The notes: a model not told the origin generated them from the letters alone. DNA of 64,000 bases from Candidatus Heimdallarchaeota archaeon (GCA_021399395.1 JAAFKJ010000001.1:30165-94164); one strand, 5' to 3'; positions 1 through 64,000 are shown, counted from the first letter of the stretch. Numbers and translations are program-made.

Positions 1-300
1 AAAGATGGAGTATATCTCAAAGACTCATATGGGGGGTATGTTGTACCTGCTAAAGGTCAATTTTACTTCACATGCCAACTAGGCTATTTTATCGAAAATG
101 GTGAGATAACTGACATGATGGGTAATGTCGGGATGTCAGGTATGACTCTAGAAGTATTGCAAAACACTTTCGCAATTGGTGAGAAGTGGGAACCAGCTTT
201 TGAGGGAACGTGTGGCAAAGGTGGACAATGGGTTCCAGTAATTGGTGGAGGTCCAAATCTAGGGGTTTCAGATTTAGTTGTTGGAGGAACAGAACAATGA
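1..300 (+). CDS. tldD: TldD/PmbA family metalloprotease, TldD subunit (5' truncated by window)
   Basis: Frame 1 is open from base 1 (KDGVYLKDSYGG...IENGEI...GTCGKGGQWVPVIGGGP), the typical TldD C-terminus with CGK motif; ATGA overlap with next gene. Confidence 0.88.
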   Translation, partial: KDGVYLKDSYGGYVVPAKGQFYFTCQLGYFIENGEITDMMGNVGMSGMTLEVLQNTFAIGEKWEPAFEGTCGKGGQWVPVIGGGPNLGVSDLVVGGTEQ

Positions 301-1646
301 CATCAAAAGAAGATTTACATGAACTAGCAGAATTCATCATAAAACAAGGGTTGAAACTAGGAGCAGATCAAGTAGAAGCTTATACATTATATGGTTCAGC
401 TAAGAGCGTTCAAGTTGAAAGAGGCTCAATTAGAAAGTTTACCGACATTAGCAACTCTGGTTTAGGAATCCGCATCATTAAGGACAAATCTATAGGTATG
501 GCTTCAACAACAATTTTTACCAAAGATAGCATAGAAAATTGCGTTAATAATGCATATGCTTTAGCTAAAGTAAGTCCGCCTGATCCAAATTTTGATTCTT
601 TACCTGTAGATGAAACACCTACACCAGAGATACAGGACAGATATGATCAATCTGTTATCGATTTAGATGTTGAAGAATTTACTGAAATTATCTTACAATC
701 CATTCAAGAAGCACAAAAGTATGAAAAAGCTATAATTGGAGGGAACTTCACAGCTGGTTATGGTGAAAGGTTTATCGTTAATTCACAAGGTATTGATCGA
801 ACATCTTCTCAAACATCCGTCAGTGGATATCTGAGCGTTAAGCTAGAAGAAGGAGAAGATATCGGTAATGCGTATTATTATGATGCTTCAACAGTTCTTT
901 CTAAGTTTAAGTATGAGCAAATTGGAAAAGTAGCTGGGGAAAGAGCTAAAAACATGTTAGGATCTAAGAAAATAGAAACTACATCTTTGCCAATTCTACT
1001 TGACCCCGACAGCACATATGGAACAATCGAACCTATCCTTTCGAACGGTATTAATGCTTTTAGCGTGTTTAACAGAACTGCATTCTTTGTTGACAAAATT
1101 GGAGATGCAATAGCAAATGAGAAATTGAACATCACAGATGATCCTTTCTATCCAGGTGGGACAGATTCAGCCCCCTTTGATGATGAGGGTGTTGTTCCCA
1201 AAAAACTGAAATTGGTTGAAAATGGAATACTGCAGACCTATATCACTGACTCATATTCTGCGCCATTAGTTGGTTTAGAAAATACCGGTCATGCTTCAAG
1301 AGGTTCATTCGCTTCTAGACCTAGACCAGCGCCTTATACACTCAGTATCGAACCTGGAACCATTTCTAAAGATAATCTAATAGCTGATATGAAAGAAGGA
1401 ATCTTAATGATTGGTTCACCTCTCCATTCAAGAGGTAATAATCCTCAAATCTCAGCACAAATCAATCAAGGTTTTCTTGTTAAGGATGGAGAGATACAAT
1501 ACCCAATTAAAAATGCTGTAATTGGTTGTACTGTTTTCGATGTTTATCAAAAAATAGATAAACTAAGTAAAGAAATAGAAAACCGTAATGGCCATAAAGC
1601 ACCTTGGATGTTATTAAAAGCATTACAAGTAAGTGGAGGCAAGTAA
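297..1646 (+). CDS. pmbA: TldE/PmbA family protein
   Basis: PFDDEG, LVENGIL and TGHASR motifs; follows tldD; start moved to ATG 297 (ATGA overlap). Confidence 0.88.
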   Translation: MTSKEDLHELAEFIIKQGLKLGADQVEAYTLYGSAKSVQVERGSIRKFTDISNSGLGIRIIKDKSIGMASTTIFTKDSIENCVNNAYALAKVSPPDPNFDSLPVDETPTPEIQDRYDQSVIDLDVEEFTEIILQSIQEAQKYEKAIIGGNFTAGYGERFIVNSQGIDRTSSQTSVSGYLSVKLEEGEDIGNAYYYDASTVLSKFKYEQIGKVAGERAKNMLGSKKIETTSLPILLDPDSTYGTIEPILSNGINAFSVFNRTAFFVDKIGDAIANEKLNITDDPFYPGGTDSAPFDDEGVVPKKLKLVENGILQTYITDSYSAPLVGLENTGHASRGSFASRPRPAPYTLSIEPGTISKDNLIADMKEGILMIGSPLHSRGNNPQISAQINQGFLVKDGEIQYPIKNAVIGCTVFDVYQKIDKLSKEIENRNGHKAPWMLLKALQVSGGK

Positions 1647-1713
1647 CCTCCCAACCCACTATTTTTTGAAATTTAATCAAAAACTTTATTGGTATAGTAT
1701 AAAGAATCTAACT

Positions 1714-2595
1714 ATGCCTAAAATCAGTTTGACTTCGATTGCGAATATTCTTTCAATTGGAGTAAATTCTTTACTTATTATTCTTAAACTGGTAATAGGA
1801 TTTCTATTTAATTCAATCAGTCTAATAGCTGACGGATTTGATTCTGTTATGGATGTAGTCTCAGCTTCTATTGCTGGGGTTGGTGAAAGGATAAGTAGAA
1901 AACCTCCTGATCGAGATCATCCATTTGGTCACCAGAAATTTCAACTTATCTCAAGTCTCGTAATTGTTCTTACAATGTTTATCTCATCTTATTTTATTGC
2001 ACAAGAATCAATTAATCGACTAATTGAAGCAACATCTTACGATTTAGAAATTTGGATATTAGTAGCTGCAAGTGTATCATTGGTCACTAAATTATCAATT
2101 TCCATAGCTTTAATGAAAATAGGAAAAAAACTCAAGTCTACTGTCTATATAGCAAACGCAAAAAACTACAGAACAGATGCTATTTCGTCAATTTTTGTAA
2201 TTATTGCATATATTGGAGGTAGATTTGATGTGTGGTGGTTAGATCCAGCGTGTGCATTTGTTATTGTTGCATTGATTCTCTTTACAGGTTTTGAGATAGC
2301 CAAAATGTCTCTTCCAGAACTTCTCGATAAAGGTCCATCTTTGGAAATTGTTGAGGAACTAAAATCTACTGCACTTGCATGTCCTGAAATTAAAGAAGTG
2401 CACGTAATACGACTGAGATCAATTTTAGGTTCTTATACAGGAGATTTCCACATACTTGTAGACCCCGAGTTATCCATTCTTGAAGCACATGAAATCTCAG
2501 AAAGAGTTAAAGCGAAACTTGAATCTACAGGACACTTTAGAGACTTGTTAATTCATATAGAACCGTATATTCCTGAAGAAAGTTTGGAAGGTTGA
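1714..2595 (+). CDS. Cation diffusion facilitator family transporter
   Basis: SISLIADGFDS, PPDRDHPFGH, six TM segments and C-terminal IHIEP domain; ATG at 1714. Confidence 0.9.
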   Translation: MPKISLTSIANILSIGVNSLLIILKLVIGFLFNSISLIADGFDSVMDVVSASIAGVGERISRKPPDRDHPFGHQKFQLISSLVIVLTMFISSYFIAQESINRLIEATSYDLEIWILVAASVSLVTKLSISIALMKIGKKLKSTVYIANAKNYRTDAISSIFVIIAYIGGRFDVWWLDPACAFVIVALILFTGFEIAKMSLPELLDKGPSLEIVEELKSTALACPEIKEVHVIRLRSILGSYTGDFHILVDPELSILEAHEISERVKAKLESTGHFRDLLIHIEPYIPEESLEG

Positions 2596-3063
2596 TTATT
2601 CTTCAACAAGAGATCTGTTCTTTCTCTTCCAAGCAGTTAAAATGAAACCTAGTTCTCCTCCATGTTGATTAAGATGATGAATATACTCGAATAACCAATC
2701 TTCGACAGAGATGCTATATTCTTTATATGTTCTCATCTCACTCAGCTGTTTATCAACAATATTTGCTAGTTCCTGTTCTACTTTGGAAACCATTTCATCA
2801 TACCCTTCAATCAAATCATCCAAAGTTAATCCCTCAGGTTTTTCCTCGAAATGATACCCTTCTTCATCATTATTTAGAATGACATTTACAATCCAGATCT
2901 GATCATGAATTAGATGCTCTATTATCCATCCAGAGGTATACATTGTATCATGTACTTTCCAAGCTAGAATGTCTTCAGGTAGATGAGTTAAATATTCTCG
3001 GAACGCTTCGTGTGATCTTTTTATAATTTCAAGATAGAACTGTGATTTTTGATTTAGAGTCAT
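2596..3063 (-). CDS. DinB family protein
   Basis: GWIIEHL...HHLNQHGGEL His pattern of the DinB/YfiT four-helix fold; ATG 3063 lies ~26 nt downstream of a TTAAATA box. Confidence 0.7.
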   Translation of the reverse strand: MTLNQKSQFYLEIIKRSHEAFREYLTHLPEDILAWKVHDTMYTSGWIIEHLIHDQIWIVNVILNNDEEGYHFEEKPEGLTLDDLIEGYDEMVSKVEQELANIVDKQLSEMRTYKEYSISVEDWLFEYIHHLNQHGGELGFILTAWKRKNRSLVEE

Positions 3064-3167
3064 GATTATGAACCAAAAACCCATCTTCTATTTAAGATGT
3101 AGGTTTTGTAGAAATTTTCTGGGTTCTGATGAAAGATTTTTATTTATCATCGAATAGAGAATGTTGA

Positions 3168-4523
3168 ATGAGAAGTTTAAGCATAAATACCGATGTTCTA
3201 ATTGTTGGTGCTGGTCCAGCTGGTGTGAGTTTAGCAATTAATCTTGGTAAAAGAGATATCTCAACTATCGTTGTCGATCAAAAACAGAAAAAGAACATAG
3301 GTTACAAAGCTTGTGGAGATGCGTTATCACCAAATTCAACACGGAAACTATATGAATTTTCAGGGATTAAACAACCTTATGGAGATGAAATAGCTGAAAA
3401 TTTGAAGACAGCTCATTTTCGACCAGTTAGTGATTTTGAATTATCTCTTGATTTCGTTTCACAAACAGTTGACCGTTTAAAATATGGTCAACGTCTTTTA
3501 GAATCCCTAAAAGAATATTCTTCAATAGATGTGAAAACAGAACACAAAGTTGTAGGAACAATAGTTGAAGAAAACCAGGTAATTGGGTGTAAAGTAAGAC
3601 AAAAAGATGGTAAAAAGTTCAATATTTATGCAAAAATTGTTGTTGATTGTTCGGGTATTACTGGTATTGTACGAAGAGGAATCCCAGTTTCAGTTTGTGA
3701 CAAATTCCCAAATAAACTCAAGAAAGAAGAAACCATTGTTTCCTACCGAGAGATTATAGAAACTTCTGAACCTCACGAATATCAATATCAGATGAGGATA
3801 GAATATCATGATGAAATGCCTCCTCCAGGTTATTTTTGGATTTTTTCCAAAGGTGAAAAGAAGCTAAATGTGGGTGTTGGTTGGTTACTTAATGATAATA
3901 ATAAGAAAGCAAATGTGAAAACCATACATGAAACTATCAGAAAGAAAATTTTTCCCAGCGCAAAAGTTTTGGATGCTGTTGGAGACACTTTACCAGGTCG
4001 TTTACCATTGTATTCAATGGTCTGTAATGGTTTTCTGACTTGTGGAGATGCTGCTACACTTGTTAATCCTATTAGTGGAGAAGGGCATGGTCCAGCTTTG
4101 TTGAGTGCGTATCATGCTGCGGATATCGTGGAAAAAGCCATTAGAAATAACGATAACAGCGAAGAAGCTCTATGGGAGTATAACATTAAGATTTGGAATT
4201 ACTATGGATATGAGGGCGGATTAGGTATAGCTGTCCATAAACTTCTAGCTGCTGTTCCCTTCAGCGATTTCTCTTTTCTCTTCGAAAAAGGGATAATAAC
4301 ACAAGAAGATGTAGATGCAATAATGGGATCTACAGCTGTTAAATTGCCAATATTCCAAAAAGTAATCAAAGGGATGAGGAAGCCAAAATTGCTAATCAAA
4401 GTAGCAAAAGGATTGTTACTAGCTGAGAGAATAAAGAAACTATCCACGAAATATCCTTCTAAACCAAATAGATTTTACAGGTGGAAAAAGAAGATAGAAA
4501 AAATTGAAAGGAAAAGAATCTAA
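3168..4523 (+). CDS. Geranylgeranyl reductase family FAD-dependent oxidoreductase
   Basis: GAGPAG, ACGDAL, GYFWIFSKG and GDAA..VNPISGEG motifs. Confidence 0.85.
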   Translation: MRSLSINTDVLIVGAGPAGVSLAINLGKRDISTIVVDQKQKKNIGYKACGDALSPNSTRKLYEFSGIKQPYGDEIAENLKTAHFRPVSDFELSLDFVSQTVDRLKYGQRLLESLKEYSSIDVKTEHKVVGTIVEENQVIGCKVRQKDGKKFNIYAKIVVDCSGITGIVRRGIPVSVCDKFPNKLKKEETIVSYREIIETSEPHEYQYQMRIEYHDEMPPPGYFWIFSKGEKKLNVGVGWLLNDNNKKANVKTIHETIRKKIFPSAKVLDAVGDTLPGRLPLYSMVCNGFLTCGDAATLVNPISGEGHGPALLSAYHAADIVEKAIRNNDNSEEALWEYNIKIWNYYGYEGGLGIAVHKLLAAVPFSDFSFLFEKGIITQEDVDAIMGSTAVKLPIFQKVIKGMRKPKLLIKVAKGLLLAERIKKLSTKYPSKPNRFYRWKKKIEKIERKRI

Positions 4524-6391
4524 GTAACAACTACTTTTCCGTCACCTATTCTAATCATCCTATCACATATTTTTGCAACTTCAAGATCATGGGTAACTAG
4601 AATAACTGCCGTACCTTGTTCTTTGGCAAATCTATTGATTAAATCAATTACAACTTTTCCTGTTTGAGAATCAAGATCTCCAGTTGGTTCATCTGCGAAA
4701 AGAACTGCAGGATTGTTAATCATGGCCCTGGCTATGGTTACGCGTTGCATTTGCCCCCCAGATAGTTTGATAGGATATTGATTCTGAAATCGTTCAAGTC
4801 CTACTTCCCTAATGAGTTCTAATGCACGCTTTTTAACATCTCTTCTAGGGTTTCCAATCATCAAACCCGGAAACATTACATTTTCAAGTACTGTCAATTG
4901 AGGTACTAGATTATAGTATTGGAAGATGAAACCCATATTTCTTCTTCTGAACATGGAAACTGCAGAATCAGTCATAGTGTCAATGTTTGTACCTAATAGA
5001 AAAACTGCACCTCGATTAGGTGTATCTAACCCTGAAAGTAAATTTAGAAGTGTTGTCTTTCCACTTCCGGAAGGTCCAATAATTGCTACCATCTCACCCT
5101 TCTTGATTTCCATATCTACTCCTCTGAGTGCATAAACAGTTGATCCCACCAAACGATAGGTTTTGAAAAGCGAAACCCCTTTTAGAATAGTTTCTTCTTC
5201 AACGTCAATTGTTCGCCGGTTTTCAATTCCGATATCTGTAGGTATGGATTGAAAATAAGCTACATCCCTGAATTTGTCTGCAAAATATTTCAGTAGTTGA
5301 ATCTCTGTCAATGTTTGAGTGAAAATATTGGCTAGAAAGTCAATTTGCTCAATTTCCTTTTCTGGAAGATCTTTATATTTGTTGATTATATTCAGTAGGG
5401 ACTGATAGACTTTCTTAACATTTACTTGCAGATGATTCAAACGCGAAGTTGTATCTTCACAGTTTGTCATCGTTTCAACCATCATCAAATAATCCATTAG
5501 TGTACCATATTCTAGCTTTTCTACCTCTATTTTTAGTTCTTTGTTAACCTCTGAAACTCGTTTTAATTGTTTTAGTAGAACAGAGATAGCTTGTTGTGTT
5601 GATGATAATAGACCAAATACAACACGCAAAGTTCTCCATAATTTATCACTCATTTGATCTTCTAGAAGCCTCACATTTTCTTCTATGAGTATTAATTCTT
5701 CTAACTTATGGATTGCTACTTCATTTGATGCTAAGATTGAATTGAGATTATTGGAGCAGGCTTTTCCAAATTGAGCAATTAGAAGATGTTCTGCGATTAA
5801 TCTTAGAGGCACGTTAGAGGTCTTATCTTCAACTTCTCGCTTCAATATAAAATCAGGAAACATTATAATATCTGGATAATCATCTGGAAAATCCCATATA
5901 ATTAAGAATGTTTTCAGTAGAACATCACTTACTCTTTCAATGACTTGATCATCTATTGTTTTTGCTTTTTGTACAATTCCTTCTATTATACCTGAACTAT
6001 TTTGAGCGCCAGAACTTTTTACAAGATTAGTAAGCATTTGTGTAATATCTTTAATCTCAACATTTTTTCTTATTTCTTTGGAATAATTTGCACACTCACC
6101 TTTACAATAATTTTGAACAATACTTTCTAATTTTTGTATAACCTCTTTTCTTTGTTCACCAGATTCTACTGAAGCTAAAGGAATGCTACATTTCACGAAA
6201 AGAAAAGTATTAACCTCAAGGACATCAAAGGAGCTCAGAGAGGAAGATGGTGTAAGTTTGGATACAAACTTTTTTAATTTTCGAATCAGAAGATTCAGAG
6301 AATCTCTGTTTAATTTGTTTATGAGTACTCCCATCGTCATCTCTACGAATTTTTCTTGTGTTGGAAATTCTGTTGGTGTTTTTTCACTCAT
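4520..6391 (-). CDS. LolD/MacB-type ABC ATPase with ~390-aa unknown N-terminal extension
   Basis: C-terminal GPSGSGKT, LSGGQMQR and DEPTGDLD; N-terminal helical region not recognised. Confidence 0.85.
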   Translation of the reverse strand: MSEKTPTEFPTQEKFVEMTMGVLINKLNRDSLNLLIRKLKKFVSKLTPSSSLSSFDVLEVNTFLFVKCSIPLASVESGEQRKEVIQKLESIVQNYCKGECANYSKEIRKNVEIKDITQMLTNLVKSSGAQNSSGIIEGIVQKAKTIDDQVIERVSDVLLKTFLIIWDFPDDYPDIIMFPDFILKREVEDKTSNVPLRLIAEHLLIAQFGKACSNNLNSILASNEVAIHKLEELILIEENVRLLEDQMSDKLWRTLRVVFGLLSSTQQAISVLLKQLKRVSEVNKELKIEVEKLEYGTLMDYLMMVETMTNCEDTTSRLNHLQVNVKKVYQSLLNIINKYKDLPEKEIEQIDFLANIFTQTLTEIQLLKYFADKFRDVAYFQSIPTDIGIENRRTIDVEEETILKGVSLFKTYRLVGSTVYALRGVDMEIKKGEMVAIIGPSGSGKTTLLNLLSGLDTPNRGAVFLLGTNIDTMTDSAVSMFRRRNMGFIFQYYNLVPQLTVLENVMFPGLMIGNPRRDVKKRALELIREVGLERFQNQYPIKLSGGQMQRVTIARAMINNPAVLFADEPTGDLDSQTGKVVIDLINRFAKEQGTAVILVTHDLEVAKICDRMIRIGDGKVVVT

Positions 6392-7104
6392 TTCTGCTCA
6401 TCTCCTTTATCAACAATTTCACCATCTACAATTCTAATTATCCTATGACAGAATGAAGCGATATATTCGGAATGCGTTACAACAAGAAATGTTTGTTCGT
6501 AGTTTTCGTTTATTGAAACGAATAAATTCATTATTTCAGTTGAAGTATCTTGATCTAAATCTCCTGTGGGTTCATCTCCAAGTATAATAGCAGGATTCAT
6601 CAGCAGTGCTCTGGACACTGCAACTCGTTGTTGTTCTCCTCCACTTAGCTGATTTGGTAAGTGAAAGATTTTATCTCCCAAACCCATTTGACGAAGCATC
6701 ATTTTAGCTTCTTCCTCTGCTTCTAAACGGGATATATTGGTTAGCAATAAAGGTAAAACTGTGTTATCTAGAGCTGATATGAATTCAAATAGATTGAATA
6801 ATTGAAAGATATAACCTATATTGTGCAGTCGAAATTCTGTCATTTCAATATCAGCTAATTCACTTACATCTTGACCTTGGATGAAAATCTCTCCTTCTGT
6901 GGGTTGATCTATTCCTCCTAGAAGATTTAATAGAGTAGTTTTACCGCAACCTGAAGGACCCATGATAGCGACCATTTCACCTTTCTTAATCTCAATATCA
7001 AGTCCTTTAAGAGCATGAACCTCTAGGTCTGTACCTTCAGCGTATGTTTTGTGTAGATTTGTTGTCTTTAGTATAATTTCTTCGTTCATGTTATCATCCC
7101 ACAT
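6388..7104 (-). CDS. ABC transporter ATP-binding protein (LolD-like)
   Basis: GPSGCGKT, LSGGEQQR, DEPTGDLD. Confidence 0.93.
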   Translation of the reverse strand: MWDDNMNEEIILKTTNLHKTYAEGTDLEVHALKGLDIEIKKGEMVAIMGPSGCGKTTLLNLLGGIDQPTEGEIFIQGQDVSELADIEMTEFRLHNIGYIFQLFNLFEFISALDNTVLPLLLTNISRLEAEEEAKMMLRQMGLGDKIFHLPNQLSGGEQQRVAVSRALLMNPAIILGDEPTGDLDQDTSTEIMNLFVSINENYEQTFLVVTHSEYIASFCHRIIRIVDGEIVDKGDEQK

Positions 7105-10100
7105 ATCTTATTGCTTCAGCTGGAGTTATCTGACTCGCTCTTATTCCTGGTATTATCGACGCTATGAGTGCTATTCCGAGCATTATACCCGTATAGAGTA
7201 ACAATTTAAGTAATGGAATTACCAATCTCCAGTCATAAATATTCGAGAACGACCATCCTAGAATGAGACTGTTTATGAATCCCATTACTAAGCCTAAAAT
7301 TGCCAGAATAAATAATTCCAGCATTATTGACCCAATTATTTGTCGTTTCTTAAAGCCTATTGCTCTCATCATTCCTATTTCTCTTCTTCTTTCTGATACA
7401 TTCCTCACGGCAATAATTATCATCCCAAGCGCACCAACAACCAAACCAAAACCAACGAAATATTCTAGAAAGGCAAATGTTTTCACTTGGAAGTCAACTA
7501 ATTGAAGCATTTCATTCCAATAAGAATCTGCATCAGCAGCAACAAAATCTTCACTCAGTACAAGTAATGATTCATTACCGTTGAAGTATTCTTCAATTCT
7601 TTCAGCAAGTTCATAGTTTTCATCAGTTCTGAAATTTAGAGATGTTTGTACTAGAAACCTTGTATACTTTGGATATAAAACAAAATTATCTCTTAATATT
7701 GGATAAAAGTCAGGTGTAATAATTAAACTTGGTAATCGTGATTCGAATGCAAATGGATACTGCATAACAGATGCAATTACTATTACCTGTCTTGGGGAAT
7801 ATCCTAGTCCGTGTAAGTTAAAAACAAATCCTGGTCTAAGAAGAGGTGTAGTTGAAATTACTGTTTCGAAACCATTGTCATTATCTACATATCCTTCTGC
7901 ATTGAATTTTGTTCGGTTATAGAAGAAATCCCAGATTTCGTGACTATATTCTCGTTGATACTCTTCTGAAGCTCCTGGTTTGTATTTTTTTGTAAATTGA
8001 CTGATAGATTGTTCAAAAATGAAATCAAATGTATAATCACTGCCATTTTTGAAAGTATCTTCATAAATCATATCCACTCCAGCAGGTAGGATTTCTGACG
8101 GTATCTCGAACTCATACCCTTCTACTTGCGTGATGTAAATAATCGTAGAATTTATTCCTTTTACGTAGGTGATTGCTTCATCCACCGAATAGAGATCTTT
8201 CTCTACTTCAACTAAAGATGAGTTTGCGATAGGTGTATCCAATTCGATAAATATTGGAGCACCACCACTAAAGAACTCCGCTGATTCTAACGTATTGTAG
8301 GAATATGTTGATTGGTAAATACCAGCGAAGATATTCATTGTTAGAACAAGTGCGAAAATACCGAATGTTAATGTACTCCGAATAGATTTTGATGTCATAT
8401 ATTTACTTGAAATCAAAGAAACTCCTTTTTTCAATCTAGTTCTATATAGCATGTTTCTGAGAGAATTTGTAACAGCTGAAAGATTGACACCTACAACTAT
8501 TATTGACCCCAGTGCCAAAACGACAGCGAGAGTTGCCAAAATTTTAGTGTTTTCTGTAACTTCCTTTAGCGCGGGTAGTGAGGTTAGCAACATAACAATA
8601 GCTACTCCCATAAAAGTAAGACCAATACCATTCCCCATTATTTTCTTAGAAAATAGATATCCTAGAATTATACTTACTCCAATTAGAACAGCCGCACTAG
8701 CTCCCATAAACATCCATTGTTCCAATGATGTATCCCAGCCTTCAGGTACAAAGAATGATCCATATAGTAGATACTGTGAGACAAAAATTCCTATCCCACC
8801 TACGATAAATGTTAGACCTAAACCTAGAGAGAATGTTCCAGTCCTTTTTGGTTTTACTTTCTTAATTCCTCTAATTACTTCTATAACATCTACTCTTGCA
8901 GCTCTTATCGCTGGAAATACACCTGCACCTACAGAGAGGATCAGTCCTAATACTATTGAATAAATGACAGCTCCACTCGTAACTGTTGGTTGAAGTATAA
9001 TTGCACCTTCAAAAAATGTCTGTCCTATTTGGTACACTAAGAAAACGGACATACCATATCCCCCCGCTACACCCATAAACGAGCCAAAAATACCTAGTAC
9101 TGTTGATTCAATTAAGAACAGTTGAACAATCTCTCTTCGTTTTGATCCAATTGCTCTTAGAATTCCCAATTGCTGAATCCTATCTTCTACTTGAATAAGT
9201 TGAATATTCACCAATAGGAGAACACCAGCAAAGATAATTAGTGCCCCAAACAGGTTGAAAGCGATTAAAACATCAGCAAGAATTTCTTCAGAAACCTCAA
9301 GTATCAATGCACGAAAAGCTATGATAATCAACCCATTGGATCCTGTTGGATCTAGAAGTTCTTTAAGTTCTAATTCTACTTGTTTAGCATATTCATTATC
9401 TACTGGATTTTCTTCGTGATTAGCACTTAGTGCAATATTAATATCAGTACAAACATCAGGATCTAAACCAAGAATTGACCTTATATTGTCAATACTTGTC
9501 CAGAGAGCTCTTCCTCCGAGCTCCTTTCCCTTACCTAAATCTGATAAGAAGTCTACTACTTTCAAATCATAGGTTTTGTATTCATATCTCAGGGTGCCAG
9601 TTTGATTGAGTTCGCCTATTCTTATTTTAATAATGGACCCAACAGTAACGTTTAGGTCTTCTTGTAAATCAGATCCAAGAAGAACATGAGATTCATTTGA
9701 AAATATGTCTGAGAGTTGAACTTGAGAGATTTTTGTTTCATTCTCGAAATGAAATTGCCCAAACACTGGATCTTCATCCAGTTCAACACCGACAAAACTT
9801 ACACCCTTTTCTAAATCTCCCGTTTCTAAATTGTAAACAGCAACGTCCTGCGTTACTCTCGCATTTATAGCTGCGAATTCGATATCCGAAGCATATATCT
9901 GATCAATAATGCCTTCATAATCTTGAATTGGAAAACCAAATCCACTAATAATTATGTCATTTTCTCCTATAGCATCTGCAAAAAACTTCAATGCTTCAGT
10001 TGAAAAACTTGTGATAGTAATCTGAACTCCCACCATTAAAGAAACGCCAAGGGAGATAGCAATCAAAGTACCGATGTTCTTTCCAAGTCTTCGTTTGAAT

Positions 10101-10132
10101 GTTTTTTGGAAAAGATTTGTAATATAACTCAT
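7094..10132 (-). CDS. ABC transporter permease, FtsX/MacB-like (two FtsX domains)
   Basis: Two repeats of ER..EIG..RAIG-type motifs, many TM segments, ends PAEAIRY. Confidence 0.9.
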   Translation of the reverse strand: MSYITNLFQKTFKRRLGKNIGTLIAISLGVSLMVGVQITITSFSTEALKFFADAIGENDIIISGFGFPIQDYEGIIDQIYASDIEFAAINARVTQDVAVYNLETGDLEKGVSFVGVELDEDPVFGQFHFENETKISQVQLSDIFSNESHVLLGSDLQEDLNVTVGSIIKIRIGELNQTGTLRYEYKTYDLKVVDFLSDLGKGKELGGRALWTSIDNIRSILGLDPDVCTDINIALSANHEENPVDNEYAKQVELELKELLDPTGSNGLIIIAFRALILEVSEEILADVLIAFNLFGALIIFAGVLLLVNIQLIQVEDRIQQLGILRAIGSKRREIVQLFLIESTVLGIFGSFMGVAGGYGMSVFLVYQIGQTFFEGAIILQPTVTSGAVIYSIVLGLILSVGAGVFPAIRAARVDVIEVIRGIKKVKPKRTGTFSLGLGLTFIVGGIGIFVSQYLLYGSFFVPEGWDTSLEQWMFMGASAAVLIGVSIILGYLFSKKIMGNGIGLTFMGVAIVMLLTSLPALKEVTENTKILATLAVVLALGSIIVVGVNLSAVTNSLRNMLYRTRLKKGVSLISSKYMTSKSIRSTLTFGIFALVLTMNIFAGIYQSTYSYNTLESAEFFSGGAPIFIELDTPIANSSLVEVEKDLYSVDEAITYVKGINSTIIYITQVEGYEFEIPSEILPAGVDMIYEDTFKNGSDYTFDFIFEQSISQFTKKYKPGASEEYQREYSHEIWDFFYNRTKFNAEGYVDNDNGFETVISTTPLLRPGFVFNLHGLGYSPRQVIVIASVMQYPFAFESRLPSLIITPDFYPILRDNFVLYPKYTRFLVQTSLNFRTDENYELAERIEEYFNGNESLLVLSEDFVAADADSYWNEMLQLVDFQVKTFAFLEYFVGFGLVVGALGMIIIAVRNVSERRREIGMMRAIGFKKRQIIGSIMLELFILAILGLVMGFINSLILGWSFSNIYDWRLVIPLLKLLLYTGIMLGIALIASIIPGIRASQITPAEAIRYVG

Positions 10133-10264
10133 AGTTTTAACCTTAACTTACGTAAATCAATGAATTTACTATATTTTCTAACTATATAAATGGTTATTTT
10201 TGTAAAAAATAGATATCATATGTAACTGTTTTAGATACTGCTCAATATTCAGATACTTTTAAAA

Positions 10265-11899
10265 ATGCCACAGATGGTTGTTCATAAATTGGTGAATTTT
10301 GACATGTTTGGAAAAAGAGAATCCTCTTTAATGGAACTTGGCAAGAGCTCAAAGTTCGCTATAGCATTTTTTGTTTCTTTTGCACTTGCAAAATTGATAG
10401 GTCTTGCTTTTACTAAGATATTCACCAACACATTATCTGAAGCTGATATGGGTCAATATACTGTTATCGCTTCAGCAATTGCACTATTAATTGGATTCTC
10501 ATCGTTTGGTTTTACTTCTTCAGTCAACCGATATACCATTAAGTATAAGATTTCGAAAGAACTTGATACTTTCAAGAATTTCATTTTCACAGGAATTCTA
10601 ATTTATATTATTGCAGAAGTGGTTGTAATTGTATCAATTCTTATAGTGTTTTTTGTTACAGGACAAGGACCGTGGTTTCTTCAAGTAGAAAATTACCTTA
10701 TTATCATTCTGTTGATAGCTCTCATTGTATTTGCCCAAATTTTTAGTACAATATGTTACACAATAGCCACATCATTACAAAACAGTCGATATTATGCTAA
10801 CATCATTATAGCAAGAGTCTTACTCCAAATACCCTTCGGCATTATCTTTGTAATTTTCTTTGATTTAGGATTATTTGGTTTAGTTATTGGTTTAGCAGTG
10901 TCCGAAACAATTGTAGCCATTTATAGCATTTTTCATATTTTCAAGGATATTGGTATTGGTAGATTTTCCCTTACTGAGTTCAAGAAGATAATGATTTTCT
11001 CACTTCCTTCATACTATGTTGGTATTGTTTGGCAAGGCTTCAACATATTAGTCTTATTGCTTGTTGAATACTTCTTCCCCCTGACTGGAACTGAGACAAT
11101 TGCTCTTTATAGGTATGGTGCTTTACTTGTAACAAATTTAATCTTAGTTGCAGGTAATATGGTTACTATGGTGTATAGACCTGTGATTTACAGATTATTT
11201 GAGCGAGAAGAACATGATCGAATTCAACTTGTTTCTCAAAAAATCCTCAAGATATTCCTTATTATATTAGCTGTTTTGAGTATAGCTTTGTATGCATTTT
11301 CTCCTATTCTAATAATATATTTCACTAATAGCAATTATCTTCCAAGTATATTCATTATTCCTTTCCTACTTGGAGCCGTTGTTTTCAAATATCTTCAGGG
11401 TATACTGGCTTTTGGTCACAGTTTGTACTTCAAGCTATATTGGAATGCTATTTTTGTAACGATTGCATTTGGAGCTGCATTTGTTATTGCTTGGTTTGTT
11501 ATTCCTTTGAACCCATTACTTGGATTAGCAGCTGCTTTCTTTGTAATCAGAGCGGTTTACTCTGCAGGAACGATTCTTATATCCCGACGATATTACAAAC
11601 TGAAATATGACATAAAGGGGTTGATTCATTTAGTTGTTATTTTCTTGATCTCAGCTGGTGTTGGAGTAGTTTGCTATTATCTTGCTTTTGATTTCTTGGG
11701 GATTTACAACGTTACTCTATCTTTCTCAATCTCACTAGTTCTATTTGTTGCTGGTATTTTGTTAACTAAGCAAATAAGAAGAGATGATATAACCTTCTTT
11801 ACTACCTTATTCAAGGAATATTTCAAGAAATATAAAAAGCCTAAAGATAAAACTGAAAAAGTTTCTGATACAATCGAAGAGGCAACAGATCTTGATTAA
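10265..11899 (+). CDS. Oligosaccharide flippase (Wzx/MOP family)
   Basis: About 14 TM helices; LSEADMGQY N-terminal motif; true start may be ATG 10304. Confidence 0.8.
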   Translation: MPQMVVHKLVNFDMFGKRESSLMELGKSSKFAIAFFVSFALAKLIGLAFTKIFTNTLSEADMGQYTVIASAIALLIGFSSFGFTSSVNRYTIKYKISKELDTFKNFIFTGILIYIIAEVVVIVSILIVFFVTGQGPWFLQVENYLIIILLIALIVFAQIFSTICYTIATSLQNSRYYANIIIARVLLQIPFGIIFVIFFDLGLFGLVIGLAVSETIVAIYSIFHIFKDIGIGRFSLTEFKKIMIFSLPSYYVGIVWQGFNILVLLLVEYFFPLTGTETIALYRYGALLVTNLILVAGNMVTMVYRPVIYRLFEREEHDRIQLVSQKILKIFLIILAVLSIALYAFSPILIIYFTNSNYLPSIFIIPFLLGAVVFKYLQGILAFGHSLYFKLYWNAIFVTIAFGAAFVIAWFVIPLNPLLGLAAAFFVIRAVYSAGTILISRRYYKLKYDIKGLIHLVVIFLISAGVGVVCYYLAFDFLGIYNVTLSFSISLVLFVAGILLTKQIRRDDITFFTTLFKEYFKKYKKPKDKTEKVSDTIEEATDLD

Positions 11900-11901
11900 T
11901 T

Positions 11902-12729
11902 TCACTTATTTTTATCCCAAATCGAAACATCTAATCCTGTTAGGTCTGCTAGTTTCCTATTATGATCTATGAAGTAATGTTTCAATTCCTCTTTTATTTC
12001 AGGAGAGATTTTAGTGTATCCAGGTTTTTTTCTCTTGATTGCAAGAAATTGTATTCCTTTATGAATTAGAGATTTTTCATGAAAGATTTCTGAAGACTTT
12101 CTCAATAAACGAGGTATTCTAGGTATTATTGTTATGTTCCTTATCTCATCTTGATATTCAAAATTATTGAATGATACTCTTAGAAATTTGAATAATCCTT
12201 TCATATTCTCTACTGGATTCCTTACAAAGTCTTCAAAGATCATAAAATACATCTGTTTCTTATCAAAGAAATTTAGGTATCTTTCAATCTGTTCAGCGTA
12301 GATGCTTCTCTTTAGATATCCTTTCCAAACATCTTTCTTTAGACGTTCAGGTTCTTTTCTCACTGCTTTATCAAAACTATAATTTTCTCGCCCAGACTTG
12401 ACAGCATGCCAATAGTTTGAATAAGATCTACTTAAAGGGTTCCGAAAAATCCATACTAATTTTATATCAGATTTATACTCATAAATTCTTTCAGGAACTT
12501 TTTCTAAATAACTGTATGTTGGAGTCTTTTCACCGATTATGTTCTCTGGATTGCAGTCTTTGAAAATACCCTCATACCACTGTATACCTTTGTTGTAGTT
12601 TTCTTCATTGTTAAAATAATGTACTTCTTTCAAAGGGATACAAATCTGTGGATTGTGTTTGAGTTGAAATGCCAGACTTGATGTACCAGCTTTCATAGCG
12701 CCTACTATTATGAAATCAAGTTTTTTCAT
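11902..12729 (-). CDS. PAPS-dependent sulfotransferase (heparan-sulfate O/N-sulfotransferase-like domain)
   Basis: 5'-PSB GAMKAGTSSL, KEVHYFN, GEKTPTY and 3'-PB RNPLSRSYS. Confidence 0.9.
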   Translation of the reverse strand: MKKLDFIIVGAMKAGTSSLAFQLKHNPQICIPLKEVHYFNNEENYNKGIQWYEGIFKDCNPENIIGEKTPTYSYLEKVPERIYEYKSDIKLVWIFRNPLSRSYSNYWHAVKSGRENYSFDKAVRKEPERLKKDVWKGYLKRSIYAEQIERYLNFFDKKQMYFMIFEDFVRNPVENMKGLFKFLRVSFNNFEYQDEIRNITIIPRIPRLLRKSSEIFHEKSLIHKGIQFLAIKRKKPGYTKISPEIKEELKHYFIDHNRKLADLTGLDVSIWDKNK

Positions 12730-12739
12730 GATTATCGCT

Positions 12740-13255
12740 CTAATGGAATTTTTTCTCTTCCTTCAATTTGTAGTAGTGATCTTTATCACGATACTTGAAG
12801 GTTTTAGCAGGATGTCCTCCTGCGATTCCACAAGCTGGTATATCTTTTATCACTACACTGCCAGCTTGAATAATTGCACCTTCACCTATTGTCACACCAC
12901 CAGCAATAATACATCTAGCTCCAATCCACACATTGTCTTCGATTACGATTTTCTTTCGTATATAGGTCTCATCATATGGTATCTTTGTACTTTCATAGTT
13001 GTGATTTCGAGTGAGAAAGAGTATATCAGGACCACTGTGAAAATTGTCACCAATGACAACCTCACCATCACCTCTGATTGCTACTCCGTTAAAAGTTACA
13101 TTGTTACCCAATGTTGTATTTTTATTAACATTTGATTTGAAATTGACACTAAGTCCATCACCAACTTCTAGTGCAACCTTCTTCACTTGAGATCGATACA
13201 TTCGGCGCTTAGTATTTCTTAGGACTGTTTTGACTACCCCATAGATATTAACCAT
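12740..13255 (-). CDS. Hexapeptide-repeat acyltransferase (sugar O-acetyltransferase-like)
   Basis: [35 protein letters not shown] left-handed beta-helix. Confidence 0.88.
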
Positions 13256-13371
13256 ATATAAACACTCAAACTATTTATTATTCCTAGATATTTAAGCCTT
13301 TTTTCTTTTGATTACACTATGATAAAAGACAAAGAAGTTTATATATATATGTAGATGAGTATCTCACAATT

Positions 13372-14049
13372 ATGAAAGATAGATTGCTAAAAAAAATACG
13401 AACCCTTCCTAAGAAGCTTAGAGAGAAATTATTTTTTAGTAAATTAACTCATAAGCAAGCTCTAACATATTGGTCTGAACCCAATGATGGTTCTAATAAA
13501 CCTGAAGGATATTTACAACTAGAAAAAACAAAAAGATCTCAACTACTTCTGAAGCTTCTTGAAATTGCTGACATTCCCAAGAACGCTAAGATTCTAGAAT
13601 TAGGACCAAATGCATGTAGAAATCTAAATTTCTTGTACAACAATGAGTATGTAAACTTATTTGGTATTGAAATATCAGAAAACGCTTTAGACTTAGCTAA
13701 GAAGAGCTTTCCAAGTCAAATTAATAAAATTACTTTATTAAATGCACCAGTTGAATCAATTCTACCACTATTTTTTACAAAGTTTGATGTAATTTTTACA
13801 ATGGCGGTATTAGAGCATATTCACACTAAAGCCTCAAAAGAAATATTCAAACATATTTCTAAATTGACTAATATTCTAATTACAATTGAAGATGAATTTG
13901 GGGTTTCAGAACGGCATTTCCCTCGCAATTATCAAAAAATATTTGAGTCCTTGGGTTTTAACCAAATTCATGTAGAAGAAGATGTAACAAACCACCATTT
14001 TAACAAAAGTTTCAGAGCTAGGATTTTTGTAAAAAAAGAACATACTTAA
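13372..14049 (+). CDS. Class I SAM-dependent methyltransferase
   Basis: ILELGPNACRNL, GIEIS and FDVIFTMAVLEHI. Confidence 0.85.
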   Translation: MKDRLLKKIRTLPKKLREKLFFSKLTHKQALTYWSEPNDGSNKPEGYLQLEKTKRSQLLLKLLEIADIPKNAKILELGPNACRNLNFLYNNEYVNLFGIEISENALDLAKKSFPSQINKITLLNAPVESILPLFFTKFDVIFTMAVLEHIHTKASKEIFKHISKLTNILITIEDEFGVSERHFPRNYQKIFESLGFNQIHVEEDVTNHHFNKSFRARIFVKKEHT

Positions 14050-14229
14050 GATCTTTGCCGACAGAGAATAAGAGAAGGAATTTATGATAATTTTTTTCGC
14101 ATTTACTTCTCAAAATTTCATTTTAGTTATTTTAGCATGTTTTTGGTTTTAATTACACAAATTGACTACCTCTATCAGTTATATCCTCTTTATCCAAAAA
14201 TTCTTAAGATAAGAAAACAAAAATTGCCT

Positions 14230-14802
14230 ATGTCCGACATTTACCATACTAAATCACCTTTTATCGGAGAAAAAGTGAAATTACGTCCTTTAGAAAAAGA
14301 GGATTTAGATGACATTATGGAACATTGGAACACATATGAATCTAGAATAGGTTTAGGTTTGTTAATACCTATGTCCTCAATGATGGAAGCTGAATTTATT
14401 GAAAGTGCTCATAGTATGGCAAAAAGCGGAAAAGAGTATGTTTTGGCAATTGAAGAAATTTCAACTGGAAATTTCCTTGGAACTTGTGGAGTAGGTAAGA
14501 TCAATTCTGTAAGCAGATCTGCTGAACTAGGTATTACCATTCACAATCCAGCTAATCACAGCAAAGGTTATGGTACTGATGCTATGAAGTGCCTTCTGAA
14601 ATTCGGATTCAATATTCTCAATTTCCATCGTATAGAACTCTGGGTTATGGAGTATAATGAACGAGCTATCCATGTTTATAAGAAAGTTGGATTTAAGGAA
14701 GTTGGAAGAAAAAGAGAAGCACATTACTTACAAGGTAGTTATCACAATGTAGTGGTAATGGACATCTTAGAAGAGGAGTTTAGGGAGAAGTACAAGGACT
14801 AG
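14230..14802 (+). CDS. GNAT N-acetyltransferase, RimJ/RimL family
   Basis: LRPLEKED, KGYGTDAM and NERAIHVYKKVGF; ATG 14230. Confidence 0.9.
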   Translation: MSDIYHTKSPFIGEKVKLRPLEKEDLDDIMEHWNTYESRIGLGLLIPMSSMMEAEFIESAHSMAKSGKEYVLAIEEISTGNFLGTCGVGKINSVSRSAELGITIHNPANHSKGYGTDAMKCLLKFGFNILNFHRIELWVMEYNERAIHVYKKVGFKEVGRKREAHYLQGSYHNVVVMDILEEEFREKYKD

Positions 14803-14855
14803 CCGAAACTTACACAAATCTTATAATTAACTAGTTTAGACACATCCTATCTCAA

Positions 14856-16421
14856 ATGAATGAAACTGTCAGTGAAAAAGCAGAAGAAAAGGATTCTATC
14901 AAAGTTTGGGTGCTTATTTCTGCAACAGGAATTGGAGCATTTTTAGCTTCTCTCGATGGGACCATTGTAAATATTAGCTTACCTCAAATGATGGAGAGTT
15001 TAGATGTAGCACAGCATCAAGTACAGTGGATTGTTCTAAGCTATCTACTAACCATGATTGCATTTACAACAGTTTCTGGAGACTTGGGTGACAGAATTTC
15101 AAATAAACTGATCTTCCAGATTGGGATGGTCATTTTTTCAGTAGCATCACTATTATGTTTCTTTGCGAGATCTCTAGGTGTTTTAGTCTTGTTTAGAATC
15201 TTACAAGGGATTGGAGCCACAGGATTAGTTGCCAATGGAATGGCAATAATTACCAGGTTCACATCAAGAGAAAACAGAGGGTTAGCAATAGGTTTGAATT
15301 CTTTACTTATTGCATTAGGGATTTCATTAGGACCTATTCTCGGAGGTGCGCTAACCGAATTTCTTGATGGTGTTCTTAATGGATATTCAGGTTGGCCTTT
15401 TATATTTCTCATCAATGTACCAGTTGGTTTAATTGGCTTTTTCTGGGTTCAGTACATTATTCCTCCAACTCCCCCTCTTACAGATAGTCGTCGTAAAGCT
15501 GATATACTTGGATCATTATTCTTGTCCGGTTTTCTGTTCTTGCTGGTATTTTGTTTCAGTGTTTTTGCTAGTATATTCGATCACACATATTTTGGACCGA
15601 ATAAATCACATTGGCCTGGAGGTGTAGTAGTTCCATACTTTAAAACGGAAGTTGGTACGTTTGGACCTTTTGCAAAGCTTCTATCAGGATTAAGTTTGGG
15701 ATTTAGTATTATCTTTTTGATAGCTTTTATCTTCTGGGAAAAACATACCAAACATCCTGTTATTGATTTATCTATGTTCAAAAATAGAAGGTTTACAGTA
15801 GGTATTTTCTCTGGGGTGTTAGCTTATCTTGGTCTATGTGTAATCATATATCAACTTCCATTCTTTGTTCAACAAATTTTGCACTATACTACATTTCAAA
15901 CAGGAGTTGCTATCATGGGTACGCCTATAGGAATGGCTCTTGCAGCAGTCCTTTCGGGTGCGGTATCAAACAAGATTGATGTTAAATATCTTTCCACGGC
16001 TGGCATAGGTATCATGATGTTATCACTCGTGTTGGGTGCATTGTTTATTACCGAACAAGTACCAATTTATGTAATTATAATTATAGCAACAATCATTGGG
16101 ATATCACTGGGCATATTTATTGCACCAAATAATACTTCTGTAATGTCATCAGCACCCGAAAAGAAACTTGGTATAGCAAACAGTATGTTAAGTCTCTCTA
16201 CCAATGTCGGTTTCAGCTTAGGGACAGCATTAGCAACAGCTGTTTTTGTTTTTTCACAAAATAAATATCAAAGTATCAATGGTGGAAGAATAGAAGATGT
16301 TATCAATTATGTACCAGCAATGAGGGTGTTATTTGGCGTGTTCGCAGGATTCATGCTGTTCTCAACAATATTCTCTTATTTTAGAGGACCAAAACCAAAA
16401 ATAGAAATAAACAAAACTTGA
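14856..16421 (+). CDS. MFS transporter, DHA2 (EmrB/QacA-like)
   Basis: LDGTIVNISLP, GDLGDR, GPILGG and WPFIFLINVPVG; ~14 TM. Confidence 0.9.
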   Translation: MNETVSEKAEEKDSIKVWVLISATGIGAFLASLDGTIVNISLPQMMESLDVAQHQVQWIVLSYLLTMIAFTTVSGDLGDRISNKLIFQIGMVIFSVASLLCFFARSLGVLVLFRILQGIGATGLVANGMAIITRFTSRENRGLAIGLNSLLIALGISLGPILGGALTEFLDGVLNGYSGWPFIFLINVPVGLIGFFWVQYIIPPTPPLTDSRRKADILGSLFLSGFLFLLVFCFSVFASIFDHTYFGPNKSHWPGGVVVPYFKTEVGTFGPFAKLLSGLSLGFSIIFLIAFIFWEKHTKHPVIDLSMFKNRRFTVGIFSGVLAYLGLCVIIYQLPFFVQQILHYTTFQTGVAIMGTPIGMALAAVLSGAVSNKIDVKYLSTAGIGIMMLSLVLGALFITEQVPIYVIIIIATIIGISLGIFIAPNNTSVMSSAPEKKLGIANSMLSLSTNVGFSLGTALATAVFVFSQNKYQSINGGRIEDVINYVPAMRVLFGVFAGFMLFSTIFSYFRGPKPKIEINKT

Positions 16422-16423
16422 AA

Positions 16424-17479
16424 TCAAATCTTACAGAAATTGGTTACAAGCTTTATTGTTTTGAGAATATCATCGATTAACAGTAATCCTGCGTTAGCAT
16501 GTATGTATCTACATGGAACAGAAACAACTCCCGAAGGAACACCTGCACGTGTTTTAGATATTGAACCAGCATCAGTCCCACCATAAGTTGGTTTTTTGTA
16601 TTGCCATTTGATATCGCCCATTACTGCCGCTTGCTTAATCCTTTCAAGTATTTTCTTAGGCACAATTAACGATCTATCTGCAGCTGTAACAGCTGGTCCA
16701 TCACCAAGGCTTGTAACTATTTTTTGGCTCGGAACACCAGGAACATCACTTGCGATAGTATTTTCAAGAGCTAGAGCTATACTTGGTTCTAAAGTATAAC
16801 CGGCAACTATTGCACCTCTTGTACCTACTTCTTCTTGTACTGCGAAATTTATCAGTAATGTATGTGGTATCTCTACTTCTTTTAGCTCTTCAAGTACATG
16901 CAAAATCACATTACAAGCTGTTCTATCATCAAAAGCTTTACCAAGAATTGTTTCCTCATTTAGCAGGATACACTCAGTATAAAAAGTACCAACAGAACCT
17001 ATGTCCAAACCCAAAGCTAATACTTCTGCCCGATTCTTACATCCTATATCAACGAACATTTCATTAATTTCAGGAACTTTATCTCGCTCATCAGGTTTTG
17101 TTACATGTGGAGGAGCTGCCCCTACTACACCTATAATTCTTTCACGAAAATCATTTTGGAATTGTAGTAAAGCTCCTAACATGAGTCTTTTATCAATTCC
17201 TCCCAGGTTTTCTATTGTAAGAAAACCTTCTTCGTGAACATGTGATATCATAAATCCTACTTCGTCTACGTGAGCATCAAGCATTATTCTTAATCCGTTT
17301 GGATTTGTTCCCTCTTTTATAGCTAAAACATTTCCTAGGGGATCAATCCATGCTTTATCGACACCAAGTTTTTCTAACTTCACTAAAACATAATCAGTAA
17401 CTTCTTCCTCATGTCCTGGGACACCAATAAGGTTACTTAACTCAATTTGAGTTTTAATAACACTGTCTCTATTGACCAT
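16424..17479 (-). CDS. M42 family aminopeptidase (TET-like)
   Basis: AHVDEVG, GKAFDDR, QEEVG, GGTDAG and PCRYIH. Confidence 0.92.
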   Translation of the reverse strand: MVNRDSVIKTQIELSNLIGVPGHEEEVTDYVLVKLEKLGVDKAWIDPLGNVLAIKEGTNPNGLRIMLDAHVDEVGFMISHVHEEGFLTIENLGGIDKRLMLGALLQFQNDFRERIIGVVGAAPPHVTKPDERDKVPEINEMFVDIGCKNRAEVLALGLDIGSVGTFYTECILLNEETILGKAFDDRTACNVILHVLEELKEVEIPHTLLINFAVQEEVGTRGAIVAGYTLEPSIALALENTIASDVPGVPSQKIVTSLGDGPAVTAADRSLIVPKKILERIKQAAVMGDIKWQYKKPTYGGTDAGSISKTRAGVPSGVVSVPCRYIHANAGLLLIDDILKTIKLVTNFCKI

Positions 17480-17595
17480 TTTAATTCCAAAAATACTATG
17501 AGAGATTTTTATTAAATGTTTCCGTCCAAATGTGGATTATGAACGTATATATTTGATAAGTAGTAAACTTTATTTAATCCAACCTTTCAGTTTCG

Positions 17596-18432
17596 TTGAG
17601 TACTATGAAGATTATTGTGTTTATAGACCAAATCGTAAGCACACAAGTCAAGCTTCAAGGTGTGGATTTCTTTGATCCCTCCAAGGTTGACGATGTTGAC
17701 TTGGTTATTAATCCTACAAGCAAAAATGCTATTGAAGGAGCACTGAAACTCAAAAACACTTTCGATGCTGAGAAAGAAGAAGAGGAAGAAGGTGCTAAAG
17801 TAACCGCAGTGTGTGTAAGAGGTTTGAAACCAATCAAAGCTTTAAGAGAAGCTATTGCAATGGGGTGCACTGATGCAATTGAAATTGCAGATGATACACT
17901 CTATACAGAAGATCCTTTGCTTTTAGCGAAAATTTACGTTGGAGCATTGGAGAAAATTGGTGATTTTGATTTAGTTTTCCTAAGTGCTGAAGAACAGTCT
18001 TCTAGTTCCTATGCAGTAGGAGCTATGTTAGCAGAAAAACTTGGCCTCCCAAGTGTTCTTTATGCAGAAGAAATAGAAAACATTGACGGTGGATTTAGAG
18101 TTGGACATGTTCTAGAAGGTGGAAGAAAAATAGTTGAGGTACCACAAAAGGCTTTGATTAGCACAAGTGATAGCCAATACTTCACTCCTAGATATACATC
18201 CATGAAAGGTATTCTAAACGCTAAACGAGCAGTAATACCTACTTGGACAGCAACAGATTTGGGATTGAGTGCAAATGTTGTTGGTAAAGAAGCCGCATCG
18301 TTACAACAAGTTTCCCTAACCAATATTGTGATTGAAAAGGAAAGCTATATCATTACTGAAGGAGAACCTGAGGAAATGGTAGACAATCTTCTTTCGAAAT
18401 TAAAAGAAGATGAGGTAAAACTAGGAGCGTGA
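17596..18432 (+). CDS. fixA: Electron transfer flavoprotein beta subunit
   Basis: NP..KNAIEGAL, REAIAMG, PRYTSMKGILNAK; upstream of ETF alpha. Confidence 0.88.
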   Translation: MSTMKIIVFIDQIVSTQVKLQGVDFFDPSKVDDVDLVINPTSKNAIEGALKLKNTFDAEKEEEEEGAKVTAVCVRGLKPIKALREAIAMGCTDAIEIADDTLYTEDPLLLAKIYVGALEKIGDFDLVFLSAEEQSSSSYAVGAMLAEKLGLPSVLYAEEIENIDGGFRVGHVLEGGRKIVEVPQKALISTSDSQYFTPRYTSMKGILNAKRAVIPTWTATDLGLSANVVGKEAASLQQVSLTNIVIEKESYIITEGEPEEMVDNLLSKLKEDEVKLGA

Positions 18433-18437
18433 AATAA

Positions 18438-19394
18438 ATGAAAATATTAGTATTTGGACAAATTAGAGATAATGCAATTGAAGAAAACGTTCTAGGTATT
18501 CTCAACAAATTATCTGAAGTTTTTGCAGATAGTGAAATCAGTTTAGCACTCCTAGCTAATCAAATTAATAATGATTGGGTTGAAGAACTTGGAAAACATG
18601 GAGCTAAGAAAGTTTATACTGTCGAAGCATCAGAATTAGAGAATTATCTCAGTTACCCTTATGTAAAATCTATGCTTGAGATTATTGAAAAAACTGAACC
18701 TTCTTTGGTTCTAGCAGCTGGAACTGTCTTTGGAGAGGATCTTATTCCAAGACTTGCTGTTCATCATGGAATATCCTGTGCCCAAAGAATTGTTGACATC
18801 TCTTTAGATATCGATAACATTCTTTTCCACACTCCAGTTAGAGATGATCAAGCCATGAGAGTTACTAAGCTAGTAGGAGCAATTAAATTCGCTACTACAA
18901 GAACTGGAGCCTTCTTCATAAATGAAAATCCATCAGGTAAATCTCCAGAAGTAGAAAAGGTAGAAGTTACTTTTGAAGCAGAAGATATGTTAGTAAAACA
19001 CATTGAGATTAAGAAAGCAGAACGAACTGTAAATCTTAAAGACGCTAAACTCATTGTCGCTGGAGGTAGAGGAGTGGGAGGAAAAGATAATTTTCAGATT
19101 TTAAAGGATCTTGCTACACTGCTAAATGGAGAAATTGGTGCAACAAGAGCTTGTACTGATCTTCATTGGATTGAAGAAACTTATGAAATCGGGCAAACTG
19201 GTCAATCAGTATCTCCTGACATTTACATCGCTGCCGGGATTTCTGGTGCTCCACAACATTTGAGTGGAGTTAAAGCTAAGACTTTAATTTCTATCAACAA
19301 AGATGAAGGTGCTCCAATATTCAATTATTCTGATTATGGGATTGTTGGAGACTTACATGAAATTCTACCAATACTTAAGAAGAAGTTAGAGTAA
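18438..19394 (+). CDS. fixB: Electron transfer flavoprotein alpha subunit
   Basis: VAGGRGVG, IGQTG, GISGAPQH and INKD..APIF. Confidence 0.93.
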   Translation: MKILVFGQIRDNAIEENVLGILNKLSEVFADSEISLALLANQINNDWVEELGKHGAKKVYTVEASELENYLSYPYVKSMLEIIEKTEPSLVLAAGTVFGEDLIPRLAVHHGISCAQRIVDISLDIDNILFHTPVRDDQAMRVTKLVGAIKFATTRTGAFFINENPSGKSPEVEKVEVTFEAEDMLVKHIEIKKAERTVNLKDAKLIVAGGRGVGGKDNFQILKDLATLLNGEIGATRACTDLHWIEETYEIGQTGQSVSPDIYIAAGISGAPQHLSGVKAKTLISINKDEGAPIFNYSDYGIVGDLHEILPILKKKLE

Positions 19395-19467
19395 AACTTC
19401 TCTTTCTATTTTATTTTTTATGTTCTAAATCCCCAATACTTATAAAATTAAAATTTGCTATCTATTT

Positions 19468-20154
19468 GTGAAGGGAATATTCAGAAACGAAAGAGCTACA
19501 GAAATAGCAAACGGTAGAACTCCTATCAAATTCTTAGATAATGCTAAACTTATTCTTCACTTAATTGCAGGAGAATCTTCTACAATAGATAAGAATTACA
19601 ACATCGAGATTATTTCTAGAAATCCTAAATTCCTTAAACCTATCAAATATATGGGGATGGAACTTAGTCATACGTTTGATGGGTTCCTTACTTATACAAC
19701 TGATTTATCTGGTGTAGCTAGATCATATGTCCATCTTTACAGAAAAGGTATTATTGAAGCAGTGGAAGGAAGTCTCTTGAAACCTATTGCATCAAAATTA
19801 GAAATCCCAAGTGTTTCGTTCGAAGAAGAAATTCTTAAAGCTCTCCCCGATTACATTGAAGTGTTCAAAAGAATTTCAGTGAATCCTCCTTTCAGTCTAT
19901 ATTTGACTCTAGTTCAAGTTAGAGATTATGAGATGAAGTTAAACAAAGATATTCTTGGTGTTAATCCAGTTCCAATCGATAGAGATGAATTGAAGTTTCA
20001 AGAGATTTTTATTGAGGATTACTCACAAACCGAAAACATTCCTCTACTTGTTCAACCCTGGTTTGACGAAATATGGACTGCGTGTGGAATGTTTAAATCA
20101 TTCAATTATGATGAAGATGGTAATTGGGGATATGGCTTAAATTCAGATAAATAG
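19468..20154 (+). CDS. Hypothetical protein resembling the C-terminal domain of AlbA/Schlafen-domain proteins
   Basis: Long ORF with own TATA (19439-19446); motifs YVHLYRKGIIEAV, PIDRDEL, FDEIWTACG and NYDEDGNW recalled from that family. Confidence 0.55.
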   Translation: MKGIFRNERATEIANGRTPIKFLDNAKLILHLIAGESSTIDKNYNIEIISRNPKFLKPIKYMGMELSHTFDGFLTYTTDLSGVARSYVHLYRKGIIEAVEGSLLKPIASKLEIPSVSFEEEILKALPDYIEVFKRISVNPPFSLYLTLVQVRDYEMKLNKDILGVNPVPIDRDELKFQEIFIEDYSQTENIPLLVQPWFDEIWTACGMFKSFNYDEDGNWGYGLNSDK

Positions 20155-20212
20155 TGTCTGTAATTTGCCAAGTAGCATTATTTATAAAGCGATATTTTGA
20201 ACTCATTTCATA

Positions 20213-21508
20213 ATGTCAGAAGAATATGATTTCGATGTTGCAATCATAGGAGCTGGTCCAGCAGGTATTGCAGCAGCTTTAACACTAGCAAGAGCTGGTA
20301 TAGAAACTGTTGTTCTTGAAAGAGGTCAATATCCTGGTTCAAAGAACGTTAGTGGAGCCGCACTTTATGGTCCTGTATTGCATAAATTAGTCCCAAATTA
20401 CTGGGAAGATGACAAATCATTTGAAAGATATCTAACAACAAAAAAAATTACTCTTCTTTCTGAAACACGTTCAGTTACAATTGATGCTGATCTGAGGAAT
20501 TTTGCTCAAACCCCATACAATGGTGTAACTGTCATAAGACCAAAATTCGACAGATGGTTAGCTGAAAAAGCAGAAGAAGCAGGTGCAATGATTCTTCCAG
20601 ATACAATGGTTGAGGATTTGGTTTGGAAAGATAAACAAGTTGTTGGAGTTAAATCAGGTGATGAGGAACTTAAAGCTAAATTGATAATTATTGCTGAAGG
20701 AGCTAATAACCTCTTAGTTGAAAAAGCTAATTTAATGAAAAAACCCAAAGCCAAACATTATGCCTTAGGTATGAAGGAGACCTATGAATTATCAAAAGGT
20801 AAAATCGAAGAGAGATTTCATCTAGATGAGAACGAAGGTATAAGTAACGAAATTCTTGGTCATACTAAAGGTATTCCAGGTGGAGGTTTCTACTATACTA
20901 ATAAAGAAACTGTCTCTTTCGGTTTGATACTCAACATGGATGTCTTAGCTAAGAAAAAACTTGAAGCACCAGCTGTTTTTGAAGAATTTAAAAACCATTC
21001 ATATATCAGGAAACTTCTCAAAGATGCAAAAATGATTGAATACTCTGCCCACATCATTCTAGAAGGCGGATTTAAATATATGCCAAAATTATTCGGTAAT
21101 GGAGTATTAGTTGTTGGTGATGCCGCGGGTATGACTCTTAATGCAGGTCTTTACATAGAAGGAATAAATTTTGCCCTACAATCTGGAATAGTTGCTGCTG
21201 AATCAGCAATTGACATTCTTAAATCTAATACATACACCAAACGAAGCACAAAGATTTATAAGAAGAATCTAAAGAAAAGCTTTGTTTACAAAGATTTGAA
21301 GACATTTAGAAGAGCAGGTCATTTTCTAGAAAATGAGCACATGTATACAACTGCCCCAGATCTTGTTACTGTATTAATGGAAAAATTACTGAGAAATAAT
21401 GGACAACCAAGAAAAAGAATTGTTATGACAGCTATTTGGCACATACTCCGAAAAACACCTCTTTGGGCTATGTTCAAATTGTTAATAGGAGCGGTGAGAT
21501 CACTATGA
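20213..21508 (+). CDS. fixC: FixC-type ETF:quinone oxidoreductase flavoprotein
   Basis: ERGQYPGSKNVSG, RPKFDRWLA, EYSAHII and VGDAAG. Confidence 0.92.
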   Translation: MSEEYDFDVAIIGAGPAGIAAALTLARAGIETVVLERGQYPGSKNVSGAALYGPVLHKLVPNYWEDDKSFERYLTTKKITLLSETRSVTIDADLRNFAQTPYNGVTVIRPKFDRWLAEKAEEAGAMILPDTMVEDLVWKDKQVVGVKSGDEELKAKLIIIAEGANNLLVEKANLMKKPKAKHYALGMKETYELSKGKIEERFHLDENEGISNEILGHTKGIPGGGFYYTNKETVSFGLILNMDVLAKKKLEAPAVFEEFKNHSYIRKLLKDAKMIEYSAHIILEGGFKYMPKLFGNGVLVVGDAAGMTLNAGLYIEGINFALQSGIVAAESAIDILKSNTYTKRSTKIYKKNLKKSFVYKDLKTFRRAGHFLENEHMYTTAPDLVTVLMEKLLRNNGQPRKRIVMTAIWHILRKTPLWAMFKLLIGAVRSL

Positions 21509-21816
21509 GTAAAGCAAAACAATCCAAATCTATAGAAGAGAAATTAGATCTAACAAAGTTTACATCAGATCAAAATTATGCACACATAACTATCAATCCA
21601 GAAATATGTAAATCAAAATGTACAACATACCAATGTGTATACGGATGTCCAGCTAGTTGCTACAAATTTACCGAAGGTGACGAAGCAGAAGGACCAGTTT
21701 CTTTTGATTATATTTCTTGTCTTGAGTGTGGTACTTGTAAACTTGTCTGTCCCCATGAGAGTGTTGATTGGCATTATCCTAAAGGTGGATTTGGCGTAGA
21801 GTTCAAACATAGTTAA
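21505..21816 (+). CDS. fixX: FixX ferredoxin-like protein
   Basis: CPASCY, CLECGTC..VCP and YPKGGFGV; ATGA overlap with fixC. Confidence 0.92.
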   Translation: MSKAKQSKSIEEKLDLTKFTSDQNYAHITINPEICKSKCTTYQCVYGCPASCYKFTEGDEAEGPVSFDYISCLECGTCKLVCPHESVDWHYPKGGFGVEFKHS

Positions 21817-21886
21817 TGCTATTATTCTTTCTTTTTTTCCATCCTTAAATATTCAAAAATATCCATTTTCTCAACGAATCCTATAA

Positions 21887-23134
21887 GTGATGAATATGAA
21901 GGTTGAGAAGATTCAAGCAAAAACTCTTGTTAGAACAAGTAATAGAAGCCCTCACCATATCCACATGAATCTCTATCAAGGTTGTTATCACAATTGTGCT
22001 TATTGTAATGGAACTTCAGATAACTATCATATGCATGATGATTTTGGTGTGACCATTAAGGCAAAAATCAATGCACCTGAACTATTCGAAGAATATCTTG
22101 TTAAGAAAGGATTAGTCCCTTTCAACAGAAACGGAACAACAACCTTGGATGAATTTATTGAATCCAAGAACAACTCTCTAACTAAGTATCAGACACCAAA
22201 ATTCTTACTCAGCCTATTTGGCAATGTATGTGACATCTACCAACCAGCTGAAGAGGAACTGCAGCTTACGAGACAATTATTGCTAATAGCCTACGATTAT
22301 GGAATACCAGTTAGGTTGCTGACAAAGAGCGATTTAGCCTTAAGAGATCTTGATATCATCAAGAAGATACATGAAACCTCTTTTGCTCGTGTTGCTTTCA
22401 CTGTTACTCTCATGAACGAAAATGATCAAAAAAATATCGAACCAAATGCTAGCTCTACTTTTTCAAGAATTCAAGCAATCAAAGAATTTCGGAATGCAAG
22501 CATACCTTCTGGAGCATATATTACCCCAGTTATTCCTTTCATAGGTGACACTGAGGAAAATCTTGAAAATATTTTTGCTGAACTACACAGAGTCAATGCA
22601 GAATTTGTCATAACAGGCGGTCTAACCCTTAAACCCCGAAGAAATAAAGATGTTTTTATGCAAGTTATTCACGAAAACTATCCCTCCATCTTTAACAAAA
22701 TGCTTGAACTTTATTCTAACAATATCTCATACGGACAACCTGATCCTGAAATTGCACACAATTATCAACTTCTCAAACCTGTTTCAGAAGGTTATCATCT
22801 TGCAAAAAAGCATAGAATAAACTTTTTTGAACCGAGATACATTCCAAATGTTAAATTCCGAAAGAATCTAGAAACAGCAACTTATCTGGCAAGAATAGGT
22901 TTTCTCATGAGAGAAGTGTTCTTTGAAAGAATATCAATAGCTCATCAATTCCGACAAGCTGCAGCTGAACTAGAGTGTCTGGAATCAGATATTTTAAAGA
23001 TGTCAGATTCACAATTACAGAAACTGCCCATATCTCAAGCTGTTATCCCAACTATTAGGGAGATATTGGTTGAGGGAAAAAGTACATATCTTGAAGACAA
23101 AGGAGATTTTGGTGAACTTTTGTATAGCAAATAA
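21887..23134 (+). CDS. Radical SAM protein (SplB/Rv2578c-like, putative DNA repair)
   Basis: GCYHNCAYC, DIYQPAE, LTKSDL.LRD and EPNAS; helical C-terminal extension. Confidence 0.85.
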   Translation: MMNMKVEKIQAKTLVRTSNRSPHHIHMNLYQGCYHNCAYCNGTSDNYHMHDDFGVTIKAKINAPELFEEYLVKKGLVPFNRNGTTTLDEFIESKNNSLTKYQTPKFLLSLFGNVCDIYQPAEEELQLTRQLLLIAYDYGIPVRLLTKSDLALRDLDIIKKIHETSFARVAFTVTLMNENDQKNIEPNASSTFSRIQAIKEFRNASIPSGAYITPVIPFIGDTEENLENIFAELHRVNAEFVITGGLTLKPRRNKDVFMQVIHENYPSIFNKMLELYSNNISYGQPDPEIAHNYQLLKPVSEGYHLAKKHRINFFEPRYIPNVKFRKNLETATYLARIGFLMREVFFERISIAHQFRQAAAELECLESDILKMSDSQLQKLPISQAVIPTIREILVEGKSTYLEDKGDFGELLYSK

Positions 23135-23201
23135 CACCCTTACTTACTCAATCGGCCATTTCTTTGCGATAGATTTTTGAATAAAGATAATTTATACATT
23201 C

Positions 23202-24071
23202 TTGAGTTTAATGAGCGGGATTGAACAACTTAAAGAAATTATTCCAGATGTTATTGCAGGTTTTGTTCGTTATGCTGATTTTAGCATGATACCTGAAATT
23301 TCTCCTCTTAAAAATAAAAATACACTCTTGCCTATACTTAAACGTATGAAAGAAGGAGGAGCTAATGGATGTTTATTCTATCTTTATGATGAAGATATGG
23401 CTCAATTTCTAAATACCGTAAATGCAGAAATCAAAGACTTTCCCATTATGATTGTAGTTCGTTCTGCAGAAATAGGAAAAACCACTACTTTATTGCAAAA
23501 CTTAGAATTCAAACCACTTGTTATTTTCTTAGATTATGCTATTGCAGATCAAAGAGATAATGAGATTGTTAACAAGTACTTACACACTTTAGCAAAATAT
23601 ACCGAACATTTTGGTCTTTTCAGTATAGAACCTATTGGAACAGTGTCTTTTTTCATTACGCAGAATCCACTTATCAACATCTATCTAATTCCCTTCAACA
23701 TGTTAGGATTTGGTGTTCAAAACAGAAGTTTGCTTGAAATGATTGTAAACTCATCAGAGAATGTCTACTTGACAATGAATCCTCTTGCTCAAGGTAGAAT
23801 TAAACCAAGACAAGCCTTCGATTATATAACTACTCATAAAATCCATGGATCGATGGTTGAGATTGCAAATGTAGATATTAATTTAGAAGCAATCAAGTTT
23901 GCAAAATACTTCTTCGAAACACATGATTTCTTACAAATAGCTTTAGAGTTTGAGGATCACGCAGAAGTATGTGAAAACTGTGGGATAGGTATGTATAGAT
24001 ATTTTCCACCTTCTGGTGGTAGTGGGTTCTACTGCCCTCAGTGTCAAGCAACAAGAAATCTACCAAAATAA
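23202..24071 (+). CDS. Hypothetical protein: degenerate AKR-like barrel plus C-terminal zinc ribbon
   Basis: IPFNMLGF...MNPLAQGRI..RQAFDY; CENC..CPQC at C-terminus. Confidence 0.6.
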   Translation: MSLMSGIEQLKEIIPDVIAGFVRYADFSMIPEISPLKNKNTLLPILKRMKEGGANGCLFYLYDEDMAQFLNTVNAEIKDFPIMIVVRSAEIGKTTTLLQNLEFKPLVIFLDYAIADQRDNEIVNKYLHTLAKYTEHFGLFSIEPIGTVSFFITQNPLINIYLIPFNMLGFGVQNRSLLEMIVNSSENVYLTMNPLAQGRIKPRQAFDYITTHKIHGSMVEIANVDINLEAIKFAKYFFETHDFLQIALEFEDHAEVCENCGIGMYRYFPPSGGSGFYCPQCQATRNLPK

Positions 24072-24082
24072 TTATCTAACGG

Positions 24083-24655
24083 GTGAGTAAGATGAAATCA
24101 TGTCCTTTCTGTGAAAGGTCTATTCCAGAAATTTCTGTTTTTTGTGCTTATTGTGGTAAAAAGGTTAAAGATATTGAAGTAAGCGAATCAAAACAATCTA
24201 ATTTTGAATCAGGCTTTCAAAAATCTTTGAAGAAAATGAAGAAGCAAGTATCAACCTTTGTTTCAGGTTTAAACACCAAAGTTGAGAATTCTGAATCTCT
24301 CTCTTTTGTTAATAAACAAAGGATTCTTGGCATTCTCAATCAGCTTCAGATTCAAGACCAAAGAGAACTAAGTGAAGATAAAGAAGAACTAGCTATTTGG
24401 GTTGAGAAAGTAGAAGAAGCTATATCAGGAGACAAATGCATTATTTGCTTGCAAGAATTCGAAGTTAAAGAAAATGAAGAGCTAAATGTTATTTTATGTC
24501 CTTCATGCAATTATGCTGGCCATCCAAACCATTTCATAACTTGGTTAGACACAAAAAACAACTGTCCTATGTGTAGAAGCGAGTTAACTAAAAAGAGCTT
24601 ATTACGTGGTCATTTAACAATCAAAGAAGAGCAATTGACTTTCATACAAGATTGA
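24083..24655 (+). CDS. Zinc-ribbon plus RING-finger protein (putative E3 ubiquitin ligase)
   Basis: N-terminal CPFC..CAYC; C-terminal CIIC-x16-CPSC-x4-HPNH..W..CPMC. Confidence 0.8.
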   Translation: MSKMKSCPFCERSIPEISVFCAYCGKKVKDIEVSESKQSNFESGFQKSLKKMKKQVSTFVSGLNTKVENSESLSFVNKQRILGILNQLQIQDQRELSEDKEELAIWVEKVEEAISGDKCIICLQEFEVKENEELNVILCPSCNYAGHPNHFITWLDTKNNCPMCRSELTKKSLLRGHLTIKEEQLTFIQD

Positions 24656-24669
24656 ACCTTCAAGAATTA

Positions 24670-25473
24670 TCATTGGGAGTTTTTCTTTTCTCTCATTTCC
24701 AATTTGTATTTTTTCAGGAGATTTTTATATTCTTCTGCTTTTTGTCCCGGATCATCAGAATAAACAATTGGACCTCCAACACAGATCATTGCATTGTCAT
24801 CAAAATTGTAAATTACACTTTTTACGATCAGGTGTTCGCTCCCATAAATAGGTGTTAAGGCAAGGATTTTCGATCCTATTGTTTCTTTCATTTTCCTAAC
24901 ATCTTTAACATCGATATGCTCTGCATTCCCTATCCAAAATCCATCTACTTGAGCTTTCTTACATCTCTCAGCGACATATAGATAGAGAGGTTGTTCACTT
25001 ATGGTAGCAATCTTATAGAACATAGATTCTGGATTCGATAACAAGGTAAGAACAATTATTCCTAGTTTTCTTTGTTGAGCAAGAAGTGATGCCTTAGCTA
25101 TATTAGCACTAAAAGGAGAAAATGTAAATGCATCAAAATTCTCTTCTTTGAACCAAAAAATCGCGGAATCATTTGAGGTGTCAATGTCACCTAGTTTATG
25201 GTCAATTATTGAAAGCATATTATTCTGGTGAATCAGAATATTGATTGATCTTATTTCATCAGATGTTAATCCGATTAAATATTGTCTATTAAGCTTGATT
25301 GCACAACTGTAAGGAGCAACATTTTTGATTATCCTTTTCATGAAATTAACTCTATCATCATCTAACATTACAGACCTTGAACGTTGAGATGGTAGAGCTG
25401 GATCTAAACTCACACAGAGCAAACTATCTTTGCTCTTAGAGATTGCAAGATATTGCTGGAGAAACTGTGACAT
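24670..25473 (-). CDS. OMP decarboxylase paralog with degenerate phosphate-binding site
   Basis: Clearly alignable with pyrF at 40988-41767; retains DHKLGDI but lacks PGVGAQ and GR motifs. Confidence 0.8.
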   Translation of the reverse strand: MSQFLQQYLAISKSKDSLLCVSLDPALPSQRSRSVMLDDDRVNFMKRIIKNVAPYSCAIKLNRQYLIGLTSDEIRSINILIHQNNMLSIIDHKLGDIDTSNDSAIFWFKEENFDAFTFSPFSANIAKASLLAQQRKLGIIVLTLLSNPESMFYKIATISEQPLYLYVAERCKKAQVDGFWIGNAEHIDVKDVRKMKETIGSKILALTPIYGSEHLIVKSVIYNFDDNAMICVGGPIVYSDDPGQKAEEYKNLLKKYKLEMREKKNSQ

Positions 25474-25543
25474 CTATTAATTCCCATGGAGTTCATAGGA
25501 ATCAACGTTTATAATTTTTATTTTTGTTTTCTCCATCATTTTT

Positions 25544-25559
25544 TTGCAGTGAAATGCAA
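25544..25559. promoter_or_regulatory. Palindromic TTGCA-N6-TGCAA candidate operator (copy 1)
   Basis: TTGCAGTGAAATGCAA between the divergent pyrF-like gene and pyrB. Confidence 0.65.
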
Positions 25560-25619
25560 TAAAAACCCCTTTTTTCCTAAGAAATCGCATGATTTATAAC
25601 TGAAAATTTCTTTACTGAA

Positions 25620-26552
25620 TTGGAAGATACGAGAATGAATCTCGAACACTTATTTACAATAAGAAGAATGTCCAAAAATCTTATGGAGGACATTTTCGAT
25701 TTAGCTTCTTCTATAGAAGAAAAACCGGATTCTTTTGCTGAAAAATGCAAAGGAAAAATACTAGCTGCTCTCTTTTTTGAACCAAGTACCAGAACAAGAT
25801 TATCCTTTGAAAGCGCTATGTTAAGACTTGGAGGACAAATTCTTGGGTTCTCAAGTGCAAAAGTAAGTAGTTCATCTAAAGGAGAGAGTATCGCTGATAC
25901 CTTTAGAATGTTAAATCACTACGCGCACATAGCAGTAATTCGGCATTACATCGAAGGGATTGGAGAGATTGCTAAGGAATTTGCTACAATCCCAATGATA
26001 TCTGGAGGTACAGGAACACAAGAACATCCGACTCAAGCACTGCTTGATCTTTATACCATAAGGAAGGAACTAGGAAAGGTAGACGATATAACGATTGGAA
26101 TCATGGGAGATTTACTCTATGGAAGAACAATACCCTCTCTTCTTTTTGGTTTAGCTAAATATGATAATGTGAAAGTTCATCTAATTTCTCCACCAGCACT
26201 ACATATACGTAAAAATGTAAAACTGCGCCTGGAAGAAAATGGTCTTGCTTTCAGAGTAACAGAAAATCACAAAGAAGTAATAGATGAACTAGATGTGCTG
26301 TATGTGACACGCTTACAGAAAGAACGATTTCCTGACCCAACAGATTATGAGAGACTAAAAGGAGCATATCAGATCCGTAAATCTGATTTGAGAAAAGCAA
26401 AAGATAGCATGATAATTTTGCACCCTCTTCCAAGAGTAAGTGAGATTCCTTTTGAATTGGATGAACTAAAATATGCTAAGTATTTTGACCAAGCAAAAAA
26501 TGGAGTATGGGTACGAATGGCTCTAATTCTTAAATATCTAGGAGTGGATTAA
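25620..26552 (+). CDS. pyrB: Aspartate carbamoyltransferase catalytic subunit
   Basis: FFEPSTRTRLSF, HPTQALLD and HPLPR. Confidence 0.97.
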   Translation: MEDTRMNLEHLFTIRRMSKNLMEDIFDLASSIEEKPDSFAEKCKGKILAALFFEPSTRTRLSFESAMLRLGGQILGFSSAKVSSSSKGESIADTFRMLNHYAHIAVIRHYIEGIGEIAKEFATIPMISGGTGTQEHPTQALLDLYTIRKELGKVDDITIGIMGDLLYGRTIPSLLFGLAKYDNVKVHLISPPALHIRKNVKLRLEENGLAFRVTENHKEVIDELDVLYVTRLQKERFPDPTDYERLKGAYQIRKSDLRKAKDSMIILHPLPRVSEIPFELDELKYAKYFDQAKNGVWVRMALILKYLGVD

Positions 26553-27023
26553 ATGAATGAAGATAAGAATAAATTGATTGTAAGAAAAATAGAGAATGGA
26601 ACAGTGATTGACAGAATTCCTCCAGGTAAAGCTTTGCGCATACTCGAGGTTTTAGGAATAGATGCAAATTACCCATATACAGTTGCACTCGCTATACGTG
26701 TTCTTTCCAAAAAAATGTCTCTTAAAGATGTAGTAAAAATCAAAGGTAAGGAATTAACAGAAAATGAAGTTCATAAGCTCTCATTTATTGCTCCAGGAGC
26801 ATCTGTAAATATCATTCAGAATTTCGAGGTTCAGAGAAAAATACAGTTAGAAATTCCTGACCATGTTGAAGAATTTATCAAGTGTCTTAATCCAAATTGT
26901 GTTTCTAATTCCCATGAACCCATAACCTCATCATTTGATATAATTTCTAAAAAACCTTTGATTCTTAGATGTATCTACTGTGATAGAGTTATGGAGGACA
27001 AATATCTAAGTGGAAAACTATAG
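26553..27023 (+). CDS. pyrI: Aspartate carbamoyltransferase regulatory subunit
   Basis: IENGTVID; zinc site CLNPNC...CIYC. Confidence 0.96.
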   Translation: MNEDKNKLIVRKIENGTVIDRIPPGKALRILEVLGIDANYPYTVALAIRVLSKKMSLKDVVKIKGKELTENEVHKLSFIAPGASVNIIQNFEVQRKIQLEIPDHVEEFIKCLNPNCVSNSHEPITSSFDIISKKPLILRCIYCDRVMEDKYLSGKL

Positions 27024-28271
27024 GTAGGTACCAATGTCTTTTCTGTAGAAAAGATTCCCTTTTATTTGTGTAATCTTCCTATCATTTTCAATTTTAGCAG
27101 ATTCCAGGTCATCTCCCTTTGTTACAAGAGCTATAGCTCTACTGGATGTTGTTCTGATGGTGCTTTTATCTCGATAAACTGAAGCATAAAAAATATCCTT
27201 ATTTATGGCTGGATCAACCTCCACCGGTTCCTCTTTTACAGGATTTTGTGGATATCCTTGAGGAACTAGATAAGTACATACGGTAGCTTGTTTCTGAAAC
27301 TCTGCTTTTGATAAATTCCCGTCTATTATTTGAGAAGCAATTTGCAGGAAATCAGTTTGTAATAATTTTAGAACATTTAGTGCTTCTGGGTCACCAAATC
27401 TTACATTATATTCAATTAAAAATATACTATCTTCCGTTTTCATAAATTGTCCATACAGAATCCCTTTGAATTTTTCACCTGTGTTCTGATTTAATGCTTT
27501 CAGGGTTTTCTTTATTATATTCAGCGCATCCTTGTAATCCTTCTTTGAAAGGAATGGTAAATTGTGATCAGGAAGACTATATGATCCCATGCTTCCAGTC
27601 AAGGGTCCTTCCTCATTCTCGTATGCTCTTTTATAATCTCTTACCAAAGGCATAGGTAGAATGTTTGAACCATCTGTAAAAACCTGTAAGGAGAATTCTT
27701 TACCCTTCTTCTTCTCTTCAATCAAGTATTCACCTTCGCGGTTAATTAAGGTTTTAACGTACTTTGTTGCTTCATGAATATTTGTTAAATGATCACCATA
27801 AACTTTTACACCCTTACCCCCAGTTAATCCATCGGGTTTGATGACAAAATCAGTTCCAAATTCATCTACAGCAACATCAAGATCCTCAACTGATTTACCA
27901 ATCATATAAGATACATTTCCAGGAACATTATAAATGTCCATCAAGTAACGAGTAAAAATCTTGCTACTTTCAATTTTTGCTACATTCTGTCGAGGACCAC
28001 ATGTTGGAATCCCTAGTTTATCTTCTAGATAATCAGTAATGCCATTTGCAAGAGGATTTTCAGGACCAATGATCGCAAAGTCTACATTTCTGTATTTCTT
28101 TAATTTCTCAAAATTATTTAGATCTCCAATACTAAATTTTTTTGATAAATCTGCAATACCAGGATTCTCTCTAGACATATATGAAAAAAGTTTGGCATCA
28201 TTCTCTACAATCTTCATTGCAATGGAGTGTTCTCTTGCCCCATTTCCTACAAGTAATACTTTTAACCCCAT
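27018..28271 (-). CDS. purD: Phosphoribosylamine-glycine ligase
   Basis: VGNGAREH, IGPENPL, GGKGV and EYNVRFGDPE. Confidence 0.96.
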   Translation of the reverse strand: MGLKVLLVGNGAREHSIAMKIVENDAKLFSYMSRENPGIADLSKKFSIGDLNNFEKLKKYRNVDFAIIGPENPLANGITDYLEDKLGIPTCGPRQNVAKIESSKIFTRYLMDIYNVPGNVSYMIGKSVEDLDVAVDEFGTDFVIKPDGLTGGKGVKVYGDHLTNIHEATKYVKTLINREGEYLIEEKKKGKEFSLQVFTDGSNILPMPLVRDYKRAYENEEGPLTGSMGSYSLPDHNLPFLSKKDYKDALNIIKKTLKALNQNTGEKFKGILYGQFMKTEDSIFLIEYNVRFGDPEALNVLKLLQTDFLQIASQIIDGNLSKAEFQKQATVCTYLVPQGYPQNPVKEEPVEVDPAINKDIFYASVYRDKSTIRTTSSRAIALVTKGDDLESAKIENDRKITQIKGNLFYRKDIGTYL

Positions 28272-28273
28272 GT

Positions 28274-29671
28274 TTAGACCTCTTCATAGTGGCTTCTGCT
28301 TACTAATTCTCCATTCAAGTATCTTATCCGTATTTCTTGTGCATGTTCAGTAGGATAACTACCTGAAAGACATGCAGTACATAAGTCAGAAAATCCGATA
28401 GATTTTTTCAAAGATTCAATGTTTTGATAGTATAATTCATCCACATCCAGAATTTGTTTCATTTCTTCAATTTTGTATCCGGAAGCGATCAGTTCATCAT
28501 CAGTAGGAAAATCAATTCCATAATAACAGGCAAATCTAATAGCAGGACAAGTGACAGCTAGATAGATCTTTTTTGCACCTAGTTTTCTAAGGTCCTTAAT
28601 GATTTTCTGGCTTGTTAATCCTCTTACAATGGAATCATCTACAACAAGGATATTTCTATCTTTAATGAAAGTTGGAGTGTAGAGATATTTTCTCTTAGCT
28701 ACGCTTGTTCTCTCTTCCTTACTTTTCATAATGAAAGTTCTCTGAAGATATCTGTTTTTGATAATTGCTTCTCTAACCGGGATGTTGAGAACCTCTGATA
28801 GACCTTGGCTTGCAGGTCTAGATGTATCTGGAACAGGTACAATGAAATCAATTTCAAGTTCAGATTTCTGAATTCTATGTCCTAACTCTCTACCAAGTTC
28901 TAACCTTACATCATACACTAACCTCTGTTCAATATATGAACATGGATGTGCAAAATAAACAAACTCAAACATACAATGAGCATGATCACGTTGAACTATA
29001 CTGGTATGTTTAACATCGTTTTTATTGATAAAAACTAATTCACCAGGTTTAACATCTTCGAATTTCTCTATTCCTAAATTTTGAAGAACGACGCTTTCTG
29101 ATGTAACTAGAGACACATTTTCAAACTTCCCCATTACTAGAGGTCTCAAACCTCTTGGATCTCTAAATGCAAACAATTGATCATTAAGAATACCAATAAT
29201 TGAATAACTTCCATCTATTGATTCCATAAATGCTCTTACTGCCGCTTCAATATCTCCTTTCATTTTATTAATTTGCATCCCTAAGAAATCAACAACAAAT
29301 CTAGCATCTGATTCGTATGATTGTTGTGTTAGAGAGGAGAGATTGGTAACATTTCCATTATGTACAATCGACAAGCTTCCAGATTCTGTTTCAAATGAGA
29401 ATGGTTGTGCATATGTTTCTATATTGGAACTATCGGTTCTTGTACCAAAAGTAGGATATCGTGTTGCACCAAGTAGAGATCTAGTTTCTATTTTCTCATC
29501 TATTTCAAGTAAATCGGGATAACTATCTGATTTAGAAGTAATCAGACTAGCTGTGGATTCATCATACCAAGCTAAACCACTGGCATCCTGACCTCTGTGT
29601 GTGAGCATCTGAAGCAGTATTCGGCCTTGTCCCAAGGTTGTTAATCCTTTGATTCCTAAAACTCCACACAT
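28274..29671 (-). CDS. purF: Amidophosphoribosyltransferase
   Basis: N-terminal MCG, HRGQD, HNGN and VDDSIVRG; Fe-S cysteines (CMFE, CYYG, CTAC). Confidence 0.96.
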   Translation of the reverse strand: MCGVLGIKGLTTLGQGRILLQMLTHRGQDASGLAWYDESTASLITSKSDSYPDLLEIDEKIETRSLLGATRYPTFGTRTDSSNIETYAQPFSFETESGSLSIVHNGNVTNLSSLTQQSYESDARFVVDFLGMQINKMKGDIEAAVRAFMESIDGSYSIIGILNDQLFAFRDPRGLRPLVMGKFENVSLVTSESVVLQNLGIEKFEDVKPGELVFINKNDVKHTSIVQRDHAHCMFEFVYFAHPCSYIEQRLVYDVRLELGRELGHRIQKSELEIDFIVPVPDTSRPASQGLSEVLNIPVREAIIKNRYLQRTFIMKSKEERTSVAKRKYLYTPTFIKDRNILVVDDSIVRGLTSQKIIKDLRKLGAKKIYLAVTCPAIRFACYYGIDFPTDDELIASGYKIEEMKQILDVDELYYQNIESLKKSIGFSDLCTACLSGSYPTEHAQEIRIRYLNGELVSRSHYEEV

Positions 29672-30277
29672 TTATTCCACTATCCTAGCTTTATTACTAT
29701 ATACCTGTATTTTCCCTAAAGAGAAGAGTGAAATTGCTTTAGGTAGTAACACATGTTCTTCTCTCAAAATCCTATCAGCAAGTTCTTTCTCTGAATCCTC
29801 ACTGTATACCTCAACACATTTCTGCAGAATAATGGGTCCTTCATCAACTGTTTCAGTTACAATATGAACAGTACAGCCTGAGATTTTCACACCAAAGTCT
29901 AATGCTTGTTTTTGCGCTTTTAGCCCAGGAAAAGAAGGAAGTAGGGAGGGATGTATATTGATGATTTTGTTCTTATACTTAGATATAAAATTCGAGGATA
30001 AGATCTGCATGAATCCTGCGAGAACTATGAACTCAATTTTATTGTGTTCAAGTATTTCTAAAATTTCGCTCTCTTGTTCACAATAATCAAGATTCTTTTT
30101 ATCGACAATAGCTGTTTGTTTGTGACTTCTTTGAGCAATTTCTAATCCTTTTGCTTCAGGATTGTTTGATAGTACTAAAACAATTTTAGTTTTCCCCAAG
30201 CTCTTCTCTTCTTCTGCTTTCAGAATAGCTTCAAGGTTTGTTCCTCTTCCAGATATTAAAACAGCTGTTCTCATCAT
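29672..30277 (-). CDS. purN: Phosphoribosylglycinamide formyltransferase
   Basis: SGRGTNL, INIHPSLLP and VDEGPII. Confidence 0.96.
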   Translation of the reverse strand: MMRTAVLISGRGTNLEAILKAEEEKSLGKTKIVLVLSNNPEAKGLEIAQRSHKQTAIVDKKNLDYCEQESEILEILEHNKIEFIVLAGFMQILSSNFISKYKNKIINIHPSLLPSFPGLKAQKQALDFGVKISGCTVHIVTETVDEGPIILQKCVEVYSEDSEKELADRILREEHVLLPKAISLFSLGKIQVYSNKARIVE

Positions 30278-30278
30278 C

Positions 30279-31313
30279 TCACCTCGTAAATATCACATTA
30301 TAGTCTTGAATTTTAACAATAGGATCCGTGATAATCTCACCGATTATTAGCGAATCAAAGTGTTTTGAAAGAGTTTCGAGAGCTTTTTGAGCATTATTTT
30401 TGGAAACAATGACAACGAAGCCTATACCCATGTTGAATATGGAGAACATTTCTTGGTAGTCTATATTCCCTACAGATTGAATCTCATGAAATATTTGTGG
30501 GATGTTGCACCATTTGTCGATTTGAAAACCAAGATTTGTTATTCGAAATAGTTTCTTAAAACCTCCACCTGTGATATGAGCAAGTCCATTTATTTCGCAA
30601 TTTTCTGATAAGTCTTTAATTGCTTCAGTGTATATTCTTGTAGGAATTAGCAATTCCTCTCCTACATTTGTTCCCCATGGAAAACTTTCATTGTATTCAT
30701 ATTTAATAGATAAAACTTTTCGAAGTATAGTAAAACCATTAGAATGAATCCCACTACTTGTTATCCCTATGATTACATCTCCAACTTTTATTTTAGAACC
30801 ATCTACAATTTCTTTGATATCAACTATTCCGAGTGCAGTACCAGCAAGATCAAAAGAATTGATGTTAGTTGATAGAAGCTCTGGTATTTTCGCCAGCTCA
30901 CCTCCTATCAGAGGTATTTTTGCCAGCTCACAACCTTTCAAAATTCCTTGCATGATACCATCTATAACATCTTCTTGAAAGTCTGAAACTGCTAGATAAT
31001 CAACAAAAGCACTTGGTTGAATTCCCATTGCTAGAAGATCATTAACATTCATTGCAACACAATCTATACCCACAGTATCAAACTTTCCAGTTTTTTGGGC
31101 TATAAGCAGTTTAGTTCCAACTCCATCAGTTGCTAAGGCCAGTCCATAATCTCCAAATTTAATCAGATTAGCATAATGACCTTCTTTAGATACAACATTT
31201 CCAAGTTCAAAGCTACTTTTCACATACTTGTTGATATTCTTCAAAATCCTAGCTTCTTTAGATAAATCTATTCCAGCCTCAGCATAAGTATTAGGTATAT
31301 TCTTTTCAGTCAT
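30279..31313 (-). CDS. purM: AIR synthase
   Basis: TDGVGTK, AMNVND, SSGIHSNG and HITGGG. Confidence 0.96.
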   Translation of the reverse strand: MTEKNIPNTYAEAGIDLSKEARILKNINKYVKSSFELGNVVSKEGHYANLIKFGDYGLALATDGVGTKLLIAQKTGKFDTVGIDCVAMNVNDLLAMGIQPSAFVDYLAVSDFQEDVIDGIMQGILKGCELAKIPLIGGELAKIPELLSTNINSFDLAGTALGIVDIKEIVDGSKIKVGDVIIGITSSGIHSNGFTILRKVLSIKYEYNESFPWGTNVGEELLIPTRIYTEAIKDLSENCEINGLAHITGGGFKKLFRITNLGFQIDKWCNIPQIFHEIQSVGNIDYQEMFSIFNMGIGFVVIVSKNNAQKALETLSKHFDSLIIGEIITDPIVKIQDYNVIFTR

Positions 31314-31332
31314 TGAATTCCATCTCCCATAA

Positions 31333-31731
31333 TTATCTTACATTATTGAAATTGATAAGCTTAAGAATTCGAATCGATAGATATGCAGCATTTTCTCCGT
31401 TATCAATCCCTACTGTTGCAACAGGTACCCCTTTAGGCATCTGAACCATGGACAATAGTGCATCCATCCCATTCAATGCTGCCGACACTGGAACCCCTAT
31501 TACTGGTTTTTTTGTCAAAGATGCTACAACTCCAGGTAGAGCTGCTGCTAAACCAGCTATGCAAACGAAAATATGTGCTTTAGAATTTTCTACTTTAACT
31601 ACTAATTTATCGTGATCTCTATGAGCAGAAATATAGCTCACTTTGAAATCGATTGAGTGTTTTTCCAAAACACTTGTAACTTTTTTAACTATTTTTTCAT
31701 CACTTTTGCTTCCCGCAATTATTTCTATCAT
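31333..31731 (-). CDS. purE: AIR carboxylase / N5-CAIR mutase
   Basis: GSKSD, SAHR, PVIGVP and [11 protein letters not shown]. Confidence 0.95.
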
Positions 31732-31732
31732 A

Positions 31733-33910
31733 TTATTCCTCCATAAATCTTGAAATCGCTTTTGACCAGCTTTCCCTTAGTTCTTTCAGATCAATACTAA
31801 TCTCATCATCAATTCTAATTTCAGGTGTAGAAATTGTTTTTCCGAGAATCTTATAATCGTCATCTTTCTTCAAATTCTCTTTAATATACTCTAGTTTTGA
31901 TTGTGATATTTCTACAACATATCTAGTTGGAGCTTCTGCAAAAATAAACTCTTCAATGGATAGATTCTCCTCTTCTAGAACATTGTTTAAAGATAATTCC
32001 ACACCAATATTTTTATCAAAAGCCATTTCAATGAGAGATGTAATTAGCCCCCCATTTGATATATCGTGGCAACTTAAAATGAGTTTTTCATTATTTAATT
32101 TCTCGATAATCTGCCTTGATTTCATTTCTTTATCGAAATCATAAGTTGAGATTTTTCCCTCTATTTTACCATGATTATATCTCAGATATTCAGAACCATT
32201 CAAGTTTCCATCATTAAATCCAATCGAGATAATTATGCTATCTTCACTCTGAAAACTGTTCTTGATAAGTTGATTTGGCTCTTCAATTATTCCAATCATA
32301 CCTATTGTGGGTGACGGATTAATGCGATCCTTCTTTCCAGCAATTGAAGATTCATTATAGAATGAGACATTCCCACCAACTATCGGTAATGAAAAATCCT
32401 TAGAAAATTGTCCCAATCCTTTTACAGCTTCTACAAATTGCCAATACGAATCTGGGTTTTCTGGATTACCAAAATTTAAGCAATCGACAATAGCTAATGG
32501 TTTGGCACCTACACATACGAGATTCCGCATCGCTTCTGCTGCATTGTTTGCAGTTCCATTGAATGGGTCTAGATAAGTCATGAAAGAATTACAATCCAAA
32601 GATAGGGCTATGTATTTTTCATTTTCCAATTTTAACACAGCAGAATCAGATCCTGCAGCGATTACTGTCTGAGTCTGTACATGTTGGTCATATTGTTGAT
32701 AAACCCAGGATTTATCTCCAATATTTGGTGAAGACAATAGCTTCAAAATCTCTTCTTTGATATTTGGAGAGATTGGCACAGTGTATGATATCTCATCAGA
32801 CACATAATCAGGAATTTCAAGAAGTCTTTCAGGTTCTGGGCAACCTTCAACAACTAGATCTACTGGCAATTCCACGACTTTATTTCCCTCAAAGAATGCG
32901 ATATAATGACTATTGTCTGTAACCTCTCCTATTACTGAAGATTGTAAATCATATTTATCCAAGATTTCGCACACTTTTGATAGTTTCTCAGAATCTACAA
33001 TTGCAAGCATTCTTTCCTGAGATTCAGAAACAAGGATTTCCCAAGGTTCCATGTTTTTCGCTCTTAAGGGAATATCTTCTAATCGTATTATTGCACCAGT
33101 TCCTCCTCGAGAACACATTTCAGTTACACCGCAACTCAATCCACCTCCACCTAAATCCTGCAAACCAGCAAGTAGTTCTTCTTCTACTAGCTCAAGCGTA
33201 GCATCAATGAGGATTTTTTCCATTAGTGGATCCCCGATTTGAACTGCAGGTCTATCTTTCTCGCTTTTATCACTTAGATCCTTTGATGCAAAAGAAACAC
33301 CATGAATTCCATCTCTTCCAGTTGACGAACCATACAGAACGAGGAAACTTCCAGGTTTTGATGCAATACTTCTAACTACTTTTTTCTTATCTATTACTCC
33401 CACACACATTGCATTAACTAAACAGTTTTCTTCAAAAGGTTGAGCAAATTCAACTTCTCCTCCTAAAGTTGGTATTCCGCAACAATTTCCATAAAATGAA
33501 ATTCCTCTCACTACATTTTCAAATAGATGTTGAGACCTCTTAGATTCTAATTCTCCAAATCGAATAGAATCTAATAGTGCTACTGGTCGACATCCTTGAG
33601 AAAGTATATCTCTAATTATTCCACCTACACCTGTTGCAGCACCATCATAAGGTGAAATTGCTGATGGGTGATTGTGACTCTCCAAACCCAAACCAACTAA
33701 AAATCCATCTCCAATATCAATTAAACCTGCACCTTCACCAATTCCCAGTTCTAAGTATGGAGCTTCTGTATTGAATAAATGAAACCACCTCTTAGATGAT
33801 TTATAGGAGCAATGCTCAGACCACATTGCTTCAAATACAGCTATTTCAGCTTCGTTTGGTTCCCTTTCAAGAGAATCTTTAATTGTACCATATTCTTCAA
33901 CAGTTAGCAT
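31733..33910 (-). CDS. purL: FGAM synthase subunit PurL (small type)
   Basis: [28 protein letters not shown] and GGNVSFYN. Confidence 0.97.
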
Positions 33911-34593
33911 GTCAATTCCTCTTTTAAATTTTCAAAAATTATTTTTCCATCTTCTGATCCTAAATACAGAAAGCTGGCTCTTTCGGGATGGGGCATCATG
34001 CCTAACACATTGCCAGTTTTGTTAACTATCCCAGCTATATTTTCCAATGAACCATTTGGATTGCTTTCCTCATTAATTTCCCCCTGTTCATTGCAATAAC
34101 TAAAGGCTATCTGATTATTATTTCCTAGCCTCTGGATGTTCGCTGGTTCGGAATAATAACGGCCTTCATAATGAGCAATTGGGAGCTTGAGTTTTTTATT
34201 TTCCATGCCTTTAAGTAAGGAGCATGAAGTTTGTTCAGTAGAGATATTTACCCACTTGCAGATGAATTTTGTAGAAGTGTTTGTAGTAAGTATTCCAGGC
34301 AGTAATCCTAATTCACAGAGTATCTGAAAACCATTACAGATACCAATTACAAATTTGCCTGATTCAACATACTCTGGAAGTTTTTTTGCTATAGGTGAAT
34401 GAGATGCTATTGCACCTGGTCTTAGATAATCACCATAAGAGAACCCTCCTGCAATTATCAAAGCATCAACTTCTTCTAGAAGTTCAGAGTTATTGGGAAA
34501 GATGTACTCATACCGAAGTCCCAGTGAACTTAAAACCCTAGCTACATCTTGTTCGTTATTTGTTCCTGGAAATTTAGTTATACCAATTTTCAG
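33904..34593 (-). CDS. purQ: FGAM synthase glutaminase subunit PurQ (CTG start)
   Basis: Frame is open 44 codons upstream of the listed ORF to CTG-AAA-ATT-GGT... (KIGITKFPGTNNE); GGFSYGD, GICNGFQ and MMPHPER. Confidence 0.93.
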   Translation of the reverse strand: MKIGITKFPGTNNEQDVARVLSSLGLRYEYIFPNNSELLEEVDALIIAGGFSYGDYLRPGAIASHSPIAKKLPEYVESGKFVIGICNGFQILCELGLLPGILTTNTSTKFICKWVNISTEQTSCSLLKGMENKKLKLPIAHYEGRYYSEPANIQRLGNNNQIAFSYCNEQGEINEESNPNGSLENIAGIVNKTGNVLGMMPHPERASFLYLGSEDGKIIFENLKEELTC

Positions 34594-34598
34594 TTATA

Positions 34599-35582
34599 TC
34601 ACCCTTCGTTAGATGTCTCGAAATATTCCATGGATAACTTGGTTTCTTCAATCAAAGGATTTGAGAGAATTCTGTTGGATATTTCTTGTGTTTTTTTGTA
34701 AAGTGATTCAGAAGGAACGGATGAAAACTTGATACTAGCGTTTTTACCAAGTCTAACTGATTCAATATTCTCATATTCATTCCGTTTTAATGACCTAAAA
34801 GTAACTTCACCGGCTGGGTCGAGAACTGAATCCTTTAGAGAAATCCGAATATTGGTTTTGGTGTTGAACTCTATATTAGGAAGTTCTGTGATTGTTTCCA
34901 ATCTTTCAAGTATATCCTTATAGTGTTGAATGACATCTCCAAGATCTTTTCGATATCTATCCTTATCCTTAATTTCCCCAGTATTAATTTCCCATAACCT
35001 CATTGTATCAGCTGAAATTTCATCTGCTATAATCAGTTTACCCTCATGACTTCTACCAAATTCAAGCTTAAAATCCACAAGTACAAGTGAGATTGACTTG
35101 AATATATTTCTTAGAATATGATTCACTGCTAAAGTAACAGCTTTAATTATAGTTGCATCTTCACCCGATAGGTAGTTCATCAAGATTGCTGCTTCTTCTG
35201 TAATTAATGGATCATGTAATTCATCTTCCTTCAAAAAGAACTCAACTAAAGGTTGATCGAAGTTTGTTCCAATCTCAATCCCATATCTTCTACAAAAACT
35301 TCCAGCAGCTATATTTCTACAAACTATTTCTACGGGAATTATATCGACTTTTTCACAAAGTAAATCTCTACTCGATATACTCTTGAGATAATGTGTTTCT
35401 ATATTATATTCATTCAAAATCTCAAATAGTTTTGCAGAAGTTCGGCAGTTAACTTCACCCTTATTCAGAAGTTCTTCTGTTTTTTCTCCATCAAATGCAG
35501 AAATCGAATCTCTAAAATGGATTTTAACTTCCTTTTCATCCAGAAGTTCTATATCTTTTGCTTTTCCAGAGTATCTCTCCAA
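34599..35582 (-). CDS. purC: PurC (SAICAR synthetase) fused to C-terminal PurS
   Basis: GKAK, DFKLEFG, ADEISADTMRLW and DKDRYR; then PurS motifs LKDSVLDPAG, VRLGK and LSNPLIE. Confidence 0.93.
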   Translation of the reverse strand: MERYSGKAKDIELLDEKEVKIHFRDSISAFDGEKTEELLNKGEVNCRTSAKLFEILNEYNIETHYLKSISSRDLLCEKVDIIPVEIVCRNIAAGSFCRRYGIEIGTNFDQPLVEFFLKEDELHDPLITEEAAILMNYLSGEDATIIKAVTLAVNHILRNIFKSISLVLVDFKLEFGRSHEGKLIIADEISADTMRLWEINTGEIKDKDRYRKDLGDVIQHYKDILERLETITELPNIEFNTKTNIRISLKDSVLDPAGEVTFRSLKRNEYENIESVRLGKNASIKFSSVPSESLYKKTQEISNRILSNPLIEETKLSMEYFETSNEG

Positions 35583-35595
35583 ATTTTACACCACT

Positions 35596-35611
35596 TTGCA
35601 TTATTTTGCAA
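35596..35611. promoter_or_regulatory. Palindromic TTGCA-N6-TGCAA candidate operator (copy 2)
   Basis: TTGCATTATTTTGCAA, 14 nt upstream of the purC start. Confidence 0.72.
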
Positions 35612-35740
35612 ATTAATGACTTTTTGAAACTGGGAATTTTAGTATGTATAGTTTTTAAACTTTCTGGATAATACTATTAAAAAACCTATAGAATCAACTT
35701 AAGGGTTTATGAAAATACACAAATATAAAAAGATAAGTTC

Positions 35741-35756
35741 TTGCACAGTAATGCAA
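35741..35756. promoter_or_regulatory. Palindromic TTGCA-N6-TGCAA candidate operator (copy 3)
   Basis: TTGCACAGTAATGCAA just downstream of TATA-like boxes, upstream of the HTH-PRTase gene. Confidence 0.72.
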
Positions 35757-35805
35757 AACCTTTTCAATGATATGAAAAGGACTATATTGAAAAACAAGTG
35801 ATATT

Positions 35806-36585
35806 ATGTCAAATGCAAGCACACCTGATAGTTATATTGATGCTCAAGAGAAACTAATGACACTTAATCTTCTTCAGATGGCCTTTAAAAAATTCGACAC
35901 TCTTGAAACATGCAGATCATTTCTTCAAGAACATGGGGTTGAGGTTTCTGTTGCAAACCTTTCTAGATATATCAACGGGAAAGCAATTCCAAAATCAAAA
36001 CTCAAAAATTCTTTGCTCAAAGTCCTGATAGACAACAAAGAACTTGGTTTAACAATTAAAGAGCTCATAATCAAACACTTAGATATCAAGACCGATGAAA
36101 CAGGTATGATTACAGTAAACAATACCTATTTGCTAAATGACTCAAAAACCTTGAAAGCGATTTTATTTCTAGCAATCCAACAAGGCATTATTCCAAGAGA
36201 GGTTGATAAAGTGATAACTGCTGAAGTTGATGGAATTCCAATTGCAATGACTCTTGCTCATCTTCTTAACATTGATTGTGTTTATGCAAGGAAGAAGAAA
36301 CCCATTGGTACCTCTGAGTTTCATAGTGAGGATATTATTTCAGCGAATACTAGTAGAATGGAGACAATCTATTTTCCAGATAAATTCATCAGAAAGAATG
36401 AGAGGGTTATAATCATCGATGACATTATTCGCTCAGGTGCAACACAAACGGCACTAGTTAATCTTGTAAATAAATGTGAAGGAATTCCTCTAAAAATCAT
36501 CATACTAACTGGTGTTGGAGGACACTGGGAAAAAACTACTAAATTAAAGTTTACTGATTTCAAAACTCTAGTTACTCTAAAATAA
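35806..36585 (+). CDS. HTH plus phosphoribosyltransferase-domain transcriptional regulator (PurR-like)
   Basis: N-terminal HTH (VSVANLSRYING); PRT motifs TAEVDGIP, YARKKK and IIIDDIIRSGAT. Confidence 0.85.
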   Translation: MSNASTPDSYIDAQEKLMTLNLLQMAFKKFDTLETCRSFLQEHGVEVSVANLSRYINGKAIPKSKLKNSLLKVLIDNKELGLTIKELIIKHLDIKTDETGMITVNNTYLLNDSKTLKAILFLAIQQGIIPREVDKVITAEVDGIPIAMTLAHLLNIDCVYARKKKPIGTSEFHSEDIISANTSRMETIYFPDKFIRKNERVIIIDDIIRSGATQTALVNLVNKCEGIPLKIIILTGVGGHWEKTTKLKFTDFKTLVTLK

Positions 36586-36601
36586 CGGCAGATGGTGTTA
36601 T

Positions 36602-37684
36602 ATGATTCAAGAACTGATAAAACAATATGATTATGAGAACATTAGTGTAGGAGTAATTGGATCCCACTCTGCTCTCGATATATTAGATGGTGCAAAAAAA
36701 ACAAGATTCAAAACCACAGTAATTTGCGAAAAAGGAAGGGAAGAGCCCTATACAAGATTTGATAGGATCATAGATAATTTGATAATTTTAGATAAGTTCT
36801 CGGACATATATTCAATCCAAGAGGAATTAAGAGAAGAGAATTGCATTTTCGTACCAAATCGTTCTTTTGCCGTGTATTGTAATACAAACCGAATTGAAAA
36901 AGAATTTAGAGTGCCTTTGTTCGGTTCAAGAGAACTCCTAAAAGTTGAGGAAAGGGTAGGACTGCACAATTATTATGAAGTACTAGATGCAGCAAAAATA
37001 AAATATCCTAAAACTTTCAAAAATCCAGAGGAAATTGATTGTCCAGTCATATGCAAAATGCCTCATGCTAAACTTGAAGTTGAAAGAGGTTTCTTTGTAG
37101 CAAAAGATAAAGAAAATTTTTTTGAGGAATTCAATAAGCGTGTCGAAAATGGTACAATAAGAAGAGGTGATCTTTCTAAGGCATCGATAGAAGAATTCAT
37201 TTCTGGTGTTACATTCAATTTCAATATCTTTTACTCCCCGATATATAATCGAACAGAATTAATTGGGATAGACCGTCGTTTTGTTACAGATCTAGATGGA
37301 ATTGTACGTTTGCCTGCGGAACAACAACTTCAACTAGAACTTGAAGAAGAAATGAAAGAGATAGGCAACTATGCTGTTACTTTAAGAGAATCAATGTTAA
37401 GACACGTATTTCCAATGGCAGACGACTTCGTTAAAGCAACAAAGAAACTCTATCCTCCGGGCATTATTGGCCCATTTGCGCTTCAAACCATGATAACTAA
37501 GGATTACGAATTCATAGTATTCGATGTATCCATGAGAATGGGTGGTGGAACAAATAGTTTCATGGGGACAGGCAGTCAATATTCAGCTGTTTATTGGGGA
37601 GAACCAATCTCAGCAGGTAAGCGAGTTGGAATGGAAATAAGAAGAGCCGTTGAACAAAACAGATTGCAGTATATTGTAACTTGA
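36602..37684 (+). CDS. purP: Formate-dependent AICAR transformylase (PurP family), paralog 1
   Basis: IGSHSALDI, FVPNRSF, ERGFF and PPGIIGPFALQ. Confidence 0.92.
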   Translation: MIQELIKQYDYENISVGVIGSHSALDILDGAKKTRFKTTVICEKGREEPYTRFDRIIDNLIILDKFSDIYSIQEELREENCIFVPNRSFAVYCNTNRIEKEFRVPLFGSRELLKVEERVGLHNYYEVLDAAKIKYPKTFKNPEEIDCPVICKMPHAKLEVERGFFVAKDKENFFEEFNKRVENGTIRRGDLSKASIEEFISGVTFNFNIFYSPIYNRTELIGIDRRFVTDLDGIVRLPAEQQLQLELEEEMKEIGNYAVTLRESMLRHVFPMADDFVKATKKLYPPGIIGPFALQTMITKDYEFIVFDVSMRMGGGTNSFMGTGSQYSAVYWGEPISAGKRVGMEIRRAVEQNRLQYIVT

Positions 37685-37808
37685 GAGTACTAATAATCGT
37701 AAAAAGAAAATGAAGAATATTCAACATTCAAAGGATTACACTGAAGAATTCTTCGAATGATGTTGAATGTTAGACTAAAGAAATAAAAACAGTTTCAAAA
37801 ACTACGAT

Positions 37809-38813
37809 GTGAATAACTTGATAATCTCAACCATAGGAAGTCATTCCGCACTTCAAATATTATTTGGAGCTAAACAAGAGAATTTCAATACCAAAGTATA
37901 TTGCTTAAAGGACCGAGATAGTCTTTACCGAAGATATCCCGTCGCAAATGAAATAGTCACACTTGATTCTTATGAAGATCTTCTAGAAATTGCTGCTGAT
38001 TCCCAAGAAATTTTTATTCCTCATGGTACTCTGATTGCGGCTCTAGGAGACAAATTAAGGGACATTTCTATACCTATGTTTGGAAATAGAGAGGGGATGT
38101 TGTGGGAGATGAATCGAGCAAAGAATCAAAAACTTCTGGAAACTGCAGGAATTAGAGTTCCTCGAACACTGAAATCTGATGATATCACCGAGTTAGCGAT
38201 CGTGAAATTTCCAGGAGCTATGGGTGGTTCAGGGTATTTTGTTTGCTCCTCCTCTGATGAATTCGATACCAAAATTAATGATTTAGTCTCTCAAAATAAG
38301 ATCTCAGATTATGACATTAAAAATGCCCAAATTCAAGAGTATGTAACTGGAGTAACTATGTATCCCCATTACTTCTATTCTGGGATCTATGAAAGAGTTG
38401 AGATGCTTGGAATAGATAGGAGATATGAAACCAACGTAGATGCGCTAGGTCGATTATCTCAGAACGATCATCCAGTTGAACCCTCATATAAGGTAGTTGG
38501 GAATCAACCTTTAATTGCAAGAGAATCTCTATTACCACAAATCCTAGAACATGGTGATAAATTGAGGGAAGCTTCAACAAATCTTTTTGCACCAGGTTTG
38601 ATAGGTCCATATTGTATAGAAATGGCCATTACATCAGAAGAGATAGTTGCTTTTGAATTTACTAGCAGAATTGTAGCGGGTACAAGTTTGTATGTAAACG
38701 GTTCACCTTATTCAAAGATCTTATTCAATGAAGAAATGAGTATGGCTAAGCGTATTGCAAGGGAGATAAAAATGGCAATGGGGCAAAGAAGGCTGCAGGA
38801 GTTCCTTACATAA
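37809..38813 (+). CDS. purP: Formate-dependent AICAR transformylase (PurP family), paralog 2
   Basis: IGSHSALQI, IPHGT, GAMGGSGYF, IDRRYETN and RIVAGT. Confidence 0.92.
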   Translation: MNNLIISTIGSHSALQILFGAKQENFNTKVYCLKDRDSLYRRYPVANEIVTLDSYEDLLEIAADSQEIFIPHGTLIAALGDKLRDISIPMFGNREGMLWEMNRAKNQKLLETAGIRVPRTLKSDDITELAIVKFPGAMGGSGYFVCSSSDEFDTKINDLVSQNKISDYDIKNAQIQEYVTGVTMYPHYFYSGIYERVEMLGIDRRYETNVDALGRLSQNDHPVEPSYKVVGNQPLIARESLLPQILEHGDKLREASTNLFAPGLIGPYCIEMAITSEEIVAFEFTSRIVAGTSLYVNGSPYSKILFNEEMSMAKRIAREIKMAMGQRRLQEFLT

Positions 38814-38824
38814 AAGGTGATGAA

Positions 38825-40333
38825 ATGGATAAAATCGGAGTATTTGATTTTGGTGGCCAATATTGCCATCTTATTGCTAGAAGGATTAGAGATTTAGGTG
38901 TTTATGCTGAGATAATCTATGAACCTTCTCAGGAGTACAAAGGTTTCATTTTATCAGGGGGACCGGGTAATATCTCTGAAGAAGAAGCACCCCAATTACC
39001 AGAAGAATTCTTCAATGAGGTGGAAGTACCAGTTCTTGGGATATGTTATGGTCATCAAATGATTGCACAGACTTTTGGAGGAAAAGTTGAAAGAGGGAGA
39101 GAAAGAGAATACGGGAAGAAAACAGCCATTCTTGAAAACTCTTCTTCTTTGTTTAAGGGTTTGAATAAGGAGGAACAAGTCTGGATGTCACATTATGATC
39201 AAGTTACGATTCTACCTGATGATTTCGATGTCATTGGTTCAACTGACATCTGTGGAATAGCAGCATATCAAAACATCCACAAAAATATTTTTGGGGTCCA
39301 ATTTCATCCAGAAGTCATTCACACTATAAATGGCACTAAAATTCTTAAAAACTTTTTAGATATTATTGGATGTAAGAGAGAATGGAAACTAAGTCAATGG
39401 GTGGAAAAGAAAATACACGAACTGCAAACAGAGATAGGTTCTAACAGAGTAATCATGGCAGTTAGTGGAGGAGTAGATAGTACAGTAGCTGCTGCACTTC
39501 TAACTAAAGCTAAGATAAACGCTCATTTCATACATGTAGACACTGGTCTCATGAGATTGAATGAATCAGAGGAAGTAGCAAAAATTTTCGAGGATTTGGG
39601 CACGGAAAACCTTCATATTGTAGATGCTAAAAAAAGATTTTTTAAGAGATTAGAAGATATCTCTGATCCAGAATTAAAGCGGAAGATAATTGGAAACCTC
39701 TTTATCGATATTTTTGAAGAAGAATCTGATAGATTAGACAATTTTGATTTCTTAGGACAAGGAACAATATATCCAGATAGAATAGAAAGCGCTCAACCAA
39801 GTAAACATGCAAGTGTAATCAAAACCCACCATAATGTTGGTGGTCTTCCTGAAAGAATGAAGTTAAAATTAATTGAGCCTCTCAATGAGCTTTACAAGGA
39901 TGAAGTCAGAAAAATAGGCGAGATGTTAGGTCTTCCAAAGAGATACATTGATAGACACCCATTCCCAGGTCCGGCTCTTGCAATCAGGATCTTAGGCATA
40001 GTTACTGAAGAGAGAGTGGATATATTAAGAAAAGCTGATGCGATTGTTACACAAATCATAGAGAATAATGGTATTTATGATTCTCTTTGGCAAGTTTTTC
40101 CTGCACTCATCCCTGTTAAATCTGTAGGTGTGATGGGAGATAAAAGAACATATGAATATATCTTAACCATTAGAGCTGTTGAATCAGTAGACGCGATGAC
40201 AGCTGATTGGGCAAGATTAGATTATGATGTTTTAGAAGAAATATCCACAAAGATCATCAATAAAGTAAATGGTGTGAATAGAGTCCTATATGATATCACC
40301 AGCAAACCCCCAGGTACAATTGAATATGAATAA
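38825..40333 (+). CDS. guaA: GMP synthase (fused GATase plus ATPPase)
   Basis: DFGGQY, GICYGHQ, QFHPE, SGGVDS, KTHHNVGG and KPPGTIE. Confidence 0.97.
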   Translation: MDKIGVFDFGGQYCHLIARRIRDLGVYAEIIYEPSQEYKGFILSGGPGNISEEEAPQLPEEFFNEVEVPVLGICYGHQMIAQTFGGKVERGREREYGKKTAILENSSSLFKGLNKEEQVWMSHYDQVTILPDDFDVIGSTDICGIAAYQNIHKNIFGVQFHPEVIHTINGTKILKNFLDIIGCKREWKLSQWVEKKIHELQTEIGSNRVIMAVSGGVDSTVAAALLTKAKINAHFIHVDTGLMRLNESEEVAKIFEDLGTENLHIVDAKKRFFKRLEDISDPELKRKIIGNLFIDIFEEESDRLDNFDFLGQGTIYPDRIESAQPSKHASVIKTHHNVGGLPERMKLKLIEPLNELYKDEVRKIGEMLGLPKRYIDRHPFPGPALAIRILGIVTEERVDILRKADAIVTQIIENNGIYDSLWQVFPALIPVKSVGVMGDKRTYEYILTIRAVESVDAMTADWARLDYDVLEEISTKIINKVNGVNRVLYDITSKPPGTIEYE

Positions 40334-40961
40334 AATGATAAAGGTTAGAAAAATGAAAGCAAATTTGCAAGAACTGACAAAGCAGATTATTAAGCAGGGA
40401 ATTTTGAAGTTTGGCGATTTTACCTTGAAATCAGGTAAAAAATCCTGGTTCTATCTCGATTTAAGATTGATATCATCTTTTCCAGATACTTTTAATTTCG
40501 TAATCAAATGTTATAAAAAGAAATTAAAAGAAATAGGTAAATATGACGCTGTAGTAGGTGTAGCTGTAGCTGGTGTGCCTTTTTCTGCTGTTTTGGGTTA
40601 CACTTTGAACATTCCCTCCTTAATTATAAGGACGCAAAAAAAAGATCATGGTTTGAGGAATAAAATTGAGGGGTTTCTTCCAGAAAAATCAACTATTGTT
40701 CTCATAGATGATTTAATAACGACAGGTTCTAGCAAAATTCCTGGCATACTTGCATTACGTGAAATGGGATATGTTGTAAAAGATATGTTGGTTTTAGTTG
40801 ACCGAAGCCAAGGTCATAGTGGTCAAATTGATCAACTAGGAGTAAAACTTCATTCATTTGCTTCAATTGAGCAGATATTTACAGAAAGCCTACATCTTGA
40901 TGATGACATTTTAGATGAGAAAACAAGAGAAATTATAGCTAAAAATCTTAGAACCGATTAA
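40326..40961 (+). CDS. pyrE: Orotate phosphoribosyltransferase
   Basis: FGDFTLKSGKKS, KDHG and LIDDLITTG; start uncertain (40326, 40335 or 40353). Confidence 0.94.
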   Translation: MNKMIKVRKMKANLQELTKQIIKQGILKFGDFTLKSGKKSWFYLDLRLISSFPDTFNFVIKCYKKKLKEIGKYDAVVGVAVAGVPFSAVLGYTLNIPSLIIRTQKKDHGLRNKIEGFLPEKSTIVLIDDLITTGSSKIPGILALREMGYVVKDMLVLVDRSQGHSGQIDQLGVKLHSFASIEQIFTESLHLDDDILDEKTREIIAKNLRTD

Positions 40962-40987
40962 GCAAGATACCTTCATGAACAAATCCG

Positions 40988-41767
40988 TTATTCATTGAAC
41001 TGTTTTTGGAATTGCGCTGCAATTTCAGCTGGATTTTCTGAATAGATAATAGATCTTCCAACATTTATCATTAAGTTTCTATTGAATCTTCTTATGATAT
41101 CGTTCGCATCCCCACCTTGAGCACCAACTCCGGGAACAAGTAAGAGCATATTTTCATCTATCGAATTTTTAATTAGTTCTAAATTTTCTAATGTAACATT
41201 GCCAGTTGCACCAATTACACAAGCATCGGAACCATATTTTTTACATTCTTCTGCAATGTGTTGATACAGAGGTTTCTTCTCTACTACTGCTATTTTCTGA
41301 ACTATAGCTTCTTTATTGGACATTAGTGTTAGTACGATAATCCCTAAACCATGTTTATGTGCAGAAATAGTTGCTTCTTCGATATTACCAGCAAATGGGG
41401 AGAAAGTGAAAGCATCAAATCCTTCTTCCTTGAACCAGAATATTGCAGAATCATTAGTAGAACCTATATCGCTTAGCTTATGATCTATAATGGAAAGCAT
41501 CCCATTACTATGTATCATTTTATTCAGTTCAATAATTTCCTCCAATGGTAAACCAATAATATATTGTCTATTAATTTTTATAACACTTGTATATGGGGAT
41601 ACTTCTTGAATTATCCTTCGCATAAACGAGATTCTATTATTATCTGGCATGACATTTAATCTACGTTGTTTAGGAATTGCTGGATCAACCCCTACACAAA
41701 GAATACTATTTTTTGATTCAGATACTTTCCTGTATTTTTCTACAAATTTAGGAACAGAATTTGTCAT
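40988..41767 (-). CDS. pyrF: Orotidine-5'-phosphate decarboxylase
   Basis: CVGVDP, DHKLSDIGST, PGVGAQGG and NVGRSI all intact. Confidence 0.95.
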   Translation of the reverse strand: MTNSVPKFVEKYRKVSESKNSILCVGVDPAIPKQRRLNVMPDNNRISFMRRIIQEVSPYTSVIKINRQYIIGLPLEEIIELNKMIHSNGMLSIIDHKLSDIGSTNDSAIFWFKEEGFDAFTFSPFAGNIEEATISAHKHGLGIIVLTLMSNKEAIVQKIAVVEKKPLYQHIAEECKKYGSDACVIGATGNVTLENLELIKNSIDENMLLLVPGVGAQGGDANDIIRRFNRNLMINVGRSIIYSENPAEIAAQFQKQFNE

Positions 41768-41813
41768 CAGATTAAGTTTTCAAATGTTGTATATAATTCT
41801 ATCTCTGACAAAT

Positions 41814-43031
41814 TTAATAATCTGCTTTAATAAGCATTTGAGAATTCTTAATAACGTATTTTAAAGACCCAAAAAGCATTCTATCTTGAAAAGGAGACCA
41901 CCCAGCTTTTGATTTTATCCATTTTGAATCAACAGTGAATGGAGTATAAGGATCAATAATCTGAAAACTTTCTTCTAAAGGTTCATTTTGGATGTTCAGT
42001 AGTTTAGAAGGAAATGTAGAGAAAGCTTCAATTGCCCTTTCCCATTCCAATTCTCCAGAATGAATTAGAGTAAAAACAGCTGGAAGTAATTCTTGAACAC
42101 CAGGCATTCCGCATGGTTTTTCATTTTCCTTTTCAGAAATGGTATGAGGTGAATGATCAGAACTTACCATATCTACTATCCCCATCGATAAGGCTTCTAT
42201 TAATGATTGATTGTCATATTCTTTTCTAAGAGGTGGGTTTACTTTTTTGTAGTTTTCATCCAGTTCTGAGAATTGATTCAAGAAGAGATATCTGGGGCAG
42301 GTATCTGATGTTAAGTTAGGGATATTTGCAAGTTCTAGTAATTTCAAGGAGAGAGAACTACTTACATGAGTCACATGAAGTTTCAATGAACTGTAGTCCT
42401 TTGCCCACTGAAGGATTTTTTGAAGTGCAATTGCTTCTGCTTCAGGGGGTCTTTTCTTATAATGGCTCTGCTCAGTTGCTCGTTCCTCTAATATTCTTGG
42501 GTCTTCAGCATGGAAGATGATTGGTTTTATAGTGCCTGATTCTTCCAGTTTATTTAATGATGCAGTGATTTTATCTTCATTAACCATTAGTTCCCCAAAT
42601 GATTCAGACATAAAAACCTTGTAAGCATCACAATAATCATCTAACGAATCTATAGATTCTGCATTCTTCTCGGTTATTGCCGCCGCTATTAGGATATCTA
42701 CAATATCTTGTTTTTTGGTAATTTCACGTTTTTGTTGTAGGGTTTTCACTGAGTCAGTTATTGGATTTGTATTAGGCATATCTAAAACTGTTAGAACTCC
42801 ACCAAACAGAGCAGTTTCTGCACCGGATAAAATGTCTTCTTTATGTTCAAATCCAGGTTCTCTGAAATGGACATGTAAATCAATTCCAGGAGGAATACCA
42901 AGATAATCTCGGCAGTCTATCTCTGGATCTGCTATTTTGAATAGTGCAGGATCATAATCAATTTCTACATCCTTTACTTCAAAATCTCTTTTCTCATTAT
43001 TCCAGATTTTTAGATTGGAGAATACTATCAT
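41814..43031 (-). CDS. pyrC: Dihydroorotase
   Basis: DLHVHFREPG, DMPNT, KVNPPLR and SDHSPH. Confidence 0.94.
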   Translation of the reverse strand: MIVFSNLKIWNNEKRDFEVKDVEIDYDPALFKIADPEIDCRDYLGIPPGIDLHVHFREPGFEHKEDILSGAETALFGGVLTVLDMPNTNPITDSVKTLQQKREITKKQDIVDILIAAAITEKNAESIDSLDDYCDAYKVFMSESFGELMVNEDKITASLNKLEESGTIKPIIFHAEDPRILEERATEQSHYKKRPPEAEAIALQKILQWAKDYSSLKLHVTHVSSSLSLKLLELANIPNLTSDTCPRYLFLNQFSELDENYKKVNPPLRKEYDNQSLIEALSMGIVDMVSSDHSPHTISEKENEKPCGMPGVQELLPAVFTLIHSGELEWERAIEAFSTFPSKLLNIQNEPLEESFQIIDPYTPFTVDSKWIKSKAGWSPFQDRMLFGSLKYVIKNSQMLIKADY

Positions 43032-43033
43032 GC

Positions 43034-43885
43034 TTAAATCCTCAATTTTTCACCTGTTTCCAGCCTTTTATATGTACCGAAATCACTTATCTGCTCAAGT
43101 TGTTTTGTGTTGAAAACAGGACCATCAACACATATTCTCCAACCGGTTGGATCTACTGCACAATAGGAGCAGACTCCGAACCCACAACGCATATATCTGT
43201 CTGCAAGACTCATTTGCATATCGATGACCTTTGGATATTTCTTTCCAATATTGAAAATTACTTTCATCATTTTTTCAGGTCCAGCAACGTACAAAACTGA
43301 GGGAGATGTACTTTCTTGCAGAAATTTCTCAAGATCCACAGTAGGAAACCCTTGGTATCCATAAGATCCATCATCTGTACAAACATGAAAATTAACTAGT
43401 TCTTTGTCGTGAAGTTCTTGAAACCACTCAAGATACATCAACCTGCCTTTAGTTCTTGCTCCCTCAAAAACATGAATGTTTTGAGCTTTTTCTTTTTCAA
43501 GTAGAGTTGTTGTTAAGAGCTTTAAAGGAGTCATTCCAAAACCTCCCCCAATCAACAGATGATTTACATCTTCAATAGGTTTGAAAGATTTTCCAAAAAA
43601 ACCTCTGATACCCACATAATCACCAATTTGCTTATCTATCATGGCTTCTGAACCAGGACCCATCTTGGCTATCCCAATTTCCAGAATATTTTCTTCAAAT
43701 CCTGCAATTCCTAGTGGAAATTCATCTACTCCAGGTACCCAAAGCATAATGAATTGACCCGGTAATGCTCTCTCAGCTTTAATGGGTAGTTCTATAAGAA
43801 ACTTGTAAGTGTCTTCACATTCTTCCTCTTTAGCAATTATCTTTCCCATTAGCGGTTTGTCATTTGGAATTGTTAGTTTTGTCAT
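43034..43885 (-). CDS. pyrK: Dihydroorotate dehydrogenase electron-transfer subunit
   Basis: PGQFIMLW, GGGFG and MRCGFGVCSYC..CVDGPVF. Confidence 0.94.
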   Translation of the reverse strand: MTKLTIPNDKPLMGKIIAKEEECEDTYKFLIELPIKAERALPGQFIMLWVPGVDEFPLGIAGFEENILEIGIAKMGPGSEAMIDKQIGDYVGIRGFFGKSFKPIEDVNHLLIGGGFGMTPLKLLTTTLLEKEKAQNIHVFEGARTKGRLMYLEWFQELHDKELVNFHVCTDDGSYGYQGFPTVDLEKFLQESTSPSVLYVAGPEKMMKVIFNIGKKYPKVIDMQMSLADRYMRCGFGVCSYCAVDPTGWRICVDGPVFNTKQLEQISDFGTYKRLETGEKLRI

Positions 43886-44802
43886 TTATGTGCCCCTCCT
43901 GTTATTTCTTGAATAGAAGTATATGCATGTTCTTTCATATATTTCTTAATCTTCATTTGGAAAAATCTAATCATATTTTCTGGATATGCTACACCCAAAG
44001 AGGTTCCCATCTCAACAGCTGTTGCTCCTGCAAGAAGATATTCAATTATATCCTCACCCCGAGTAATTCCACCTACACCAATTATTGGGATTTTTTCCCC
44101 AAAATGTTCATACAAATCATAAACATAACGAACACCTATTGGTTTGATAGCTGCTCCAGACAGACCTCCTCGTTTGAAACCTAGAACAGGCATTTTGGTT
44201 TGAATATCAATTACCATGGCTTTCAATGTATTAATCGCCACTATTGCATCACTACCACCTTTAATTGCAGCATCAGCTATTTCTAAGATATCACTTACAT
44301 TAGGAGTTAATTTAGCCCAGAGAGGAATTTCCGTTTCCTTTCGAAGAGCTGAGATGATCTCTTTTACTGCAACTGGATCGGTTCCTATTTGGGTACCTCC
44401 TTTTTCAGTATTAGGACAACTCAGATTAACTTCAAAAGCAAGGATAGGTAAATCTTGTAATCCTTTCACAACTTCAACATATTCTTCTTGATTCTCACCA
44501 AAAACTGAAACAATTGTTGGGATTTTATTCTCAATGAGAATGCCAATATCCTCTCTAAAAACGGAGTATCCAGGATTTGCCAAACCAACTGAGTTAATCA
44601 CACTTTTAATGTCCTTTAATGCAAAAACACTTGGATTTGGATTACCACTTCTGCTTCTAGGTCCAATACTTTTAGTTATTACTGCACCTAGACCAGCTTC
44701 ATAGACTCTTTGAAGAGTTGAATAAGTCGTCCCTAGAATACCTGAAGCTAATAATAATGGGTTTCTAAGTTTCAATGTTCCGACTCTAGCTTCCAAACTC
44801 AT
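43882..44802 (-). CDS. pyrD: Dihydroorotate dehydrogenase 1B catalytic subunit
   Basis: NPLLLASG, NLSCPN, KLTPN and GGLSG; ATG 44802. Confidence 0.95.
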   Translation of the reverse strand: MSLEARVGTLKLRNPLLLASGILGTTYSTLQRVYEAGLGAVITKSIGPRSRSGNPNPSVFALKDIKSVINSVGLANPGYSVFREDIGILIENKIPTIVSVFGENQEEYVEVVKGLQDLPILAFEVNLSCPNTEKGGTQIGTDPVAVKEIISALRKETEIPLWAKLTPNVSDILEIADAAIKGGSDAIVAINTLKAMVIDIQTKMPVLGFKRGGLSGAAIKPIGVRYVYDLYEHFGEKIPIIGVGGITRGEDIIEYLLAGATAVEMGTSLGVAYPENMIRFFQMKIKKYMKEHAYTSIQEITGGAHK

Positions 44803-44934
44803 ATTGGAAAGATTGAATGTAACTTGAAAAGCTTTACTGAATTTCAGATATTTGATATAAGATTTCATATGAAAAATTTCTTAAACTCTTAATTTGGAGA
44901 ATGATATAGAGGACTATAGTTCACCGGTGGTTCC

Positions 44935-45639
44935 TTGGCTAGAATTGCAATAATCTCTGACGTTCATGCAAATATATATGCCTTAGAGGCAGTTTTGAAA
45001 GATATACAGAGAAAAAGAAATATTGATGAGATAATCTGTTTGGGGGATGTAGTTGGTTATTATCCCTATCCTAACGAATGTATCGAGCTGATTAAAGAGC
45101 AATGTTCTCTTACAATGTTAGGTAATCATGATGCAGGAGTAATAGGAGATGAACCTTCTTTCTATTTTAATCCTACAGCTTATGAGATGATCACTTGGAC
45201 AAAAGATAACATAAAACCAGAACATATGAAATGGTTAACTACTTTGCCAAGAAGGAGAACAATCGAAAGAAATGGTAAGAGCATCTACCTTGTTCATGGC
45301 TCTCCTTTCAAGGTTTTTGACTACATGGATTCGCATTCTGATAAACATTGGAACATAATGCTAGGTGAAGCTTTTGAGAAGATACAGACCGACGTTTTAA
45401 TTGTAGGTCATACTCATGTTCCAGTTAGGAAGAAGTTTAAGGGGAAACACTTCTTGAATCCAGGTTCTGTAGGACAGCCGAGAAACGGGACTCCTGGTGC
45501 ATTTTATTCAATTATTAATACAAATCCCTTCAACAGTTCAATTGTTCACTTAAAATATGATTTCTCTCCATTACAAGAAAAAATGGAGCAACTAGGTTTA
45601 CCTAAGACTTTAAGCGATAGACTAAGCCACGGAGTTTAA
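44935..45639 (+). CDS. Calcineurin-like metallophosphoesterase (YfcE/MJ0936 family)
   Basis: SDVHAN, GDVVGY, GNHD, GHTH and NPGSVGQPR. Confidence 0.92.
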   Translation: MARIAIISDVHANIYALEAVLKDIQRKRNIDEIICLGDVVGYYPYPNECIELIKEQCSLTMLGNHDAGVIGDEPSFYFNPTAYEMITWTKDNIKPEHMKWLTTLPRRRTIERNGKSIYLVHGSPFKVFDYMDSHSDKHWNIMLGEAFEKIQTDVLIVGHTHVPVRKKFKGKHFLNPGSVGQPRNGTPGAFYSIINTNPFNSSIVHLKYDFSPLQEKMEQLGLPKTLSDRLSHGV

Positions 45640-45648
45640 CAAAATAGT

Positions 45649-46035
45649 TTATCCATAATGGAAATCTAGATCTATATCTTCATCTTCCAGTTCTTTCAGG
45701 TCTTCTTCCATCTTATCAGTATATAAGTCATATAGAATTACTAAGGCAACACCTTGATGGATACCTGTATGTACTGAGAGTTTCTTATAACTCATCTCTG
45801 GATCATCTGGAAGAATTTTCTCTCTCACATATCCTTTTAGGTTATTGTAATTTGGAATTGTTCTAATTCCATCAATTAACTCTTGCAGCTTCCCCTCAAA
45901 TCCTTTAAAATTAATATTTAGACGTTTTTGCATCTTTATTTTATCGAGAATGTCTTCGTGTTCTTTTTCGTCTTTTAGAAGCTCCTCTTCGATGCTTTTG
46001 TCTTTATCCCCAATGTAATTGTATAGTGTATTCAA
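45649..46035 (-). CDS. Small acidic hypothetical protein
   Basis: 128-aa ORF with TTG start, purine-rich SD-like GGGG upstream, codon style typical of the window. Confidence 0.6.
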   Translation of the reverse strand: MNTLYNYIGDKDKSIEEELLKDEKEHEDILDKIKMQKRLNINFKGFEGKLQELIDGIRTIPNYNNLKGYVREKILPDDPEMSYKKLSVHTGIHQGVALVILYDLYTDKMEEDLKELEDEDIDLDFHYG

Positions 46036-46581
46036 ACAATAACCCCTTTACCTGAAAGTCGGTACTTAATGGAAGGTTTTGAGTATAAAATCCTTTTGTA
46101 ATACGGGTTAATCAAATAACTATTTATTTTATTGAAAAGGTGTTTTTTAGTTCGAAAGATAATTTGTTGAAGATAAGTTTCTTTTCATTTCTGCGAAATC
46201 TCACTTGGTCACTAAGACAATTGGTTCTACATTTCATTAACATCTTACTAGTATAGGTGTACACTCCAATAAATAGAAACTAATAAGAGAAGTTGATTAA
46301 TTAACTGAAATTTATCGGACTGAATTTCATAGAATTCCGACATAAAGGGCGGAGTATACATCACAAAAACGTTTTATTGAATTTCTATCAACTAGACACA
46401 CTTGGGAGTCAAAAAGGAAATAATAATATCAAATGTATATTTCATCAATAATTTGTAAGTTAAGAAAATAAAATGTAATATAGAATAGGCAAATGCTTTA
46501 AAAAATCTGATAATGGAAAATAGGTTTCCATTTTTATCTAGTTAAACATTTTAGTTAAGGCAATAGGTGTACAAAAAAGGA

Positions 46582-46617
46582 AAAGTTTGATTAAAAAAAG
46601 AGATAATCAAAGCTTTT
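46582..46617 (-). terminator. Hairpin plus U-tract terminator candidate after glpK
   Basis: Minus strand: TTTGATTA-loop-TAATCAAA followed by CTTTTCCTTTTTT immediately after the glpK stop. Confidence 0.5.
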
Positions 46618-48101
46618 TACAGCCAATTCTTAGCTCTTTCAATAGCCTTTTTCCATCTAGAAAGCAGATAGTCTCTTTCTACTGACTCCATTTTAGGTTT
46701 ATACTCTTCTTCTACCAGGAAATTTGCACGGATATCATCTAAATTCGTCCAATAATCCACAGCTAATCCTGCTAAGTAAGCTGCACCTAAAGCAGTTGTC
46801 TCCTGTACTGATGGTTTTTGAACGATCACGTTGGAGATATCGGCTTGGAACTGTAATAAGGGAGAGCACCTGGTTATTCCACCATCAACACGAATTACGT
46901 TAATATCTATTCCTGCCTCTTTACTCATAATCTTAAAAATATCTTCAGATTGATAACAAATAGATTCAAGAGTAGCACGGATTATATGTTCGCGTTTTGT
47001 TCCCCTTGTTAAACCTAATAGTGTTCCTCTTGCATAAGGATCCCAATACGGAGCACCTAGTCCAACAAAAGCAGGAACGAAAAACACACCATCTGTATTA
47101 GGAACATCATTCATTATTTCACCTAATTCTTTTTTATCAGTCAGTATACCTATTCCTTCTTCTAACCATTGGATCGCGGCTCCAGTTATGAAAACACTTC
47201 CTTCTAAGGCGTAGTTTATTGAACCATTAACATTCCAAGCTATAGTTGTTAGTAATCCTTGCTTAGATTCTATGGCTTTTTCTCCAGTGTTTAGAAGCAT
47301 GAAGTTACCAGTTCCATAAGTATTTTTTACAGAACCTTCATCAAAACATGTTTGACCAAAAAGTGCAGCTTGCTGATCTCCCGCATTTCCAGTAACGGGT
47401 ATTTCTGAAGGGAGAATCTCTTTCTTTACTGTCCCAAAGGTTTCTTTGTCACTACTTGGACGAACCTCAGGGAGTATTTCTAAGGGAACGTCTAATATTT
47501 CTAGTAGTTCTGGGTCCCATTCACCTTTATGGATATTGAAGAGAAGTGTTCTTGAAGCATTTGAATAATCTGTTATGTGATTTCCAGTTAAATTCCAAAT
47601 TAACCAGCTGTCAATTGTTCCTACTAGGAGATTTTGATTAGTACAGGCAGATCTAACCTTACTACTCTCTTCTAAAAGCCATTTGATTTTTGTACCAGAA
47701 AAATAAGGGTCTAAAACAAGTCCGGTTTTCTTTCTAAAAAGATCTGAGTAACCTTCATTCTTGAGCTCATCACACAAATCTGCTGTCCTTCTACACTGCC
47801 ACACAATAGCATTATGAAGTGGAAGACCTGATTCTTTATCCCAGGCCACAATAGTTTCTCTTTGATTTGTTATCCCAATTGTGCAAATGTCCGATGATAC
47901 TAAATTAGCTGTTGCTAAGGATTTTTTAATCGTCGTAAGAGTTTTCTCCCAGATCTCAATTGGGTTATGTTCAACCCAACCTGCATGCGGGAAGAATTGT
48001 TTATGTTCAATGTAGTCTTTTGATACTTCTTTTCCTTTTTTGTTAAAAATCATTGATCTAGTACCAGTTGTCCCTTGATCAATACTCAAGACATATTGCA
48101 T
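46617..48101 (-). CDS. glpK: Glycerol kinase
   Basis: IDQGTTGTR, GITNQRET, YFSGTK, GDQQAALFG and GLGAPYWD. Confidence 0.96.
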   Translation of the reverse strand: MQYVLSIDQGTTGTRSMIFNKKGKEVSKDYIEHKQFFPHAGWVEHNPIEIWEKTLTTIKKSLATANLVSSDICTIGITNQRETIVAWDKESGLPLHNAIVWQCRRTADLCDELKNEGYSDLFRKKTGLVLDPYFSGTKIKWLLEESSKVRSACTNQNLLVGTIDSWLIWNLTGNHITDYSNASRTLLFNIHKGEWDPELLEILDVPLEILPEVRPSSDKETFGTVKKEILPSEIPVTGNAGDQQAALFGQTCFDEGSVKNTYGTGNFMLLNTGEKAIESKQGLLTTIAWNVNGSINYALEGSVFITGAAIQWLEEGIGILTDKKELGEIMNDVPNTDGVFFVPAFVGLGAPYWDPYARGTLLGLTRGTKREHIIRATLESICYQSEDIFKIMSKEAGIDINVIRVDGGITRCSPLLQFQADISNVIVQKPSVQETTALGAAYLAGLAVDYWTNLDDIRANFLVEEEYKPKMESVERDYLLSRWKKAIERAKNWL

Positions 48102-48140
48102 GGAGTAAACTATTGAATGGATTTTAAAATTGTTTAGGTT

Positions 48141-49388
48141 TCATTTAAGAGTTTCATGCTTCTTACCATGCTTAACTCCGCGAAAAATCCTTCGTTCTTT
48201 ATCCATCTCCTTGAGAGTTTCAGCTCCTTGGGTCGAATAGTATCTTCCTCTCCACGAAACTTTCTTTCCTCTTATTCCATATATTATTGCAACTGTTATT
48301 ACAACGAAATTTACTAGTTGTGTTATTGGGTAAAACAGTGATATCCACCATTTCATATCTCCCCTTTTGTAGAAATAGAAGTGTATGGTAGCTGCATAAG
48401 CCAGATACAGACCTACATTTACAATAATACCAATTGTATAATCACCCCAAAAGAAGTATTGCCCCTGATTGAAGAAAGATTGAATAAGGAAATAAGGCGA
48501 AAATAAGAAATACAACAACCATAAAAGCATAAATCCAATTCTCCAAGGAGTTAGGGTTACAATTCCTCCCCAAATAGCTCTCCTAAATGCTCTAAAGAAT
48601 TGACCAAAGCCTTCAGGGTACATTCTTGTTTGAACTAATCTGGTTCCATCTATAAAACTCAAACCAAGCTCCTTCTCTTTACACAACTTAGCTAATGCAA
48701 CATCTTCAACCAGAGAACTGCTAATAGCCATATGTCCTCCAAGTTCCTCATATCCCTTTCTTGTAAAAAGCATATATTGGCCCGAGGCTAAGAATGAATC
48801 CTTATTGTATGGATTGCTTATATCATCTCTTGGTCCTCCACATAAGAAACTCAAAAAATAGAGATATGTTGGGAAGAATTCATAGAAATTGTAAGCTTCA
48901 AGATAGGGCAGCATTGAAAAAAGTACTACATCTGAACCGAGTAAATGTGAAACTGTTATTTTTAATGAATCAGGAGTATGTTTTGTATCTGCATCAGTAA
49001 ATAGCAATACTTCACCTTGAGCTTCCTGATAGCCTACGTGACAGCCATATGATTTACCGATCCAACCAGTTGGAAGATTCTCATCAACGATAACATTAAC
49101 TCCATATGATCTAGCAATTTCAACAGTCTTATCCTTTGAACCACCATCAACAACTATTATTTCATAATGAGGATAATTGAGTTTTGTCAAGCTGGTTAGA
49201 CACTTTCTGATATTCACTTCCTCTTCTAACGTAGGAACTATAATAGAAACAAAAGGAAGTTCAGATGCACTTAGATCTAAAATTTGCCAGCCACTTTTGC
49301 TGTTCTGAAGGAGTACAAAGAAATAAACAAAGCACACAAAAACTAATGCAATGTATAGAGATTCAAAGAACCAACCCATTGTGTTCAC
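48141..49388 (-). CDS. Membrane GT2 glycosyltransferase (CrtQ/HpnB-like lipid glycosyltransferase)
   Basis: VSIIVP, VVDGGSKD, GWIGK, FTDAD, LVED and V.WRGR.Y. Confidence 0.85.
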   Translation of the reverse strand: MNTMGWFFESLYIALVFVCFVYFFVLLQNSKSGWQILDLSASELPFVSIIVPTLEEEVNIRKCLTSLTKLNYPHYEIIVVDGGSKDKTVEIARSYGVNVIVDENLPTGWIGKSYGCHVGYQEAQGEVLLFTDADTKHTPDSLKITVSHLLGSDVVLFSMLPYLEAYNFYEFFPTYLYFLSFLCGGPRDDISNPYNKDSFLASGQYMLFTRKGYEELGGHMAISSSLVEDVALAKLCKEKELGLSFIDGTRLVQTRMYPEGFGQFFRAFRRAIWGGIVTLTPWRIGFMLLWLLYFLFSPYFLIQSFFNQGQYFFWGDYTIGIIVNVGLYLAYAATIHFYFYKRGDMKWWISLFYPITQLVNFVVITVAIIYGIRGKKVSWRGRYYSTQGAETLKEMDKERRIFRGVKHGKKHETLK

Positions 49389-49571
49389 CTTCTCAACTGG
49401 ATTGGATAAGTATGTGGTAGCTTATTTATATATCTTACCACTTGTTGGTTTTTCACATACCTACTTAATTAATCAAACATTCGTTTCAGACCATCTTTTA
49501 ACGTAAAAAGACGTAATCAATAGAGAAAAACTAAAATATAAAAATGAAGAAAATGTAGGAAAAAAGATTTC

Positions 49572-50546
49572 CTAAGTAGTTTGTATAGGTCCTTCAGGGG
49601 TCATATAAACGGTATGTTCATGCTGACTAACGAATGATCCAGGAGTGTCAGATAGTACATGATATTGATAAAGAGCGCCTACATTTTTAAGCTCTCTTAG
49701 ACCCATTTTAGCTTTTGCTGGACCTAGTGCTTTGTAAATCCATCTTATTGAAACAGGTAATCTATAGTATTCTCTTTCTAACATTCTTCGAATTTGTTTT
49801 GCAGCATCAGTACGTAATGGGAATCTTCCTTCAGCTAATCGAACGATATACAGTTTGGTTCTATCTTGATGTGATTCTCCTGCGCCAGTTGTTGCAAAAG
49901 TTTCTATCGCGAATGCTTCATCTTGAAGAATTAAATTACCTTTTCTACCTCCAACGTTTGGAATTGATTTAGGACCATGCAATCTATATTGCATGAGTAA
50001 ATGACCTGAGAGTTCTTTCACGGTACTGAAGCCATAACCTTCAATAATATTCTCTATAAGATCACCCAATTTTCCTGTATAACCACCAACACGGATTACT
50101 TTTACAGCTGTTTCAGTTGCTTCTTTACTAGCTTTAATCAAATCATTATGAACATCATCAAAAGCTACAGTCAATGCAGTATCAGCAATAAAACCCTCGT
50201 ATTGGACTCCACAGTCGAGTTTTACAACATCTCCTTCTTTCAGAACTAATTGATCTTCCCAAGGACTAGTATAATGAGCAGCATGATTATTAACTGCAAC
50301 GTTAAGAGGAAACGCTGTTTTCATACCTGCGTCTGCAATCATTTTATCAGCAGTTTCGCACAAATCTAATGCTTTAACTCCCGGTTTAGCCATCCCTTTA
50401 AGATGTTGAAGAATGCCTTTAGCAACATCCCCAGCTTTTTGATATTTTTCTAGAGGTGTTAGTTCTTTTTCTTCTTCAGCTTCTTCTTTGACTTCTTCTG
50501 TTTTTTCTTGTTTGACTTCCTCTTTAGTCTTCTTTTTTTCAGCCAT
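49572..50546 (-). CDS. map: Methionine aminopeptidase type II
   Basis: AAHYT, KLDCG, IADTA, LSGH, AIETF and SQHEHT with type II helical insert. Confidence 0.94.
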   Translation of the reverse strand: MAEKKKTKEEVKQEKTEEVKEEAEEEKELTPLEKYQKAGDVAKGILQHLKGMAKPGVKALDLCETADKMIADAGMKTAFPLNVAVNNHAAHYTSPWEDQLVLKEGDVVKLDCGVQYEGFIADTALTVAFDDVHNDLIKASKEATETAVKVIRVGGYTGKLGDLIENIIEGYGFSTVKELSGHLLMQYRLHGPKSIPNVGGRKGNLILQDEAFAIETFATTGAGESHQDRTKLYIVRLAEGRFPLRTDAAKQIRRMLEREYYRLPVSIRWIYKALGPAKAKMGLRELKNVGALYQYHVLSDTPGSFVSQHEHTVYMTPEGPIQTT

Positions 50547-50638
50547 TCGTTTTCACCAGAATTGAAATCTACTCCATTTCAATATATTTAACTCTGATGT
50601 TTTAACACTAAAAATAAAAAAAAGAAAAGTAGGAAAAA

Positions 50639-52456
50639 TTAGAATGGTAGAAAATTAGGGAAACCAGCCATAATGCTGATTGTAGCACCAAGGAAGAGCA
50701 AAACAACTAGAATCCATCCCGCAACATTCTTATTCGATCTGAAGCTTGTTTGTCCATCCAAAGTATACATTCTCTTAATCATCACTATGGGTCTGGGTGT
50801 TCTTCTGTACCATCCTATAATTTCAACTTGTGATCCTATTACTTTCTCTACCCTGAAAAGAGCAGTAATAAACCTCATGAAGCCAAATAGAGGATCATAA
50901 TCTAAGGTAATAATACCAGTTGGATCTTGTAAGACCACATCCTCACTGAAATAGTAACCTGGAGTACCTCTACCAATTATTGTTCCCTTCAAACGAATTG
51001 GTTTTCCTCTGAAAGGTGATGCTTCTGCATAACCATCATCAGAAACATCCGTAACTGCATGCATTATAGGTACCAAAGGTAAATCCTCATAGAGTTTCGG
51101 ATATCGTATTCTTACTCTCCAAATCCACAGTAATCCAGCTAAAGCTAAACCTGCACCTACACCAATCCACACCCAATTCATAGTTACTGTCCAGATATCA
51201 TAATAATCAAACAAGTACAAGAATACACCTACACCTGGAAGTGCAAATGCTAGAATTGGTGCGATATAGGATAGAAATATATCTATCAAAAACTCATCCC
51301 ATAGAGTTTCTTTAATCTGATCTTCACCTAATTTAGGAAACGCTCTTGGAATATTCATTTCTTCAGCTAAATCATCTAGTGCAAGAAGCCTCTTTGCTGC
51401 TAGTGGATGAGTAGACTGTAATTCAAGAAAACCAGCCCATGGACTCTCCAAATCCCAAGCAGCAGCTCTTACAACCATCTCTGGATTAACTTCTCCAACT
51501 TTGGCATTAGCTTGTGCTGACATAACCAAGCCTTGAGCAGCTTTAATGTCAAATATGTTTAATGAACGGGTTGTATTTGTGAAGTTAGAACGAGAGTAGG
51601 CTCTGGTTCTTGTTCTTCTATCTACGCCTTTGTCGTTCATTGTAGTAGCATAAGCTGCCTGGGTCTGAACCATACCATAAGCTATTTTGACTAAAGCCGT
51701 TGAAAGACCCTTTGGATTATTTGTTTCTTGTCCTGAAAATCGATCAGCATAATACTCTCTGACTCTACTAAGGAAGAGAACTAGAAACTGACTTACGATA
51801 TAAAACAGATAAGAAACGATCATAGTAACAACGGCAGCAATAGCAATATAGCCTGCAGCTTTATTGTCACCACCACTAGATCTAAGTCCTACCCTAAGGA
51901 ATCCTCTTGAGAAGATATAGAAAGTGTAAAGAATCATAGGAACAGCCGCTGCGACAGTCATAAAAATGAAATCGCGATGAGCAATGTGTCCCAACTCATG
52001 GGCAACCACACCTTTTTGTTCTTCAGGTGTAAGCAGATTGAGTAATCCATCTGAAATAACTATTCTTGCATTCTTTTTGAATCTACCATAGGTAAGAGCT
52101 GTAGGCATCTGATCATGAATCATCCCAATTTTCTTAATTGACAAGTTTTGCAATTGGCTCTGATCTGCAATTAATTGTGCGAGATGAGGAGGTAATTGCA
52201 TGGGATCAATCCATGTCAGTTTGTATAACCATCTGAAGTTTAAGTCTAGAAGCCACGGAGATATTAGGAACTGTAAAAGAACAATTCCAATTGCTATTAA
52301 TATTGGAAATAATACTATAGTGAAGAAGATATTTGATGCCAATACAAATTCTCCATAATAATGAGCAAGTAGCACAGCACCGACAACAACCGCATAGACT
52401 AAACCCCACAAGAATGCTAGAGTTAACATTCCTCTGAAAATAATTTTGAATTTCAT
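50639..52456 (-). CDS. htpX: M48 (HtpX-like) membrane zinc metalloprotease with C-terminal extension
   Basis: HELGH, SRVREYYAD and STHP; C-terminal TM plus OB-like region. Confidence 0.88.
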   Translation of the reverse strand: MKFKIIFRGMLTLAFLWGLVYAVVVGAVLLAHYYGEFVLASNIFFTIVLFPILIAIGIVLLQFLISPWLLDLNFRWLYKLTWIDPMQLPPHLAQLIADQSQLQNLSIKKIGMIHDQMPTALTYGRFKKNARIVISDGLLNLLTPEEQKGVVAHELGHIAHRDFIFMTVAAAVPMILYTFYIFSRGFLRVGLRSSGGDNKAAGYIAIAAVVTMIVSYLFYIVSQFLVLFLSRVREYYADRFSGQETNNPKGLSTALVKIAYGMVQTQAAYATTMNDKGVDRRTRTRAYSRSNFTNTTRSLNIFDIKAAQGLVMSAQANAKVGEVNPEMVVRAAAWDLESPWAGFLELQSTHPLAAKRLLALDDLAEEMNIPRAFPKLGEDQIKETLWDEFLIDIFLSYIAPILAFALPGVGVFLYLFDYYDIWTVTMNWVWIGVGAGLALAGLLWIWRVRIRYPKLYEDLPLVPIMHAVTDVSDDGYAEASPFRGKPIRLKGTIIGRGTPGYYFSEDVVLQDPTGIITLDYDPLFGFMRFITALFRVEKVIGSQVEIIGWYRRTPRPIVMIKRMYTLDGQTSFRSNKNVAGWILVVLLFLGATISIMAGFPNFLPF

Positions 52457-52502
52457 GTTATCAAGATAGATAGGTACAAACTACTATATATGAATTTTTT
52501 GT

Positions 52503-52828
52503 GTCATACAGTCATGTTGTGGGTGTTTTATAGAGGTCGTCATAAGATCTGGAAGATGACTGGCTTACAGCTTGTACTCACTCTAAGGGACAATTCACGT
52601 GTCCTCCTACTCCGCCCCGCCCACACTCAAAGAGTGCTTACGGATCGCTTGTTAGTTCCTCATTCATAGATGGGAGTATAGGAATGGATTCCATCTCTCT
52701 TGTACCTTGACCACAATCTATGGTGGGATGTGGTCGGCAAAGTCTACACGAGCGGTAAACCCTGTTCCTATACTTTAAGATTATTTGTTCTATATAAACC
52801 CAACAAAAATGTAACATGACTGGATGAC
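52503..52828 (+). ncRNA. Unassigned ~326-nt structured RNA candidate
   Basis: GC-enriched intergenic island; 5' and 3' ends pair over ~30 bp; several internal helices; G-U wobbles consistently favour the + strand. Confidence 0.7.
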
Positions 52829-52881
52829 TGAATTTCTTTATAATTTCATTTTTGATGAAAAATAAAAAAGAGAGAAGAATT

Positions 52882-54357
52882 TTAGTTCTTTCTTCTTCTA
52901 TTAATAAAATACATACCTGCAACAAAGAATGTTAGTAATGATAGAAATGCATAACTACCTTCATCAGTTGGAGTTGGGGTGGGAGTGGGAGTGGGAGTTT
53001 CAGTTGATGGAACATAGAAAGGATAAGTGAAATTAGAAGTCCTTGTTCCTTCAACACTAGTTAAAGCGGTTCCACCACAAACAAAACCTGATTCAATTCC
53101 TAGAAGTGCTAGAGTTGTAGGTGCAATATCTCTTATACTTGTTGCGCCTATTGTGGAGTTTTGCGTAATACCAGGACCAGCTATCATGAATATCCCTCGC
53201 ATTTCTGGATTGTCATTCAAATACCCATGCATACCCACGTACGGTGAACCGAAGTGTCTTGACATTCCTTGGTCTAACCATACGGAGATATTGACACCTC
53301 GATCTGGGTGATTTAGATTAATAGCATCATTCTCTTCATTTACATAGACAGTTTGGATACCAGGAGCCCCTTTTAGATAGGAAGCAAATTCCTCAACTTT
53401 GGAAGTATTAGTTTCATCCATGAAGTAAAGTAATTCAAAGGCTGCGTCATGGGCGATGTAAGGTGTGAGAGAAGTATTGCCTACTGCATCAAGGTAAAAT
53501 TGTTTGTCTTCTAGGAAATAGTAACTATCAGTTACAGTAGCCATTCCATGGTCAGAGGTTAAGATTACAACGGTATCCTTTAACAGATCATTCTTTTCAA
53601 GTACGGAAAAGAATTTATCTAAAGCAGTGTTTATAGAATGGAGGACAGCTTCAAGAGTTGATGAATCTACACCAGAATAATGTCCAGCTGCATCAACACC
53701 GGGTAACCACGCATATGCAAGTTCTATATCAGGATGGCTTACTATTGTTTGTGCAACTGTGTTAGCTATTCCGAAATCAGTTCTCTTATCTTGTGCTCCA
53801 AACCAGTCATAATCATATAAATAAGTAGGGCTAATTCCACCATAGTCAGTACCTTCATCAACATATGGCCATGCGAAAACAGCTGTATTTACAGCATTTT
53901 CTTCAGCATGGATGACTGAAGGTTTTGATGTGAGTAGATGTAATCCTGTATTTGTATTTCTATATGGATCAGCAGCATCAGAGAACAGAGAATACGAATA
54001 GTTGTCTGCCCAATCATAGAATGTGTTTCCGATAATTCCATGCTCATCAACATGATTACCTGTGATCATAGATACATGATTAACAGCTGTAACAGTAGGA
54101 TTCGAAGAAACTTGATAATCAGCTACAATACCTTCTTCCATGAACCATTGAAAAACAAATTCATCGTCAACCTTGGGAAAGTAATCATAGCGGAAAGCGT
54201 CTATACTGAATACTACTACCCTATTTATCTCATTCACTACTGCATTCAATTCAGTAGTTTTTTCATTTTCTATTGCAGTAATTACTGATGAAGATACTAA
54301 AAGAGTACCTAACAGTAAAATAGTAAATAGAGCTTTTGAAAATATTTTTGCTTTCAT
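52882..54357 (-). CDS. Secreted, C-terminally anchored nucleotide pyrophosphatase/phosphodiesterase (alkaline phosphatase superfamily)
   Basis: Signal peptide; SIDAFR, PTVTAVNH, DAAGH, SDHG and HGY; TP linker, TM helix and RRRK tail. Confidence 0.9.
   Translation of the reverse strand: MKAKIFSKALFTILLLGTLLVSSSVITAIENEKTTELNAVVNEINRVVVFSIDAFRYDYFPKVDDEFVFQWFMEEGIVADYQVSSNPTVTAVNHVSMITGNHVDEHGIIGNTFYDWADNYSYSLFSDAADPYRNTNTGLHLLTSKPSVIHAEENAVNTAVFAWPYVDEGTDYGGISPTYLYDYDWFGAQDKRTDFGIANTVAQTIVSHPDIELAYAWLPGVDAAGHYSGVDSSTLEAVLHSINTALDKFFSVLEKNDLLKDTVVILTSDHGMATVTDSYYFLEDKQFYLDAVGNTSLTPYIAHDAAFELLYFMDETNTSKVEEFASYLKGAPGIQTVYVNEENDAINLNHPDRGVNISVWLDQGMSRHFGSPYVGMHGYLNDNPEMRGIFMIAGPGITQNSTIGATSIRDIAPTTLALLGIESGFVCGGTALTSVEGTRTSNFTYPFYVPSTETPTPTPTPTPTDEGSYAFLSLLTFFVAGMYFINRRRKN
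52967..53006 (-). repeat. Coding 6-bp tandem repeat encoding a Thr-Pro linker
   Basis: + strand gttgga/gtggga units; protein TETPTPTPTPTPT. Confidence 0.8.
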
Positions 54358-54427
54358 TTAACTCAAGAGTCTTATAGTATCGGTTATTATATTTCTTTCG
54401 CAAAAATGACCAATTCATCTAGTTCAT

Positions 54428-55081
54428 TCAATATAATGAAAGAAGTTCAATCATTTTACCAATTGTTAATGATGCAGTGATTTTCTTTCTTCTGGTTCCT
54501 GGAGATCCTTCAGATCCAAAGTAAATAAACTTAACATCAGCATTTTGAGCAGTTTCTGCATCTACCCATGAATCACCAATAAAGATAGTTGACAACTTGT
54601 CTTTCTGGTATTTTTGCATTAATTTGTAAATCCCCTCTGGATCAGGTTTACTATTCTTTACATCATCTCTTGTTAAAACGAACTCGAAAAGATGATTGAA
54701 ATTGTACTCCTGTAATGCATAGTCTGTAATCTTTCTGGAGTTGTTGGTATAAATCACTAAAATATGTCCTTTGTTCTTTAATTTTTCAAGTGTTCTTATC
54801 ACATCATCTTCGACGAAAGCTTTCTCATATCCCTTAAGTTCGTATTCTTCAACTAAGTTCCAAGCTTTTTCATATTCTTGTCCTGAAGAATCTTTTTCTT
54901 TGATGAGAAAAGTTAGTTCAAGAATAGTATAAATTGTACGCCTGATCTTCTGGTACTCTTCTTCTGTTACAATTTCTCTTAGAATCTCTCTTAGTTTATC
55001 TCTAATACCCATATAATCAATATCTGACTGGATTAAAGTACCATCCATATCAAATATCATTAGAAGATTTGAACTATCCAT
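54428..55081 (-). CDS. HAD-superfamily hydrolase
   Basis: FDMDGTL, KPDPEG and IGDSWVD. Confidence 0.92.
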   Translation of the reverse strand: MDSSNLLMIFDMDGTLIQSDIDYMGIRDKLREILREIVTEEEYQKIRRTIYTILELTFLIKEKDSSGQEYEKAWNLVEEYELKGYEKAFVEDDVIRTLEKLKNKGHILVIYTNNSRKITDYALQEYNFNHLFEFVLTRDDVKNSKPDPEGIYKLMQKYQKDKLSTIFIGDSWVDAETAQNADVKFIYFGSEGSPGTRRKKITASLTIGKMIELLSLY

Positions 55082-55190
55082 AATATCACTTTTATAGATT
55101 GGTTTAGATTATTAACAATTTGGTTATTTACAGAAGCAGAACTATAGTTAATCTTTTATTTTTACATCTGAATTATATGTTGGTGTTCCT

Positions 55191-56414
55191 TTGAGTACGA
55201 AGAGTCTTGAGTTTGAATTCATTCCTTATGAACCTATTTTCTCTAATCTAAAAGAGACCTACAATCAATATTCAAGATTGTATAATGATTTCACAAAGGC
55301 TGGAGAGGAAAATGTTGCTTTCAAGGTTCTATCTTATCATTATGCAGGGATGTTATATGTAATTAAAGGCGATGAACTTAATACTAAGAAGAAATATGAT
55401 GAAGCTCTCAAAAGTTATGAAGAGGGATTGAAGCTCATTAACCGCTCTAGAGCATCAAGAGGACGAGAGGGAGATAGAATTTTCAATGAAATGGTCTTGT
55501 GGATTAATTACTGTGAAGGAATGCAACGTATTTGTCAAAGTTACATTGAAGAAGATACTTCTAGGAAGCTTAGTCTTTTAGAAGAAAGTGTCACTTTCCA
55601 CAATAATTTTTACGAAACTCGAAAAATAAATGATGATTCTATAAGTGTAATAGCTGCTGAAGCAAGATCCTGTTATACTCAATATATACATAATCTATTT
55701 AGCTCAGAATTACATAGTGACAATACAAAACAAGCTAAAAAATACCTTCTCAAAGCTAGAACTGAGATTATGAAAGCCAATTTCATTTACAATTCTCTTA
55801 ATGAGGAATTAGAAGAAATTCATAACAAGATTGATGAAATAACCAAATCACATATAGTTGCTAGAGCTGAGAAATACTGGGATCAGGGGACAACTCACAT
55901 AACAGAAAGCAATTTTAATGAAGCTCAAAGAGATTTTGCTATAGCTTCAAAATACTACATTAGAGCAAGTGCTATCTGCGCTAATTTTATGGAACAACGT
56001 TTGTATTTAGCACTCTCCAGAATAACAGAAGCTAGTCAATATGAAGCAGAAGCTAATGAAATGTATAAGAGACAAGATAAACCTAAAGAAGCAAGTGAAT
56101 TATTCAATCAAGCTGTAGATATCATAGATATTGCTTTAGGACTTTTAACAAGTATCAAAAGCGAATCACTAATAAATAATATGACTGCTCAAAGATCCTT
56201 TTACGAAGCTCTTGCTTTTGAAACTGAAGGGATTTTTCTATTTGATAGTGAGCAATTTGACGAAGCTCTAATATTCTTCGAAGATTCTATGAAGAAACTT
56301 GAAGAAACACAAATTAGTGCATCAGAAGGAAATATTGACCAATTGCTAGAATTTGTTCGAACAGCAAAAAGTGAAGTCGAAGGTTACATTTCTATGGTCC
56401 GAGCAATGATATAG
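55191..56414 (+). CDS. All-alpha (TPR-like solenoid) hypothetical protein
   Basis: 407-aa ORF with repeated amphipathic helix pairs (KKYDEALKSYEEG, NFNEAQRDFAIA, QFDEALIFFEDS). Confidence 0.6.
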   Translation: MSTKSLEFEFIPYEPIFSNLKETYNQYSRLYNDFTKAGEENVAFKVLSYHYAGMLYVIKGDELNTKKKYDEALKSYEEGLKLINRSRASRGREGDRIFNEMVLWINYCEGMQRICQSYIEEDTSRKLSLLEESVTFHNNFYETRKINDDSISVIAAEARSCYTQYIHNLFSSELHSDNTKQAKKYLLKARTEIMKANFIYNSLNEELEEIHNKIDEITKSHIVARAEKYWDQGTTHITESNFNEAQRDFAIASKYYIRASAICANFMEQRLYLALSRITEASQYEAEANEMYKRQDKPKEASELFNQAVDIIDIALGLLTSIKSESLINNMTAQRSFYEALAFETEGIFLFDSEQFDEALIFFEDSMKKLEETQISASEGNIDQLLEFVRTAKSEVEGYISMVRAMI

Positions 56415-56455
56415 TAAAAGAAGATGAATTAATTGCATCTCATTTTAGTTCTTTA

Positions 56456-56470
56456 CAGAAACCTTTATAC
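56456..56470 (+). promoter_or_regulatory. BRE-TATA promoter of the C/D sRNA
   Basis: CAGAAA-CC-TTTATAC, ending ~23 nt upstream of the terminal stem at 56493; no + strand ORF follows. Confidence 0.6.
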
Positions 56471-56492
56471 TAAATTCAAGCAATTTCTATTT

Positions 56493-56570
56493 GAAGAATC
56501 ATCAATGATTAAACAACGGTCTCGGATCAAGTCGAAATGACAGCTGATGGGCGAATTGAGGTGGTTCTTC
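56493..56570 (+). ncRNA. Box C/D guide sRNA candidate (2'-O-methylation guide)
   Basis: 11-bp terminal stem; C box ATGATTA, D' CGGA, C' ATGACAG and D box TTGA; two 11-12 nt guides complementary to conserved 23S rRNA sequences. Confidence 0.75.
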
Positions 56571-56576
56571 TTTATC

Positions 56577-58304
56577 TCATTCTATAACTGTTTCAATTAT
56601 CTCGTTATATTTGTAAAATGAGAGCCTTTTATGCCCTGTAGCTGATACTAAACCCAGAGAGTTTCCTCCAGATAAATCATCTTGCAATGAGAAATATACA
56701 AAACCTTTGAACACTGTCTGATTTAAAACAAGTTCTAGCAAATTAGCTAGTGCTCCAGCTTGTATCCTTTCTCCGTACATTACCGCTGAAATACCAAATT
56801 CACATATCCACAACTCTTTGGTTGATGGTGTAGTTTGGTCTAGAAATGGTGTTAGATCTAGTTCACGGGCATGGATGATGTAATAATCAATTCCCACAAA
56901 ATCTACTGTAGTATTTTTCCAAATAGACTCAAATACACTTACTGTGTGATTAAGCAGACTGAAATCATTATATGAGAGGTTCACTCCGATTTCAGTATCA
57001 TTTGAATAGGAGTGTATTACTGAGACTGTATCTTCTATAGCATCTGCCCACCCATCTGGGCTTGGAATATTTCTAACATATGCTGATGAGAAACCATAAG
57101 GTTCAGGATAAATTAACAGAAATTCAGGATCACATAATTGTATTATTTCAATTGCTTGATTTTCAATTTCGGCGATATAATCTGTAAAATTAACCTGTTG
57201 ATAATTCCAAGTTGGGAATCCATATCCATAGGTTGATAACATGATCTTAAAGCCATTTGCTTTTAGCTCGTCTGTTATCCCCTGTAATTCTGTACTATGA
57301 TCATAGAGTAATTCAGATTTGATGTCCATTCTAACAGTTGTTACATTCAGATCTATCAATAAATCTAATTCTTTTTGAAATTCTTCAAGATAATTGTCTG
57401 GTAGAGATTGCTGATAAGTAACTGTTTTCAGAGAAACACCGAATTCAAAATCATTTCTTTCTGGATATACAGGGTTGTAATCTTTTGATGTGAACTCTCC
57501 AAAAGAAGCCATTGTTCCAATATTCAGAAGAGTAAAAACAATTAGTAATATGATGCCCATTGCATAAATTCCTTTAGCACCATTATCTAGAAAGACTTTA
57601 ATTTGAGGTAAAATAGGTGGTTTTTCTTGCTTAATTTGATCAATCTCTTCTGTAAAAACACTCTTTTTGGGTTTTTCTTCTATTTTTGTCTCCTTCTTTT
57701 GTGATTCTTTTTCGGATTCAACAATTTTCTTCTGTGGTTTCTTCTTTTTCTCAGCAACTTTAGTTGGTTGCTTCTTTAATTTAATTGGAACAGCAAATGG
57801 AATAAGAATCAAGACAGGATAGAAATAACCTACAGCGCCATAGAGAAAAGCTTCGAAAGATGCAAATCCTATAGATGGAATTATCATAAACCATTCCAGA
57901 GCTTTTGGAAGGATGAATGCTGTTTGAGCTTCTACAAAATTAAGTAGAAGCATACTTGCTTGTAATGCAAGAATTGTGAATAAGACATTTATTATTTTCC
58001 CCCATCTTGTAGCTTCAATTTTTCCTTTCAATGAAAGAATAGTAACAATTAGATTGTTAATAAAGAGTAGAAAACATCCTACTATTGCCCCCCAGATAAA
58101 TTCAGTTGACAAAGATAAATTAAACCATAGAAAAATCAGAACCGTACCTGTTAACATCACCCCAGCTGAACTCAGATTCCAAGCTTGTTTGTTTAAATTG
58201 GGTTTAGCAAACGATTCATAAATTAATTTTCCTGATACGCTTGCATTGTACAGTAATGCCATGTATGCAAATACAATTGATGCTTCTGGAGGTAAGATGG
58301 ACAT
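56577..58304 (-). CDS. Membrane protein with C-terminal glycoside-hydrolase-like TIM barrel
   Basis: N-terminal TM bundle and K/E-rich linker; TVRMD, YPEP, DFVGIDYY and WICEFG (clan GH-A-like). Confidence 0.7.
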   Translation of the reverse strand: MSILPPEASIVFAYMALLYNASVSGKLIYESFAKPNLNKQAWNLSSAGVMLTGTVLIFLWFNLSLSTEFIWGAIVGCFLLFINNLIVTILSLKGKIEATRWGKIINVLFTILALQASMLLLNFVEAQTAFILPKALEWFMIIPSIGFASFEAFLYGAVGYFYPVLILIPFAVPIKLKKQPTKVAEKKKKPQKKIVESEKESQKKETKIEEKPKKSVFTEEIDQIKQEKPPILPQIKVFLDNGAKGIYAMGIILLIVFTLLNIGTMASFGEFTSKDYNPVYPERNDFEFGVSLKTVTYQQSLPDNYLEEFQKELDLLIDLNVTTVRMDIKSELLYDHSTELQGITDELKANGFKIMLSTYGYGFPTWNYQQVNFTDYIAEIENQAIEIIQLCDPEFLLIYPEPYGFSSAYVRNIPSPDGWADAIEDTVSVIHSYSNDTEIGVNLSYNDFSLLNHTVSVFESIWKNTTVDFVGIDYYIIHARELDLTPFLDQTTPSTKELWICEFGISAVMYGERIQAGALANLLELVLNQTVFKGFVYFSLQDDLSGGNSLGLVSATGHKRLSFYKYNEIIETVIE

Positions 58305-58358
58305 TCGTTTTCAACCTCAAGTAACTAGGACGTTTAAATAACTTACCATTTCTGGTTC

Positions 58359-59078
58359 TCAAGTTGTTAACAAATCATTCAAATCATATAGCGAGCCTCT
58401 GAAATCTGGTTCGGTTTCCTCAGTAATTGTTTCTTCATTTTCTGCAGCTGTTTCAATCAAGAAGGTCTCATAACCATATTTCTTTGCATGTAGATCACGG
58501 AAAGCATCGTTCCCGATCATTAGGGAATTTTTTGGATTTATTCCCATATCTTCAGCTATGTTCAACCAATAATACTTGTTATTCTTACAATAATAACTAT
58601 TTTCAGCATGAGTAATAAGATCAAAGAAATCCTCAGAAATATCCCCCCACATCATCCTTTTCTGAACTGCAACAAATGGAAAAACAGGGTTTGTTGCAAG
58701 TATTATTTTTGTTTCAGGATGATGCTTTTTCAAGTTCAAGAGTAACTCTTTCGCTCCGTCCATTTGACTTATCAGTGGTTGAATTACATTGTATCCAGTT
58801 TGATAGAATTCGAGAAATCTTTCGGTTATCTTGTTGCACTCAACATCAAATTTTGGACAAAAATCTTGTAAAAAGTCTTCTAATGTTGTAGTTGTTTCGT
58901 TATCACCATTCTCCATAACATCTGTTGAGTTTAACAATTCTTGATAAAAAGAATCAGGATTGGGAATCAAATCAATAAAGAATTTTGCAGCTGCTCCCAA
59001 ATATGTTTTGATAAATAAGTTTGGTTCAAAATATATCAAAGTTCCATCTAAATCAAAGAGTAAAGCTTCGTAGGTCAT
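58359..59078 (-). CDS. HAD-superfamily hydrolase
   Basis: FDLDGTL, LATNP and MIGND. Confidence 0.9.
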   Translation of the reverse strand: MTYEALLFDLDGTLIYFEPNLFIKTYLGAAAKFFIDLIPNPDSFYQELLNSTDVMENGDNETTTTLEDFLQDFCPKFDVECNKITERFLEFYQTGYNVIQPLISQMDGAKELLLNLKKHHPETKIILATNPVFPFVAVQKRMMWGDISEDFFDLITHAENSYYCKNNKYYWLNIAEDMGINPKNSLMIGNDAFRDLHAKKYGYETFLIETAAENEETITEETEPDFRGSLYDLNDLLTT

Positions 59079-59090
59079 TGTATCATATCC

Positions 59091-59969
59091 TCATCTTAGA
59101 AATTTGTAGTGTGTATCTAAACAGATACCTATGCATCCAGGTCCAGTATGTGTCACTATAGTCATTCCAAGGTCATTTATTGCTATATTACAATCTTTTG
59201 GTCTGATTTCGTTTTCAATATATTCTTTCAAATAATTAGCAGATTCTATGTTATTTGCATGCATTATATAAGCATTGAATTTTTCTGGTTTTCCAGTTTT
59301 TTCATATGCTATCCTGAAAGATTCAATAACTGCATTACGATGTCCTCTAACAGTTTTCTCGACTTCCATTTTACCATCGATGAAGCATATGACAGGTTTC
59401 ATGTCAGCTAATTTTGCTATCCAATACTTTGACTTACTCAATCGCCCTCCTTTGTGCAAATAGATCAAATCTGGAACTGTAAAACCAACTTCTAGTTTGT
59501 CTTTATATTCATCAAGTTTTACAATAATTTCTTCAGCTGTTTTTCCTTCTTTTGCTAGCTCTGATGCCATGATAGCTAACAATCCAATCCCAAAAGTAGC
59601 CAATTGTGAATCATAGATATGAATTTTTGCTGGGTTTTCAACTCGTTTTTCATACATTCTTCTAGCATTAATTGCTGTGTTGAAGGACCCCGATATTCCA
59701 GATGAAATTACTATATTCAGTACTTCATCTGCTTCCTTACCTAGTTTTTCAAAAAGTTCATACTGGTGATGTAAAGTAGGGTTAGCAGTTTGTGGAAGTT
59801 TGTCAGAAGCAAAAAACTTTTCGTAATATTGCTCGATATCTATATCCACGCCCTCATAATATATTTGATCGCCAAATCTAATTACAGTAGGTACGAGGGA
59901 AATCTCGTATTTTTTCAGCATTTCGGGTGAAAGATCGGCAGCACTATCAGTCATAATTTTAATAGTCAT
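59091..59969 (-). CDS. degV: DegV family fatty-acid-binding protein
   Basis: IMTDSAADL, ISSGISGS, YLHKGGR and HTGPG. Confidence 0.93.
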   Translation of the reverse strand: MTIKIMTDSAADLSPEMLKKYEISLVPTVIRFGDQIYYEGVDIDIEQYYEKFFASDKLPQTANPTLHHQYELFEKLGKEADEVLNIVISSGISGSFNTAINARRMYEKRVENPAKIHIYDSQLATFGIGLLAIMASELAKEGKTAEEIIVKLDEYKDKLEVGFTVPDLIYLHKGGRLSKSKYWIAKLADMKPVICFIDGKMEVEKTVRGHRNAVIESFRIAYEKTGKPEKFNAYIMHANNIESANYLKEYIENEIRPKDCNIAINDLGMTIVTHTGPGCIGICLDTHYKFLR

Positions 59970-60027
59970 GTTTGAAACCTAAAGGAAAGAGAAAAAGAGA
60001 TAAATTTAAACTTTGCTTGAAAACATA

Positions 60028-60918
60028 TTAATATTCCAGATTTCTGGTCATAATCAGAACAATTGTTCCTGGACCAGTATGTGATGTTATAACACCACCA
60101 ATGGTAAATATATCACCAATATTTAATTCTGGATATTTCTCTTTTATCTTCTTAGCATAAGCTTCTGCTTCAGACTTTAATGCAGCTTGAGTAAAATGAA
60201 GTGTGAGTTTACTTAGGTCTTCTTCACCTAAATCCTCTAGCAGCATTTCTAAAATGTTATCAACAGCATTATCAACCCCAGTTACACTTTTTAGAGCCAC
60301 AATTTTTCCATCGTCTAAATGAAGTATAGGAGTCTTTGAAAGAAGTGATCCCAGATAGTATTTTGCTCTACTTAACCTTCCACCATCAAATAACCATCTT
60401 AAGTCTCCAACTGAGAAGTAGAAAAAGCAATCATTTACTCTCCACTCATCCAATTTCTTAACAATGTCTTCAGCAGTCAAACCTTGTTTTGCCAAGCTGG
60501 CAGCCTTTAATACCATCAATCCGAAAGGAGTGCTTGCTGATCTTGTATCATAGATAATGATTTCAGCTCCATCTGGATTAGTACGATCGTACATTTTCTT
60601 AGCCATTCTTGCACTCGCAACTGCACCGCTAATTTCACCCGATATATGCATAGAAATAATCTGATCGTGCTTCTTTCCATGTGTTTCATATGCTTTTAAT
60701 AAATCTGCTTGGGTTGATTGTGATGTAGTAGGATGTTCAGTTGTTTGAGTTAGTTTGGAATAGAATTCGGAAGTTTTGAGGGTTTCTAATTCTTTATACT
60801 CTTCTGTACCAAACATAATTTGCATGGGAACCCATTGAACATTATATTTGTCATATAAAGTCATATCATTAGGAAAATTCAAATCTGCGCTTGTATCACA
60901 TATAATCTTAACAGTCAT
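60028..60918 (-). CDS. degV: DegV family fatty-acid-binding protein (paralog)
   Basis: ICDTSADL, PTTSQ, ISGEISG, GGRL and HTGPG. Confidence 0.93.
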   Translation of the reverse strand: MTVKIICDTSADLNFPNDMTLYDKYNVQWVPMQIMFGTEEYKELETLKTSEFYSKLTQTTEHPTTSQSTQADLLKAYETHGKKHDQIISMHISGEISGAVASARMAKKMYDRTNPDGAEIIIYDTRSASTPFGLMVLKAASLAKQGLTAEDIVKKLDEWRVNDCFFYFSVGDLRWLFDGGRLSRAKYYLGSLLSKTPILHLDDGKIVALKSVTGVDNAVDNILEMLLEDLGEEDLSKLTLHFTQAALKSEAEAYAKKIKEKYPELNIGDIFTIGGVITSHTGPGTIVLIMTRNLEY

Positions 60919-61035
60919 ATCCTTCTACTAAGAACTGGTTTTTTTTAAATATTTGCTAGTTATATCATGAGATAATATTAGCTTCACAGACAAAAGATAC
61001 AGAAGAGCAAAATATTTAAGTTGGCTGTATAGAGC

Positions 61036-61812
61036 ATGTTTAGAAATCTAAGGATTAAGGAATCTATGCAGCTAAGAATCAAAACAAAACTTGCAGTATA
61101 TATTACGATAGCTCTATTTGCTAGTTTAGCTTTAACTCAATCTTCCCATCATAATTCAGTGTTTGCTAATACAGAACAGGAAAAAAGCACACTCAACACT
61201 GATGTTTTACCTAAAACAAGTCCAATAAACGATTCTTTTCTACAGAGACCTATCCTTGATATTGCAAAAACCGTAAATGCAACTACCGTCAATCCTGATG
61301 AGGATGTTTGGATTAGAGTCAATGTAACTCTCAAAAACATTGGTAATGCAACAGCTTACAATTTGACTTCAGTTGATCCCGATTTTGGAGATTGGGCAAT
61401 TTCTAGTTTAAATGTTACTCAACAGAAATGGGTTATTGTGGAGGTAAATGCAACAACTTACTATTTTTACTATTTCAAACCATTAGTTGAAGGTAATTTT
61501 ACGATAGAGCCAACAGATATTGTTTATGTTGACATAAACGGTACTGAATATCATGCGCAATCTCAGAGATTTGTTATCCTTTCTATCAAACCAGAAAGCC
61601 TTGAAGTTATTGATGCAGAATTATGGTTGAATATCCTATATTACAGTATCATAATTGCTGGAGCTCTAGGTGCCATTGTCTTGTTTGATCTCTTTGTACT
61701 TAAACGACCTAAGGACGTCAAAAAGACCAAAGTAAAAGTAGTTAAGAAGAAAGCCACCTCAACTCAACAGAGCAAAAAACAGATTAAGAAGAAGACCAAG
61801 AAGAGAAGGTAA
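61036..61812 (+). CDS. Translocon-associated protein beta (TRAP-beta/SSR2)-like membrane protein
   Basis: Signal peptide; Ig-like domain (NIGNATAYNLTSVDPDF, KW, KPLVEGNFT...IVY); single TM; Lys-rich tail. Confidence 0.7.
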   Translation: MFRNLRIKESMQLRIKTKLAVYITIALFASLALTQSSHHNSVFANTEQEKSTLNTDVLPKTSPINDSFLQRPILDIAKTVNATTVNPDEDVWIRVNVTLKNIGNATAYNLTSVDPDFGDWAISSLNVTQQKWVIVEVNATTYYFYYFKPLVEGNFTIEPTDIVYVDINGTEYHAQSQRFVILSIKPESLEVIDAELWLNILYYSIIIAGALGAIVLFDLFVLKRPKDVKKTKVKVVKKKATSTQQSKKQIKKKTKKRR

Positions 61813-61832
61813 TCTTTTCTTTAACAAATCTC

Positions 61833-62340
61833 ATGATGTGGTTTTGTCATCTTGTCATAATAACAAGAAAGTTTAATATCTTTCTTAGAGGTCAGCATAT
61901 AGAAACATGCAACTGTTCTATACTCACTCTGAGCGGATACATCACATATCCTCCTACCCCGTTCACCTTACGCTTGGGTAAGGCTTTCGGATCGCTTTTA
62001 ACTAAAATGTTGTATGCTGCATTAACATCAGCATTAATCAAGTGTCCTCGAGCAGATCTGAACAACCCTCGTTTAACTCTTTTCCCCACATATCTGGTTT
62101 GAGGAGCGTATTCAGGTCATAATAGAATAATAGTTTGTTCTTCTGTTTGAGGGAGGTTTTGATGAGAAAATTTGCGCGATTATAGAGATTTTTGACTTGA
62201 TGACAAAGCTTGCTCAATACTGGATGATAGGATACTTCTACACATTCCACTCGCAAGACTTGGGTCATCGTAAGTTCATCCTTTTTTTCCTATAAAAACT
62301 CCAGTAATATTTTGTTCCATAGGTATGTTCGCACTGATTC
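61833..62340 (-). mobile_element. Non-autonomous IS200/IS605-family remnant (ends approximate)
   Basis: tnpB remnant with hairpins downstream of its stop (minus strand AGAAAG..CTTTCT and TCTTGTT..GACAAGA); no tnpA. Confidence 0.65.
61892..62268 (-). pseudogene. tnpB: Internally deleted, frameshifted IS200/IS605-family tnpB
   Basis: N-terminal LCHQVKNLYNRANF joined out of frame near 62095 to C-terminal GKRVKRGLF...INADVNAAYNI. Confidence 0.88.
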
Positions 62341-62399
62341 TTAGTTCATTTAAGATGATGACAGCATGATAAAAATACTTTAAATATTACTTAATCAAA

Positions 62400-63392
62400 T
62401 TGAGTTTGATGTCATTAAAAGATATTCTTGAGATGGATTTAAAGTACCTTTTAGTAGGTGGAAAAGGAGGAGTAGGCAAAACAAGCGTCGCTTCGTCTCT
62501 AGCTATAGCTTTAGCAGAACATGGACGAAGAGTTCTTATCATCTCAACAGATCCTGCGCATAGTGTTTCAGATTCTTTTGAGATGGATTTTTCCAGCGGT
62601 GAGATTACAAAAGTTAAGGGGGTTGTAGGAGATTTATTTGCTCTTGAAATTAATCCAGCTACAGCAGGTGAAGAATTCTCAAAAGCTATTGGTCAACCTA
62701 TGGGAACAGATCAATTCCCACAATTTGGAGCTATACCTGGTTTAAGTGAATTACAGCAAGGCTTAGGACAGGATTTACAATCAATACCCCCGCCTGGAAT
62801 GGATGAAGCCCTAGCCTTTGGAAAAATACTTGAGTATGCAGAAGATGACAGCTACGACACAATAGTTTTGGATACAGCTCCAACAGGACATACACTAAGA
62901 TTACTCAATATCCCTGAATTTTTAGATTCGTTTTTGGGTAGAATGCTTAAGATGAAAACTTTCCTTTCTAATGCAATGACGATGATGAAATCTCTTTTTG
63001 GTGGTGACCAAGAAAAAGATAGAACTGTAGAAACGTTAGAAGCAATGAAAGAGAAAGTTCTAATTGCTAGAGATAAGCTAATGGATGAAACAAAAACTCA
63101 ATTCGTTAAAGTTCTTATTCCAACAATGATGAGTGTTTTTGAAACAGAAAGATTAGCTGAAGAACTCAATCAACATCTCATACCACATAAGTTCTCTGTT
63201 GTTAATATGATAAATCCCCAAAACAGTGATTGTCCGTATTGTATGCACCGACATAATGAACATCAAAAAAATATCGACTATATTAAGTCAGCTTTTCCTC
63301 TGGATCAAATTACAACCATTGAAGCTTTTGATAGAGAAATAAGAGGAATTGATATGTTAAAAGAGTTCAACTCTAAACTTATCCCTGAGTGA
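62400..63392 (+). CDS. ArsA/GET3 (TRC40) family ATPase
   Basis: GGKGGVGKT, STDPAHS, PGMDEA and DTAPTGHTLRLL; Met-rich insert; CPYC. Confidence 0.92.
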   Translation: MSLMSLKDILEMDLKYLLVGGKGGVGKTSVASSLAIALAEHGRRVLIISTDPAHSVSDSFEMDFSSGEITKVKGVVGDLFALEINPATAGEEFSKAIGQPMGTDQFPQFGAIPGLSELQQGLGQDLQSIPPPGMDEALAFGKILEYAEDDSYDTIVLDTAPTGHTLRLLNIPEFLDSFLGRMLKMKTFLSNAMTMMKSLFGGDQEKDRTVETLEAMKEKVLIARDKLMDETKTQFVKVLIPTMMSVFETERLAEELNQHLIPHKFSVVNMINPQNSDCPYCMHRHNEHQKNIDYIKSAFPLDQITTIEAFDREIRGIDMLKEFNSKLIPE

Positions 63393-63396
63393 TTGT

Positions 63397-64000
63397 ATGA
63401 GTTTGCATTCTGATGCAGTAAAGCTAAGTGAGGATGATTCGAAGATAGCATATGCAGATGCACATTGCCATCTTGTACCTGAATGGTTCACAATGGAAGA
63501 GATAAAAGAAATTGTAGCTGCATCATCCAAAAACAAAGTAGATGTAATTATCAATAGTGCAACCGACCCCGATCATTATGAATTTGGTTTAGAAACAGCT
63601 GAATTTGAAAGTATTTTCTTAACAATAGGAATAGAACCTACTAAAATCACAAATAAAAAGTTCAATGAATTTACTAGTTTCTTCAAAGAACATGAATCAA
63701 GCATAGTTGCAATAGGGGAGATAGGTTTAGATTTTCATTGGATAAAGGAACAAGAACTAAGAGCTGAACAAGAGAAATTTTTCAACATTCTTATCGATTT
63801 TGCTCAAGAAAATGACAAACCAATAGTAATTCACTCGAGAGGTGCTGAAACCAGAGCTATTGAATTACTTAAGCAAAAGGGTGCAGAAGATGTTCTAATG
63901 CATTGTTTTGGGGGGACAGAAGAACAAGCAAGAGAGATTTCCAAATTATCCTGGTATGTCACAGTTCCCACAAGTACTATCTATAGGAAAAACTTCCAAA
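63397..64000 (+). CDS. tatD: TatD family DNase (3' truncated by window)
   Basis: Translated by hand: DAHCHL, AIGEIGLD, PIVIHSR and MHCF. Confidence 0.92.
   Translation, partial: MSLHSDAVKLSEDDSKIAYADAHCHLVPEWFTMEEIKEIVAASSKNKVDVIINSATDPDHYEFGLETAEFESIFLTIGIEPTKITNKKFNEFTSFFKEHESSIVAIGEIGLDFHWIKEQELRAEQEKFFNILIDFAQENDKPIVIHSRGAETRAIELLKQKGAEDVLMHCFGGTEEQAREISKLSWYVTVPTSTIYRKNFQ

What the first reader, a model, noticed from the sequence alone, without database searches (positions are those of the whole stretch)
25544..36585. Candidate Asgard nucleotide regulon: TTGCA-N6-TGCAA operator found three times, plus an HTH-PRTase regulator
Seen: the palindrome occurs at 25544-25559 (between the divergent pyrF-like gene and pyrBI), 35596-35611 (before the purCS-Q-L-E-M-N-F-D operon) and 35741-35756 (before regulator-purP-purP-guaA-pyrE). 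The spacers also resemble each other in one orientation (TTATTT, TTACTG, TTTCAC). A rough estimate from base composition gives under 0.1 chance copies per 64 kb, although I did not scan the window exhaustively. Known: Bacillus PurR is a wHTH-PRT repressor that senses PRPP. Inference: the adjacent HTH-PRTase binds this site, autoregulates, and co-controls purine and pyrimidine genes. The two pur-side copies lie at or downstream of the predicted transcription starts, as expected for repression. I know of no described operator for this archaeal family.
Basis: partly seen in the sequence, partly recalled or inferred. Interest (0 to 1): 0.82.

Follow-up and report, generated by a model that had tools for sequence, protein, structure and literature searches.

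The report
Purine-gene operator in Heimdall archaea
A 16 to 18 base palindrome in front of the purine-synthesis genes of this Heimdall (Asgard) archaeon is a real, conserved control site, most likely bound by the neighbouring DNA-binding protein that carries a nucleotide-enzyme-like sensor domain.

Summary
TTGCA-N6-TGCAA occurs exactly three times in the window, at the stated places, against 0.09 expected.

It is a phylogenetic footprint. All 19 of 19 purCS/regulator intergenic regions, from five genera of one Heimdallarchaeaceae family, hold two copies. Other spacer lengths give 0-2 matches and shuffles give 0.064.

The purCS promoter is rigid: TATA, 40-41 nt, operator, Shine-Dalgarno (19 of 19).

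I found a fourth site at the purP1/purP2 junction.

The regulon is small. purA, purB, prs and the pyrD operon have no site. pyrBI control is confined to this genus.

The neighbouring protein is the best candidate binder, but binding is inferred. It has an XRE-type HTH plus an APRT/PurR-like PRT domain and is a predicted symmetric dimer. By N-terminal domain and scores it is not a member of the Bacillus PurR family.

Repression at purCS is likely. The mode at pyrB and the ligand are open.

No paper on this was found in 8 searches. Earlier notes of this scan reported the same motif in other Heimdall genomes.

The parts
24670..25473 (-). pyrF-like gene (OMP decarboxylase family paralogue), divergent from pyrB. 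In genus-mates without the pur operon it lies directly beside the regulator gene.
   Evidence: PF00215 56 bits. TIGR02127 53 bits, below its cut-off. Synteny.
25508..25515 (-). TATA-like box of the pyrF-like gene (inferred), 28 nt from operator 1
   Evidence: Sequence read. The same promoter block is conserved in relatives. Inference only, no transcript data.
25544..25559 (.). Operator 1 (exact palindrome), between the pyrF-like gene and pyrBI and upstream of both TATA-like boxes
   Evidence: A site with at most 1 mismatch is present in 8 of 10 pyrB loci of the genus; the other 2 have a 2-mismatch version.
25592..25599 (+). TATA-like box of pyrB (inferred), 32 nt after operator 1
   Evidence: The conserved CTTTTATAAC-type box follows the site by about 22 nt (6 loci) or 32-33 nt (2 loci).
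25620..27023 (+). pyrB (start probably the ATG at 25636) and pyrI
   Evidence: PF02729/PF00185 and PF01948/PF02748
27018..35582 (-). pur operon: purCS(fusion)-purQ-purL-purE-purM-purN-purF-purD
   Evidence: Pfam hits
35589..35592 (-). Shine-Dalgarno-like GGTG of purCS, 3 nt after operator A
   Evidence: An SD-like motif lies 1-4 nt after the site in 19 of 19 loci
35596..35611 (.). Operator A (exact palindrome) in the purCS leader, inferred position about +18 to +33
   Evidence: Present in 19 of 19 purCS/regulator regions.
35652..35659 (-). purCS TATA box (TTTAAAAA here; TTTATTAA in 17 of 19 relatives), exactly 40 nt before operator A
   Evidence: the gap is 40 nt in 17 of 19 and 41 nt in 2 of 19
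35741..35756 (.). Operator B (exact palindrome), 50 nt before the regulator's ATG and 145 nt from operator A
   Evidence: A-B spacing is 141-164 nt in 20 loci.
35806..36585 (+). Candidate regulator: XRE-type HTH (about residues 7-92) plus a type I PRT domain (about 100-259)
   Evidence: PF00156 37 bits. NF006328 129.7 bits, below its cut-off of 184. AF2 pLDDT 92. PRT domain like APRT and PurR. N-domain resembles XRE. Homodimer score 0.84 against 0.01 for the best control.
36602..37684 (+). purP paralogue 1
   Evidence: PF06849/PF06973 and NF009780
37664..37679 (.). Candidate operator 4 (one mismatch, TGTAA half), overlapping the last purP1 codons, about 130 nt before purP2
   Evidence: a site at this junction in 9 of 10 genus loci that reach it. 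In two closed genomes of another genus it is exact and non-coding, directly after the purP1 stop.
37809..40961 (+). purP paralogue 2, guaA, pyrE

Best explanation
The palindrome, in full T-TTGCA-nTATAn-TGCAA-A, is the DNA operator of a small purine-centred regulon in Heimdallarchaeaceae.

A symmetric dimer of the adjacent protein (window 35806-36585) most likely binds it. This protein has an XRE-type helix-turn-helix joined to an adenine-PRTase/PurR-like phosphoribosyltransferase domain. Each HTH would contact one TTGCA half-site, 11 bp apart.

At the purCS operon one operator sits at a fixed 40 nt after the TATA box, about +18 to +33 and directly before the ribosome-binding site. A second sits about 150 nt away, in front of the regulator's own gene. 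The purCS TATA is therefore bracketed by two operators.

The most likely action is repression of the pur operon and autoregulation, relieved or enforced by a 5-phosphoribosyl ligand (PRPP or a purine nucleotide) bound in the PRT pocket.

Further operators lie at the purP1/purP2 junction (purP2-guaA-pyrE) and, in this genus only, between pyrBI and the pyrF-like gene.

Shown: the sites, their conservation, the promoter geometry, and the protein's folds and predicted dimer.
Inferred: who binds, the sign of regulation and the ligand.
For: (1) Footprint.
- Both sites are present in 19 of 19 purCS/regulator intergenic regions: 13 in the genus and 6 in four other genera.
- They are also present in G017, which has lost the pur operon.
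- In those 19 regions N6 gives 31 strict matches, other spacers give 0-2, and shuffles give 0.064.
- The flanks beyond +-1 are unconserved, while the un-searched positions 0/17 and 8/9 are conserved.

(2) Rigid purCS architecture.
- The TATA to operator gap is 40 nt in 17 of 19 regions and 41 nt in 2 of 19.
- An SD follows the site by 1-4 nt in 19 of 19.
- By my reading of the sequence printed, a TATA-like box followed by about 41 nt and then the site recurs in another family (f4), with two sites at purC in 3 of 3 genomes.

(3) Specificity in closed genomes. In G046 3 of 3, and in G045 3 of 4, genome-wide exact sites lie at pur loci.

(4) Evidence for the binder.
- A site lies in front of its own gene in 20 loci.
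- A divergent lineage (G047) has a TTACA-N6-TGTAA site 52 nt upstream of its homologue.
- The homodimer prediction scores 0.84 against 0.01 for the best control. The three runs share at least 88% of contacts and partner pLDDT is at least 86. In calibration the mark was reached by 20 of 30 proteins solved as pairs and 1 of 23 solved as single chains. APRT and PurR dimers are solved, so the pass may come from likeness to them.
- The N-domain matches XRE/lambda-type HTH: Z 7.5, rmsd 3.1, 67 residues aligned to 2O38, and the list is dominated by such domains.
- The segment ANLSRYINGKA-PKSK is nearly invariant.

(5) Co-occurrence. Genera with a homologue have TTRCA-N6-TGYAA at purC: g1, g10-g13, g2 with 1 mismatch, g3 in 3 of 4, g4 in 3 of 3. 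Genera g6 and g8, where no homologue was found, have none.

(6) Co-variation. Lineages with ANLSRY use mostly TTGCA (G in 74 of 94 half-sites). Lineages with ADLSRY (g3, G047) use TTACA/TGTAA in 11 of 12 half-sites.

(7) Link of the family to purine genes. In family f5, members of NF006328 scoring above its cut-off sit inside pur clusters.
Against: - No binding, expression or ligand data exist. No RNA run was listed for this stretch.
- Genus-mates that lack the pur operon keep the regulator but have no site near it: 7 loci (L010, L022-L025, L027, L028), 6 of them shown in full synteny. Their few genome-wide exact sites lie by unrelated genes.
- In family f4 the sites are at purC, but the distant homologue (28-31% identity) is elsewhere and has no site of its own.
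- Of 64 distant homologues in other archaea, 0 have the motif upstream and only 5 have a pur/pyr neighbour.
- Three of the four operators lie upstream of the nearest TATA-like box: pyrB by 22-33 nt, purP2 by about 100 nt, and the regulator's own by 2-20 nt. In archaea that position is as typical of activation as of repression.
- The co-occurrence rests on about one independent loss event.
- In the assembly, 12 further intergenic relaxed sites (15 observed against 2.2 expected; other spacers give 0-7) lie by unrelated genes and are unexplained.
Confidence: 0.62

Rival explanations
1. Same operator and same protein, but the protein is an activator or a dual regulator. It would repress purCS from the +18 to +33 site and activate promoters where the site lies upstream of the TATA box (pyrBI, purP2, perhaps its own gene), balancing purine against pyrimidine synthesis.
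For: - The pyrB site lies upstream of both divergent TATA-like boxes.
- The site-to-TATA gap at pyrB is about 22 nt in 6 loci and 32-33 nt in 2 loci, a difference of one helical turn, which keeps the face of the helix.
- The only studied archaeal HTH-PRT regulator, GfcR, is an activator (PMC10838023, abstract and passages read).
Against: - Bacillus PurR also binds upstream of the promoter and still represses (PMC8789054, passages read). An upstream position therefore does not prove activation.
- The purCS geometry, with the TATA bracketed by two operators, fits repression.
- There are no expression data.
Confidence: 0.2
2. The palindrome is bound by another transcription factor, for instance an Lrp/FFRP-type protein. 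The HTH-PRT protein would then be only a neighbour: an enzyme, or a regulator with other targets.
For: - Ss-LrpB of Sulfolobus recognises a box with the same TTGCA-type half-sites. This comes from the search listing and abstract of PMC1802622 and PMC2715240; the box itself is recalled as TTGYAWWWWWTRCAA.
- The regulator persists without sites in genomes that lack the pur operon.
- In family f4 the sites are not next to the homologue.
- The databases name the protein adenine PRTase.
Against: - The Ss-LrpB box has a 5-nt spacer. Here N5 gives 0 matches and N6 gives 31 in 19 regions.
- A site stands before the HTH-PRT gene in 20 loci and in G047.
- The presence/absence pattern and the N/D versus G/A co-variation point to this protein.
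- No other DNA-binding gene is conserved in the cluster.
Confidence: 0.12
3. The palindrome acts as an RNA hairpin, as a leader structure at purCS or a terminator after purP1, rather than as a protein-binding DNA site.
For: - Operator A is transcribed in the inferred purCS leader, next to the SD.
- In genus g13 the purP1/purP2 site follows the purP1 stop codon and is followed by a T-run.
Against: - The pyrB site and operator B lie outside the inferred transcripts.
- The half-site sequence itself is conserved, not merely its ability to pair.
- In genera g10-g12 the one-mismatch variants of operator A give an A.C mismatch in the purCS direction (4 loci).
- A 5-bp stem is weak.
Confidence: 0.03

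Closest known systems
Bacillus subtilis PurR (PuR_N winged helix + PRT domain; TIGR01743; PDB 1O57, 1P4A, 7RMW)
   Same: - A DNA-binding domain fused to a non-catalytic-looking type I PRT domain.
- It is the best PDB sequence match: E 9e-11, residues 129-236 aligned to 127-234.
- Dimer.
- Controls the pur operon and its own gene through two inverted-repeat boxes per control region.
- PRPP is the inducer and (p)ppGpp the anti-inducer (PMC8789054, passages read).
   Different: - The N-domain here is XRE/lambda-like, not PuR_N.
- TIGR01743 scores 58.7 bits against a cut-off of 258.7, and only over the PRT part.
- The whole-chain superposition is poor (rmsd 13).
- The operator sequence and the archaeal TATA/TFB promoter context differ.
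- The ligand is unknown.
NF006328 / PRK08558 'adenine phosphoribosyltransferase' (archaeal HTH + PRT proteins)
   Same: - Same two-domain architecture, and the best NCBIfam match (129.7 bits, residues 15-240).
- Members scoring above the cut-off occur in other Heimdall families, some inside pur clusters.
- The model also hits Haloferax volcanii and Sulfolobus acidocaldarius among the control genomes.
   Different: - The protein here scores below the cut-off of 184.
- The recognition helix differs: ANLSRYINGKA against VLNRYIKGHVLP.
- Of 64 distant relatives, 0 carry the motif.
- No member was found described as a regulator in the 8 literature searches.
GfcR of Haloferax volcanii (HTH + PRT, PyrE-like; NF045507)
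   Same: An archaeal transcription factor built from an N-terminal HTH and a PRT domain that binds phosphorylated metabolites. It binds its own promoter (PMC10838023, abstract and passages read).
   Different: - It regulates sugar catabolism as an activator.
- It belongs to the PyrE-like PRT clade.
- NF045507 scores only 17.9 bits against a cut-off of 300.
Ss-LrpB box of Sulfolobus solfataricus (Lrp/FFRP family)
   Same: An AT-rich palindrome with TTGCA-type half-sites in an archaeal promoter (listing and abstract; the consensus is recalled)
   Different: - A 15-bp box with a 5-nt spacer, against a 6-nt spacer here.
- A different protein family.
- No purine connection.
Escherichia coli PurR (LacI family)
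   Same: A functional analogue: a dimeric repressor of pur genes and of some pyr genes that acts through a 16-bp palindrome (recalled; PMC3159470 was seen only in the listing)
   Different: - An unrelated fold (LacI/periplasmic-binding-protein type).
- The corepressors are hypoxanthine and guanine.
- It acts on bacterial promoters.

Membership tests
PurR of Firmicutes (TIGR01743) | N-terminal PuR_N winged-helix DNA-binding domain | tested here: not met
   A Pfam scan of residues 1-125 at E up to 1 gives no PuR_N hit, only a weak HTH_3 hit (E 0.15). The fold of residues 1-99 matches XRE-type HTH domains.
PurR of Firmicutes (TIGR01743) | Whole-protein score above the curated cut-off | tested here: not met
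   58.7 bits against 258.7, over residues 125-231 only
PurR of Firmicutes (TIGR01743) | PRT effector domain of the PurR/APRT/XPRT type with a PRPP loop | tested here: met
   PDB hits 1P4A and 1O57 at E 9e-11. Foldseek E about 1e-12 to PurR, and TM 0.81-0.85 to APRTs. The loop DD-IRSGAT is conserved.
PurR of Firmicutes (TIGR01743) | PRPP releases the protein from DNA | not testable with these tools
   Needs EMSA or footprinting with ligand
NF006328 / PRK08558 HTH-PRT proteins | Score above the curated cut-off of 184 bits | tested here: not met
   129.7 bits. Other Heimdall families hold members at 190-225 bits.
NF006328 / PRK08558 HTH-PRT proteins | Full-length architecture of N-terminal HTH plus PRT | tested here: met
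   The match covers residues 15-240 of the protein and positions 9-218 of the 238-position profile
XRE / HTH_3 (PF01381) DNA-binding domains | Five-helix lambda-repressor-like fold with helices 2-3 as the HTH | tested here: inconclusive
   By sequence E 0.15, below threshold. Foldseek E about 1. VIA Z 7.5 (rmsd 3.1, 67 aligned) to 2O38, with a list dominated by XRE/Cro/POU-specific domains, but Z below 8 is not decisive. One homologue (P0057) carries a precomputed PF01381 hit.
GfcR (NF045507) | Score above the cut-off of 300 bits | tested here: not met
   17.9 bits
Type I phosphoribosyltransferase domain (PF00156) | Pfam gathering score | tested here: met
   37.1 bits against 26.3
Type I phosphoribosyltransferase domain (PF00156) | Catalytic PRTase activity | not testable with these tools
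   Needs an enzyme assay. Databases name the protein adenine or xanthine PRTase by likeness only.
Ss-LrpB-type (FFRP) operator | 15-bp box with a 5-nt spacer | tested here: not met
   N5 gives 0 matches and N6 gives 31 in 19 regions

The most novel reading that the evidence does not exclude
An independently evolved archaeal counterpart of PurR: an XRE-HTH fused to an APRT-like sensor that reads the PRPP or purine-nucleotide pool.

It would work in two modes from one palindrome. It clamps the purCS TATA between two operators about 150 bp apart to shut off purine synthesis. From helically phased upstream sites it turns on pyrBI and purP2-guaA-pyrE, so setting the purine/pyrimidine balance at the level of transcription.

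If so, this would be the first transcription-factor/operator/regulon triple defined for Asgard archaea. It would also be a case of convergent recruitment of PRT enzymes as sensors in Bacteria and Archaea.
Probability: 0.2. Interest if true: 0.72.

Novelty: new variant of a known kind. Interest (0 to 1): 0.56.

Why it matters
Almost nothing is known about gene-specific regulation in Asgard archaea, the closest prokaryotic relatives of eukaryotes.

This finding offers a precise and cheaply testable triple:
- a 259-residue protein;
- an 18-bp operator present in up to four copies in the window;
- a defined target set (pur operon, purP2-guaA-pyrE, the protein's own gene and, in one genus, pyrBI).

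The fixed TATA, 40 nt, operator, SD geometry gives a ready template for in-vitro transcription. It shows how a bacterial-type HTH factor may interfere with a eukaryote-like initiation machinery.

It also corrects a database label. These proteins are annotated as adenine or xanthine phosphoribosyltransferases.

Finally it exposes a natural experiment. About half of the genus has lost de novo purine synthesis, together with the operators, but has kept the protein.

Tried and rejected
- **RNA evidence.** No RNA holder was listed for window 35300-36700. All transcription starts are inferred from TATA and SD positions.
- **Wider regulon.** No site with at most 2 mismatches was found at purB or prs, and purA has only a 2-mismatch half-site match. 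The pyrD-K-C-F promoter has none. guaB, carB and Xan_ur_permease were not found in the assembly.
- **Other exact sites in the assembly.**
  - C66: after an aminotransferase gene.
  - C148: before a membrane protein with no Pfam match.
  - C176: inside an MMPL gene.
  - The C148 sites are absent from the 13 loci of its 30-50% identical homologues.
- **Relaxed intergenic sites.** They lie next to an amidohydrolase/AsnA-like pair, an alpha/beta hydrolase/DJ-1 pair, AOR, a zinc-ribbon protein and L7Ae. None has a nucleotide link.
- **Genomes lacking the pur operon.** The exact sites lie by DUF4062, aldo/keto reductase and chalcone-synthase-like genes.
- **Distant homologues.** Among the 64 scanned, no motif and no shared palindrome was found upstream.
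- **purC in genus g14.** Not found with this query in 0 of 5 genomes, so no motif check was possible there.
- **Foldseek on the N-domain alone.** No match at E <= 0.001.
- **Literature.** Eight searches found no paper on an archaeal HTH-APRT-type purine regulator or on this operator. Subscription journals and supplementary files were not visible.
- **Chance as an explanation.** Rejected on the basis.

Full report
**1. The observation**

One search finds exact TTGCA-N6-TGCAA at 25544, 35596 and 35741 and nowhere else in the window. Shuffles give a mean of 0.09, and 0 of 100 reach 3.

Pfam and NCBIfam confirm the gene map:
- a pyrF-like gene divergent from pyrB/pyrI;
- an eight-gene pur operon on the minus strand, beginning with a PurC-PurS fusion;
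- on the plus strand, a 259-residue PRT-domain protein followed by two purP paralogues, guaA and pyrE;
- then pyrF, pyrC, pyrK and pyrD on the minus strand.

Source names of near-identical proteins and contigs place the organism in Heimdallarchaeaceae.

**2. Is it more than chance?**

Genome-wide the motif is not enriched. There are 6 copies in 2.816 Mb, against 6.2 expected from pentamer frequencies. But coding DNA distorts such counts. The apparent excess of the N8 and inverted arrangements is entirely coding (24 of 24 and 20 of 20), a codon-phase effect.

In intergenic DNA (291.5 kb) 0.30 exact N6 copies are expected and 5 are seen, 3 of them here. Relaxed TTRCA-N6-TGYAA gives 15, against 2.2 expected and 0-7 for other spacers. 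The 12 sites outside this cluster lie by unrelated genes and remain unexplained.

**3. Conservation**

The regulator has orthologues in 22 of 24 genus-mates, at 51-88% identity.
- All 13 genomes of the genus that hold purCS have it divergent from the regulator, with two sites between them.
- So do all 6 genomes of four further genera of the family, two of them closed.
- In these 19 regions N6 gives 31 strict matches, other spacers 0-2, and shuffles 0.064.
- The surrounding DNA is barely alignable.
- Over 47 distinct sites, positions that were not part of the search pattern are conserved: flanking T/A in 81 of 94, and central A-T in 70 of 94 each. Conservation stops one base outside the palindrome.

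The motif also reaches beyond the family. At purC, family f4 has two sites in 3 of 3 genomes: both exact in two, one exact plus one with 1 mismatch in the third. Genus g3 has TTACA-N6-TGTAA-type sites in 3 of 4. G025 has a 1-mismatch site. Genera g6 and g8 have none.

**4. Promoter geometry**

At purCS:
- the TATA box is exactly TTTATTAA in 17 of 19 regions;
- the gap to operator A is 40 nt in 17 of 19 and 41 nt in 2 of 19;
- a GGTG/GAGG-type SD follows the site by 1-4 nt in 19 of 19;
- a CAG lies 19-20 nt after the TATA in 13 of 19.

With the usual archaeal distance from TATA to start, which is established knowledge and not measured here, operator A covers about +18 to +33.

Operator B lies 141-164 nt away, so the purCS TATA sits between the two operators. 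By my reading of the f4 sequence printed, a TATA-like box there also lies between the two sites, about 41 nt before the proximal one.

Operator B is followed after 2-20 nt by a TATA-like element. In two genomes only 40 nt separate it from the regulator's ATG, so there it must abut the promoter.

At pyrB the site lies upstream of both divergent TATA-like boxes. Its gap to the pyrB TATA is about 22 nt in 6 loci and 32-33 nt in 2, one helical turn apart.

**5. A fourth operator**

A one-mismatch site at 37664-37679 overlaps the last purP1 codons.
- A site at this junction is present in 9 of 10 genus loci that reach it. In 4 of those it lies in non-coding DNA.
- In the two closed genomes of genus g13 it is exact, begins directly after the purP1 stop, and is joined by a second relaxed site 113-115 nt further on.
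- In those closed genomes 3 of 3 (G046) and 3 of 4 (G045) exact sites genome-wide are pur-linked. The fourth G045 site lies between a 6-phospho-3-hexuloisomerase-like SIS gene and an MMPL gene.

**6. Extent of the regulon**

- No site at purB or prs, only a 2-mismatch half-site match at purA, and none at the pyrD operon.
- pyrB carries the site in 8 of 10 loci of the genus, with 2 degenerate. It carries it in 0 of 3 loci of g10 and g12, only as a 2-mismatch relic in g13, and in 0 of 13 loci of families f3 and f4.

The core is therefore purCS, the regulator and purP2. pyrBI is a recent recruit, acquired where it was inserted beside the pur operon.

**7. The protein**

- AlphaFold gives pLDDT 92.
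- Residues from about 100 to 259 form a type I PRT fold close to APRTs (TM 0.81-0.85). By sequence they are closest to Bacillus PurR (E 9e-11).
- The ribose and 5-phosphate loop (DD..RSGAT) is conserved.
- Residues 7-92 form five helices. Folded alone (pLDDT 89) they match XRE/lambda-type HTH domains best: Z 7.5 to 2O38, with most other rows of the same kind. Foldseek is weak, at E about 1, and HTH_3 scores E 0.15.
- No PuR_N domain is present.
- The homodimer prediction passes: 0.84 against 0.01 for the best control, at least 88% of contacts shared between runs, partner pLDDT at least 86, calibration 20 of 30 pairs and 1 of 23 single chains. The interface is two-fold and uses the first helix and the PRT helix 144-152. 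Solved APRT and PurR dimers may explain the pass.

A two-fold dimer with two HTH units suits half-sites 11 bp apart.

**8. Is this protein the binder?**

For:
- Its own gene carries a site in 20 loci.
- G047, in another family, has an ADLSRY-type homologue with a TTACA-N6-TGTAA site 52 nt upstream of it.
- With the A1 profile a homologue is found in g1-g4 and g10-g13 but in 0 of 8 genomes of g5-g9. That matches the motif at purC where it could be examined.
- ANLSRY lineages use G at motif position 3 in 74 of 94 half-sites. ADLSRY lineages use A in 11 of 12.
- Members of NF006328 scoring above its cut-off in family f5 lie inside pur clusters.

Against:
- Kin are not independent, and the absence pattern is about one event.
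- Family f4 has sites but only a remote homologue, located elsewhere.
- Of 64 distant homologues, 0 show the motif.

**9. A natural experiment**

In genus-mates without purC, pyrB or purL (purL in 0 of 5) the locus reads rSAM, orf289, RING, pyrF-like, then divergently the regulator, (pyrC), pyrK, pyrD and yfcE. The 10-kb pyrBI+pur block and the 5-kb purP-purP-guaA-pyrE/pyrF block are precisely missing.
- The regulator is kept at 50-74% identity.
- The operators are gone, except in G017.
- One such genome has the first Asp of the PRPP loop replaced.

This ties the operators to the pur genes. It leaves open what the protein does without them.

**10. Comparison and novelty**

The system works like Bacillus PurR: a PRT-domain sensor, two boxes, the pur operon and the regulator's own gene. 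It fails the membership tests for that family on both the N-domain and the score.

It belongs to the broad, uncharacterised archaeal HTH-PRT group that NCBI names adenine PRTase, but as a divergent clade scoring below the cut-off.

GfcR shows that archaeal HTH-PRT proteins can be transcription factors (PMC10838023).

No paper on this operator or clade was found in 8 searches. Supplementary files and subscription journals were not visible.

Earlier notes of this scan reported the same motif and protein type in other Heimdall genomes, and the protein in this one. I reached the reading before seeing them and tested it independently.

I rate it a new variant of a known kind.

Noticed in passing
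window 34599-35582 (-): purC and purS are fused into one 327-residue protein (SAICAR_synt plus PurS). The fusion is conserved across the family.
   Followed up: partly
window 25474-35805 and 36586-41767, against L098-L104: About half of the genus (purC found in 12 of 24 genus-mates) lacks de novo purine genes. A 10-kb pyrBI+pur block and a 5-kb purP-purP-guaA-pyrE/pyrF block are missing exactly between conserved neighbours. purL was found in 0 of 5 such genomes.
   Followed up: partly
G000 contigs C7:2168, C21:26285, C93:7523, C125:8015, C175:870: TTGCA-N7-TGCAA occurs 5 times in intergenic DNA against about 0.3 expected. This may be a second factor or a spacing variant. The neighbouring genes were not examined.
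   Followed up: no
G000 contigs C2, C17, C31, C132, C146, C148, C157, C170, C179: Twelve further intergenic TTRCA-N6-TGYAA sites lie outside this cluster (15 in all, against 2.2 expected; other spacers 0-7). They lie next to genes with no nucleotide link. Two regions carry pairs of sites: C148, 206 nt apart, and C157, 60 nt apart.
   Followed up: partly
L248 (G045:C1:1157993): In a closed genome of another genus, the only exact site outside pur loci lies between a 6-phospho-3-hexuloisomerase-like SIS gene (TIGR03127, 101 bits, below the cut-off of 160) and an MMPL transporter gene. A SIS/MMPL pair also holds an exact site in G000 and G001, but there it is inside the MMPL coding sequence.
   Followed up: partly
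window 25559-25599 and L039, L041-L046: The distance from the pyrB operator to the pyrB TATA-like box is either about 22 nt or 32-33 nt, one helical turn apart.
   Followed up: no
window 24083-24655 (+): A 190-residue protein with a RING-finger plus zinc-ribbon signature (PF13639 27.7 bits) is conserved in synteny beside the pyrF-like gene.
   Followed up: no
window 24670-25473 and 40988-41767: There are two OMP-decarboxylase-family paralogues, 47-54% identical to each other's orthologues. Only the second reaches the pyrF_sub2 cut-off. Genomes lacking the pur operon keep only the first.
   Followed up: partly
whole genome G000: TTGCA-N8-TGCAA (24 copies) and TGCAA-N6-TTGCA (20 copies), against about 6 expected, are all in coding DNA. 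This is a codon-phase effect of GCA/TGC codons, not a motif.
   Followed up: yes
L190-L195 (Bathyarchaeia and Hecatellales homologues): GC-rich N7 inverted repeats recur 130-175 nt upstream of several distant homologues. They might be the stems of an upstream tRNA gene. This was not checked.
   Followed up: no
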